Below, piece by piece: positions 1-45,715 of a stretch of 45,715 bases of DNA. The notes beneath the pieces were generated by a model, which was given only the letters and a program-made list of their open reading frames with translations, was not told the origin of the DNA and searched no databases. Every line of letters begins with the position of its first letter. Within the stretch, counting starts at the first letter, position 1. The DNA comes from an uncultured virus (IMG/VR IMGVR_UViG_2061766007_004262) (taxonomy: Duplodnaviria; Heunggongvirae; Uroviricota; Caudoviricetes), in the IMG/VR virus record IMGVR_UViG_2061766007_004262; one strand, written 5' to 3'. Position numbers and translations under genes: made by a program.

Positions 1-207
1 TCCTCTTCTTACAGCTTCCCCAATTTGCGCAACTTATTGTACCTTATCCTTTACCGCCTGCCGGAGGGTACCAGCCCGGTCCTCTGCCGTCAAGGGTGCC
101 TTGCACTTGTCTTGCCCTTGACGGCAGATGCCCGGCTTGGTATTGAGCAGGCAAGGCGCTTAAGAACAAATTTGCGCAAAACTATTGACAGTACCTTCGA
201 CCCCCCC

Positions 208-2288
208 AGACCGTCCGAAAACCTCGTAATTTCAACGAATTTCAATCATTTGGACAGCCAAATTCTTAGTTCTCCGTCCGGAATTCTCAATTCCGGTTCT
301 CGAACCTTGGCAACTGAATAAAATACGCTATTTGGCTGGTATCAGACAGGTGTTATCAGGGATTATCCCCTTACTTTCTGCATCAGTCTCCCAAAACCGA
401 AGAGGTTTTCAACTCTTGCCAGATCGTATCCCATCGATAGGAGCGCAAATTCACCATTGGTTTTCAGTTTTCCCTTGAGAAGGAAGAATGTTGCTCCCAT
501 CGCCTGTTTCAGTGTCCCAAACGGATGCTCCGAAAGGCACATCCTCTGGTTCATCTTCTTCCGGTCCGGCTTCAGTTTGAATCGCACGACTTTGACTTTC
601 TCAAACTGACGTTTCTTTGGAGGATTCGGCGGATCCTTCCTGTTTGAATCATCGTCGTTATCATGTGAATACCATTTTGCCGGTCGTTCCAGTTTGTCCT
701 TGTTGAAGTCAACTTCCTTCCATTTTGTGATTCCCCGGTCTGTAACGCACCGCCCTCTGTATGGACAAAGGAAACAGGCATGCTTGTTGGCATATCTGGT
801 CACGCCGTTTTTCTTAATGCTCTTCTTTCGAAGAGTGTTTCCTCCCGGGCAGTACACCAGATCCCGTTCCGGATCGCGAACAAAGTATCCTTCTTTGGCT
901 CTGGCTTTCATTACTTCTTCAGAACCATAAGGACTTTCTGGCTTTGGATCATTCTCATTCCGGATCATCCGGCGGACTTCGACCACTTCAATATCCTTCA
1001 GGATTCCTTCATAAGCTTTCGGGATAACACCGGCATGGAGGCATTTCTTCAGTTCATCACGGTTTGTACTTTCTGGATGAAGATCATCGGCTTCCAGGTA
1101 CTCAGTCTCCAACTCATATTCATCTTTTCCATCCGGAAGAATCACATGAGGGATTACGCCATTCTCCAGGCAGGCAATCATATCTTCGGCCTTATCGTAT
1201 CCTTTGTCCGCTACAGCATCCAGAATTTTATCCGAATCCTGCTTCAAGCCTTCGGTTGTTGGAGCGATCATGCCGTGATCTGTTGCTTGGTTTGTTACCT
1301 CATAATCCATGATCAGATGCGTTTCGGAGCTGACCGCAGTCTGCACATTGTAGGATACATCTATCCCGTTCTTGCTTTTCATCAACCGCGCATCTGCATC
1401 TGTAAGGGAAAGTTGTGTCAGGTTGTCCTTTTCCATGATTTCCCTGTAGCTGCGATACTTTTCCAGGCGTTCCTGCGCTTCCTTCAGCTTCGCTTCGAGC
1501 TCTTCCTTTGTCAGCGTTCCTTCTGAATCCTCTTCTTTATCTGCCTCTTCAATCAGCCGAAGATATTCCTGAGTATGATCATCCAGCCATTTAATTCGAT
1601 CGTCCAGCTTCATAATTGTGAAGTTGCGATCCTTGGAATTTACTGCCCGGAACTTGCTGCCGTCGATTGATACGAAACCAGTATCAACATCCACAGTCAC
1701 CCGACGAACAAATTCCTTGAAGACTTTTTTCAGGTTCGAGATATTCTCTTTCCTGAAATCGAAAATCGTTCTGAAATCCGGCTTCAGACCACCAAGCATC
1801 CAGATCACTTCGATATTGGTCTCACAAGCCTTAGCCAGTTTCCTGGAAGATCGGATGCTGTTGCGATAACCGTAAAAGTACAGTTTCAGCAGACTTGCCG
1901 GATCAAAGCAAGGACGCCCTTCAAAGCTTGGATCTGTCTTTGTGAATCCCATATCTTTCAAATCAAGGTGATCCACAAAGCAATCGATAACTCTGGCCAT
2001 GCTGTCCCACGGTACCATAGTGTCCAAGCTGTCCATCGTAACCTGATATCGATCAATCGGCTTCGGGATATATGGCATTCGGAGCACCTCCCAATATCTT
2101 GTTCTGAGCTACTTCTATTATACCATATATCGGCCTGAAAGTCTTTGCTTTCAACGTTCGTAGCGTATTTTATTCAGTTATCAAGGTGCGATTCCGTATA
2201 TTGAGATGAGAAACAATTTTGTTCTCATGGACGGACACATTACCGGGAGATCACCCTTCAGAAGCTCTCAGAGGTTTTCGGACGGTCT
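208..2288 (-). mobile_element. IS1182-family insertion sequence, complete
   Basis: Perfect 18-bp terminal inverted repeats: AGACCGTCCGAAAACCTC (208-225) and GAGGTTTTCGGACGGTCT (2271-2288). Both ends abut C-runs, consistent with a 4-5 bp CCCC(C) target duplication. One transposase ORF lies inside. Confidence 0.92.
363..2078 (-). CDS. IS1182-family DDE transposase
   Basis: N-terminal GRPCFDPASLLKLYFYGY...SSRKL...PDFRTI (DUF772-like), IDGSKFRA, TDADARLMK, YNVQTAV, VADKGY and C-terminal EHPFGTLK. The ATG at 2078 is preceded by GGAGG. Confidence 0.93.
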   Translation of the reverse strand: MPYIPKPIDRYQVTMDSLDTMVPWDSMARVIDCFVDHLDLKDMGFTKTDPSFEGRPCFDPASLLKLYFYGYRNSIRSSRKLAKACETNIEVIWMLGGLKPDFRTIFDFRKENISNLKKVFKEFVRRVTVDVDTGFVSIDGSKFRAVNSKDRNFTIMKLDDRIKWLDDHTQEYLRLIEEADKEEDSEGTLTKEELEAKLKEAQERLEKYRSYREIMEKDNLTQLSLTDADARLMKSKNGIDVSYNVQTAVSSETHLIMDYEVTNQATDHGMIAPTTEGLKQDSDKILDAVADKGYDKAEDMIACLENGVIPHVILPDGKDEYELETEYLEADDLHPESTNRDELKKCLHAGVIPKAYEGILKDIEVVEVRRMIRNENDPKPESPYGSEEVMKARAKEGYFVRDPERDLVYCPGGNTLRKKSIKKNGVTRYANKHACFLCPYRGRCVTDRGITKWKEVDFNKDKLERPAKWYSHDNDDDSNRKDPPNPPKKRQFEKVKVVRFKLKPDRKKMNQRMCLSEHPFGTLKQAMGATFFLLKGKLKTNGEFALLSMGYDLARVENLFGFGRLMQKVRG

Positions 2289-2691
2289 CCCCCAGGGAAA
2301 AATTTCCGGTGGTGACCATCGCTTTGATCGCCGGTGCCCGATTATTCCAAACGACAGTCCGAATAATGGCTGTCAGATGTCAAATTTCTGAAATCTCGTG
2401 TCCAGTTTTTGTTGATTACTGCAACAGTGAGCGATAGCTTGGCTATGTGAAATTTGATCGAAATTGCAATTGACCATGGAACCGTTCGATAATTCTCAAT
2501 AATCGCATGATTCAAATGATGGTCTGCGGTTATTCTAGCATTTCTTTTTGAAATATCGAGCGATTTCATTTTCCATTCACAGCCGGATATATTAACGCCA
2601 TCATTACCTTCAAGACCAGGTACAACTTTCATGTTGAGATAAATTAGCCGTTGTAAGAATTTGGCTCCATTATCCTAAAAGATGTTACTTT

Positions 2692-2970
2692 GATGCGTCA
2701 GCAAACTAGTAAACTCCTGACTCCTACCTCCACACTGCTCCCTATTTTCCCTTCCGCCCGATCCTCTGCGCGAGCTTGGTTACCTCCACGATGGGGATCA
2801 CCATCAGCGCGATGCCGACCGCCAGGGCGAAGGANNNNNNNNNNGCACTGCTCCCTATTTTCCCTTCCGCCCGATCCTTAGTCAGGAGTTAGGAGTCAGG
2901 AGTTTTAGTTGCTTGGATGCGTCAGCAAAACTATAAAAACTCCACACTCCTGACTCCACACTCCACACTG
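2692..2970. repeat. Palindromic element built from heptamer units, downstream of the ATPase (two variant copies)
   Basis: AGGAGTT/AGGAGTC units (about 2879-2904) face ACTCCAC/ACTCCTG units (about 2939-2969) around a GATGCGTCAGCAAA core. A half copy sits at 2692-2736. Confidence 0.55.
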
Positions 2971-2974
2971 ATCC

Positions 2975-4600
<1,626 letters not shown>

Positions 4601-4610
4601 NNNNNNNNNN

Positions 4611-4778
4611 GGCATCACAGCCATGAAGGCGCTTCTGGGAAGAAAACGATTTGACGAAATCCTGGGCGGACTTACGTTCAAGCCGCCGGGAAAGCCAACC
4701 TTAGTACCTGAGTCGGACAAGCGTCCGGCCATGACTACAGCGAAAAACGATTTTGAGGAGGATACTATCCATGAGTAA
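4611..4778 (+). CDS. DUF2800-family phage protein (PD-(D/E)xK exonuclease-like), C-terminal fragment
   Basis: GITAMKALLGRKRFDEILGGL..KPPGKPTLVPESDKRPAM matches the typical DUF2800 C-terminus, and it sits directly upstream of DUF2815 and polA. Confidence 0.75.
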   Translation, partial: GITAMKALLGRKRFDEILGGLTFKPPGKPTLVPESDKRPAMTTAKNDFEEDTIHE

Positions 4779-5332
4779 GTTCGTAAATCCCTGCAAAGTA
4801 ATCACCGGTCCCAACACCCGCTGGTCCTACGCAAATGTGTGGGAAGCCCGCTCGATCAATGGCGGGACGCCCAAGTTCTCCATCTCCCTGATCATCCCGA
4901 AAACGGATACTGCCACCATCGAGAAGATCAACCGCGCCATCCAGGCTGCGTATGAGGAAGGCCAGAGCAAGCTGAAGGGCACCAGCAAGTACATGCCCGC
5001 ACTTGAGGATATCAAGACTCCGCTGCGCGACGGCGACAAAGAGCGCAAGGGCGATCCCACCTATGCCGGGTGCATGTTCATCAACGCCAACAGCAGCACC
5101 GCGCCTGGAATCGTGGANNNNNNNNNNGCCCATACTTGAACGCTCCGAGGTGTACTCCGGCGTCTACGGCCGGGCCAGCATCACGCTGTATGCCTTCAAC
5201 AGCAACGGCAACCGGGGCATCGCCTGCGGCCTGAACAACCTGCAGAAGATCCGCGACGGTGAGCCACTGGGCAGCCGCAGCCGGGCTGAGGACGACTTCG
5301 ATACCGAAGACGATGACGATTTCCTGTCATAA
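4771..5332 (+). CDS. DUF2815 phage ssDNA-binding protein (T7 gp2.5-like), with a 10-N gap
   Basis: TRWSYANVWE...PKFSISLIIPK...PLRDGD...EVYSGVYGRAS...GIACGLNNLQKIRDGEPL, ending in an acidic tail. GAGGA RBS. Confidence 0.88.
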
Positions 5333-5372
5333 AAAAACACCGGGCGGCAGAGTTGTGAACTCTGCTGCCCGG
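5331..5372. terminator. Strong GC-rich hairpin between ssb and the polymerase gene
   Basis: CCGGGCGGCAGAGTT-GTG-AACTCTGCTGCCCGG, preceded by an A-run (a U-tract on the minus strand). Confidence 0.6.
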
Positions 5373-5393
5373 CGCATACGAATGGAGTAGAAA

Positions 5394-8303
5394 ATGAAGT
5401 CGATTTCAATCGATATCGAGTCCCGCAGCGGCGTTGATCTCGGAAAATGCGGAGTTTATAAGTATGTTGAGAGCCCGGACTTCGATATACTGCTTTTAGG
5501 CTACGCAGTTGATGGAAGCGAGGTTAAGGTCGTTGATTTGGCGCGCGGAGAGCAGCTCCCTGAGGAAGTATTGCAGGCAATTGCGGGTGATGATGTAATA
5601 AAATGGGCATTTAATGCGGGATTTGAGCGTATCTGTTTGTCTGCGTGGCTAAGGAAGCACTGTCCTGATCTGTTTCGTGGTTACGGTATACCGGAGGACA
5701 CCGTGGGCAATTATCTCGATCCGCGATCATGGCGCTGCTCCATGGTGTGGTCGGCTTATCTGGGTCTGCCGTTATCGCTTCAGGGCGTCGGCGCTGTGCT
5801 GAAACTGGAAGACCAGAAAATGACAGAGGGTAAGGCGCTCATCCGATATTTCTGCATGCCATGCAAGCCGACCGCGTCTAACGGCGGCAGGACATGGAAT
5901 CTCCCGGAGCACGCGCCCGACAAATGGGCTGTTTTTAAGGAATATAATAAACGAGACGTTGAGGTGGAAATGGCGATACAGAAAAAGCTGGCCGCCTTTC
6001 CTGTTCCCGATTCCGTTTGGAGTGAATACCATCTGTCCGAAGAAATAAACGACAGGGGCATCGCACTGGACAGGGAGATGGTCAGACAGGCCATAGCCTT
6101 TGACGATCTATCCCGGGACGAGCTCTCCGCCGAGATGCAGCGGCTGACGCAGATGGAGAATCCAAACTCCGTTGCGCAGATGAAACAATGGCTTGCCGAT
6201 CACGGCATGGAAGTCGAATCGCTGGACAAAAAGGCTGTAAAAGAGCTGCTGAAAACCGCGCCGCCGGAGCTGGCAAAAGCGCTGGAGCTTCGTCAGCAGC
6301 TTGCCCGGTCGAGCGTGAAGAAGTACATCGCCATGGAGAATTGCGTCTGTGCTGACGGGCGCTGCCGGGGAATGTTTCAGTTCTACGGAGCCAACCGCTC
6401 CGGGCGCTGGGCTGGACGGCTGGTGCAGTTGCAGAATTTGCCGCAGAATCACATTCCCGATCTTGCCGCGGCCCGCAGTCTGGTCAAGGCCGGCGACTAT
6501 GAAATGTTCAGGTTGCTGTATGAGGATGTGCCCGATACCCTTAGCCAGCTGGTCCGGACGGCGTTTGTGCCGAAACCGGGTTACAAGTTTATCGTCAGCG
6601 ACTTCAGTGCCATTGAAGCCAGAGTGATTGCTTATCTTGCCGGAGAGCAATGGCGATTAGATTTGTTCGCCCGTGGCGGTGATATCTACTGTCAAAGTGC
6701 CAGTCAAATGTTCAAAGTTCCGGTTGAAAAGCATGGCGTCAACGGACATCTTCGTCAAAAGGGAAAAATCGCAGAACTCGCCTGCATTGCCGAAGGCCAA
6801 CTTGTGCTCACTAACCATGGAGAAAAGCCCATAGAAGATGTTTTGTTAGACGATCTTGTATGGGATGGTACAGCGTGGGTACAGCATGAAGGCGTTGTCT
6901 ACAATGGAATCCGGGAGGTTATCACATATGAAGGACTTACAGCAACACCTGGCCACTTCATCTGGATTGAGGGGGAATCGGAGCCCGTACAGTTTGGATT
7001 CGCCGCCGCCAGCGGCGCACATCTCTTACAAACCGGAAATGGTGGGCAGGCAATACGGCTGGGTGAGCATTATCAGTCCGGAGAAACGCTGGAACCGGAC
7101 ATGGGATCACTGTTATGTGCTGACTCGCTGCACGGGATGCGGCGCTGTTCAGTGGCAGTTCATGGATCTGCTGACCCGCGGAAAGTCTCAAGGCTGTCAG
7201 GCATGTTCACAGCCCCGGCGGATACCGAAATGGCTGGATCGGAGGCTGACAGCGGCAAAGCAACGGTGCGAGAATCCGAAAGATCCGGAGTATCAGCATT
7301 ACGGCGGCAGAGGAATACAGTTTCAGTTCCCCAGCGTCCTGGAAGCGGGACTTTATCTGATCAGGAGATACGGGTTGCCGGACAGAGCGTTGGAACTGGA
7401 TCGGATATATACGAACAGTCATTATGCCCCCGGGAACATCCGCTTTGTCACCAGGGCGCAGAATCAAGCAAACCGGAGAAATACAGTACTGAGCGAATTC
7501 GCACAGGAGTACTGGCCGTATGTCCGCAACGTTGTTGTCCGGAAACTTTCACAGGGGTTGACCAGAGACGAGATCATTCGGGACGCAGAGATGGCAGTAC
7601 TCGAGAGAAGAAAGAACTGGAGGCTCATCAGTGCGCGGCTCGACTTTATGACATACGAAATGCCGGACCACATCACCGTTTTACCGTATCGGGGAAGCTC
7701 GTCCACAACTGTGGATACGGCGGCAGTGTCGGCGCTTTAAAAGCCATGGGCGCTCTGGACATGGGCTTGAAGGAGGAGGAACTTCAGCCGCTGGTCACGG
7801 CGTGGCGCGAATCCAATCCCAACATTGTGTCTTTCTGGTGGGATGTCGATGAATCGGTAAAGAAAGCTGTCCGGCAAAAGATAGAAACAGAAACACACGG
7901 CCTCCGCTTTACCTGCTTAAGCGGTATGCTTTTCATCACCCTGCCCTCCGGCAGGCGGTTGGCCTATGTGAAACCGAAGATTGGAATCAACAAGTTCGGC
8001 GGGGAATCCGTCACCTATGAAGGCGTCGGCACCACCAAAAAATGGGAACGAATCGAAAGCTATGGGCCGAAATTTGTGGAAAACATTGTTCAAGCAATCA
8101 GCAGGGACATCCTGTGTTACGTCATGCGAACGCTGAGCCACTGCTTCATCTGCGGACATGTGCATGATGAGCTGATCATAGAAGCCAGCGAGGGTGTGGA
8201 TCTGCAGGCAGTCTGTGAGCAGATGGGACGAGTGCCACCGTGGCTGCCGGGAGCTGTGCTAAGGGCTGAAGGGTATGAGTGCAGATTTTATCAGAAGCAG
8301 TGA
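5394..8303 (+). CDS. Phage-type family A DNA polymerase containing an intein
   Basis: 3'-5' exonuclease motifs (SIDIES, AFNAGFER, YNKRDVE), RSGRWAGRLVQLQNLP, motif A SDFSAIEAR, motif B RQKGKIAELA/CGYGG split by the intein, ENIVQAISRD, and motif C HVHDE. Confidence 0.95.
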   Translation: MKSISIDIESRSGVDLGKCGVYKYVESPDFDILLLGYAVDGSEVKVVDLARGEQLPEEVLQAIAGDDVIKWAFNAGFERICLSAWLRKHCPDLFRGYGIPEDTVGNYLDPRSWRCSMVWSAYLGLPLSLQGVGAVLKLEDQKMTEGKALIRYFCMPCKPTASNGGRTWNLPEHAPDKWAVFKEYNKRDVEVEMAIQKKLAAFPVPDSVWSEYHLSEEINDRGIALDREMVRQAIAFDDLSRDELSAEMQRLTQMENPNSVAQMKQWLADHGMEVESLDKKAVKELLKTAPPELAKALELRQQLARSSVKKYIAMENCVCADGRCRGMFQFYGANRSGRWAGRLVQLQNLPQNHIPDLAAARSLVKAGDYEMFRLLYEDVPDTLSQLVRTAFVPKPGYKFIVSDFSAIEARVIAYLAGEQWRLDLFARGGDIYCQSASQMFKVPVEKHGVNGHLRQKGKIAELACIAEGQLVLTNHGEKPIEDVLLDDLVWDGTAWVQHEGVVYNGIREVITYEGLTATPGHFIWIEGESEPVQFGFAAASGAHLLQTGNGGQAIRLGEHYQSGETLEPDMGSLLCADSLHGMRRCSVAVHGSADPRKVSRLSGMFTAPADTEMAGSEADSGKATVRESERSGVSALRRQRNTVSVPQRPGSGTLSDQEIRVAGQSVGTGSDIYEQSLCPREHPLCHQGAESSKPEKYSTERIRTGVLAVCPQRCCPETFTGVDQRRDHSGRRDGSTREKKELEAHQCAARLYDIRNAGPHHRFTVSGKLVHNCGYGGSVGALKAMGALDMGLKEEELQPLVTAWRESNPNIVSFWWDVDESVKKAVRQKIETETHGLRFTCLSGMLFITLPSGRRLAYVKPKIGINKFGGESVTYEGVGTTKKWERIESYGPKFVENIVQAISRDILCYVMRTLSHCFICGHVHDELIIEASEGVDLQAVCEQMGRVPPWLPGAVLRAEGYECRFYQKQ
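6783..7709 (+). mobile_element. Intein (309 aa) inserted in polymerase motif B
   Basis: Block A CIAEGQLVLT, block B LTATPGH, block F LYDIRNAGPHHRF and block G KLVHN, followed by Cys(+1). Removal restores KGKIAELA-CGYGGSVGAL. Confidence 0.93.
6994..7740 (+). CDS. Zinc-ribbon/HNH-type homing endonuclease-like protein in the +1 frame inside the intein
   Basis: VGRQYGW...CTGCG...SQGCQAC...KQRCENPKDPEYQHYGGRGI...LELDRIYTNSHYAPGNIRFVTRAQNQANRR matches the phage 'YGGRGI...DRID...Y.PGN' HNH-like family. The frame is open 6850-7740. The start is uncertain: TTG 6994 with GGAG at 6980, or ATG 7039. Confidence 0.8.
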   Translation: MDSPPPAAHISYKPEMVGRQYGWVSIISPEKRWNRTWDHCYVLTRCTGCGAVQWQFMDLLTRGKSQGCQACSQPRRIPKWLDRRLTAAKQRCENPKDPEYQHYGGRGIQFQFPSVLEAGLYLIRRYGLPDRALELDRIYTNSHYAPGNIRFVTRAQNQANRRNTVLSEFAQEYWPYVRNVVVRKLSQGLTRDEIIRDAEMAVLERRKNWRLISARLDFMTYEMPDHITVLPYRGSSSTTVDTAAVSAL

Positions 8304-8308
8304 GCAGC

Positions 8309-8338
8309 GCCTCTCTTTCGGAACGCCAGAGGAGAGGC
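8309..8338. terminator. Hairpin between the convergent polymerase and ATPase genes
   Basis: GCCTCTC...GAGAGGC stem within the 40-bp convergent intergenic gap. Confidence 0.45.
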
Positions 8339-8343
8339 ATTGC

Positions 8344-9786
8344 TTATTCAACAAGGCGACTTATTATCTCAATTTTATATACTTCTGTAAGATCGTATTC
8401 GTAGATTGAGGCGATGATAATCTGATGGTCAGCAAAGTCACGCTGAAGGATGTGAAACATCGCTGCTATGTTTTTCTGATCAACCTCTTTCCCACTCGGA
8501 GAATCAAGTATAATTGGCAGTTTAATCCCTATGGCTTTTTCAATCGCAGTAATGTATGCAAGACGGAAAGCAAAAACTGTTTTATGAAGGATCGCGCCTG
8601 ATAGCTCTTTAAGATTGCTTGTGAAAAGGTATAGTTCCCGGAACTGCTTCTCTTTTGTAAGATCAAGTTCTCCAGCATACTTGTAAGCAGTTTTGAAAAG
8701 CTCATCGACAATTGCGTTATTTACTTTTGTGGAATTAGTGATTCGCTGACGTACATCCTGCAATTGCTTGTCGATACTATCAATTATTCTTTGAATAGCG
8801 ATTGCATCGAGTGGAAGTCTTGCAATATTTTGGCTGGCAATTTCCAACATACTTGGTGCTGTGAAAAAGGACAATTGCTCATCTTCAAGTATTTGAGCCT
8901 TCTTTTTCACTTCGAGTTGCCTGCTGAGTTTTGACAGCCTTTGTGTAATAATTTTCTTTCTTGCTTCAAGTATTTCCGCATGATCATTATAACCAACAAT
9001 GTTGGCTGGTGTAACCATTATTTCTTCACCCGTGCTCGACCGCACGAAAATTTTCATATTGGAAATGAAATTAATAAATTCCTTGTTCCCACGGATGGAT
9101 TCATTAATTCTCCTCAATTCAGCACGCACTTCTCCTTGTTCCAACAGAAGTGCCTCAATTTGGATTTTTTCGCGTTCTGCGTAATCATCACCGAGAACGC
9201 TGCCCTGTTCTTCGATGATTTCCTCCCGGAACTGGGAAATGCTTAACAACTGCCTGTACTTCTTTTTGTCAGCTTCCAGTTTTTTTTGCCGAGCCAAAAG
9301 TTCGTCGCAGTTTCTATCAGATAATCCGCGAATAAGTTCTTCAATGTTAAAACTGATTGAACCGATGACCTTTCCTCGATTCAGCAGCGTCCATCCTTTT
9401 TCTTGATCCAGATAAAAAGATCCGAGAAGATTATTTAGGATATTTATGTTTTCCGTACTAAAAAGTATACCTTGGAGCTTATATTGTTCAGCCGGGAGTA
9501 TATAAGTTCTTTTTTCACCGTTGATTACCGCATCGATTGCATACTGACTTATCCTTGTTAGTGCAATCGTTCCGATACCGCATTCGACAACGCTTTCGAC
9601 TTCACATGCTTCAAAATTTATGTTCCTTGTGTTTGGTATTGGATAACCGATAGAATAGAGCAAAAACCTCAGAAGGGTTGTCTTGCCACGCGTGTTTTCG
9701 ACGCTGTGTATCAAATTAATAGCATCCGAGAAGTTGAACTTTCTCTCAAAAGTTCCTTCTTTGATTCTAATCGACACAAATTTCAT
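8344..9786 (-). CDS. Short SMC/ABC-type ATPase (Lamassu LmuB-like)
   Basis: N-terminal Walker A variant ENTRGKTT, YLDQEKGW (Q-loop), central coiled coil, LSGA signature, Walker B IILDSP and QIIIAS. It overlaps the upstream nuclease gene by 4 nt. Confidence 0.72.
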   Translation of the reverse strand: MKFVSIRIKEGTFERKFNFSDAINLIHSVENTRGKTTLLRFLLYSIGYPIPNTRNINFEACEVESVVECGIGTIALTRISQYAIDAVINGEKRTYILPAEQYKLQGILFSTENINILNNLLGSFYLDQEKGWTLLNRGKVIGSISFNIEELIRGLSDRNCDELLARQKKLEADKKKYRQLLSISQFREEIIEEQGSVLGDDYAEREKIQIEALLLEQGEVRAELRRINESIRGNKEFINFISNMKIFVRSSTGEEIMVTPANIVGYNDHAEILEARKKIITQRLSKLSRQLEVKKKAQILEDEQLSFFTAPSMLEIASQNIARLPLDAIAIQRIIDSIDKQLQDVRQRITNSTKVNNAIVDELFKTAYKYAGELDLTKEKQFRELYLFTSNLKELSGAILHKTVFAFRLAYITAIEKAIGIKLPIILDSPSGKEVDQKNIAAMFHILQRDFADHQIIIASIYEYDLTEVYKIEIISRLVE

Positions 9787-10799
9787 AATCGCAATTTCTC
9801 CTTAATTCGATCGATTTCGAATACCTGATGGATGATGCTTCCTATGGTAATCTTGATAATGTCCTCCCTTACGGATTCATCTACTGACAGTGTTTGGAAG
9901 TCCTCCAGATATTGTTTCCATTCATTACCGATGAAAGCCTTCATTTTCTCCCGCGCATTTCCCGAACTGGTGTATGAGCGGAAATCGTAGAGGACTCTCG
10001 AATAGAATTCAAATTTCTCCTGCTTGTAATTGATTACCTCGCCGTAAGATCTGATTATCTCATCATACGTTGCCGGATCATAATCTTGGCGAATCCCGTC
10101 ATCGCCACGTATGTCAGTAAGGATTGCCAAGAGCGGCCAAATAATCCCGGCTTTTGTAATGGTTACACTTTTCGCCTTTGTGCTTCCATTATGCAGCACT
10201 TGAGTCTGCCAGACTTCGAGCAATTGGTCAGTGAGATGTTCGTGGTTTGCGTTTTTTACGCCCGCTCTGCCAAGAAATGCTTTCACTACTTCTCGAACAA
10301 CTTTATAACGTTCGCTTTCATCATCGCCTACAAAAGGTATCACCTGAATCCGGAATTTTGACAGATCAATCTGTATTCCAGCTTTTGTAATAATCTTATC
10401 GATAATCGTCTTTGCTCTGTCAGGCAAGTCCTTATAGTCTTTATGCGCATGGCCATAAAAGCAATTCATTGTTGCAACATCGTTTAGAGGATTTATTGAG
10501 TTGGTCACCATCACGAGATGATGAATAGGGCTCGTTGCCTTTTGCGCTGCTTCTGACAGACTGATCAATGCCTTCTTCAGGTTCCCGCGCACATGAGAGA
10601 AATCAGATTCTGCGTTTACTACTGCCTTTGCCTGCGCAAAAATCCAGCTTCCATCGTTAAGGCGCAAGTCGATGTCCTCGTATTCACCTTCAGTACGGAC
10701 AGATTGAAGATCCACAATGTTTTCCAGCATGAGGACAATAGCGGCGTTTATTTCAAAGTTGAAGCCCAACATGACGGTGCTTGCAGATCTATCAGCCAT
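9783..10799 (-). CDS. Cap4/DUF4297-like PD-(D/E)xK endonuclease (Lamassu LmuA-like effector)
   Basis: N-terminus ASTVMLGFNFE...EGEYEDIDL...FAQAK fits the Cap4-type nuclease pattern (GF.yQ/E...E..ED....Q.K). ATG 10799 follows AGGTG. Confidence 0.7.
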   Translation of the reverse strand: MADRSASTVMLGFNFEINAAIVLMLENIVDLQSVRTEGEYEDIDLRLNDGSWIFAQAKAVVNAESDFSHVRGNLKKALISLSEAAQKATSPIHHLVMVTNSINPLNDVATMNCFYGHAHKDYKDLPDRAKTIIDKIITKAGIQIDLSKFRIQVIPFVGDDESERYKVVREVVKAFLGRAGVKNANHEHLTDQLLEVWQTQVLHNGSTKAKSVTITKAGIIWPLLAILTDIRGDDGIRQDYDPATYDEIIRSYGEVINYKQEKFEFYSRVLYDFRSYTSSGNAREKMKAFIGNEWKQYLEDFQTLSVDESVREDIIKITIGSIIHQVFEIDRIKEKLRL

Positions 10800-10871
10800 T
10801 GCCCACACCTTCTTTCTAAAAACATTCTGTGATATTTTCCAGTTATCTTTCACTGATATGATTGTGATAAC

Positions 10872-12626
10872 TCAATCCGCACTCCAGCGACTCTCGAATG
10901 CCTCCTTAGGCATTTGCAGACCTTTGGTCAGCTGATCAAGAACATCCTTTCCACCGGGCATCAGACGCAATGATGACAAATACTGCTTGATTTGCCCGCG
11001 AATATCCTTCAACGACGTCTTTGACTTGCTCCAGTTCTGCGCGGAAAATACTTTTCCGTCTGCGGTTGCGTTTTCGTATGCTGTGTCAAACGCAATATTC
11101 AGGCATTGGATCGACAGGTCAACAACGGTGTCCATCAGCCCGCTTTGATTCAGCTTTTCAACAACCACGGATGGACGAGGCACCAGTTCCTGCATCTTGT
11201 TAATTTCGCAGAATAAAACAGATATTGCAAACATCTGGTGGAAGGTGCCATAGGCCTTTATCGCCAGCAGCGCTTCATTGATTCCATGCGTGTTGTTGCT
11301 GTCCCAGCAGGGCACTACCGCTTTATAAATCTCGTTGAGCGCCTGGATATCCTCCGGCGCATAATCGCGCTGGAATAGCTGATTGAAGTACACGTCAAAC
11401 ACACGATTTTCGCTGTAAGCCATCGTCGGTCTCTGTGAATGCCAGGAAATCAGCCATTTTCCGAGAGACGTCAGATCGACGATATGGCTCGTATTATATT
11501 TTGCGGGGTCGGCTTTCTCACCACGTTTTGTGATGAAGTACCCGTCCGGAAACATCTGCTCGTAGGCTTTCTTCATAGCAAGAACGAATTTATCGTTGCT
11601 GCGGAGATCCCGTGCTTTAACGGCGCTCTGCGAGTTTGTGGAGGTGCTGATTTCATCGGCGCGTTCGGTATCGCTGATTTCGTAAAACCGAAACATGATA
11701 AAGGCATCACCGGCAGCCTTTGCCGCCTCGCTGCAACTGTAAATCGTGCTGAGGGACTGACAACCGTTGACAATGTTCAGTTCTTTCACGCTGAGGATGT
11801 TTCCATGCAATGTCATGGAGGAGCAGATCGCGGTGATGCCGTTGTGCAGAAAGAAGAACTCATCCGCATTCTTCCGAATGGTGCGCGCGATTCCCTTATT
11901 CACCTTATTGGTAGAGCCGAGTGACTGACGCACGTTTTTCCGGAACAGTGTACCGTCCTTGATTCCGGGAATCCGGACACATTCTTTCAGCGGAATTGCC
12001 TCTATTATAACCTTCGTTCCTGCAAGTGTCATTTGCAGGCACTGCGCTGGATCGACAGAAAACTCATGGTTGATATACGGTCTGTTTTTGTTCAGCGCTT
12101 CATCGTACCGAACTTGTAATGTTTCTTCATCGATGACCACCATGTTTGCGTTCAGCGCTTCATTAGATGACAGTGTCCGCTGGAACAGATCAAGATCCTG
12201 CGAGGCACTTTCCGTCAGTGTGGATGTTGTAATCAGTTCAAAAGAAACTTCGTATCCCTCAGCAAGCGCATCAGCAATATCAGCAATTTTTGCCCGGAGA
12301 TGGTCATTGGCGGATTCCTGCAGATGTTGTAAGTCCTGAATCTGTGTCCACGAAGACAGCACTTCTCGCAGCGGTGTCGCGTTAACAGAAACGCTGCTGT
12401 AGTATTTTCCCTGGATGATATAGATGGTTTCCGTCTGGTCATCAATATATACAGCATCTATCTGCTTGTCGCCCGGGCCATCTGTGATGCAGTCTTTCGC
12501 CTCATATGTATCGAGATTGTGAATGTTCCGCAGGTACCAGGCGATAAACCGCTGTCCTTCATTTGGAAAGTTCTCGACATAGTACGGCTGGGCTATATCA
12601 GTCTTAATTTTCTCATAGATGCCCAT
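10872..12626 (-). CDS. AIPR family protein
   Basis: N-terminal DGPGDKQIDAVY, then LFRKNVRQSLG, VNKGI, FFFLHNGITAI, IVNGCQS and TNSQSAVKARDLRSND. Confidence 0.9.
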   Translation of the reverse strand: MGIYEKIKTDIAQPYYVENFPNEGQRFIAWYLRNIHNLDTYEAKDCITDGPGDKQIDAVYIDDQTETIYIIQGKYYSSVSVNATPLREVLSSWTQIQDLQHLQESANDHLRAKIADIADALAEGYEVSFELITTSTLTESASQDLDLFQRTLSSNEALNANMVVIDEETLQVRYDEALNKNRPYINHEFSVDPAQCLQMTLAGTKVIIEAIPLKECVRIPGIKDGTLFRKNVRQSLGSTNKVNKGIARTIRKNADEFFFLHNGITAICSSMTLHGNILSVKELNIVNGCQSLSTIYSCSEAAKAAGDAFIMFRFYEISDTERADEISTSTNSQSAVKARDLRSNDKFVLAMKKAYEQMFPDGYFITKRGEKADPAKYNTSHIVDLTSLGKWLISWHSQRPTMAYSENRVFDVYFNQLFQRDYAPEDIQALNEIYKAVVPCWDSNNTHGINEALLAIKAYGTFHQMFAISVLFCEINKMQELVPRPSVVVEKLNQSGLMDTVVDLSIQCLNIAFDTAYENATADGKVFSAQNWSKSKTSLKDIRGQIKQYLSSLRLMPGGKDVLDQLTKGLQMPKEAFESRWSAD

Positions 12627-12647
12627 TGCGCAAGCTCCTTTACTCCA

Positions 12648-13904
12648 TTACTGATTATGCGCAGCCAACAGCTGCTTCAGCGGTATCCCATCCTCGCTTT
12701 TCCACGCAAGCAGACCGTTTGTCTCGCCGCCAAGGATGGTCGCGGCTGCGGCTGACGCGCTTGAGAAGGTTACATCCGCAGTAAACACTCCGTTCTGCAC
12801 TTGGTTTTGCTCGATCAGAACGTCACGGCGCTGGACGATCCACTTTCGGCAGGAGAATCGGGTTTTCAAATTCATACGTGAACCTTTCAGCACAACAAAT
12901 TTGTCTCCGACGCAATAACCTGTTGCTGCGAATTTCTTGCTGCTGAGGTGGAGAAGCTGTTTGGCCTCCGCAGGCAAAACCACCGGCTCAGGCTTTACGG
13001 TGGGTTCTTTTTTCGGTTTCTTCGGTGTTTTTGTCATTTTCGTTGCTGATGTCTCCGCCTCGTTTAGCTCTTTCAAAGTCACGCCGTCCTTGGTCTTCCA
13101 CTCGACCAGCCCGTTGGCGTTTTTGCCGCACACAAACGAGGCTGCGTAGGAGGGACTGCCGAAAGACACATCCCGCAGCAGGATGCCCTGATGATCGATC
13201 TGATCCGCGTATTGCTGCCTCGCTTTGACGATACCGGTGGGGAGATAGTCCGCCATATCCGGGCAGATGTAGCTTCCCTTCAGGACCCAGAAACCGTCAT
13301 CGGCGATCTTTCCGGTGGCGCGTCCGCCCTTGCCCTGGTTGCGGGTAAAGTACAGCAGCTCGTCCGCTTCTTCATGCTCGTCGGAAGGATGCGGCTCAAA
13401 CACCTTGTGCCCCAGCGCGGGTATGATCAGCTGCGTGTTCATGATGAACTCTTCCAGCATGTCCCGTATCTTCTTCTGAACAGGGGACTGCGGAGGGGTG
13501 TTTCCGTTCTTGATCAGATATCGATTGGTCTCTACGACGATATGATGAAAGCGATTCTCCAGGTATTTAATCTTTGCCTTATCCAAAGAGCCATCTGGCG
13601 TAACCAGAATCACGACCTCCGTCCAGTAGCTGCCGTCCTTTTCAAAGGTATGGGGCTGGAGGATACGCTTCAGCGTGTCATCGCCTTCGCCGACATACAC
13701 AAAAGGCTGTCCGCTCTCATCGTCCCGGCCAAAGAGGAAATACACACCCGGTGCATGAAGCTCCGGCAGATCGTCACAATGCTTCAGATCTGCACGGGGG
13801 ATCTTATAGGCGTTGCAATTCCAGTTGGAGAGCGTAGCCTGCCAACGGCCGGCAGCAGTGCCGTCCATCAGGTAGAGATCGATGCTTTTGCCAAGTTGCA
13901 CCAT
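12648..13904 (-). CDS. GIY-YIG nuclease with two C-terminal DUF4357 domains
   Basis: PGVYFLFG...YVGEG...KRILQ...KYLE...N form the GIY-YIG core. Two repeats of F.VLKGS...F.SpS.AA....G..NGL..WK..DG..LK follow. Confidence 0.85.
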   Translation of the reverse strand: MVQLGKSIDLYLMDGTAAGRWQATLSNWNCNAYKIPRADLKHCDDLPELHAPGVYFLFGRDDESGQPFVYVGEGDDTLKRILQPHTFEKDGSYWTEVVILVTPDGSLDKAKIKYLENRFHHIVVETNRYLIKNGNTPPQSPVQKKIRDMLEEFIMNTQLIIPALGHKVFEPHPSDEHEEADELLYFTRNQGKGGRATGKIADDGFWVLKGSYICPDMADYLPTGIVKARQQYADQIDHQGILLRDVSFGSPSYAASFVCGKNANGLVEWKTKDGVTLKELNEAETSATKMTKTPKKPKKEPTVKPEPVVLPAEAKQLLHLSSKKFAATGYCVGDKFVVLKGSRMNLKTRFSCRKWIVQRRDVLIEQNQVQNGVFTADVTFSSASAAAATILGGETNGLLAWKSEDGIPLKQLLAAHNQ

Positions 13905-13935
13905 GGTGATGTGCTCCTTCTGTGAGTATAGAATC

Positions 13936-16900
13936 TTACTCTATCGGCTTGATTAACCCTTCGATAAGTGCAATCTCATTCTCGCTCAAATCAAATGCTT
14001 TGTATAATTCTGCGTCTGTCCATTGCTTCGTGAAATCAAGCAGCGGTACAAATGCAAAAGATGCTTGGCTCAAGTGCTGAGATACAGCTATCTGAAGGAC
14101 GAGGAATCTTGCAAACTTGGATTTGAGATAATTCAAATAGTTTTGAGCCTCAACCTCCGTTGAAAAACTACCCGCAATTAAGTATGTTTCAGTACATATC
14201 GTTCTTGGTGGAAGAATCTCATTAGTCGAAAGCACACGATATTTGCCATCTTTATCCGCTTGACCCGCATGTTCAGCCGTCAGGTAGGAAATCATAACCT
14301 TCCATTTTTCCACCATATCTATTCCAGCCGATACCTTTTGAGAAGATATAGGGCCAATGCCTCCGCTCCAACGGAGATAAAGATCTCCTGTTTCGTCTGG
14401 CTGGACATATGTTCGCAAACCAAACGGGCGCTGTTTACTTACTAACGAGCTTAAAAACTCATTGGAATGGCTCTTCACCTTCTCAATAATGGAGATAGCT
14501 GCGTTATTGCGTATCAAAATCTCATGCTCATCCAAATACCTTAGGGATTCTGGTGCTCCTTCCATATCAGCATTTTTGAATAAGCACTTACCATTATACG
14601 CGCTGTCCCAAAGGAAATAACATAATCCACCAGCAATATCAACTGTAGGAAATAATGCCTGGGAATTTGAATAATCCACGACTTTAGCGAAACGATGGTC
14701 TTTCATCATCTCTTCTCTGAAGGAATCCAGCCCACGCCCGCCAGAATACCATTTTGCGGGAACAATCATAGATAAATAGCGCGGCTCAACATCTTTAGCT
14801 TGACGTATAAAATGGTGATACATAGGTACAGCGCTGGCTTTTGATCCACCATCCATTTCCTGATAGGGAGGATTACCTACAACAGCGTCAAACTTCATCT
14901 TCTCACCTTCTTTTCCCCATGTCTCTGGGTTGCGCAGCTTTCTGGAAAGTCTTGGCATATCCTGCATGCGTTCCATCAGTTTCGTCAAATAGATAGCATT
15001 GACCGGCCAGCCCTGATAGCCAGCCAGCGTGCGGATGGTGATTTGGCGCGCCATCTTGGTCTTGCACAGCACGTAGATATTCTGCTCTACGGTCTCCTGC
15101 CAAAGCCGCTGAGTTTCCTCCAGCTGAACGGTGTCCTCGCTGCCGGTCAGGCGCATGGCGTAGATACTAAATGCCATATAAAGCGGATAAAGTCCACTCT
15201 TGGAATTCATTTCGAGGATTTTCGCGTCCGGGTTCAGTAGCACCGCTTCGCTGGGCTCGCCCCGATCCACCAGGCGCGGTTCATCCAGCAAACCATCCGG
15301 ATGAACAAAGGTTTCGTCATAGAAGCAGAAGCCGCCCAGCATGTCGGAAAGGTGCATATTGACCACCCGCCAGGGCGTGAGCACCGTTTCCTTGTCGGGA
15401 TTGCGGAACAGGCTGAAGATCTCGGCGATACGAAGCACACGCTGCGTCGGTGGCATTTCGTCAGCAGCCCTCGCCATGCGGCGGATGCGCATTCCCGCGC
15501 CGACAATGACGTCCTCGTCGTAGTATTTGAGCAGCTGGCGGAACAGATCCTTTGTCACATCCTTGGGCATGAATTCCTCCCAGGATTCATCATCCACCAA
15601 GGTGATAAAGTCCTTCATGTGGATAGATTCCGTTAAGTCCACACCCGCGCCGTAAATGAGCAAGGGCAGACGAATTGAGATGTTGCGGAGGAGCTGAATC
15701 ACCTTTTCCCGCTCCTTGCGCTGCTCCCGTTCCTTTTCCAGCAGCGCTTCCTCTTCCTTGGTGCGCTGCCGCTTGGGCTTGTTCTTCGCTTTTTCGACCT
15801 TGTCGTACTCTTCGCCGGTCAGGCCCTGATCGTTTATCTTGACCTTCTTCGGCGTCTTAGCTTGTTTCTGCCCGGTGAGAATGGAGCCGAGTTTGTGGAA
15901 CAGCTCTACATCCCGTTCATCCATCACGATGCCGGTATCGCTCTTGTACACGGATTCATCGTCAAAGCCGCTCTTGATGGCCTTGTCCACTGTCAGCCGC
16001 TTGATCTGCCGCATGAGTTTCGGTACATCGTACTCATGCATGCCGGTCCCGTCCACAGCCAAAACAGGGCAGAAATTCAGGAATTCACCTAGCGCAATGT
16101 AACCTTCACTGTCGCCGCTCTTGCTTTTTTTCCCAATCGCATGAACTTCGGAAAGCACCTTGATGGCGCGATCTGGAGCAAAGTCGAAAGCGTAGCATAT
16201 CTCCTTTTGTTTGCCGTCCACGCATCCGGCGGATTGCACGCGGAAGATGGTCTGCATATATCCGGCGGCGGCAGTGTTAGCGGATCCAGTCAGCATCATA
16301 ACCGCCGTCCACTCGGGCACGGTCACGCCTGTGGTCAACCTGCCACAGGAAATGGTAATGGTATAGGGATTCTCCTGGATGGCGGCACGGACTTCCTTCA
16401 GCGCGTCGTCATAGGCTTTCTCCTCGTCCCCGTCCCCGGCGACGTTGGCTACCTTGTAGTGCTCGAACACCGGGTGATGGCGCAGCAAATCAGCCAGGGC
16501 GGCGGCGGCCTTCACGCCCGGCACCATCCAGAAGGTGTGCTTGAACATCTCCCGGTATTCGTGGGTGGAGAAGGGATAGAGACTGCCCTCGCTGTCTGTC
16601 GTGATCAGGTTAAGAAAAGACTTCACATCTTCCTCGTGCACAAAGTCGCCGATCTTTGCTCCTGTGGGCAACGGCCTGAAGTCCTGCTTTGGGTCGCCCG
16701 TCCAGGTACGGAAAAACTCCCTGAAGTTAAACGCCATATCCTCTGTCTCATAGCGATAGGATTCCGGCATGCTTTCCCGCAGGTCAAATGTCAAAATGCG
16801 CAGCTCTGGCAGATCAGCATACGGATTGGGCACACCGGGATATTTCTCGTCCCACTCGCGTTTACGACGCTGTTCCATGACATAGTCCCAGGAGTAGACG

Positions 16901-17985
16901 TTGTCATCGTATTTGCTGAGAATATTATAAGGTGTGCCGGAGAGGGACAGCACTTTGGGCGTCTTGCCACCCTTTGGAGCTTCCAGTAATTCCTGCACCT
17001 TCTGGCCGAGTTCGGTCTGTGTCCCTTCATGGGCTTCATCGTAAATGATGAAATCCCAGTCCATGTCAAAGACAACATCATTCTTCTTGTAGCCGCCGGG
17101 CTTTACTCTGGCAGATTCACGCAGGTCCTGCATAGACGCAAAGTACATGAAGTGTTTCCCGGACGCGGCAAGATTGCGGAGGGCATGGGCGTTCTCCGCG
17201 TCAATATGTGCGTCAAAATCTACTTCCTGACCGCCTTTTATTTTGGTCTGGAAAACGTGATCATCGCTGTCACCGAACACAAGATGATAGTCTTTCGCCC
17301 AGCCATCAGCAACAACGGGGCGGTGTGTCACGACGATAGTTTTCTGGAAGCCGCATGCCTTAGCGAGAGAGCAGGCGGAGATGGTCTTGCCGAAGCGCAT
17401 CTTGCAGTCCCAGAGCATTGTGTCCTTCTTCTTGAAGGTGCTCTGCGTTCTGCTGACCGCGTCCTCCTGTTCTTCACGCAGGACAATTGCTGGTTTATCA
17501 ATGAGGTTCGGCGTGGTGGTATCCGTTTTCTCCGCCTCGGTCTTTTCCGCTTCCGTCAATACATTCCTGCCTTCTTTGACGGCACGGATTGCGTTCATCG
17601 CGGTTTGAAGCGCAACAGGATACCATTCGCTGGGTCTTCCGGTATCAAAGAACTTTCGCGTGGGATATCCACTGCGGGAAAGAACATCATTCACTTCGTA
17701 ATCTCGGAAAGAGACAAGCATTGTGCTTCCATCATCAAGACGTACGTTTTTAACCGCCACTTCCGTATAGAGCAGTTCATACTGCGTCATGGCGGTGCCG
17801 GTTTCCTGCTTGATACGTTTATGCGCCGCAAAGTTCAAAAAGTCGCAGTTCGGTGTGAGCTGCGCTGCGCTGGCGGAGGTCTTGATCGTCGCGTCGCCGA
17901 TTTTCAGAAGTCCCGCATGATCTTCATAGGGAACGCGGAACACATAGATCAATTTGTACGATACAGGAGATTCATACGCGCTCAT
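13936..17985 (-). CDS. Fused restriction-modification enzyme: GIY-YIG-like nuclease, SF2 helicase, Eco57I-type adenine MTase and TRD
   Basis: N-terminal LIYVF...LLKIGD...KRIKQ...SEW, Walker A KMRFGKT, DEAH, SGTPY, QTIFRVQ, FDAVVGNPPY, and a C-terminal specificity region. Confidence 0.85.
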   Translation of the reverse strand: MSAYESPVSYKLIYVFRVPYEDHAGLLKIGDATIKTSASAAQLTPNCDFLNFAAHKRIKQETGTAMTQYELLYTEVAVKNVRLDDGSTMLVSFRDYEVNDVLSRSGYPTRKFFDTGRPSEWYPVALQTAMNAIRAVKEGRNVLTEAEKTEAEKTDTTTPNLIDKPAIVLREEQEDAVSRTQSTFKKKDTMLWDCKMRFGKTISACSLAKACGFQKTIVVTHRPVVADGWAKDYHLVFGDSDDHVFQTKIKGGQEVDFDAHIDAENAHALRNLAASGKHFMYFASMQDLRESARVKPGGYKKNDVVFDMDWDFIIYDEAHEGTQTELGQKVQELLEAPKGGKTPKVLSLSGTPYNILSKYDDNVYSWDYVMEQRRKREWDEKYPGVPNPYADLPELRILTFDLRESMPESYRYETEDMAFNFREFFRTWTGDPKQDFRPLPTGAKIGDFVHEEDVKSFLNLITTDSEGSLYPFSTHEYREMFKHTFWMVPGVKAAAALADLLRHHPVFEHYKVANVAGDGDEEKAYDDALKEVRAAIQENPYTITISCGRLTTGVTVPEWTAVMMLTGSANTAAAGYMQTIFRVQSAGCVDGKQKEICYAFDFAPDRAIKVLSEVHAIGKKSKSGDSEGYIALGEFLNFCPVLAVDGTGMHEYDVPKLMRQIKRLTVDKAIKSGFDDESVYKSDTGIVMDERDVELFHKLGSILTGQKQAKTPKKVKINDQGLTGEEYDKVEKAKNKPKRQRTKEEEALLEKEREQRKEREKVIQLLRNISIRLPLLIYGAGVDLTESIHMKDFITLVDDESWEEFMPKDVTKDLFRQLLKYYDEDVIVGAGMRIRRMARAADEMPPTQRVLRIAEIFSLFRNPDKETVLTPWRVVNMHLSDMLGGFCFYDETFVHPDGLLDEPRLVDRGEPSEAVLLNPDAKILEMNSKSGLYPLYMAFSIYAMRLTGSEDTVQLEETQRLWQETVEQNIYVLCKTKMARQITIRTLAGYQGWPVNAIYLTKLMERMQDMPRLSRKLRNPETWGKEGEKMKFDAVVGNPPYQEMDGGSKASAVPMYHHFIRQAKDVEPRYLSMIVPAKWYSGGRGLDSFREEMMKDHRFAKVVDYSNSQALFPTVDIAGGLCYFLWDSAYNGKCLFKNADMEGAPESLRYLDEHEILIRNNAAISIIEKVKSHSNEFLSSLVSKQRPFGLRTYVQPDETGDLYLRWSGGIGPISSQKVSAGIDMVEKWKVMISYLTAEHAGQADKDGKYRVLSTNEILPPRTICTETYLIAGSFSTEVEAQNYLNYLKSKFARFLVLQIAVSQHLSQASFAFVPLLDFTKQWTDAELYKAFDLSENEIALIEGLIKPIE

Positions 17986-19010
17986 GATTTCTTTTCCCCT
18001 TTCACCAGATCTATGTAGCGGAAACTCTGTTTATCGCGCCAGTCCATGATTTTGCAGTAAATGCCGGTATGGCTCGTGGGATCATTGTTATGACAGCCCG
18101 GGCAAGGCTCGTTATGATGAATGACATCAATCAGAGTTGGTTCATCCCACACTTTATTCTTGCAGCTGAAGGGAACTACATATTTCAGCCCATCCATCTG
18201 CCAAAGATTCCAGGATATAACCTTTGCGATCAGTTGGAGAATCTTTTGATCCGGTAATCTGTTGAACCGGGTTGAGTAGTATTCAATGAAAGTAGAAAAT
18301 ACATTCTCCCTGGCAAGTAACAGACTGTCTCCCTGAAACTCGAATCCATAAATGCTTTGGACAGCACGGATACCCCATTTGATCCAGTCCTCTTCGGTTT
18401 GTGTGTTTTCTCCGACCACGCGCAGCTTTCTGTCCAGCAGACCTATTCGTTCCTGAGTTGGGATCATTTCGCCTGTGGTAGCATCATATCGACTGACCAA
18501 ATAAGGGGCTTCTCCACAGGAGATTTCCATTCGTTTTGCGTCCACATAGCGTTTCCATGTGTGCATTCCCCTGGCGGGGAAGGAAATCGGTTCAGTCATC
18601 GCTTGCCACGAGTGCCCCACGGAAATGTTGAAGGCACTGCTTCTGCCAAACCAGGCTTCATCGATCAGGTTGTTTTGCTCATTGCAAATCCAGGGCGGTG
18701 TAAAAACTTCGGCTTTGTCGCGAACACGGTTTTGTTGGTTTTCGAGCGCCTTCGCCGTCCTTGGACGGATAAGAAGGGTGTGCTCACCAGTAATCAGTTC
18801 TGGCAGTATTTCAGCTTCTTTCCGGTATTTTTCGCCCAGGGCGCTGTAATCATCCGTTGCCCAGATAATGTTCCTTCGGGCGCTACGATCAAAAAGAAGA
18901 ATGCTGAGCAAGTTCTGCTCTAACTCCATGATATCATCTTCCAGGATATCCGCTAAAAACTGCTCAAGCATTCTCTCACATCCCTTCACTGGAGAAATAG
19001 AATGATCCAT
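17982..19010 (-). CDS. RM-associated methyltransferase-like subunit (SAM-binding half)
   Basis: KAEVFTPPW, MEISCGEAPY, YGFEFQGD and NLWQMDGL are present, but there is no NPPY. It overlaps the large RM gene by 4 nt. An alternative start is at 18971. Confidence 0.75.
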   Translation of the reverse strand: MDHSISPVKGCERMLEQFLADILEDDIMELEQNLLSILLFDRSARRNIIWATDDYSALGEKYRKEAEILPELITGEHTLLIRPRTAKALENQQNRVRDKAEVFTPPWICNEQNNLIDEAWFGRSSAFNISVGHSWQAMTEPISFPARGMHTWKRYVDAKRMEISCGEAPYLVSRYDATTGEMIPTQERIGLLDRKLRVVGENTQTEEDWIKWGIRAVQSIYGFEFQGDSLLLARENVFSTFIEYYSTRFNRLPDQKILQLIAKVISWNLWQMDGLKYVVPFSCKNKVWDEPTLIDVIHHNEPCPGCHNNDPTSHTGIYCKIMDWRDKQSFRYIDLVKGEKKS

Positions 19011-19012
19011 CT

Positions 19013-19240
19013 TTACCGCTGTGGTTTTACTTCATTATCTTCGGGGATAAAATCCACAATGTCCTGAACCTCACAATCTAAGGCTTTGCAAATTTTGGTT
19101 AGCACTTCGGTAGAAACATCTTCATCGCGGTTCATTTTCAACATTGCATGGTGTGAGATGCCTGCCATTTTTTCAAGGCCGCTTTTGTTGACCTTCTTGT
19201 CAAGCATCAAGTGCCATAGCTTTCTATAACTGACTGCCAT
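19013..19240 (-). CDS. Cro/C1-type HTH regulator heading the defence operon
   Basis: MAVSYRKLWHLMLDK...EDVSTEVLTKICKALDC...DI is typical of HTH_26. GGAGG RBS. Confidence 0.88.
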   Translation of the reverse strand: MAVSYRKLWHLMLDKKVNKSGLEKMAGISHHAMLKMNRDEDVSTEVLTKICKALDCEVQDIVDFIPEDNEVKPQR

Positions 19241-19295
19241 TGGCTTCCCTCCATGAACTTTGTGTATCAGTCACGGATATAATACTACATTCTGT

Positions 19296-19324
19296 ATTAT
19301 ACCAAATCAGCCAAAGGCAGTCAA
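19296..19324 (-). promoter_or_regulatory. Sigma-A promoter of the defence operon
   Basis: Minus strand TTGACT-17 bp-TATAAT with a TG extension. Confidence 0.75.
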
Positions 19325-19454
19325 CTGTTTAAGTCCGTTTTCAACCAAATTAGTTCCGTGTTGTATGTTCAATCAACACCATCAAAAACAGAACAAGTAG
19401 CCACAATGATTTCCCATCATGGCCACTTCCAAGTTTAGCACCGAAGCAGCGGTA

Positions 19455-19763
19455 TCGTACACACCTGAATTTCCCATCTGCTTTGCGTACTTCACGGTCA
19501 TCTGCGTCCCACCCGTCTGTCCATCGTATGCCGCCAGCAGCATATCCGCATTGTCAACGAAGCACCGGTTCCGGGTGAACATGACGGATTTTGTGTAATC
19601 ATCCTGTAAACGATCTCCCCGGCCATGATATCGACACCCCGGGCCATGAAAGTGGTATCTCCTTGCACAAGCTGTTTTATGAACTCTTCTCCGGAAAATA
19701 CTCTTTATTAGCATCGTACCCTGTGTGGATCAGATGCGCTTTATCCTCGGGTGTTAATTCCAT
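19455..19763 (-). pseudogene. Decayed SLOG/DUF1273 (YspA-like) gene
   Basis: One frame reads GDTTFMARGVDIMAGEIV and another reads RNRCFVDNADMLLAAYDGQTGGTQMTVKYAK. Both match the intact SLOG genes at 30991 and 34747, with frameshift and deletion. Confidence 0.7.
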
Positions 19764-19836
19764 TTTTCCTTCTCCTTCTGTATGTTCTACCAATAAAGAA
19801 TCGTGTAGTAGCTTGATCGTATGACATAGCAAAAGA

Positions 19837-21345
19837 CTAACTCTTAATAATATCTTCAAGCATCGGTTCAATCCCTGATGAAACCAGGTCTTCAACCATA
19901 TGCTGAGCAGAAAACCTATTAACATCCCATGCAACATACCTTAAAATCGTTGCCGCTATTTCTTTGACAACAAATGAGAACTTGCCCTTTAGCACCCTAA
20001 CTGCAAAGGAGGCAAAAGGATCGTTTGCCTCAAAGGATCTTCCGCAAACGTCACGGAATGAACGTTCTATACTTTGGATTATATGTTGTGCTTGCTCGTC
20101 ATTTTCAAGCATAAAAGAGATCAACATATCAGCGAACCCTGGCTGTTTATTCAAAAGAGCTTTTGAGATTCTTTCTGGATTCATATCATAAATATAGTTT
20201 TCTACATCGTCATCATATATCCTGCTACGTATTTTTTGCTCAATCCGCTCTCTGTTTTCCGCTTGGGCATGAAATTCAACCGATTTTTCAAAGAATGAAG
20301 ATAGTTGACTGGCATCAGCATATCTATAGGCGGCGTCAGAATTGGTCGCCTTCTCCGCTACACTTCTGTAAATATGATGCGAATCTCTGGCATCTCCTGT
20401 CATGATAAAGTTAATCAAACGCCCCAAAGAATAAACATCACTACGTTTATCTCCATCCTTAAGCATCATAAACTGTTCCGGAGCACAATAATAGTATTGC
20501 CCCACGGAATTTGTGTGAAGAGTTTGATGGGACGTAAAAACTTGCAAATCCTTTCCAAGACCAAAGTCAGCAATTTTTAGCATTCCAGATATAATAAAAA
20601 CATTGTTCGGACTTATATCTCTATGAATAATGTCCCTTTTATGTACTTCAGACATAATATGGAGTATTTGCCGGATGCAGTTCAGCTTTGTCTGATCATT
20701 CAGTTGGTTGTCAAGTACATAGCGTTCCAACGTAGTTTCCGCTGGTTCCATACTGTAGGAACAGTTACCTTCATCAAAGGTGAAAACCTGAATTATTCCA
20801 ACAGACCCCTGTAAAGATTTGGTTATATTATACTCTCTTTTAAACCGACTTCTGACCCCCGCATCAGTGAGGAAATCATCTTTAAGCTTTTTTATCACCA
20901 ATCCAGTGGATTTTTGCCGATATACGTTTGCAAATCCACCGCTTCCAATGAACACAAGATCATCGCTTTCGCGCATTAAGTGAAAGCGTCCTCTGGCAAA
21001 TGTAAGCTTGCAAAGATCTTGTTGAATAATCCTATTAATCTCTGCTACTATTTTCTCTGATAACTCAGCCGCAACTACTTCTGTTATGCCTTGATCTCTA
21101 ATCAGATAGTCCTTTTTGAGAATGATATTGAAAAAGGCATCTACGTTATTGGAATTAAGCAGATCAACTATCTTGTTATATACATATAACCAGCGTGAAG
21201 GAAATCCAGATTTGTATTCATCATTCGAGCCAAAGTATTGGTTGAAAAAAGAAACGAGTTTAGGGCCTGTTTTGTATGAGTAATATCCACCTTCATCCCC
21301 ACAGAATAGATGTGATATTCTTGTAATAGAATCCTCACTAATCAT
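19837..21345 (-). CDS. Ser/Thr protein kinase, Stk2-like anti-phage kinase
   Basis: GSGGFA, VIKK, HRDISPNN, DFG, APE and DVYSLG. The roughly 120-aa N-terminal domain (KTGPKLVSFFN...FPSRW) resembles staphylococcal Stk2. AT-rich. Confidence 0.8.
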   Translation of the reverse strand: MISEDSITRISHLFCGDEGGYYSYKTGPKLVSFFNQYFGSNDEYKSGFPSRWLYVYNKIVDLLNSNNVDAFFNIILKKDYLIRDQGITEVVAAELSEKIVAEINRIIQQDLCKLTFARGRFHLMRESDDLVFIGSGGFANVYRQKSTGLVIKKLKDDFLTDAGVRSRFKREYNITKSLQGSVGIIQVFTFDEGNCSYSMEPAETTLERYVLDNQLNDQTKLNCIRQILHIMSEVHKRDIIHRDISPNNVFIISGMLKIADFGLGKDLQVFTSHQTLHTNSVGQYYYCAPEQFMMLKDGDKRSDVYSLGRLINFIMTGDARDSHHIYRSVAEKATNSDAAYRYADASQLSSFFEKSVEFHAQAENRERIEQKIRSRIYDDDVENYIYDMNPERISKALLNKQPGFADMLISFMLENDEQAQHIIQSIERSFRDVCGRSFEANDPFASFAVRVLKGKFSFVVKEIAATILRYVAWDVNRFSAQHMVEDLVSSGIEPMLEDIIKS

Positions 21346-21363
21346 AAGAAAGCCTCACTTTTA

Positions 21364-21993
21364 TTAAAATCCGTTTGTGAGCTTACGAACATTTTCGACC
21401 AATCTATCATATGTAACAATATGCAGTTCCGGCGTTTCATGTTGCATTTGTCCGCGCAGTTGGTTGGAAATCTCATTCATTCTGGCGCGTCGGCTAACTA
21501 CCAAACAATAATGAATCCCCCAAGATGGAATGCTATTTGCGATATCTGACAGTCCGCAGCTACTTAGGAAATACATTCTATTGTCATCCATCCACCGTTT
21601 CCAATCACGAATCTGTGCCAAACCTTTTCGGACAGCTGACGTTTCGCTATTTGAAGATTTGATTGTGTAATCCACATTAACATCTTCAAACTCAACCAAG
21701 ACGATCTGATGTCCAATGGAATTATGTCCTAATAACATATAATCGGCTCGGTATTCTACCCCCAAGGACTGTTCAGGAACCAAATACGCTGAATGATGCC
21801 CAAAATCGTAGTCTTTTAACAAGGATGCGGGAATAAACCACTTTTTGTTGTGTTTTATATAGTGTTGGATATCATTTTCCTTTGTAGCCGTATTGAGAAT
21901 CTGCTGTAACTGATCCGCTTCTTTTTCAAAATCAATTTTTGCTGATTTTATATCTGTAAGGTCTATAAAATGATCTGGTGCAACAAAATCCAT
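21364..21993 (-). CDS. Shedu-like (DUF4263) nuclease, stand-alone core
   Basis: ENDIQHYIK, YRADYML, VLVEFED, GLAQIRDW and IVTYDRL match the DUF4263/SduA C-terminal pattern. Confidence 0.78.
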   Translation of the reverse strand: MDFVAPDHFIDLTDIKSAKIDFEKEADQLQQILNTATKENDIQHYIKHNKKWFIPASLLKDYDFGHHSAYLVPEQSLGVEYRADYMLLGHNSIGHQIVLVEFEDVNVDYTIKSSNSETSAVRKGLAQIRDWKRWMDDNRMYFLSSCGLSDIANSIPSWGIHYCLVVSRRARMNEISNQLRGQMQHETPELHIVTYDRLVENVRKLTNGF

Positions 21994-22006
21994 GATTTAA
22001 CCTCAC

Positions 22007-22423
22007 TTATTCAATATGACTATCAGTTGTATAGCACTTCAGTACCTCGTACCTGAAGTCAGCATCATTCCACATTTCAAAGTCACAGGCAATAAAAGGA
22101 TGCGCCATTGTACCACCGCTCTTGCCCTGTTTTGAAGTAATGCCAGTGGCATTTGTTAGGTCAATCCACTTTTTGGGTGTCAGAGTAAACTGCGGTGTTT
22201 TGGCGTCGAGCACAAGTCTTTGAAACGCTGCTTCATTGAATTTCGGATTGTTATTCCGTTCCCATGTTGCCAAGAACTCAACTGTGTTGCGACTACGCAA
22301 CCAGCTTTGAATTAAATAACTTGGATTCTCAGCATCAAATCTGCGTGCAATTTTGGTCAAGGAAATATAGCCATCGGACGGATGCAGATATTTGGCAACC
22401 GTTTCTTCGAGATAGGCGTTCAT
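22007..22423 (-). CDS. KilA-N domain protein
   Basis: YISLTKIAR...IQSWLRSRNTVEFL..WE..NNPKFN...GKSGGTMAH..IA..F..W. Confidence 0.85.
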   Translation of the reverse strand: MNAYLEETVAKYLHPSDGYISLTKIARRFDAENPSYLIQSWLRSRNTVEFLATWERNNNPKFNEAAFQRLVLDAKTPQFTLTPKKWIDLTNATGITSKQGKSGGTMAHPFIACDFEMWNDADFRYEVLKCYTTDSHIE

Positions 22424-22517
22424 CTTTGGCTCATAAATCGGCGCCTAGTCTTTTAAAATTGACTCAAAGATTACGTCCAAATACCGATTCCAATCCGCTG
22501 CTCTGATTGGGGACAGC

Positions 22518-22943
22518 TTATTCACACGCACTAAAAACTTCTCTCTGGTTAGCGCATATGCCCATTCCAGTTCTTCTTTTGTCGCTCTTGGCATCTGTTT
22601 TCACCACTTTCGCTTGGTTGGGATTCCGGCAGTTTTCACCTTTCAAAAAGTACACTTCACAGTATTCATCAAAATCGATGATACCTTTCGTGTACTTTCC
22701 ATTGTTTAAGAGCTTATTTAGCACATCTCTGCTCCATTGTGTTTTTCCAGATGGAGAAGGAATCCCTTGGTTGAATAAATAGCCCTGAATAGCTTCCAAG
22801 CTGTTTCCAACTCTGTAGAGCCCGAAAACAGTTCTGACAACTTCCGCTTCCTCTGGCACAATTTCAACAAGCCCCTGCTTGTCCCTTCTGTAGCCGTAGC
22901 AGATTCTTCCGAAGAGTCTCGATTCGATTAATGACAATTTCAT
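22518..22943 (-). CDS. Serine-recombinase DNA-binding domain protein without a catalytic domain
   Basis: YGY....IVPEEAEVVRTVF.LY..G.SL..I...L...GIPSPSG...W....L..LL.N.KY. Confidence 0.75.
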   Translation of the reverse strand: MKLSLIESRLFGRICYGYRRDKQGLVEIVPEEAEVVRTVFGLYRVGNSLEAIQGYLFNQGIPSPSGKTQWSRDVLNKLLNNGKYTKGIIDFDEYCEVYFLKGENCRNPNQAKVVKTDAKSDKRRTGMGICANQREVFSACE

Positions 22944-23307
22944 AATTTTGTTTCCTTTCTAATTATACTGATATCGACGTGCGTTTTCAATATAAAACAC
23001 AAATATTAGTGGAATTAGTCGAAATTCAAAACCTCTATATTAGTGCTTTATATCGTCGGCTGATTGTTTGGGGGATGTTTTTAATATGAAAATGGAGCGG
23101 ATTTCCTTGAAAATCCGCTCCAAAACAGCATTTGTTGTATTATTTGTGGGATAAAAAGAGACAAACAGGCTTGTTTCAGCTTGTTTGTCTCTTTTGCTTG
23201 TGACTATCTTGCAGTTCATAAACAACACCGGTTTGAATTCTTATATTTTCATTATCGCCAATCTGTGGTTCAAGATAGCCATTTTGAAGTTATATGGCTA
23301 TCTTGAC

Positions 23308-23336
23308 TTGACTTTTGGCGATCACTGTGGTATTAT
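23308..23336 (+). promoter_or_regulatory. Sigma-A promoter for fic-hsdMSR
   Basis: TTGACT-17 bp-TATTAT with a TG extension, upstream of fic. Confidence 0.6.
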
Positions 23337-23393
23337 GTAACCATGTAAAAATGGAGCGCAGTGACTATGCCCCGCTCATAAAGGTGAAATCTG

Positions 23394-24452
23394 ATGAGAA
23401 CGATTAACTACAAAACGGAATACAGGGAACTGCTGACACCTGAGATCGTATCCTATCTGGCGCAGATCCATGAACAGAAAGGCCAGCAAAACTTGTTTAT
23501 GGAAGCGCAGAAAGATGCCCTCGCAGAGCTGTTGGAAATAGCTAAAATCCAGAGCACAGAGGCGTCCAACCGTATTGAAGGAATCATTACCACTGATGAC
23601 CGGCTGAAGAAGATCGTGATGAATAAAACGACCCCAAAGGGTCGCAGCGAACGAGAGATTGCCGGGTACCGTGATGTGTTGAATACAATTCACGAAGACT
23701 ATGACTTTATCCGAATAAGACCTGGTATGATATTACAGCTGCATAGGGATCTGTATAAATTCAGCAACTCTTCGATCGGGGGCAACTTCAAGAATTCCGA
23801 CAACATCATTGCGGAAGAATTGCCGGACGGAACAAAAAGGGTCCGGTTCCAGCCTGTTCCCGCGTGGGAAACAGCCGAAGCGATAGAATCTTTGTGCAAC
23901 GCTTTTCAGGAAGCAATAGGCGATGCTGAGATTGATTCCCTGCTCTTGATCCCTATGTTTATCTTGGATTTCCTCTGCATTCACCCGTTCAACGACGGGA
24001 ATGGGCGCATGAGCCGACTGCTTACGCTTCTGTTGTTGTACCGTTCCGGATACTTTGTCGGTAAATACATCAGTCTCGAACGGCTGATTGCTGACAGCAA
24101 AGAAACTTACTATGATGTTTTGCAGGATAGTTCCACAGGATGGCATGAAGGTAAAAACGATTATCTGCCCTTCGTCCGTTATATGCTCGGCATCGTGATC
24201 GCTGCTTACCGTGAGTTCGCATCCAGAGTGGATGTTTTGATCACGAGGGGGCTTTCCAAACCCGGACGGGTGCGCGAGCTCATCCGCAGTACGACCGGCC
24301 GGATCACGAAAAATGAGATCATGAAGCAGTGCCCGGACATCAGTCAACGAACAGTGGAGCGAGCATTGACAGAGCTAATGAACAGCGGCGAGATCATCAA
24401 GATCAGTGGAGGACGCTATACCTCCTATACATGGAATTGGGATAAGGAGTAG
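23394..24452 (+). CDS. Fic family protein with C-terminal HTH
   Basis: Fic motif HPFNDGNGRMSR and inhibitory-type motif SNRIEG. Confidence 0.92.
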   Translation: MRTINYKTEYRELLTPEIVSYLAQIHEQKGQQNLFMEAQKDALAELLEIAKIQSTEASNRIEGIITTDDRLKKIVMNKTTPKGRSEREIAGYRDVLNTIHEDYDFIRIRPGMILQLHRDLYKFSNSSIGGNFKNSDNIIAEELPDGTKRVRFQPVPAWETAEAIESLCNAFQEAIGDAEIDSLLLIPMFILDFLCIHPFNDGNGRMSRLLTLLLLYRSGYFVGKYISLERLIADSKETYYDVLQDSSTGWHEGKNDYLPFVRYMLGIVIAAYREFASRVDVLITRGLSKPGRVRELIRSTTGRITKNEIMKQCPDISQRTVERALTELMNSGEIIKISGGRYTSYTWNWDKE

Positions 24453-24456
24453 AAAC

Positions 24457-25959
24457 ATGGTAACAGGCGAATTGAGAAGCAAAATCGACAGCCTTTGGGA
24501 GGTTTTCTGGACCGGTGGTCTGACCAATCCTCTCGATGTGATCGAGCAGATGACCTATCTCATGTTCATCCACGACTTGGATGATTCCGACAACACCAGG
24601 GCTAAGGAAGCCGCCATGCTCGGCTTACCTTACGAGAGCGTTTTTGCCAAAGAAGTACAGATCGGTGACCGCACAATCGACTGCAGCCAGCTCAAATGGA
24701 GTGTGTTCCATGATTTTCCCGCCGCGAAGATGTACAGTACAGTGCAGGAATGGGTATTCCCGTTCATTAAAAACCTGCACGGCGACAAGGAAAGCGCTTA
24801 CTCCAAGTACATGGGCGACGCTATATTCAAGATTCCGACGCCCCTGATGCTGGACAAGATCGTCACGGCAATGGACGGCATTTATGAACAGATGGCGCAG
24901 CTCAAAGCGGCAGACACCCGCGGCGATGTCTATGAATACCTGCTCTCCAAAATCGCCACTGCAGGCGTCAATGGGCAGTTCCGCACGCCCCGCCACATCA
25001 TCCGCATGATGGTGGATATGATGGAGCCGAAAGCGGACGACGTCGTATGCGATCCGGCCTGCGGCACATCGGGCTTCCTTATCGCGGTCAGCGATTATCT
25101 GAAGGAGAATCGTAAGCAGGAAGTTTTCTTCAACCGTCAGAACAAGGATCATTATATGAACCATATGTTCCACGGCTACGACATGGATCGTACCATGCTG
25201 CGCATCGGGGCCATGAACATGATGACCCACGGCGTGGACAATCCCTTCATCGAGTACCGGGACAGCCTCTCCGATCAGAACCCGGACAAGGATAAGTACT
25301 CCCTGATCCTGGCCAATCCGCCCTTCAAAGGCAGTCTCGATGTGGACATCGTCTCCATCGATCTGCTGAAGGTCTGCAAAACCAGAAAGACCGAACTGCT
25401 GTTCCTGGCGCTGTTCTTAAGAATGCTCAAGGTGGGCGGGCGCTGCGCCTGCATCGTTCCGGACGGCGTGCTGTTCGGCTCCTCCACAGCACATAAAGCC
25501 ATCCGCAAAGAACTCATCGAGAGCAACCGTTTAGAGGCTGTTATTTCCATGCCCTCCGGCGTGTTTAAGCCCTACGCCGGCGTGTCCACCGCCGTACTGA
25601 TCTTCACTAAAACAGGCCACGGCGGTACAGACAAAGTGTGGTTCTACGATATGAAAGCCGACGGCTACAGTTTGGACGACAAGCGCAGCGAGACCAAAGA
25701 AAACGATATCCCAGATATCATCGCGCGATTCCATGCACTAGACGGTGAGCAGGAACGCAAGCGCACAGACCAGAGCTTCTTTGTACCGAAAGACGAGATC
25801 GTCGCTAATGACTATGATCTTTCCATCAACAAGTACAAACAGACGGAGTATGTAGCTGTGGAGTATCCGCCCACCAGTGAAATCATGGCGAAGCTGGACG
25901 AGTTGGAAATGGAGATCAGCGCTGAAATGGATGCCCTGCGGGAATTGCTTGGGCTGTAA
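24457..25959 (+). CDS. hsdM: Type I RM methyltransferase subunit
   Basis: GQFRTPRH, DPACGTSGFL, ANPPF and VPDGVLFG. AAGGAG RBS before ATG 24457. Confidence 0.95.
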   Translation: MVTGELRSKIDSLWEVFWTGGLTNPLDVIEQMTYLMFIHDLDDSDNTRAKEAAMLGLPYESVFAKEVQIGDRTIDCSQLKWSVFHDFPAAKMYSTVQEWVFPFIKNLHGDKESAYSKYMGDAIFKIPTPLMLDKIVTAMDGIYEQMAQLKAADTRGDVYEYLLSKIATAGVNGQFRTPRHIIRMMVDMMEPKADDVVCDPACGTSGFLIAVSDYLKENRKQEVFFNRQNKDHYMNHMFHGYDMDRTMLRIGAMNMMTHGVDNPFIEYRDSLSDQNPDKDKYSLILANPPFKGSLDVDIVSIDLLKVCKTRKTELLFLALFLRMLKVGGRCACIVPDGVLFGSSTAHKAIRKELIESNRLEAVISMPSGVFKPYAGVSTAVLIFTKTGHGGTDKVWFYDMKADGYSLDDKRSETKENDIPDIIARFHALDGEQERKRTDQSFFVPKDEIVANDYDLSINKYKQTEYVAVEYPPTSEIMAKLDELEMEISAEMDALRELLGL

Positions 25960-25983
25960 ATTCGGATTTGTGGGGATGTTGGG

Positions 25984-27141
25984 ATGAGAACAACCTTGAA
26001 AAGAATGGGAAGAATTATAACAGGAAATACTCCCAGTAAAGGAATCGAAGAATACTGGGATTCTCCTGACATTTGCTTTGTTAAACCAGATATAATTGCT
26101 GATTATGGAATCACCGTGATAGCCGAAACAAACGAGCATATCTCTGAGTTTGCAAGATCAAAGGCCCGAGTAGTTGGGGAAGACTCGATATTTGTCACGT
26201 GCATTGGAAGTATTGGTAAAATCGGCATTGCATCGTCAGGAGAATATGCATTTAACCAGCAGATAAATGTAATTGTTCCCAATGAAAAAGTAAATCCCAG
26301 ATATCTTGCGTACGCGATTTTGTATGCGAAACCACGATTAACGGCAGTTGCCAATGCACCAGTAGTCCCAATAATCAACAAGACACAGTTCGGTGATATT
26401 GAGCTTGAGATAGAGGATGACATAGGCAAACAAACAAGAATCGTGGAGTTGTTGGATAGGATAAGCAGAATTATAGAAGTAAGGCAAAATCAACTTCGCA
26501 CCCTCGACACCCTCATCAAAGCCCGATTTGTCGAGATGTTTGGTACTATTGACAATAATCCGTTAGGATTCCCGATAGTTTGTCTACAGGACGTATGTGA
26601 ACAGATTAAGGATGGGACGCATCAAACACCTGAATATACCGAAGACACCATAAACGGATTTAAGTTCTTGTCGTCAAAGGATGTTACTTCCGGGAGAATT
26701 GACTGGCATCATCTCAAGTATATCCCTAAAGCGCTTCATGATGAGCTGTATGCTCGAATAGCGCCAAGGATGGGAGATATACTTCTTGCAAAAAATGGGA
26801 CGACTGGTATAGCTGCAATTGTGGACACAGATGATGTGTTTGACATCTACGTCAGTCTGGCTTTATTGAGGCCGATTGATGTTCATCCAGTATATCTATG
26901 GGCAGCTATAAATTCAGCCGAGACGAAAAGACAATTTGACGCCAGTCTCAAAGGGATTGGCGTTCCGAATTTACACCTTGGTGAAATAAAGAAAGCGAAG
27001 GTTTTGATGCCTCCAAAGGAGCAACAAAACCAGTTCGCCATCTTCGTTTCCCAGGTCGACAAATCAAAAGTTGTCGTGCAGCAGGCACTGGATAAAGCAA
27101 AATTATTGTTCGAAAGTCTAATGCAGCAATACTTCGGCTGA
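25984..27141 (+). CDS. hsdS: Type I RM specificity subunit
   Basis: Two TRDs separated by the conserved spacer LDTLIKARFVEMFG, with C-terminal QVDKSK...SLMQQYFG. Confidence 0.93.
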   Translation: MRTTLKRMGRIITGNTPSKGIEEYWDSPDICFVKPDIIADYGITVIAETNEHISEFARSKARVVGEDSIFVTCIGSIGKIGIASSGEYAFNQQINVIVPNEKVNPRYLAYAILYAKPRLTAVANAPVVPIINKTQFGDIELEIEDDIGKQTRIVELLDRISRIIEVRQNQLRTLDTLIKARFVEMFGTIDNNPLGFPIVCLQDVCEQIKDGTHQTPEYTEDTINGFKFLSSKDVTSGRIDWHHLKYIPKALHDELYARIAPRMGDILLAKNGTTGIAAIVDTDDVFDIYVSLALLRPIDVHPVYLWAAINSAETKRQFDASLKGIGVPNLHLGEIKKAKVLMPPKEQQNQFAIFVSQVDKSKVVVQQALDKAKLLFESLMQQYFG

Positions 27142-27171
27142 GATTATAAGCAACAGTTCAGGAGGAAAAAC

Positions 27172-27567
27172 ATGGAAACCATTGTGATTATATCTTTGAT
27201 TACTGCACTTGCAGCTATCATTGCACCGGTTATTACTGCAGTAGTAAATAATCGGACAAATTTAAAACTAAAGAGAATTGAAGAACATGAGAACAGACTC
27301 AAAAATATCGATTTGCATGAAAGAGAAATCTTAGAAAAAGCCCTTTCAAGCATAGGTATTATGATAAGTTATAACGATAATGACAGCATTAAGGACTCAT
27401 GTAGAAGCATTCTCACTGCAGTTGCTTATGTCGATTCGGGTACCGGAGCGGGTTTGATGGCAATTGTTCGCTCTGTGTTGGATGAAAAAATAAAACTATC
27501 AGAGGATGAGTATTGGGATATATGTAATAAATTGAAGAAAGAGATTCTTAAAAGAACAAATGAATGA
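27172..27567 (+). CDS. Small protein with an N-terminal membrane anchor, inserted between hsdS and hsdR
   Basis: Strong AGGAGG RBS, hydrophobic N-terminal helix followed by a coiled coil, AT-rich. Confidence 0.65.
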   Translation: METIVIISLITALAAIIAPVITAVVNNRTNLKLKRIEEHENRLKNIDLHEREILEKALSSIGIMISYNDNDSIKDSCRSILTAVAYVDSGTGAGLMAIVRSVLDEKIKLSEDEYWDICNKLKKEILKRTNE

Positions 27568-27623
27568 ACAATAATCCGGTTTAATGCATCTATGTATTCC
27601 GAATGAAAATGGAGTGTTATGGG

Positions 27624-30600
27624 ATGACCAACTTTGATATCTTTGCAGAAGAACAGGAATTCGCCTCTTTTGCGGAGCCGGCAGTATCTGCGGAACAGAT
27701 CTACCGGATCGACCCGGCTGCCTGCGTGCTGAATTGCCGCCGCTCGATGGAAGCTGCGGTCAAATGGATGTATTCCGTGGATGCAGCGCTGGTGATGCCC
27801 TATCAGGACAATCTCATCAGCCTCATGAACACAGAGGAATTCCGGGACATAGTGGACGACAACCTGCTCCGTAGGATGGATTATATTCGCAAGACCGGCA
27901 ACGCCGCGGCGCACGCGGGCAAGAAGATCACAAAAGAGCAGGCCGCGCTGTGCCTGGAAAACCTGTTTATCTTCCTGGATTTTGTCGCGTACTGTTATTC
28001 GGCAGATTATCAGGAATGCACGTTTGATCCTTCACTGTTAGAGCAGGAAGCCCCAGCAGCTGCTCCAGTCGTCGATCACGAGCCGGAGCTCAAACTGGAA
28101 GAGCTGATGGCGGAGAACGCAGCCCTTCGCGAAGAACTGACCGCGCGCCGTGCCGAGCAACAGCAGACTTATACGCCCAAACCACTCGACATTTCAGAGT
28201 ATAAGACGCGCAAGCTGTATATCGACGCCATGCTGGAGGACGCCGGCTGGATCGAGGGCAAGAACTGGATCAACGAGTATGAGATCCCCGGCATGCCCAA
28301 CAAGTCTGAAGTAGGCTATGCGGATTATGTACTGCTCGGCGACGATGGGCGAATCCTCGCTGTGATTGAAGCCAAGCGCACCTGCGTAGACGTCGCCAAA
28401 GGCCGCCAGCAGGCCAAGCTGTATGCGGACCTTATCGGAGAAAAGCAGGGCCGCCGACCTGTGGTCTTTTTGACGAACGGTTTCGATACCCGTATCTCGG
28501 ACAATCAATATCCGGAACGCAAGGTTGCTGCATTCTATTCCAAGCGGGACATCGAGAAGCTTTTCAATCTGCACAGCATGCGCAGCAGTCTGAAATACAT
28601 CGTCGTCGATAAGAGTATCGCGGGGCGGTATTATCAGGAAGCGGCGATCAAAGCCGTATGCGACGCCTTCGGGCAAAAGAACCGCCGCAAAGCGCTGCTG
28701 GTCATGGCTACCGGCTCCGGCAAGACGAGGACAGTCATTGCCCTGGTAAAGGTGCTGCTGGAACAGGGATGGATCAAAAACGTGCTGTTCCTGGCAGACC
28801 GCAATTCCTTGGTCACACAGGCTAAGCGGAACTTTGTAAACCTCCTGCCGGATCTCTCCGTCACAAACCTCTGTGAGGAAAAAGACAATTACAGCGCGCA
28901 TGGCGTGTTCTCCACGTACCAGACAATGATGAACTGTATCGATTCCGTGCGGGACGAGGAAGGCAAGCTGTTTTCCTGCGGCCATTTTGATCTGGTGATC
29001 TGCGACGAAGCCCATCGGTCGATCTATAACAAATACCGCGACATCTTTACCTATTTCGACGCGCCATTGGTGGGCCTGACCGCCACGCCGAAGGATGAAA
29101 TCGATAAAAACACCTATGCCATTTTTGAGTTGGAAAGTGGTGTGCCAACCTACGGTTATGAGCTCGCTCAAGCAGTGCAAGATGGCTATCTGGTGGATTT
29201 CATGTCGGTAGAGACAACATTGAAATTCATCCAGCAGGGCATCGTCTACGATGAACTGTCCGAAGAGGACAAGGCCAACTATGAGGATACTTTTGAAAAC
29301 GAAAACGGCGAGCTTCCTGAAAGCATTGCCTCCTCTGCGCTGAACGAATGGATATTCAACGAAGATACCATCCGTGAAGTGCTGCATGTGCTGATGACGC
29401 ACGGCCTAAAGATCGACTACGGTAACAAAATAGGTAAAACCATCATCTTTGCCAAGAACCATACCCATGCGGAGAAAATACTGGAAGTATTCGGAAAAGA
29501 GTATCCGCATCTGAACGGCTATGCCAAAGTCATCGACAACTACATGACCTACGCCCAGAGCGCCATCGACGAGTTTTCAGATCCGAAAAAACTGCCGCAG
29601 ATCGCCATCTCTGTGGATATGCTGGATACCGGCATCGACGTGCCGGAGGTTCTAAATCTGGTCTTTTTCAAAAAGGTCATGTCCAAGGCCAAGTTCTGGC
29701 AGATGATCGGACGCGGCACGCGCCTATGCCCCAGTCTGATTGATGGTGCAGATAAGGACAAGTTTTATATTTTCGATTTCTGCGGGAATTTTGAATTTTT
29801 CCGCATGAACAAAGGAAGGCCCACAGCGAACATGATCGCGCTGTCGGGTGCTATTTTCCATCTGAAATCAGAGATCGCCTATAAGCTTCAGGATCTGGCC
29901 TATCAAACAGCAGAACTGATTGAATTCCGAAAATCCCTGGTCGAGGATATGGTGGGCAAAGTACGTGAACTGAACCGGAACAATTTCGCGGTAAAGCAAC
30001 ACCTTAAGTATGTGGAATTGTATTCCAACCCGGATAATTACAATGCGCTCACTTATGAGGACACATTACTTATCGGGCAGGAGTTAGCGCCTCTGATCGA
30101 ACCGGATGACGACGATGCCACAGCGCTGCGCTTTGATGCTCTGATGTACGGTATCGAGCTTGCTTACCTTGCCGGAAAAAAGTATAGCCGAGCAACGCAT
30201 GACCTGATGAAAAAAGTCGCAGCTGTGGCGAGTGTAGCGAATATACCGGAAATCATGGCCGAGGCAGAGTTACTCGATAAGATCCTGCACACAGATTACC
30301 TGAACAACGCCGGTATCAATGAGTTTGAACATATTCGCGAGAGCCTAAGGGATCTGATGAAGTATATTCCGAAGGGCAGGATCATATATGATACGGATTT
30401 TGATGATGAAATACTGTCAATCGACTGGAAGGAGTCAGAGCTTGACAGCGACGATCTGAAGAACTACAAAGCCAAGGCCGAATACTATGTACGGCAGCAT
30501 CAGGATAATGCTGTCATCGCAAAGCTGAAGAGCAACGTGCCCCTTACCGGCGCGGATGTAAAAGTACTGGAAGAAATCCTGTGGAGCGAAGTCGGCACCA

Positions 30601-30920
30601 GACAGGAATACCAGGCGGAGTACGGTGAAAAGCCGCTCGGTGAATTCGTACGTGAAATTGTGGGCTTGGACATGAACGCCGCAAAAGCCGCCTTTGCCGA
30701 CTATCTGGACGAAACACATCTGGACAGCCGTCAGATCTATTTCGTCAACCAGATTGTGGAGTATATAGTCCATAATGGCATGATGAAAGATCTGTCAGTG
30801 CTGCAAGAGCCGCCCTTCACAGATCAAGGCAGCATCGTAGAAGTTTTTACGGACCTGACTGTATGGATGGGCATCCGGAAAGTGATCGAGCAGGTCAATG
30901 CGAACGCATTGGCTGCATAA
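27624..30920 (+). CDS. hsdR: Type I RM restriction subunit (EcoEI-like, N-terminal DUF4145)
   Basis: ADYVL...IEAK nuclease motif, MATGSGKT, DEAH, LTATP, MLDTGID and QMIGRGTR. Confidence 0.95.
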   Translation: MTNFDIFAEEQEFASFAEPAVSAEQIYRIDPAACVLNCRRSMEAAVKWMYSVDAALVMPYQDNLISLMNTEEFRDIVDDNLLRRMDYIRKTGNAAAHAGKKITKEQAALCLENLFIFLDFVAYCYSADYQECTFDPSLLEQEAPAAAPVVDHEPELKLEELMAENAALREELTARRAEQQQTYTPKPLDISEYKTRKLYIDAMLEDAGWIEGKNWINEYEIPGMPNKSEVGYADYVLLGDDGRILAVIEAKRTCVDVAKGRQQAKLYADLIGEKQGRRPVVFLTNGFDTRISDNQYPERKVAAFYSKRDIEKLFNLHSMRSSLKYIVVDKSIAGRYYQEAAIKAVCDAFGQKNRRKALLVMATGSGKTRTVIALVKVLLEQGWIKNVLFLADRNSLVTQAKRNFVNLLPDLSVTNLCEEKDNYSAHGVFSTYQTMMNCIDSVRDEEGKLFSCGHFDLVICDEAHRSIYNKYRDIFTYFDAPLVGLTATPKDEIDKNTYAIFELESGVPTYGYELAQAVQDGYLVDFMSVETTLKFIQQGIVYDELSEEDKANYEDTFENENGELPESIASSALNEWIFNEDTIREVLHVLMTHGLKIDYGNKIGKTIIFAKNHTHAEKILEVFGKEYPHLNGYAKVIDNYMTYAQSAIDEFSDPKKLPQIAISVDMLDTGIDVPEVLNLVFFKKVMSKAKFWQMIGRGTRLCPSLIDGADKDKFYIFDFCGNFEFFRMNKGRPTANMIALSGAIFHLKSEIAYKLQDLAYQTAELIEFRKSLVEDMVGKVRELNRNNFAVKQHLKYVELYSNPDNYNALTYEDTLLIGQELAPLIEPDDDDATALRFDALMYGIELAYLAGKKYSRATHDLMKKVAAVASVANIPEIMAEAELLDKILHTDYLNNAGINEFEHIRESLRDLMKYIPKGRIIYDTDFDDEILSIDWKESELDSDDLKNYKAKAEYYVRQHQDNAVIAKLKSNVPLTGADVKVLEEILWSEVGTRQEYQAEYGEKPLGEFVREIVGLDMNAAKAAFADYLDETHLDSRQIYFVNQIVEYIVHNGMMKDLSVLQEPPFTDQGSIVEVFTDLTVWMGIRKVIEQVNANALAA

Positions 30921-30941
30921 TGTCAAATACAATAATACATC

Positions 30942-30986
30942 AAAAACCGCTCTCCAACCTTAAAACAAGGCTTTAGAGCGATTTTT
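30942..30986. terminator. Conserved hairpin at the cassette end (copy 1)
   Basis: AAAAC-CGCTCT-ccaa-CCTT-aaaac-AAGG-cttt-AGAGCG-ATTTTT between convergent genes. A near-identical copy is at 34701-34742. Confidence 0.6.
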
Positions 30987-30990
30987 ACGT

Positions 30991-31485
30991 TTAACCCGCC
31001 AGCAATTCCACTGGCACATGCTTCTCATGCGCATACTGGATCGTGAACATCGTCCCGGAGCGCCTACCGTTGAACACCGCTATAACCTTGGCGCTCCTGT
31101 CGACCATCCAGTGATTCCGAACCTCGAACACTCTGTTACTGTAGCCGGAGGATATGTACTTCACGTAGTCGGCGTGCGCCAGCAACGCCTCATATCGTAC
31201 TTTCCAGTATGGTCCCCACAGATCCTCAAAACCGGCGAAGGGCACGGCGGCCACGAGCTTCAACTGCGGATACCTGGTTTTCAGCCTGCACACGATTTCC
31301 CCGGCCATGATATCAACTCCCCGGGCCATCCCGGTAATGAAGGTCGTATATCCTTCCTGAACAGCGCGGTATATAACCTTTTCCAGATCGGCCTGTATTT
31401 CCTCCTGCGGCCGTTTCAGGTATTGGGGCCTGTGCCCGGTAAAGCAGCAGCGGTGGCTGTGCAGTTCTCGTTGCTTCTTGTCCAT
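30991..31485 (-). CDS. SLOG superfamily DUF1273/YspA-like protein (copy 1)
   Basis: CCFTGHRP, FITGMARGVD, RNHWMVD and SGTMFTI.YA. Confidence 0.88.
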   Translation of the reverse strand: MDKKQRELHSHRCCFTGHRPQYLKRPQEEIQADLEKVIYRAVQEGYTTFITGMARGVDIMAGEIVCRLKTRYPQLKLVAAVPFAGFEDLWGPYWKVRYEALLAHADYVKYISSGYSNRVFEVRNHWMVDRSAKVIAVFNGRRSGTMFTIQYAHEKHVPVELLAG

Positions 31486-31516
31486 AGCTTTGTCCCTCTA
31501 TCAATCTGTTAGCCGA

Positions 31517-31765
31517 CTATTGCATGATGGTGACCTGGCACCAAGAACACCCAGCATGCAGATGCCCATTGTAGGGACTGAGTACATAAGTCATTGAAGC
31601 TTTCGCCCCACAGATTGGACAGTCCATTGTTTGCTTTACACCTGGTTCCATCTTTTGTGCCTTCACAATAGCATGCAGTTTATCTATACCTCGAGTTACA
31701 TCAACAGTGCGCCCATCATCAAGAGATAAAGAAACTTTATCCATATCCACTAATCTTTTCATCAT
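31517..31765 (-). CDS. Small zinc-ribbon protein (copy 1)
   Basis: CPICG...YNGHLHAGCSWC, AAGGAG RBS, and a homologue at 35265. Confidence 0.7.
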   Translation of the reverse strand: MMKRLVDMDKVSLSLDDGRTVDVTRGIDKLHAIVKAQKMEPGVKQTMDCPICGAKASMTYVLSPYNGHLHAGCSWCQVTIMQ

Positions 31766-31777
31766 TCAAATTCTCCT

Positions 31778-32056
31778 TCACGCTGTCTTTTTTTCAACAA
31801 ACCAACGGCCGAGTGAGCAGCCTGTGACATTCGAAAGACGCTCAAAAAAGATATAGCTCTGCTGTCCGCCTATCCAGATTGTATACCTGTCGCCCATACC
31901 GCCTGCCTTCATTGCGTGCGCCGGACGTATGTCAGTGACCTTGTCGACTTTATACTTTTTGCCTTCCCAGACAATAATATGGGGCAGCATCTGACCTTCC
32001 TCGTTGAATCGCACTTCAACAGGCACATAGACCTTGTATTCATTTACCTGCTTCAT
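31778..32056 (-). CDS. Small conserved protein typically found next to DinB (copy 1)
   Basis: KVYVPVEVRF...P..IVWEGK.YKVDKV...KAGG.GDRYT...RWFVE. A nearly identical copy is at 36342. Confidence 0.75.
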   Translation of the reverse strand: MKQVNEYKVYVPVEVRFNEEGQMLPHIIVWEGKKYKVDKVTDIRPAHAMKAGGMGDRYTIWIGGQQSYIFFERLSNVTGCSLGRWFVEKKTA

Positions 32057-32067
32057 AGCTGCACACC

Positions 32068-32586
32068 TCATTTCAGGAACGTACTGTTCAAATCAAGCGG
32101 GACCCGCATACTGTGGCCGCGGTTGACCATGCTGTACAATTTGAATGCAAAAAACGGAGCCGGTATGCACAGTTCCTTTGCTACGACAAAAAAGTCGGCG
32201 TCATGGCTGTGCATCAAATCGAGCACATCGTTGTCGTTGATCAGAAAATCCGCAGCGAAGAAATTGGCCTGTCGCTCAAGACGGCTGGTTACGTTGTAAA
32301 CGTCAAAGTCCTGCATGGGCGCGCCTGCCTTTAGCTCCAGGCTGTGCAGGATCAGGTGTCCGGCTTCATGCCCGGCTACGACGCGTTGCTCTTCAGTGGG
32401 CTGTTTCTGGTTAATGACAACGTACTTGCTTTTGTTCATGATCGTGCAGTAGCCTCGCAGCCCGTCGCGGGGATACGAATTGCTCTTCACAACAATGGCT
32501 CCCATAGCATCAAGAAGCTCATATGGGTCGGATGTTTTGTGTCTTTTCCGAAGACGCTGCGCCTGCTCAAATATCCTTTCAATCAC
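32068..32586 (-). CDS. ImmA/IrrE-family metallopeptidase (copy 1)
   Basis: HEAGH (HExxH) and ERQANFFAADFL. Confidence 0.9.
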   Translation of the reverse strand: MIERIFEQAQRLRKRHKTSDPYELLDAMGAIVVKSNSYPRDGLRGYCTIMNKSKYVVINQKQPTEEQRVVAGHEAGHLILHSLELKAGAPMQDFDVYNVTSRLERQANFFAADFLINDNDVLDLMHSHDADFFVVAKELCIPAPFFAFKLYSMVNRGHSMRVPLDLNSTFLK

Positions 32587-32628
32587 TTATCCATCACTCC
32601 ACTCAAAACACTTCACTCAATCAATCTC

Positions 32629-33048
32629 TCACTCGTTACCGTCCTCATGCAGGAACTTCTTCGGTGTGTATTTTTTTGCCCTGACCTTGGAATCAATGAA
32701 CAGCTGCTGCATCTCAGTCAGGAAAGCCAGCTTGTCATCGTCGGACAGTTCGCCGCCCGCGAAGAGCTGTCGCGCCTCAGCGAGGATAGCGCTTGCCTGG
32801 CGCTGACCCCGGGAGCCGAACTGCTCACCGACTTCTTCCATGAATTCCTCCTCTTCGGTGCGAAGGTAATTCACATCGACACCCAGTGCGGCCGCCAGCG
32901 CGTCGTAGGTTTCCTTGTATCTGGGGTAGGATGTGCCGCATTCATAGGACGCAACGCTCCTGGTGCTGACGCCTATCTTCTTGGCCAGTTCGCCCTGGCT
33001 GAGCTTCATGTCCTTGCGTAGCTTCTTCACTTTCTCACTGAACTTCAT
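32629..33048 (-). CDS. XRE-family HTH repressor, ImmR-like (copy 1)
   Basis: FSEKVKKLRK...SQGELAKKIGVS..SVASYE.G...LAAALGVDVNYL, AGGAGG RBS, directly upstream of immA. Confidence 0.9.
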   Translation of the reverse strand: MKFSEKVKKLRKDMKLSQGELAKKIGVSTRSVASYECGTSYPRYKETYDALAAALGVDVNYLRTEEEEFMEEVGEQFGSRGQRQASAILAEARQLFAGGELSDDDKLAFLTEMQQLFIDSKVRAKKYTPKKFLHEDGNE

Positions 33049-33089
33049 GTTTGCCCTCCTCGACATCTAAAAGTTTTTTGTGTTTCATC

Positions 33090-33209
33090 TTGACAATGAA
33101 GATCATCTGCGTTATAATCTGCATCACGAGGTTCAACTTCATGTATAGTGTAACACGTATGAAGCTGAATGTCAATAGGGTTGAAAAAGAAATTTGAAGT
33201 TAATCTTCA
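33090..33209. promoter_or_regulatory. Face-to-face promoters with repeated operators (cassette 1)
   Basis: Plus strand TTGACA(33090)-17-TATAAT(33113). Minus strand TTGACA(33175)-17-TACACT. TGAAG-N5-CTTCA-like sites at 33097, 33127, 33160 and 33195. Confidence 0.75.
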
Positions 33210-33235
33210 TAATATTTCCGGAAGGAGGGAACGGA

Positions 33236-34356
33236 ATGAAGAATGAAACCGTCATATTGCACAGTGACCTGAACTGCTACTACGCCAGCGTGGAGATGAA
33301 CGAGCATCCGGAGCTGAAGGGCAAGAAGATCGCGGTATGCGGTTCTACCGAGAACCGGCACGGGATCGTGCTGACTGCCAGCTACCCTGCCAAGCGTTCC
33401 GGAGTGAAGACCGGCATGGCCAACTGGCAGGCAAGGCAGGCCTGCCCCGACCTGATCATGGTAGACCCGCATTACGACCTGTACCTGCATTACAGCAAGA
33501 TCGTCCGTTCCATTTATAAAAGATACGCAAACGACATCGAGCCGTTCGGGATGGATGAAAACTGGATCGCCATACACGGCTGTGACGATGTGGTAACCGA
33601 CGGGTATCATATCGCGGAAGAAATCCGCCAGACCGTTAAGGAAGAAACCGGCCTGACCGTAAGCATCGGCGTTTCCTTCAGCAAAATCTTCGCCAAGCTC
33701 GGCAGCGACATGAAGAAGCCGGATGCCGTGACAGTGGTCAGCCGTGAGAACTATAAAGAGACTGCGTGGAAGCTCCCCGTGTCCGACCTGCTGTATGTCG
33801 GCCCTGCCACGACGAGAAAGCTGCTGAAGTACAACATCCACACGATCGGAGACCTGGCGAAAGCCGACCCGAACCTCATATTCCATAATCTTGGCAAAAA
33901 CGGAGCCATGCTGTGGAACTTCGCCAATGGCACAGATTACTCCCCGGTCATGCCCCAGGACTATGTGAGCCCCATTAAGACCATCGGCCACGGCACGACC
34001 TGTGTCCGGGATCTGGATACGAATTACGAAGTATGGCTCGTACTGTTGGAACTGGCGCAGGACGTCGGCCACCGGCTGCGCAGGCACGAATCCACGGCAA
34101 AAGGTGTGGAGATTGCCGTACGCGACAAGGATCTGGGCTGGTATATGTGGCAGATGCCGCTACCGTACCCGACGCAGAGCCCGTTCGAGATCGCACAGGC
34201 CGGATACGCGCTGTTCCGTGCGCAGTACACATGGGAGAAGCCGATCCGCTCGCTCACCATCCGCGGGATCAAACTCATCAGCGCAAGCGCCTCGGTTCAG
34301 ACCGATATATTCAACGATTTTGACCTGCGCGAAAAGCGCCGTAAACTCGACGACGC
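33236..34356 (+). CDS. dinB: Y-family DNA polymerase IV (copy 1, truncated by gap)
   Basis: ILHSDLNCYYASVE, ASYPAK..GVKTGM, EPFGMDE, SIGVS..KIFAKLGSD..KPD. Confidence 0.92.
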
Positions 34357-34366
34357 NNNNNNNNNN

Positions 34367-34624
34367 CGCCCATCGCGCACACTCGGGTATATAGAAGACG
34401 TTGTCCTTCGTGTAGAAAGGCATCATCTCCAGAAACGCCTGCTGGCCGTTGGCGATCATCTGCTCGCGATGCTCGTCAAAGCGGTCGTTCGCGTATTTCA
34501 GGAAGATCATCGACAGCACGACGTGTTTATACTCTGCCGGTTCAACCTTGCCGCGCAGCTTGTTGGCTGCGTCCCACAAGGTCTGCTCAATCGGTCTTTG
34601 ATCTTTTACTTTATCAGCAGGCAT
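34367..34624 (-). CDS. hsdM: Second type I RM M subunit, N-terminal fragment
   Basis: IEQTLWDAANKLRGKVEPAEYKHVVLSMIFLKY...NVFYIPECARW, GGAGG RBS, cut by a gap. Confidence 0.85.
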
Positions 34625-34700
34625 TTTTGTCCCTCCAGCATAATCTTGGCAAGAATAACTACCATATATATAATAAACCAAAATAATTATACCAAAAAAC

Positions 34701-34742
34701 AAACCGCTCTTCAACCTCAAAACAAGGCATTAGAGCGTTTTC
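34701..34742. terminator. Conserved hairpin at the cassette end (copy 2)
   Basis: About 4 differences over 41 nt from the copy at 30944. Confidence 0.55.
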
Positions 34743-34746
34743 CCGA

Positions 34747-35241
34747 TTAGCCTGCCAAATATTCCACCGGTATCTTTTGCCCCTTCGCATACTGGATCGT
34801 GTACATGGTTCCGCTGGGTTTGCCGTTGAATACGGCTATGACCCTCGAACTCATGTCGACCATCCACTGATTCCGCTGCTGATAAGCATCCTCCCTGTAC
34901 GAGGAGCATATGTATTTCACGAAGTCGGCTTGCCCGATGAGGTTCCTGTACCGCGTTTTCCAGTTCTCCGGCCAGTAGTCCTCAGACCCCACGAACGGCA
35001 CAGCGGCTATAAGCTTTAGGTACGGATTCTTCTCTTTGAGCCTTACGACTATCTCCCCGGCCCAGATATCCACACCGGAGGCCATGCCGGTTATGAACGT
35101 GGTGAACCCGTCACCGATGGCAGTCAGTATCGACTTTTCGAGGTCGGCCTTGATCGCAGTGGGGGAGCGCTTCAGCTTCTGCGGTCTATGACCGGTAAAG
35201 CAGCAGCGGTGGCTGCGTAATTCTCTTTGCTTTTTATCCAT
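34747..35241 (-). CDS. SLOG DUF1273/YspA-like protein (copy 2)
   Basis: CCFTGHRP, FITGMASGVD and RNQWMVD. GGAGG RBS. Confidence 0.88.
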   Translation of the reverse strand: MDKKQRELRSHRCCFTGHRPQKLKRSPTAIKADLEKSILTAIGDGFTTFITGMASGVDIWAGEIVVRLKEKNPYLKLIAAVPFVGSEDYWPENWKTRYRNLIGQADFVKYICSSYREDAYQQRNQWMVDMSSRVIAVFNGKPSGTMYTIQYAKGQKIPVEYLAG

Positions 35242-35264
35242 GGTTTTTACCTCCATTTCCACTG

Positions 35265-35513
35265 CTATTCCAGAATGCCGGTATGGCATCCAGTGCAACT
35301 GGCGCGAAGGTGACCGTTGTATGCGCTGAAGGTATAAGTCATTGCGCATCTTTTGCCGCAGATCGGACAGTCGATCGTTCTTTCCTTGCCCGGCTCACAT
35401 TTATGCTCCGCGACATATGCCAAGAGCAAATCCATTCCAGCAGTAAAGTCGATGATCTTCCCATCGTCAATTGTCATGGTCACTTTTTCCACGTTCTCCA
35501 GTCTTGCCATCAT
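35265..35513 (-). CDS. Small zinc-ribbon protein (copy 2)
   Basis: CPICG...YNGHLRASCTGC. Confidence 0.7.
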   Translation of the reverse strand: MMARLENVEKVTMTIDDGKIIDFTAGMDLLLAYVAEHKCEPGKERTIDCPICGKRCAMTYTFSAYNGHLRASCTGCHTGILE

Positions 35514-35616
35514 ACACATCTCCTTCATCATGGTACCATTTCAAAATATTCCTGTATTTCCAACAGAAATTGCATCTTGCAACTTCTGTCAGCCGGTCAG
35601 ATCGTCAGCAGATCCA

Positions 35617-36303
35617 TCAGAGAAGGTGCGCTACATCAAAACCCTTGCACTGCAGCGTTTTCAGGATCTCGTTTGCGCATTTTTCACCCAGGCTCCGGAT
35701 ATCCATCAGTGCCTCTCTGTTTTTCAGGTCAAGTACGTCGGATATGGTCTTTCGTCCGGCCCGCATCAGTGCGTTGAATGAACGTGCTGACAGACCCAGA
35801 TCGATGATCCCAGATCTTCTCGTCAGAGGACCGCTTTCGTTATCATTTTCCAGATGCCTGGGGTGCAGGCCGTTCATCCTGCACAGGTGCTCGAGCCGGC
35901 GAATCTCTGTAACACGCTCTTTGACAGATCTTTCAAACTCAGAAGTCATCCGCATCTTGTACCTCTGGCGTGCATAGGCTGCAACGCCATGAAGGAGGAT
36001 TCCCCTGTATAAAGAATTCTGCCAGAGTTTCGTCATGGCACGGTCTATGATCTGATTCACCCGAGCGCCCGTGATGCCATACTCCCGGCCGATCTCCCTG
36101 TACGGTATGTGCTGCTGATAATGCTTCCGGAGGATCTGCACTTCTCTGTCGCTCAGATTGCATACGGTCAGCACATATTCAACGGTGCCGGTCAACTCTT
36201 TATCGTTCGTCGTGGCTGGGGTCTCTTCATTCAGCGGGAGCTCAGCGTGTTTCCAAAACCCATCCAAAAAACCAAGGGGCCATCTGCGTTCTCTGTACAT
36301 CAT
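35617..36303 (-). CDS. Sigma-70 region 4-like HTH fused to an RNA polymerase alpha-CTD-like domain
   Basis: LSDREVQIL..HY....YREIG..YGIT..RVNQI..RAM.KL, then IIDLGLSARSFNALMRAG..TISDVL....LMDIRSLGEKCANEI. Confidence 0.8.
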   Translation of the reverse strand: MMYRERRWPLGFLDGFWKHAELPLNEETPATTNDKELTGTVEYVLTVCNLSDREVQILRKHYQQHIPYREIGREYGITGARVNQIIDRAMTKLWQNSLYRGILLHGVAAYARQRYKMRMTSEFERSVKERVTEIRRLEHLCRMNGLHPRHLENDNESGPLTRRSGIIDLGLSARSFNALMRAGRKTISDVLDLKNREALMDIRSLGEKCANEILKTLQCKGFDVAHLL

Positions 36304-36341
36304 ATCCATCTGCCTCCAATCTATCTCATCCAACAAAAAAC

Positions 36342-36620
36342 TTACGACGATTTCTTCTCCACGAACCAGCGGCCGAGCGAGCAGCCTGTGACATTCGACA
36401 GACGCTCAAAAAAGATATAGCTCTGCTGTCCGCCTATCCAGATCGTATACCTGTCGCCCTGCCCGCCTGCCTTCATTGCGTGCGCCGGACGGATGTCAGT
36501 GACCTTGTCGACTTTATACTGTTTTCCTTCCCAGACAATAATGTGGGGCAGCATCTGACCTTCCTCGTTAAACCTTACTTCGACGGGTACATAGACTTTA
36601 TACTCGTTCACCTGCTTCAT
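36342..36620 (-). CDS. Small conserved DinB-associated protein (copy 2)
   Basis: Nearly identical to 31778-32056. Confidence 0.75.
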   Translation of the reverse strand: MKQVNEYKVYVPVEVRFNEEGQMLPHIIVWEGKQYKVDKVTDIRPAHAMKAGGQGDRYTIWIGGQQSYIFFERLSNVTGCSLGRWFVEKKSS

Positions 36621-36633
36621 GATTGCCTCCCAG

Positions 36634-37176
36634 TCAATACTCGCCGGTCGGGATGTGTTTTAGAAAATCGCCGTGCGCTATCATGAGCGGATTAATAGAA
36701 TATCCCTCATGCTTCAGGACGCGGAACTTGAAATCGAGAAGCTCCGGAGGAACACACAGCGTTTTCGCTGCACCGAAAAAGGTCATGTCCTGGTTGAGCA
36801 CGTTGAGCACTTCTTCGCTGTCCAGAATAAGCTCGGCAGCGAATACGTTGGCTTCATATTCGCACTGGTCGTTCATGCCGAACAAGTCGAAATCGTGAAA
36901 GCCTCTGAGCGCCGTCAGCCTCCTGTGTAGCTTTATATGCCCGATCTCATGAGCAAGAACGACTTTGCGGATATCCTCTTTCAATTTTGAATTCAGCAGG
37001 ATCACGGGAATGCGGCACTTAACCATACTCATGCCTTTGAAGTCTTCTACACTCATCGCGGTATTATGGTCAATAACCGTGATACCCATATCCCTGCACA
37101 GACGGTCAAGATCGCTATCCTGATACTTTCGCCTGATGCGCAGGACTTCCCCTGAAATATCCTCGTAATTGATCAT
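36634..37176 (-). CDS. ImmA/IrrE-family metallopeptidase (copy 2)
   Basis: HEIGH and EYEANVFAAELIL. Confidence 0.9.
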   Translation of the reverse strand: MINYEDISGEVLRIRRKYQDSDLDRLCRDMGITVIDHNTAMSVEDFKGMSMVKCRIPVILLNSKLKEDIRKVVLAHEIGHIKLHRRLTALRGFHDFDLFGMNDQCEYEANVFAAELILDSEEVLNVLNQDMTFFGAAKTLCVPPELLDFKFRVLKHEGYSINPLMIAHGDFLKHIPTGEY

Positions 37177-37210
37177 CGTCGTTTATCTCCAGTCAAAACA
37201 TGTCTGTAAG

Positions 37211-37660
37211 CTATTTACCCTCAGGGGATCTCCTGGAATTGGGTGTGAACTTTTTCTTCGCTTCGGTCTTCGCTGTTACATAAGCTGTCATGATGGCTTC
37301 GAAGAAAGCGTCTTTATCTTCCTGGGGGATCTCGCCGCCTGCAAAGAAAGCACTGTTCCTGTCAAGAAGCTCCGCTGCCTCCATCGCGCCTTTTGAACCG
37401 AATCTTTCACGCGCCATGTTGATATTCTCTTCCCGCGCGCGGCCCTGATCCGGATCGTCACTGTCGTCGTCCGTAAGATAGGCAACAGTCACATCGAGCG
37501 CCCGCGCCAGTTTACGCAGTATGTTTTTTCTCGGGACAGAATCGCCATTCTCGTAAGCGAAAATGGAGCGTCTCGATACGCCTACCTGCACCGACAGATC
37601 CGTCTGGCTGATGTGTGCCTTCTCTCTTGCTTCTCTAAGCTTTTCCGGGAACTTGCTCAT
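37211..37660 (-). CDS. XRE-family HTH repressor, ImmR-like (copy 2)
   Basis: FPEKLREARE...SQTDLS..VGVSRRSIFAYENG...LARALDVTVAYL. GGAGG RBS. Confidence 0.9.
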   Translation of the reverse strand: MSKFPEKLREAREKAHISQTDLSVQVGVSRRSIFAYENGDSVPRKNILRKLARALDVTVAYLTDDDSDDPDQGRAREENINMARERFGSKGAMEAAELLDRNSAFFAGGEIPQEDKDAFFEAIMTAYVTAKTEAKKKFTPNSRRSPEGK

Positions 37661-37688
37661 ACTCTCCTCCGTGTAGAAAAAATTTTCT

Positions 37689-37822
37689 TCAAACTTCCCA
37701 ATTGCTCCAAAACGGGCTTGACGATTTGTTCGCAATCTGGTAAACTCTGCCTCGCTAATGAGAAGTTGATTGAATTATAGTTCCTATAGCAAGGCTTGTC
37801 AATATGCAATTGGGAAGTTTGA
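37689..37822. promoter_or_regulatory. Two face-to-face promoters enclosed by perfect 17-bp inverted repeats (cassette 2)
   Basis: TCAAACTTCCCAATTGC (37689-37705) and GCAATTGGGAAGTTTGA (37806-37822). Plus strand TTGACG-17-TAAACT and minus strand TTGACA-17-TATAAT lie between them. Confidence 0.75.
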
Positions 37823-37848
37823 GAAAATAATTCGGGGATGGGAACAAA

Positions 37849-39093
37849 ATGTCAAATCAGAGTGTCATACTTCACAGCGACCTGAACTGCTACTACGCCA
37901 GCGTGGAGATGAACGAGCACCCGGAGCTGAAGGGCAAGAAGATCGCGGTATGCGGTTCCACCGAGAACCGGCACGGGATCGTGCTGACCGCCAGCTACCC
38001 GGCCAAGCGTTCCGGCGTGAAGACCGGTATGGCCAACTGGCAGGCAAAGCAGGCGTGCCCCGACCTGATCATGGTGGACCCGCATTATGACCTGTACCTG
38101 CACTACAGCAGGATCGTCCGTTCCATTTATAAAAGATACGCAAACGACATCGAGCCTTTCGGAATGGATGAAAACTGGATCGCCATACACGGCTGTGACG
38201 ATGTAGCGACCGACGGTTATCAGATCGCGGAGGAGATACGGGAGACAGTCAAAGAGGAGACAGGACTGACCGTCAGTATCGGAGTTTCCTTCAGCAAGAT
38301 CTTCGCCAAGCTCGGCAGCGACATGAAGAAGCCGGATGCCGTTACAGTGGTCAGCCGGGAGAACTACAGGGATACCGCCTGGAAACTGCCCGTGTCCGAT
38401 CTGCTGTACGTCGGTCCGGCCACGACGAGAAAGCTGCTGAAGTACAATATCCACACGATCGGAGACCTGGCGAAAGCCGACCCGAACCTCATATTCCACA
38501 ATCTGGGCAAAAACGGTGCCATGCTGTGGAATTTTGCCAACGGCACAGATTATTCCCCGGTCATGCCCCAGGACTATGTGAGCCCCATAAAGACCATCGG
38601 CCACGGCACGACCTGCGTCCGGGATCTGGATACGAACTATGAGGTGTGGCTGGTACTGCTGGAACTGGCGCAGGACGTAGGCCACCGGCTGCGCAAACAC
38701 GAATCTACGGCAAAAGGTGTGGAAATCGCCGTGCGCGACAAGGATCTGGGCTGGTATATGTGGCAGATGCCGCTGCCGTATCCGACGCAGAGTCCGTTCG
38801 AGATCGCGCAGGCCGGATATGCGCTGTTCCGTGCGCAGTACACATGGGAAAAGCCTATCCGATCGCTCACCATCCGCGGGATCAAGCTCATCAGTGCCAG
38901 CGCCTCGGTTCAGACTGACATATTCAACGATTTTGACCTGCGCGAAAAGCGCCGTAAACTCGACGACGCAATCGACGAACTCAGGGAGCGCTTTGGCTAC
39001 AGGGCTATTTTCCCCGCCTGCCTGAAGGACGGACTTCCGGTTGCAAAGGACAGGTGCGAGACGGTGCCGATGCCAAGCCCTATGTACAGGTGA
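37849..39093 (+). CDS. dinB: Y-family DNA polymerase IV (copy 2, complete)
   Basis: Same motifs as copy 1, with C-terminal QTDIF (clamp-binding-like) and LDDAIDELRERFG. Confidence 0.93.
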   Translation: MSNQSVILHSDLNCYYASVEMNEHPELKGKKIAVCGSTENRHGIVLTASYPAKRSGVKTGMANWQAKQACPDLIMVDPHYDLYLHYSRIVRSIYKRYANDIEPFGMDENWIAIHGCDDVATDGYQIAEEIRETVKEETGLTVSIGVSFSKIFAKLGSDMKKPDAVTVVSRENYRDTAWKLPVSDLLYVGPATTRKLLKYNIHTIGDLAKADPNLIFHNLGKNGAMLWNFANGTDYSPVMPQDYVSPIKTIGHGTTCVRDLDTNYEVWLVLLELAQDVGHRLRKHESTAKGVEIAVRDKDLGWYMWQMPLPYPTQSPFEIAQAGYALFRAQYTWEKPIRSLTIRGIKLISASASVQTDIFNDFDLREKRRKLDDAIDELRERFGYRAIFPACLKDGLPVAKDRCETVPMPSPMYR

Positions 39094-39198
39094 TTACGCT
39101 GCTTCCTCTTGGAACATACCGTCGGCGTGTGTTCACAAGAGTTTACTCCCGAGAGCCGACATGCTGCAGAGAATTTAAGATGTGAAGGGGTGATTTTA

Positions 39199-39375
39199 AT
39201 GCAAAAGAGAGCAGCAGTCAAAAACGATAAAAAGGCCATGGTTTCCGCTGAAGATGCGGAGATCATCCGTAAGATACGCGCAATACTGCGAACAGGAAAG
39301 GAGGTACTGCTGGAACTGGATTCGGATGGGAACACCCGGGTAAGCAGTCTGACACTGGAAGAATGCGGAGTATGA
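39199..39375 (+). CDS. Small hypothetical protein
   Basis: GGGGTG RBS before ATG, downstream of dinB. Confidence 0.45.
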   Translation: MQKRAAVKNDKKAMVSAEDAEIIRKIRAILRTGKEVLLELDSDGNTRVSSLTLEECGV

Positions 39376-39404
39376 GTTGATGAGTTTTTGTGAGGGTATG
39401 TAGA

Positions 39405-39614
39405 ATGAAAAGAGCGATAAGAAATCTGTCCAGTAAAAGGCTTGTCCCGGCCCACCTGTTCGATGTGGTGATCGACGAAGAGAATCCTCAGATGATCTAC
39501 ATTGAGCAGAAAATAGTCGACCGCAAGGGTGGGAAAACACACACAGAGCGCGCCCTCTGGGATGACGTGCTAAACCAGGTCGAAACGGCTGTCAGGGACA
39601 GCAAAGCAGTTTAG
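39405..39614 (+). CDS. Small hypothetical protein (variant partial copy at 39964-40117)
   Basis: GAGGG RBS. The second copy differs mostly at synonymous positions. Confidence 0.6.
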   Translation: MKRAIRNLSSKRLVPAHLFDVVIDEENPQMIYIEQKIVDRKGGKTHTERALWDDVLNQVETAVRDSKAV

Positions 39615-39637
39615 ATAAACCTTGAAAACCGAATAAG

Positions 39638-39707
39638 GGAACTATCGTAACCGGCCCCGTAACCAATCGAGGAGCCAACTTCGGAGTTACCCGACTATGG
39701 AACTACC
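39638..39707 (+). repeat. 61-bp structured tandem repeat (variant 1, cut by gap)
   Basis: GGAACTA... units start at 39638 and 39699. Confidence 0.75.
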
Positions 39708-40140
39708 NNNNNNNNNNTATTTCGCAATGCTAAAACAGCAGATCCGTCTCCGTTTTAGTATTGCAGGGAGAAAGTAAAACACACCATCGAAGATAACAGC
39801 CGACGGGCTGTCATCATAAAAACAAATCTCAAAGCCTGAGATGCGCATTAAGGCGGCGGGATGCATAAAGAGCAGTGACAGCGGGATGACCGCTTCAAAG
39901 CCAATGCACTCCACCGAGCCTTGCTGCGCCTTTTTCCAGCTGGCCGGTCGGTGNNNNNNNNNNTGATTTGGTGATCGACGAAGAGAATCCTCATAAGATC
40001 TACATTGAGCAAAAAATAGTCGACCGCAAGGGTGGGAAAACACATACAGAGCGCGCACTATGGGACGACGTGCTCAACCAGGTCGAAACGGCTGTCAGAG
40101 ACAGCAAAGCAGTTTAGATAAACCTTGAAAACCGCATAAG

Positions 40141-40306
40141 GGAACTATCGTAACCGGCCACGTAACCAATCGAGGAGCCAACTTCGGAGTTACCCGACTA
40201 TGGAACTACCGCAACCAGCCCCGTAACCAATCGAGGAGCTAACGTCGGAGTTACCTTTAACGAAAGCCTTCACCAAGGCACACGTATAGGTAACTCCGGC
40301 GTTTTT
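40141..40306 (+). repeat. 61-bp structured tandem repeat plus antisense arm and T-run (variant 2)
   Basis: Units at 40141 and 40202 (6 mismatches over 54 nt). The downstream AGGTAACTCCGGCGTT is complementary to AACGTCGGAGTTACCT. Confidence 0.75.
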
Positions 40307-40538
40307 NNNNNNNNNNNNNNNNNNNNNNNNNNNNNNNNNNNNNNNNNNNNNNNNNNNNNNNNNNNNNNNNNNNNNNNNNNNNNNNNNNNNNNNNNNNNNN
40401 NNNNNNNNNNNNNNNNNNNNNNNNNNNNNNNNNNNNNNNNNNNNNNNNNNNNNNNNNNNNNNNNNNNNNNNNNNNNNNNNNNNNNNNNNNNNNNNNNNNN
40501 NNNNNNNNNNNNNNNNNNNNNNNNGGAAAGGACACATC

Positions 40539-41084
40539 ATGAAAATCCAGATTCGCTACGACAACCACCTCACTACCATCGACGTTCCAGAGGAAGATTT
40601 CACCCTCATGATCCAGCTGGATTACGAACAGCGTCTGGCTGATTCCAAAGACCCTGCGTCCGTGAAGCCGCGATCCCCGCAGGAGATCATGGATGAACGC
40701 TTCAATAGGCCGGACTACAACAACTGGCACAGACATTGGCGGCACACTGATGGCAAGCCTGTGCCAAAGATTCGAGGCACACGACTGCCGCTAGTTGATG
40801 ATGCAGACGAGCGCGAGGAAGAACATCACTTCACAATGGACGAATTCCCTGATACTGCCGCGATAGAAAAACAGAAACGGAATGAAAAGGATCTCGAAAT
40901 ACGATCATGGATTCAGAGAAAACTAAAACCTGACTATGCAGAAATGCTGATTGCCATTCATGTTGATGGTATGTCTGTCAACGACTATGCCGCAAGAATT
41001 CGTGATAACCCGAACAATGTGAGCCACCGGCTGAAGCGCGCTGAAAAAAATTTGAGAGAAATTTGGAGAAAACGTCCGATTTGA
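40539..41084 (+). CDS. Sigma-70 region 4-like regulator of phage-like elements
   Basis: N-terminal MKIQIRYDN. C-terminal LKPDYAEMLIAIHVDGMSVNDYA......NNVSHRLKRAEKNL forms an HTH. Confidence 0.7.
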   Translation: MKIQIRYDNHLTTIDVPEEDFTLMIQLDYEQRLADSKDPASVKPRSPQEIMDERFNRPDYNNWHRHWRHTDGKPVPKIRGTRLPLVDDADEREEEHHFTMDEFPDTAAIEKQKRNEKDLEIRSWIQRKLKPDYAEMLIAIHVDGMSVNDYAARIRDNPNNVSHRLKRAEKNLREIWRKRPI

Positions 41085-41621
41085 CTCATCGCCAAGGCTA
41101 CCCAATGGATACACGGAAAAACAAAGACTTATCTGCTCCACCGTTGTGTTCTGAATGTTGAGTGGCAGTCTGCCGCAGAAAAGTGTGTGGATCATATTAA
41201 TGGAAACAAACTGGATAACAGGAAGGCAAATCTCCGGATTGTCAGTTACGCACAAAACGCAGCAAACAGGCACGCGGTTTTAACATCAACAGAGAGACTT
41301 CACGTATCAAAATCCGGGCAAGCATACATTGCCCGACTTAGAATAGATGGAGTGCCCATTTATATCGGGTCCTTTTCCAACCCTGAAAAAGCGGAACATG
41401 CTGTTAAACGTTATATTGAAACAAGCCAATTTCCTTATGAGAAACGCAAAACACGGAAGGTGCGGCAGAAATCGATGTCAGGTGAAGTGATCGCTACATA
41501 TGCTTCCTGCATGGAGGCATCAAAACATACTGGCATATGCGCAGAGAATATTTGCCGGGTTGCTAACCATGACCGTCAGCGAAAACAAGCTGGCGGTTTT
41601 CTTTGGGAAGATGCAAATTAG
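41085..41621 (+). CDS. HNH endonuclease with AP2-like and NUMOD1-like C-terminal domains, probably 5'-truncated
   Basis: LLHR...VDHINGNKLDNRKANLR...N..N, YIGSF...EKA, and S..EASKHTG...NI.RV......QAGGFLW. The frame continues directly from the TGA of the sigma-like gene. Confidence 0.7.
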   Translation, partial: LIAKATQWIHGKTKTYLLHRCVLNVEWQSAAEKCVDHINGNKLDNRKANLRIVSYAQNAANRHAVLTSTERLHVSKSGQAYIARLRIDGVPIYIGSFSNPEKAEHAVKRYIETSQFPYEKRKTRKVRQKSMSGEVIATYASCMEASKHTGICAENICRVANHDRQRKQAGGFLWEDAN

Positions 41622-41630
41622 GAGGTTCGC

Positions 41631-42448
41631 ATGAAAAATCCATTCATCGCATTTTTCCGCGCACGCGACAAGCCCAGAGATGCAGTCAGCGCCGCAACGA
41701 CATTCTCGTTTGGTATTGCTGGATCGGGAAAAAGCGTCAATGCCAGATCGGCTATACAGGTATCAGCAGTTTACGCCTGCGTGCGCGTAATCGCCGAAAC
41801 TGTGGCGTCACTGCCCTTCGCCGTATTCGAGCAGGACAAGGAAGGCAGTCATAAGGCACTGGATCATCCGCTGTACAGGCTTCTCCATGATGAGCCGAAC
41901 CCGGAGATGACGTCCTTTGTCTGGCGCGAGGCTATGCTCACACATCTTTTGCTGTGGGGGAACTCGTATAGTCAGCTGTTGCGGGCAGGGCGCGGGAACA
42001 TCGTGGGCATCTACCCGCTGCTGCCAGACCGCATGGAGGTGGACAGGGACGACAAGGGAAACCTGACGTACACCTATTCCACCACAAGCGGCCAGACGGT
42101 CAAGCTCCGTCCGGAAGACGTGCTTCATATCCCGGGCCTGGGCTTTGACGGCATCATGGGCTACAGCCCCATAGCGGTTGAACGCAATGCCGTGGGCTTG
42201 TCCATAGCGGCGGAGGAATTCGGCAGCAAGTTTTTCTCCAACGGTGCGCGTCCTTCCGGCATCCTGACGCACCCGAATACGGTAAAGAATCCCAAGGCGC
42301 TCAGGGAGAGCTGGGATGCGGCATACGGCGGATCCGGCAATGCCAACCGTGTCGCAGTCATCGAGGAAGGCATGACGTTTACCCCGATCAGTATACCGAA
42401 CAACGAAGCGCAGTTCCTGGAGACGCGGAAGTTCCAGGTGGAGGAGAT
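41631..42448 (+). CDS. HK97-family phage portal protein (truncated by gap)
   Basis: SAVYACVRVIAETVASLP, HPLYRLLHDEPNPEMTSF, LLLWGNSY, VLHIPGLGFDG..GYSPI and AQFLETRKFQ. AGGAGG RBS. Confidence 0.93.
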
Positions 42449-42458
42449 NNNNNNNNNN

Positions 42459-43165
42459 CGCAAAGGCGGCGTGGACGAGATGGTTAAGCTCTACGTGCGC
42501 TTTAACACCGAGGCCAAGGACAATCCCGCGCTCGAGGACGAAGGCCGCGCCTGGTTCAAAAAGATCGAGGACGGCGACGAGGAAGCCCTGAAGATCTTCA
42601 GCTGGTTCAAGGAAGTCACGCTGAAGGACGCCGAGCGCGTGTACGACATGCTGGGCGTAAAGTTCGACTCCTACGCCGGCGAGAGCTTTTACAATGACAA
42701 AATGCAGCCCGTGGTGGACGAGCTGCGCGAAAAGGGCCTTCTGGTGGAAGACGACGGCGCGCAGATCGTAAAGCTGGACGACTACAATATGCCGCCCGCC
42801 ATCATCCTGCGCTCGGACGGCGCCACGCTGTACATGACACGCGACCTGGCGGCGGTAAAGTACCGCCACGAGACCTACGATTTTGCCAAGTGCCTGTATG
42901 TGGTGGCCTACCAGCAGGATCTGCACTTCAAGCAGCTGTTCAAGGTGTGCGAGCTGCTGGGCTGGGACTGGGCCCAGGGCTGCGAGCACGTGAACTTCGG
43001 CATGGTGTCCTACGAGGGACAGGCGCTGTCCACCCGCGAAGGCCATATCGTATACCTGGACGAGCTGCTCACCCAGGCCGTGGAAAAGGCTGCCGAGATC
43101 ATCGAGGAAAAGAGCCCCTCGCTTGAAAACAAGGACCTCGTCGCCCGCCAGATCGGCATCGGCGC
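42459..43165 (+). CDS. argS: Arginyl-tRNA synthetase, internal fragment (variant 1)
   Basis: FDSYAGESFY, RSDGATLYMTRDLAA, YVVAYQQDLHF, HVNFGMV and LSTREG. Confidence 0.9.
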
Positions 43166-43175
43166 NNNNNNNNNN

Positions 43176-44132
43176 AGGAGGCCAAGGAAAACCCCGCGCT
43201 GAACGACGAGGGCCGCGCCTGGTTCAAGAAGATCGAGGACGGCGACCCGGAGGCGCTGGAGATCTTCAACTGGTTCAAGACGTCACGCTGAAGGACGCCG
43301 AGCGCGTCTACGACATGCTGGACGTGAAGTTCGATTCCTACGCCGGCGAGAGCTTCTATGCCGACAAGACGGCCGGCGTGGTGGCGGAGCTGCGGGAAAA
43401 GGGCCTGCTGGTGGAGGACCAGGGCGCGCAGATCGTGGACCTGTCCGATTACGGCATGGCCCCGGCCATCATCATCCGCTCGGACGGCGCCACGCTGTAC
43501 ATGACCCGCGACCTGGCCGCCGTGAAGTACCGCCACGAGACCTATGATTTCGACAAGTGCCTGTATGTGGTGGCCTACCAGCAGGACCTGCACTTCCGCC
43601 AGCTGTTCAAGGTGACGGAGCTGCTGGGCTGGGATTGGGCGAAGGGCTGCGAGCACGTGAACTTCGGCATGGTGTCCTTCGAGGGCGGCGCGCTGTCCAC
43701 CCGCGAGGGCCACGTGGTGTACCTGGACGAGCTGCTGACCCAGGCCGTGGAAAAGGCCCGGGCAATCATCGACGAGAAGAGCCCCGACCTGGAGAACAAG
43801 GACGAGGTGGCCCGGCAGGTGGGCATCGGCGCGGTGGTGTTCTTCGACCTGTACAACAACCGCATCAAGGACATCGACTTCACCTGGGAGCGGGCGCTGA
43901 ACTTCGACGGCGAGACCGGCCCCTACGTGCAGTACACCCACGCCCGAGCGTGCAGCGTGCTGCGCAAGGCCGGGGATATCGACGTCTCCGCCCCGGATTT
44001 CGCCGCGCTGGCCGACCCGTTCAGCCAGGACGTGGTGCGCCTGATCGAGCAGTTCCCCGACATCCTCAAGAGCGCCGTGAACCGCTCCGAGCCCAGCATG
44101 GTCACCCGCTTCTCGGTGGACCTGGCCCAGGC
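43176..44132 (+). CDS. argS: Arginyl-tRNA synthetase, internal fragment (variant 2, apparent 1-nt frameshift near 43280)
   Basis: Same motifs as variant 1, plus FDGETGPYVQYTHARACS. Confidence 0.9.
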
Positions 44133-44142
44133 NNNNNNNNNN

Positions 44143-45715
44143 GTCACCGACGCGGTTTATGTGGCACAGGCCCGCCGTGAGGAAGCCGGGCACGTTGCAG
44201 GCCAGGATCACCGTGCCCGGACAGGCGCTTTCGTATATCGTGCGGTAAAAGTCTGCCATGATCTCGGCGGAGGTGCGGCTCTGGTCAAAAAAGCGCCAGC
44301 CGCCGTCCGTAAGGGTCTCCGGGCGGCGGAAGCCCCAGTCGCCGAACACGTCGAAGCAGGAAAAATCGTGCTTNNNNNNNNNNTAGGTGCTTTCGTATAT
44401 CGTGCGGTAAAAGTCTGCCATGATCTCGGCGGAAGTGCGGCTCTGGTCAAAAAAGCGCCAGCCGCCGTCCGTAAGGGTCTCCGGTCGGCGGAAGCCCCAG
44501 TCGCCGAACACGTCGAAGCAGGAAAAATCGTGCTTGATGAGCCGGTAGCCCCACTCGGCGCTGAGACGCCGCGTGATCCGGCGCACATACTGAAGCACCT
44601 CCGGGTGCGAAGGATCGAGATATTTCGGATTGCGCGAAAGCCGCCACGCAGGCGGCACGTCTTTCATCCTGCTCTCCTCGTCGCTCAGGTACCGCACCCA
44701 TATGCCGGGCACCGCGCCGGCGGACGCGATCTCCCCCGCCAGGGTGCCCATNNNNNNNNNNCCGCTGCGTGACTTCGCGCACATATCGGAGCACCTCCGG
44801 ATGCGAAGGATCGAGGTACTTCGGATTGCGTTTAAGCCGCCACGCAGGCGGCACGTCCTGCATCCTGCCTTCCTCGTCGCTCAGATACCGCACCCAAATG
44901 CCGGGCACCGCGCCGGCGGACGCGATCTCCCCCGCCAGGGTGCCCATGTGGCCGTAATCGGGATTGCCCCTGTCCCAGGGACCCGCGCCGGGGCACTCGC
45001 TCCAGCCGGCGTCTATCACCATGTACGGTCGGGGCATAAGGCCTTCACTCAGGCGGCTGATGAGCCGCGCATCCTCGATGATGCGTGCGCGGCTGCTTTT
45101 CCCGTAGGCGTAATACCAGTTGTTGGAGCCGTACACCGGGAAGTCGGGCAGCAGGGGATCGTCGCACAGCGTGCGGTAAAAGCTTTTCAGGGCGCTGAAG
45201 GCGCTTTGATCGGCATAGTCTTCCATGCGCACCCTGCAGGCCGCCAGCTCCCGCCCGGCCAGCACCACGCCCTCGCCGCCGCTGCGCACGTCCAGGATCA
45301 GCGTGACGCGCCCGGGTTCGTACATCCACGCGGCGACGGCGCCGGGACGCACCTTTACGCCGAAGCATTCCGTGAGGCGGCCCCGCATATCCGGCATGCT
45401 GTCCGTGCCGTTCGAAACGGCAAAGGCCCAGGGCATGCGCCTGTGGGGAATGACGCCGCTCCACTGCAGGTCTCCGTATCCCCGCTCCCAGCAGTCGGAA
45501 AAAACCTTCACGGGCTCAGAGCGCCTTTCGTCCCCGCGCAGGCGCCACACGAGGGTGACCCATTCGACGGGCGTATCCTGCGCGCGCAGATACACGCCCA
45601 GCGCGTCTTGCTCCATCCGGCAGAAGGCGCTCACGTCCCCCTTTTCNNNNNNNNNNCTCGTACATCCACGCGGCGACGGCGCCCGGGCGCACCTTTACGC
45701 CGAAGCATTCCGTGA
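44143..45715 (-). CDS. Alpha-galactosidase-like glycoside hydrolase (GH36/GH27 clan), overlapping variant fragments
   Basis: YGSNNWYY, YMVIDAGW, PGIW, LDPSHPEV, GYRLIKHDFS, ACN and RVGD. Several gap-separated duplicates. Confidence 0.75.

Follow-up and report, generated by a model that had tools for sequence, protein, structure and literature searches.

Canonical bifunctional inteins consist of the splicing lobes of a HINT domain and an HNH-type nuclease that is encoded in the same frame between blocks B and F. Inteins in which the endonuclease is encoded out of frame are also in print. Such an arrangement was first proposed by Gorbalenya in 1998, as cited in the preprint by Phillips, DeSimone & Gogarten (bioRxiv 10.64898/2026.09.14.751524), which describes a chromosomal dnaX intein of cyanobacteria with a LAGLIDADG homing endonuclease in a +2 ORF. 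In the “non-canonical” inteins described for actinobacteriophages, the HEN is endonuclease VII-like and encoded in frame 3, and these inteins are proposed to have arisen when a free-standing endonuclease gene invaded an intein (Gosselin, Arsenault & Gogarten, bioRxiv 10.1101/2025.01.02.630785). In the ShiLan methylase, an insertion that is open in the frame of the host gene is reported to hide an HNH gene in a different frame. Finally, the fractured genes described in 2009 (PMC2677866) combine a split intein with an endonuclease gene of the free-standing type in genes for DNA metabolism, and the 3' end of the endonuclease gene is said there to often overlap the downstream part of the intein by 6-69 bp.

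The locus presented here is located in a stretch of 45,715 nucleotides from an uncultured virus (IMG/VR record IMGVR_UViG_2061766007_004262), hereafter called the window, and all features discussed are on its plus strand. It is highly probable that the locus represents a class-1 mini-intein in a PolA gene that carries a nested nuclease gene in the +1 frame, with an internal start, and that behaves as a homing element. The polymerase ORF (5394..8303 in the ORF list, 969 aa) contains no runs of N and matches DNA_pol_A in Pfam (E 1.8e-16) and phrog_17, “DNA polymerase”, in PHROG (E 1e-131). Based on the ORF, these matches and an alignment to relatives, the N-extein of the PolA-type polymerase was placed at 5394..6782. 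It ends in LRQKGKIAELA, within polymerase motif B. The C-extein (7710..8303, including the stop codon), placed from the ORF and the alignment, begins with Cys+1 (CGYGGSVGAL...). The insertion point is inside the conserved KGK..AELA/CGYGG motif of the family-A DNA polymerase of prophages, and the host gene is the PolA of Bacillota prophages. The GC content is 0.536 in the intein and 0.535 in the exteins.

The intein (6783..7709) is a class-1 intein of exactly 309 codons in frame 0. Its Cys1 is encoded by TGC at 6783, directly after the N-extein, opens the sequence CIAEG and is invariant in 23/23 aligned inteins. Block B is T-P-G-H in the window, the relatives have T-P/A-D-H, and H58 is invariant among the 23 sequences. 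The intein ends in ...LYDIRNAGPHHRFTVSGKLVHN, followed by Cys+1. At the C-terminal junction (...LVHN/C at 7704-7712), H308 and N309 are invariant in the aligned inteins, as is the pattern RLYDIR..HR.TVS..LVHN in the C-terminal lobe. The first-pass annotation had described the splicing blocks as complete, and C1, TxxH, block F and HN/C+1 are indeed all present and conserved.

Three parts can be distinguished in frame 0. The N-terminal splicing domain (residues 1-85; 6783..7037) contains C1 and block B and is delimited by conservation in the 23 aligned inteins, the AF2 model and a Foldseek search. The tether that follows (residues 86-278; 7038..7616) is open, unconserved and predicted to be disordered, and its DNA doubles as the body of the nuclease gene. 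The C-terminal splicing domain (residues 279-309; 7617..7709), identified from the alignment and the AF2 model, contains blocks F and G and the terminal HN. The pLDDT values are 88-95 at residues 1-85, dipping to 61 over residues 81-90, and 83-91 at residues 279-309, and they are about 30 in the tether, which has no secondary structure in the model. The in-frame insert is unfolded in this model, whereas a known endonuclease fold had been named beforehand as an observation against the first-pass reading. The top hits of the frame-0 model in the PDB, as identified with Foldseek, were all inteins with a probability of about 1.0, the best being gp41-1 (6qaz, E 1.4e-3, probability 1.00), followed by the NpuDnaE, Ssp DnaB and RecA mini-inteins. 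Disorder over two thirds of the model accounts for the weak E-values. At the sequence level, the PHROG family match is confined to residues 18-64, and a search against Pfam gave no match for the frame-0 intein. According to the model, the frame-0 product is a HINT-fold mini-intein with lobes of ~85 aa and ~31 aa, joined by a disordered tether of ~190 aa. The intact blocks, together with the selection for an open frame 0 described below, suggest that the intein is spliced from the polymerase.

The +1 frame is free of stop codons from 6850 to 7737 and contains a nested gene of 270 codons (6928..7740) for an HNH-like nuclease, as indicated by matches to PHROG HNH families, +1 ORFs in related loci, an AF2 model and a BFVD fold search. 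The gene extends from an ATG at 6928 to its own stop codon, TAA at 7738-7740, and never rejoins frame 0. It overlaps intein codons 49-309 and 31 nt of the C-extein. Both the opening of the +1 frame at 6850 and its end 31 nt beyond the intein are as originally noted.

To place this layout in a broader context, we compared 70 sources, consisting of the window and 69 related loci drawn from records of phages, from IMG/VR and from genomes in GTDB. Relative to the intein C-terminus and the C-extein, the nuclease is encoded in the +1 frame in 70/70 sources, and a homolog with the nuclease in frame, named beforehand in the first-pass annotation as an observation against its reading, was found in 0/70. 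Full-length inteins are present in 51 of the 70 sources (44 distinct sequences). They are 309 codons long, within a range of 305-310 in which 305 and 310 are the sole variants, and have no frame-0 stop in any copy. The +1 ORF is at least 250 aa in 49/51 of them, the other two (L005, L040) having a premature +1 stop. Another 11/70 are deletion derivatives of 120-168 codons that lack the middle and are all open in frame 0, while 7/70 are rearranged or truncated at contig ends, and a frameshift interrupts the polymerase frame in 1/70. That the offset is a sequencing or assembly artefact, in which two compensating indel errors have displaced the nuclease of an in-frame HNH intein, is vanishingly improbable. 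The same +1 offset is observed in all 70 independent sources, complete phage and bacterial genomes included, the intein length is nearly fixed, and the +1 ORF ends at its own stop without a return to frame 0. Moreover, contigs from three other DNA runs of three studies span 6700-7797 with substitutions only and no indels, which removes the compensating errors that had been considered at the outset.

A search with the +1 protein yielded 24,487 relatives at E<=1e-3. Nearly all of the best 150 are 80-330 aa long, and none of these 150 is a polymerase of ~960 aa that has the polymerase and the nuclease in one frame throughout. The family is otherwise free-standing in phage genomes. The +1 protein is 57-78% identical to the +1-frame ORFs of the related loci and matches PHROG families annotated as “HNH endonuclease” (phrog_374, E 5.1e-18; phrog_3377, E 3e-15; phrog_2081, E 9.7e-11). 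The motifs listed initially (CxxC..CxxC, YGGRGI, DRIY and conserved Asn residues) were all recovered. Counting residues from the ATG at 6928, a zinc-ribbon-like CxxC...CxxC (C68, C71, C90, C93; 7129..7206), with columns that are invariant or at least 90% conserved, sits in a β-rich N-terminal domain with strands at residues 46-78 in the AF2 model. The core of the nuclease domain, Y125-G-G-R-G-I ... D158-R159-I-Y161 ... N170 ... N182 (7300..7473), was defined from an alignment of 68 family sequences, in which G126, R159, Y166 and N170 are invariant. The mean pLDDT of the AF2 model is 87.4, with means above 80 across residues 21-250.

A BFVD search with this model gave 89 matches at E<=1e-3, led by proteins named as phage HNH/AP2 homing endonucleases, and a Foldseek search of the PDB gave no match at E<=1e-3. 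In VIA-align, PacI (3m7k) is a weak match over model residues 97-186 (Z 5.8, rmsd 3.1, 77 residues), and the Gme HNH scored Z 2.9. The window's +1 protein had no match in Pfam or NCBIfam, and a sequence search for a solved structure found none; Pfam HNH_3 matches 4/68 family members weakly (best E 0.0069), the window protein not among them. The D-R-I-D/N motif has an Arg instead of a His in 68/68 sequences (R159 in the window) at the presumed site of the catalytic His in HNH_3-type enzymes (D-H-x-D/N type). Overall, the +1 protein appears to consist of a zinc ribbon, an HNH-like nuclease domain and a helical C-terminal domain, with its membership of the nucleases being tentative, and as a predicted nuclease it may cleave DNA. 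The window copy itself has a private substitution, the codon TAT for Y161 (7408..7410), at a position occupied by D or N in 44/45 related loci and 66/68 family members. The D-to-Y change that had been pointed out in “DRIY” is thus correct as an observation, and three other runs (X3, X4 and X5) have a G at 7408, which gives Asp. The window copy may be weakened because of this private Tyr at a site where D or N is conserved.

To learn which frame is under selection, we analyzed codon-position variability in 22 distinct sequences. The exteins and intein nt 1-144 show a peak at frame-0 position 3 (0.57-0.62). In the middle (nt 256-810), the peak is at frame-0 position 1, which is position 3 of the +1 frame (0.568 vs 0.293 and 0.220), and the two zones in which the nested gene overlaps the splicing blocks have low variability at all three positions (0.09-0.26). 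Across 231 pairs, pN/pS for the middle is 0.30 in the +1 frame, 1.41 in frame 0 and 1.11 in the +2 frame, and 0.27-0.34 for the exteins. We also shuffled synonymous +1-frame codons, with 5000 shuffles for the window, and counted the frame-0 stops that resulted. The 185 codons of the window's middle contain 0 such stops vs 5.2 expected, a value of zero being reached in only 0.0004 of the 5000 shuffles. Likewise, 22/22 sequences have 0 frame-0 stops vs 5.2-13.2 expected (share of zero-stop shuffles at most 0.0004), and the third frame of the same sequences has 5-18 stops. These patterns indicate that the middle is coded twice, the +1 frame for a selected protein and frame 0 under selection to stay open. 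The dual coding with a polymerase frame kept open that had been proposed for this locus is thereby supported by codon positions, pN/pS, stop avoidance and the structure predictions for both frames.

The same data bear on the possibility that the nested ORF is a dead relic, that is, a pseudogene left by a frameshift in an ancestral in-frame HNH intein and held similar by constraint on the polymerase frame. The premature +1 stops in 2/51 copies (L005, L040), the loss of the middle in 11/70 sources, the private Y161 of the window copy and three metagenome proteins that combine stretches of both frames (P0012, P0052, P0148) are in line with such decay. However, the accumulation of substitutions at third positions of the +1 frame and the pN/pS of 0.30 in this frame vs 1.41 in frame 0 are the opposite of what constraint on frame 0 would produce. 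Even with synonymous sites close to saturation (pS about 0.8), 49/51 copies have an intact +1 ORF, and the domain is in frame throughout in no relative among the 70 sources and the best 150 of the 24,487. A relic is therefore highly improbable, and the nested ORF is best regarded as a maintained gene.

The start region suggests how this gene may be expressed. A Shine-Dalgarno-like GGGAGGT (6913..6919) is located 8 nt upstream of the nested ATG, and a GAGGT-type motif is conserved at this site in the relatives. This conservation is no independent proof of a ribosome-binding site because the motif also encodes the conserved frame-0 residues R/K-E-V (R-E-V in the window). Of the 51 full-length copies, 47 have the ATG at intein nt 146, and the remaining four have one at nt 149, 149, 134 or 107 instead. 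Three of these shifted starts are preceded by an SD-like GGAG/GAGG at a distance of 7-11 nt, whereas for the start at nt 107 (L015) this distance is ~15 nt. Counting L015 with this spacing, 51/51 copies have a start codon preceded by an SD-like motif. One RNA-library run gave contigs over 6917-7067 and 7128-7278, which are possibly derived from DNA and uninformative on translation.

Programmed +1 ribosomal frameshifting, which would give a fusion of the N-extein, the N-terminal part of the intein and the nuclease instead of a protein with its own start, is quite improbable. All codon positions of the overlap zone (nt 146-255) show unusually high conservation, so that a shift signal could be hidden there, and in L039 and P0148 the upstream frame is naturally fused to that of the nuclease. 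The conservation of this zone is, however, already explained by double coding. Furthermore, the start and the SD-like motif are kept in all full-length copies, moving to a nearby ATG where the one at nt 146 is lost, a +1-frame stop precedes the nested ATG by 1-2 codons in 13/25 sources, and the fusion would lack the C-terminal splicing lobe, so that the polymerase would be wasted. Internal initiation on the polymerase mRNA is the most likely source of the nuclease, which agrees with the first of the two routes to separate production (internal start or +1 frameshift) that had been suggested beforehand.

A related nested ORF is found in a second lineage. The polymerase inteins of Jerseyvirus and Dhillonvirus (phages of Salmonella and Escherichia) have 299 codons and contain an ORF of 247-253 codons in the +2 frame, which has GGAG and ATG start signals and is unannotated. 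Substitutions in the middle of these inteins peak at the third position of the nested ORF (0.30 vs 0.08 and 0.16), and 0 frame-0 stops are observed vs 3.3 expected (p about 0.007).

Taken together, we suggest the following scheme for the window and its relatives. With a tether free of stop codons, the polymerase precursor would be translatable throughout and would then be spliced to yield the polymerase, the only demand on the tether being that it contains no stop codon. A ribosome starting internally at the SD/ATG inside the N-terminal splicing lobe would produce the separate nuclease, which would most likely cut polymerase alleles that lack the intein, at the insertion site or close to it, and repair of the break would copy the intein and the nuclease gene together. 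Splicing, nuclease activity, target site and homing are all predictions from sequence here. Intein-less alleles do exist: polymerases of 663 and 651 aa in phage records read AELA-L-GYGG and AELA-C-GYGG at the site, and such alleles also show up as loose ends at 7712 in the three metagenome runs whose contigs span 6700-7797. An origin by invasion of a mini-intein by a free-standing gene is plausible.

Alternatively, the nuclease may be kept for a job other than homing, such as cutting the intein-less polymerase alleles of competing phages or processing DNA during replication, which we consider unlikely. Purifying selection over deep divergence and the correlation between intein and extein identities (r = 0.59) would fit such a role, since they point to long vertical residence rather than repeated invasion, and so would the equal GC content of intein and exteins (0.536 vs 0.535). 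No pair of copies with a clearly younger intein, as expected after recent horizontal homing, was found in the comparison of intein and extein identities. Against a role other than homing, the nuclease is sporadic, being present at >=60% identity in only 8 of the 342 phage records that have a related C-extein. Empty sites also occur in the same metagenomes, and there are deletion and stop-codon derivatives; together, these observations are classic marks of a homing cycle. The homing and competition readings overlap since the cutting of empty alleles would serve both, and a homing element is the reading we retain.

Compared with the described systems, the layout is real and under selection, but of a kind already known from other inteins. 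The novelty implied by the first-pass annotation does not stand because out-of-frame homing endonucleases in inteins have been published. In the literature that we searched, there is no report of an out-of-frame nuclease of the present family or in PolA, although the supplementary tables of the actinophage survey could hold further cases. Canonical bifunctional inteins have the same kinds of parts, but the nuclease is outside the intein polypeptide in 70/70 of our sources; the +1 offset in all of them and the unfolded in-frame middle in the AF2 model rule out this class. The fractured genes (PMC2677866) share the free-standing-type endonuclease gene inside an intein, but their host gene is described as two ORFs joined by trans-splicing, whereas frame 0 of the window runs on without a break from 5394 to 8303. 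Frame 0 is also unbroken in 51/51 full-length copies, with 0 stops, and the intein is therefore contiguous, which rules out a fractured gene. The ShiLan insertion, as described, has no detectable splicing domains and is for this reason proposed to remain part of the methylase as a loop, while complete intein blocks flank the insert in the window. In addition, the ShiLan gene is reported to have a GTG start without a ribosome-binding site, for which leaderless initiation was proposed, in contrast to the canonical SD and ATG seen here.

The inteins of actinophages and the dnaX intein are the most similar. As described in the preprint (bioRxiv 10.1101/2025.01.02.630785), the former share a nuclease gene out of frame on the same strand and an in-frame part without recognisable structure, but the nuclease is EndoVII-like, HNH occurs only in frame, and the polymerase is Pol III alpha rather than PolA. 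The dnaX intein is, by its description (bioRxiv 10.64898/2026.09.14.751524), also hosted by a replication gene and shares the separate same-strand ORF in another frame, SD-like motifs, a low-confidence in-frame middle, coexisting mini-intein and empty alleles, and a frame-dependent omega, with values below 1 for the nuclease frame but above 1 for that of the extein. It differs in having a LAGLIDADG enzyme in the +2 frame and in being cyanobacterial, whereas the window has an HNH-like protein with a zinc ribbon in the +1 frame in the PolA of Bacillota prophages, and the ORF of the window, unlike that of dnaX, crosses both splicing lobes and continues into the C-extein. The locus is a member of the non-canonical inteins that have an endonuclease-like ORF in a separate frame and no in-frame endonuclease domain, and its nested nuclease (HNH by PHROG, HNH/AP2 by BFVD) is of a different type from the LAGLIDADG, EndoVII-like and VSR-like enzymes published for this layout in inteins.

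The polymerase gene in the window is an open reading frame (5394..8303, plus strand) for a 969-aa family-A DNA polymerase of the phage type, with matches to Pfam DNA_pol_A (E 1.8e-16) and PHROG phrog_17 (E 1e-131). Alignment with relatives reveals an intein of exactly 309 codons (6783..7709, plus strand), flanked by an N-extein at 5394..6782 and a C-extein at 7710..8303. It has a cysteine as its first residue (CIAEG...), T-P-G-H at block B, and the end ...LYDIRNAGPHHRFTVSGKLVHN, which is followed by a cysteine. The insertion point lies in a conserved stretch, between ...LRQKGKIAELA and CGYGG..., and intein-less relatives of 663 and 651 aa read AELA-L-GYGG and AELA-C-GYGG, respectively. None of the fifteen runs of N in the window (2835-5127 and 34357-45656; thirteen are 10 bases long, and the other two span 149 bases at 3476-3624 and 218 bases at 40307-40524) lies within the polymerase gene. 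When the whole gene was compared with phage records by megablast, the sole match was at 7597-7862 (76-79% over ~250 nt), which corresponds to the doubly coded block F/G region and the start of the C-extein. Two convergent genes directly downstream of the polymerase (8344-10853, minus strand) match the candidate defence system PDC-M46. They encode a 480-aa protein that matches PDC-M46B (E 6e-180) with similarity to LmuB-like ATPases, and a 356-aa protein that matches PDC-M46A (E 2e-115). Neither protein has a Pfam match, and the GC content of the genes is 0.41 versus 0.50 for the window.

In the polymerase frame (frame 0), the intein matches a PHROG family at residues 18-64 only and has no match to any Pfam family. 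The AlphaFold2 model (23 aligned sequences) has pLDDT values of 88-95 at residues 1-80, 61 at residues 81-90 and 83-91 at residues 279-309, while residues 86-278 are at ~30 and lack secondary structure. The top PDB fold matches are all inteins, namely gp41-1, Npu DnaE, Ssp DnaB and RecA mini-inteins (probability ~1.0). The splicing lobes are predicted to fold as those of an intein, and the insert between them is not predicted to fold as a known endonuclease. Natural deletion forms lose just this middle part. Given the low-pLDDT middle, the intein fold matches and the confinement of deletions to the middle, the polymerase-frame product is modelled as a mini-intein that carries a long floppy tether.

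The first-pass annotation had proposed that an endonuclease is encoded in the overlapping +1 frame of the intein. Reading of this frame confirms that it is open from 6850 to 7737, with a stop codon at 7738-7740, 31 nt beyond the intein end. The nested gene (6928..7740) starts with an ATG at 6928, 8 nt downstream of a Shine-Dalgarno (SD)-like GGGAGGT (6913-6919, plus strand), the letters of which double as conserved frame-0 codons (R/K-E-V), so that conservation of this motif does not by itself establish a ribosome-binding site. The ATG is present at intein nt 146 in 47 of the 51 full-length copies that were compared. Two of the other four have it at nt 149, one at nt 134 and one at nt 107. Among these four, three contain the SD-like GGAG or GAGG 7-11 nt upstream of the shifted ATG, and the fourth, L015 with the ATG at nt 107, has such a motif only at ~15 nt. 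In 13 of 25 sources, there is a +1-frame stop one or two codons before the ATG, which argues against ribosome entry from far upstream. Together with the conservation of the ATG and the SD-like motif, these stops make internal initiation the best reading of how the nested gene would be expressed. One RNA-library run yielded short contigs over part of the nested region, which show no starts and may reflect DNA carry-over.

Homologs with the same layout are widespread. A tblastn search with the +1 protein identified sequences with 62-67% identity in five Streptococcus prophage records and a Gardnerella phage, and in all six the nuclease is located under a single annotated "DNA polymerase I" CDS with an offset of +1. 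Related loci numbered 28 in IMG/VR and 36 in GTDB genomes, and most of the latter are from Bacillota, among them Lachnospiraceae, Oscillospiraceae, Megasphaera, Allobaculum, Acidaminococcus and Christensenella. A tblastn census carried out uniformly on 70 sources (69 loci and the window, with the Jerseyvirus locus L003 deliberately left out and analyzed apart) places the nuclease frame at +1 relative to the intein C-terminus and the C-extein in all 70. No homolog in the census thus contains the nuclease in frame. Full-length inteins of 305-310 codons are present in 51 sources (44 distinct sequences), none with a frame-0 stop, and in 49 of these copies the +1 ORF is 250 aa or longer, while L005 and L040 contain premature stops. 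The remaining sources comprise 11 deletion derivatives of 120-168 codons in which frame 0 is still open, seven copies that are rearranged or cut by a contig end, and one copy with a frameshift in the polymerase frame (L039). Contigs from three DNA runs, each from a different study, span 6700-7797 with substitutions only and no indels. The conserved offset and these indel-free contigs rule out an assembly artefact, and the intein with an out-of-frame nuclease gene is confirmed as an observation.

Several of the related loci differ in other respects. The intein of L039 (3357-4282; Eubacterium plexicaudatum ASF492) is 926 nt long. A frame change of one base close to intein codon 43 brings the N-extein and intein residues 1-42 into the nuclease frame, which points to a pseudogene, a natural fusion or an error in sequencing. 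L014, L034, L045 and L067 contain a further intein upstream in the polymerase, between GRW and C at about N-extein residue 339, which starts with CLTGDHE... or similar. The polymerase of L061 (1355-5590; an Oscillospiraceae MAG contig) contains three inteins. The first (~2366-2773) has a stop at 2648-2668, resumes with ...ISMRTYDIVNAG... and may be naturally split, and within the third (~4451-5332), the +1 frame encodes a further member of the nuclease family at 4635-5354. Streptococcus phage Javan105 (L074, 2480-2700) has an intein-less allele with an in-frame TAA within LR*KGKIAELALGYGG, and its annotation splits the polymerase into two "DNA polymerase I" CDSs. Javan105 and the intein-bearing Javan104 are from the same host strain.

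To learn how selection acts on the two frames, we calculated the mean pairwise difference at frame-0 codon positions 1, 2 and 3 in an ungapped alignment of 22 distinct 927-nt inteins and their flanks. The values were 0.285, 0.200 and 0.616 in the N-extein, 0.315, 0.224 and 0.612 in the C-extein, and 0.244, 0.137 and 0.573 in intein nt 1-144, which shows that the exteins and the first 48 intein codons undergo ordinary frame-0 coding evolution. In the middle of the intein (nt 256-810) they were 0.568, 0.293 and 0.220, and because frame-0 position 1 is position 3 of the +1 frame, this part of the intein behaves as +1 coding sequence. At either end of the overlap, both frames are under constraint, with values of 0.245, 0.090 and 0.261 at nt 145-255 and 0.233, 0.165 and 0.186 at nt 811-927. 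Consistently, pN/pS in the middle was 0.30 in the +1 frame, compared with 1.41 in frame 0 and 1.11 in the +2 frame, and 0.27-0.34 in the exteins (Nei-Gojobori proportions, 231 pairs). When the synonymous codons of the +1 frame were shuffled 5000 times for each of the 22 sequences, 5.2-13.2 frame-0 stops were expected per sequence, while none was observed in any of the 22, and at most 0.0004 of the shuffles gave zero. The third frame contains 5-18 stops. The avoidance of stops in frame 0 makes sense only if ribosomes read this frame through the whole insert. The earlier proposal that the element is dual-coding is thus supported by the codon-position pattern, pN/pS, stop avoidance and the folds predicted in both frames.

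The +1 protein matches the PHROG HNH endonuclease families phrog_374 (E 5.1e-18), phrog_3377 (3e-15) and phrog_2081 (9.7e-11), but neither Pfam nor NCBIfam yielded a match for the window copy, and Pfam HNH_3 matches only weakly to four of 68 family members. The AlphaFold2 model (68 aligned sequences) has a mean pLDDT of 87.4, with block means above 80 at residues 21-250, and is poor only at the first 20 and the last 15-20 residues, where the coding DNA is shared with the splicing lobes. It consists of a beta-rich N-terminal domain with four cysteines, a central helix-and-hairpin unit with the motif YGGRGI...DRI(D/N)...N...N, and a helical C-terminal domain. The model has 89 fold matches in BFVD at E<=1e-3, led by a nested ORF of Salmonella phage LPSE1 and phage HNH/AP2 endonucleases. 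In PDB, comparison of the model recovered only PacI (Z 5.8 over residues 97-186), a Foldseek search gave no match at E<=1e-3, and a profile of the 68 members gave no meaningful match to PDB sequences. An arginine is invariant in all 68 members at the candidate catalytic position of the nuclease core, which we take to be the site of the catalytic histidine in HNH_3 enzymes. Because of the mixed fold and family matches and this arginine, we refer to the protein as an HNH-like, putative nuclease. The first-pass annotation had also noted a tyrosine in the "DRIY" motif as possible decay. This is a real, private change: residue 161 (TAT, 7408-7410) is Tyr in the window copy only, 44 of 45 related loci and 66 of 68 family members have D or N at this position, and near-identical contigs from three other runs have a G at 7408, giving Asp. 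Tyr161 could represent a weakened allele or an assembly error.

The nuclease family is large, with 24,487 cluster representatives at a threshold of E<=1e-3, of which 73 reach E<=1e-30. Nearly all of the best 150 relatives of the 24,487 are 80-330 aa long, and none of these 150 is a full polymerase with the nuclease domain in frame. Three proteins (P0012, P0052 and P0148) switch frame midway, which reflects either decay or misassembly of these copies or, possibly, fusion. P0148 (640 aa) is helicase-like, followed by an N-terminal intein lobe (CVLRDT...TATPDH...) and the nuclease in the same frame, and ends without a C-terminal splicing lobe; it may have arisen by a frameshift in a copy of a helicase intein that has this nested gene, or be a genuine fusion. 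Two distant relatives, P0010 and P0006, have no match in the viral contigs searched, and their N-termini resemble the +1 shadow of block B, which suggests that they may also be nested in inteins. Free-standing members, annotated as HNH endonucleases, are present in Enterococcus, Vibrio, Staphylococcus, Acinetobacter and Gordonia phages, while in ~145 records of Salmonella phages and some of Escherichia phages the gene is concealed beneath a polymerase CDS.

A second lineage has the nested gene in the +2 frame. The polymerase intein of Salmonella phage vB_SenS-Ent2, annotated as "encoding splicing domains", is 299 codons long; inside it, frame +2 has a 247-codon ORF with GGAG and ATG that is not annotated. 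The layout is the same in Jerseyvirus VT223 and Escherichia Dhillonvirus Pubbukkers, and in LPSE1 the +2 ORF is annotated as a hypothetical protein. Between the middle parts of L003 and L072, two loci of this lineage, most differences are at frame-0 position 2 (0.30 versus 0.08 and 0.16), which is the third position of the +2 ORF, while the flanks differ mostly at position 3. Frame 0 contains no stops in this pair, compared with 3.3 expected, and 0.0066 of the shuffles gave zero.

The nuclease is present at >=60% identity in only eight phage records, compared with 342 records with a related C-extein. Empty sites are found in the same metagenomes, as loose ends at 7712 with ...AELAL directly before GYGG, and degraded forms include two copies with stop codons and 11 deletion derivatives. 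The sporadic presence, the empty sites and the degraded forms fit a homing cycle, and the most likely function of the nested nuclease is homing. However, intein identity tracks extein identity (r = 0.59, ungapped, 39 loci) and no convincing pair with a clearly young intein or recent horizontal transfer was found in this comparison, which counts against recent transfer. The apparent outliers all involve locus L021, in which an indel has shifted the C-extein. The GC content of the intein equals that of the exteins. The arrangement may have originated by invasion of a mini-intein. More tentatively, and we consider it rather unlikely, out-of-frame nesting in this HNH-like family might be a stable, preferred state and not a short-lived intermediate toward an in-frame intein. 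The two ends of the nuclease gene share their DNA with the essential splicing lobes, and the rest of it doubles as the intein tether, so that most indels that destroy the nuclease would also break the polymerase. Such a selfish gene would be locked to its intein, which could explain the intact ORFs across near-saturated divergence. This would apply to no fewer than two arrangements of the frames (+1 in prophages of Bacillota, +2 in Jerseyvirus and Dhillonvirus), to several sites in the polymerase and perhaps also to a helicase.

In the inspected phage records, the nested gene is unrecognized, either under a single polymerase CDS or as a hypothetical protein, and annotation pipelines that forbid long overlaps will miss it systematically. 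The natural tethers of 190 aa and the deletion series down to 120 codons give a measure of how long an unstructured insert the intein can tolerate. The Escherichia phage cases are culturable, which makes translation of the hidden gene, homing and the invasion of mini-inteins by free-standing endonucleases ("splicing first") testable. Related layouts have been described elsewhere. A preprint that cites Gorbalenya 1998 describes a cyanobacterial dnaX intein in which a +2 ORF with SD motifs encodes a LAGLIDADG endonuclease and omega depends on the frame (bioRxiv 10.64898/2026.09.14.751524). In actinophage inteins, an EndoVII-like gene lies in frame 3, LAGLIDADG or VSR-like genes are antisense, and, as far as the main account of that survey goes, HNH endonucleases occur only in frame (bioRxiv 10.1101/2025.01.02.630785). 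The ShiLan insert represents an out-of-frame HNH in methylases, described as being without splicing domains (PMC11855218), and in fractured genes, as outlined in PMC2677866, the host gene is broken, unlike the PolA intein studied here. Our literature search found no report of this nuclease family in PolA inteins or of the Jerseyvirus case, although preprint supplements may list more, and one Jerseyvirus paper mentions inteins in general terms only. To a layout documented for a handful of inteins, our results add a nuclease family (HNH-like with a zinc ribbon, for which no in-frame form was found), a host gene (family-A DNA polymerase) and two large phage groups, namely prophages of Bacillota (gut and rumen bacteria, and streptococci) and the Jerseyvirus and Dhillonvirus phages, which are well studied. 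The layout itself is already in print, and the PolA/HNH-like case is a well-supported addition to a recently described kind of element rather than a new kind.
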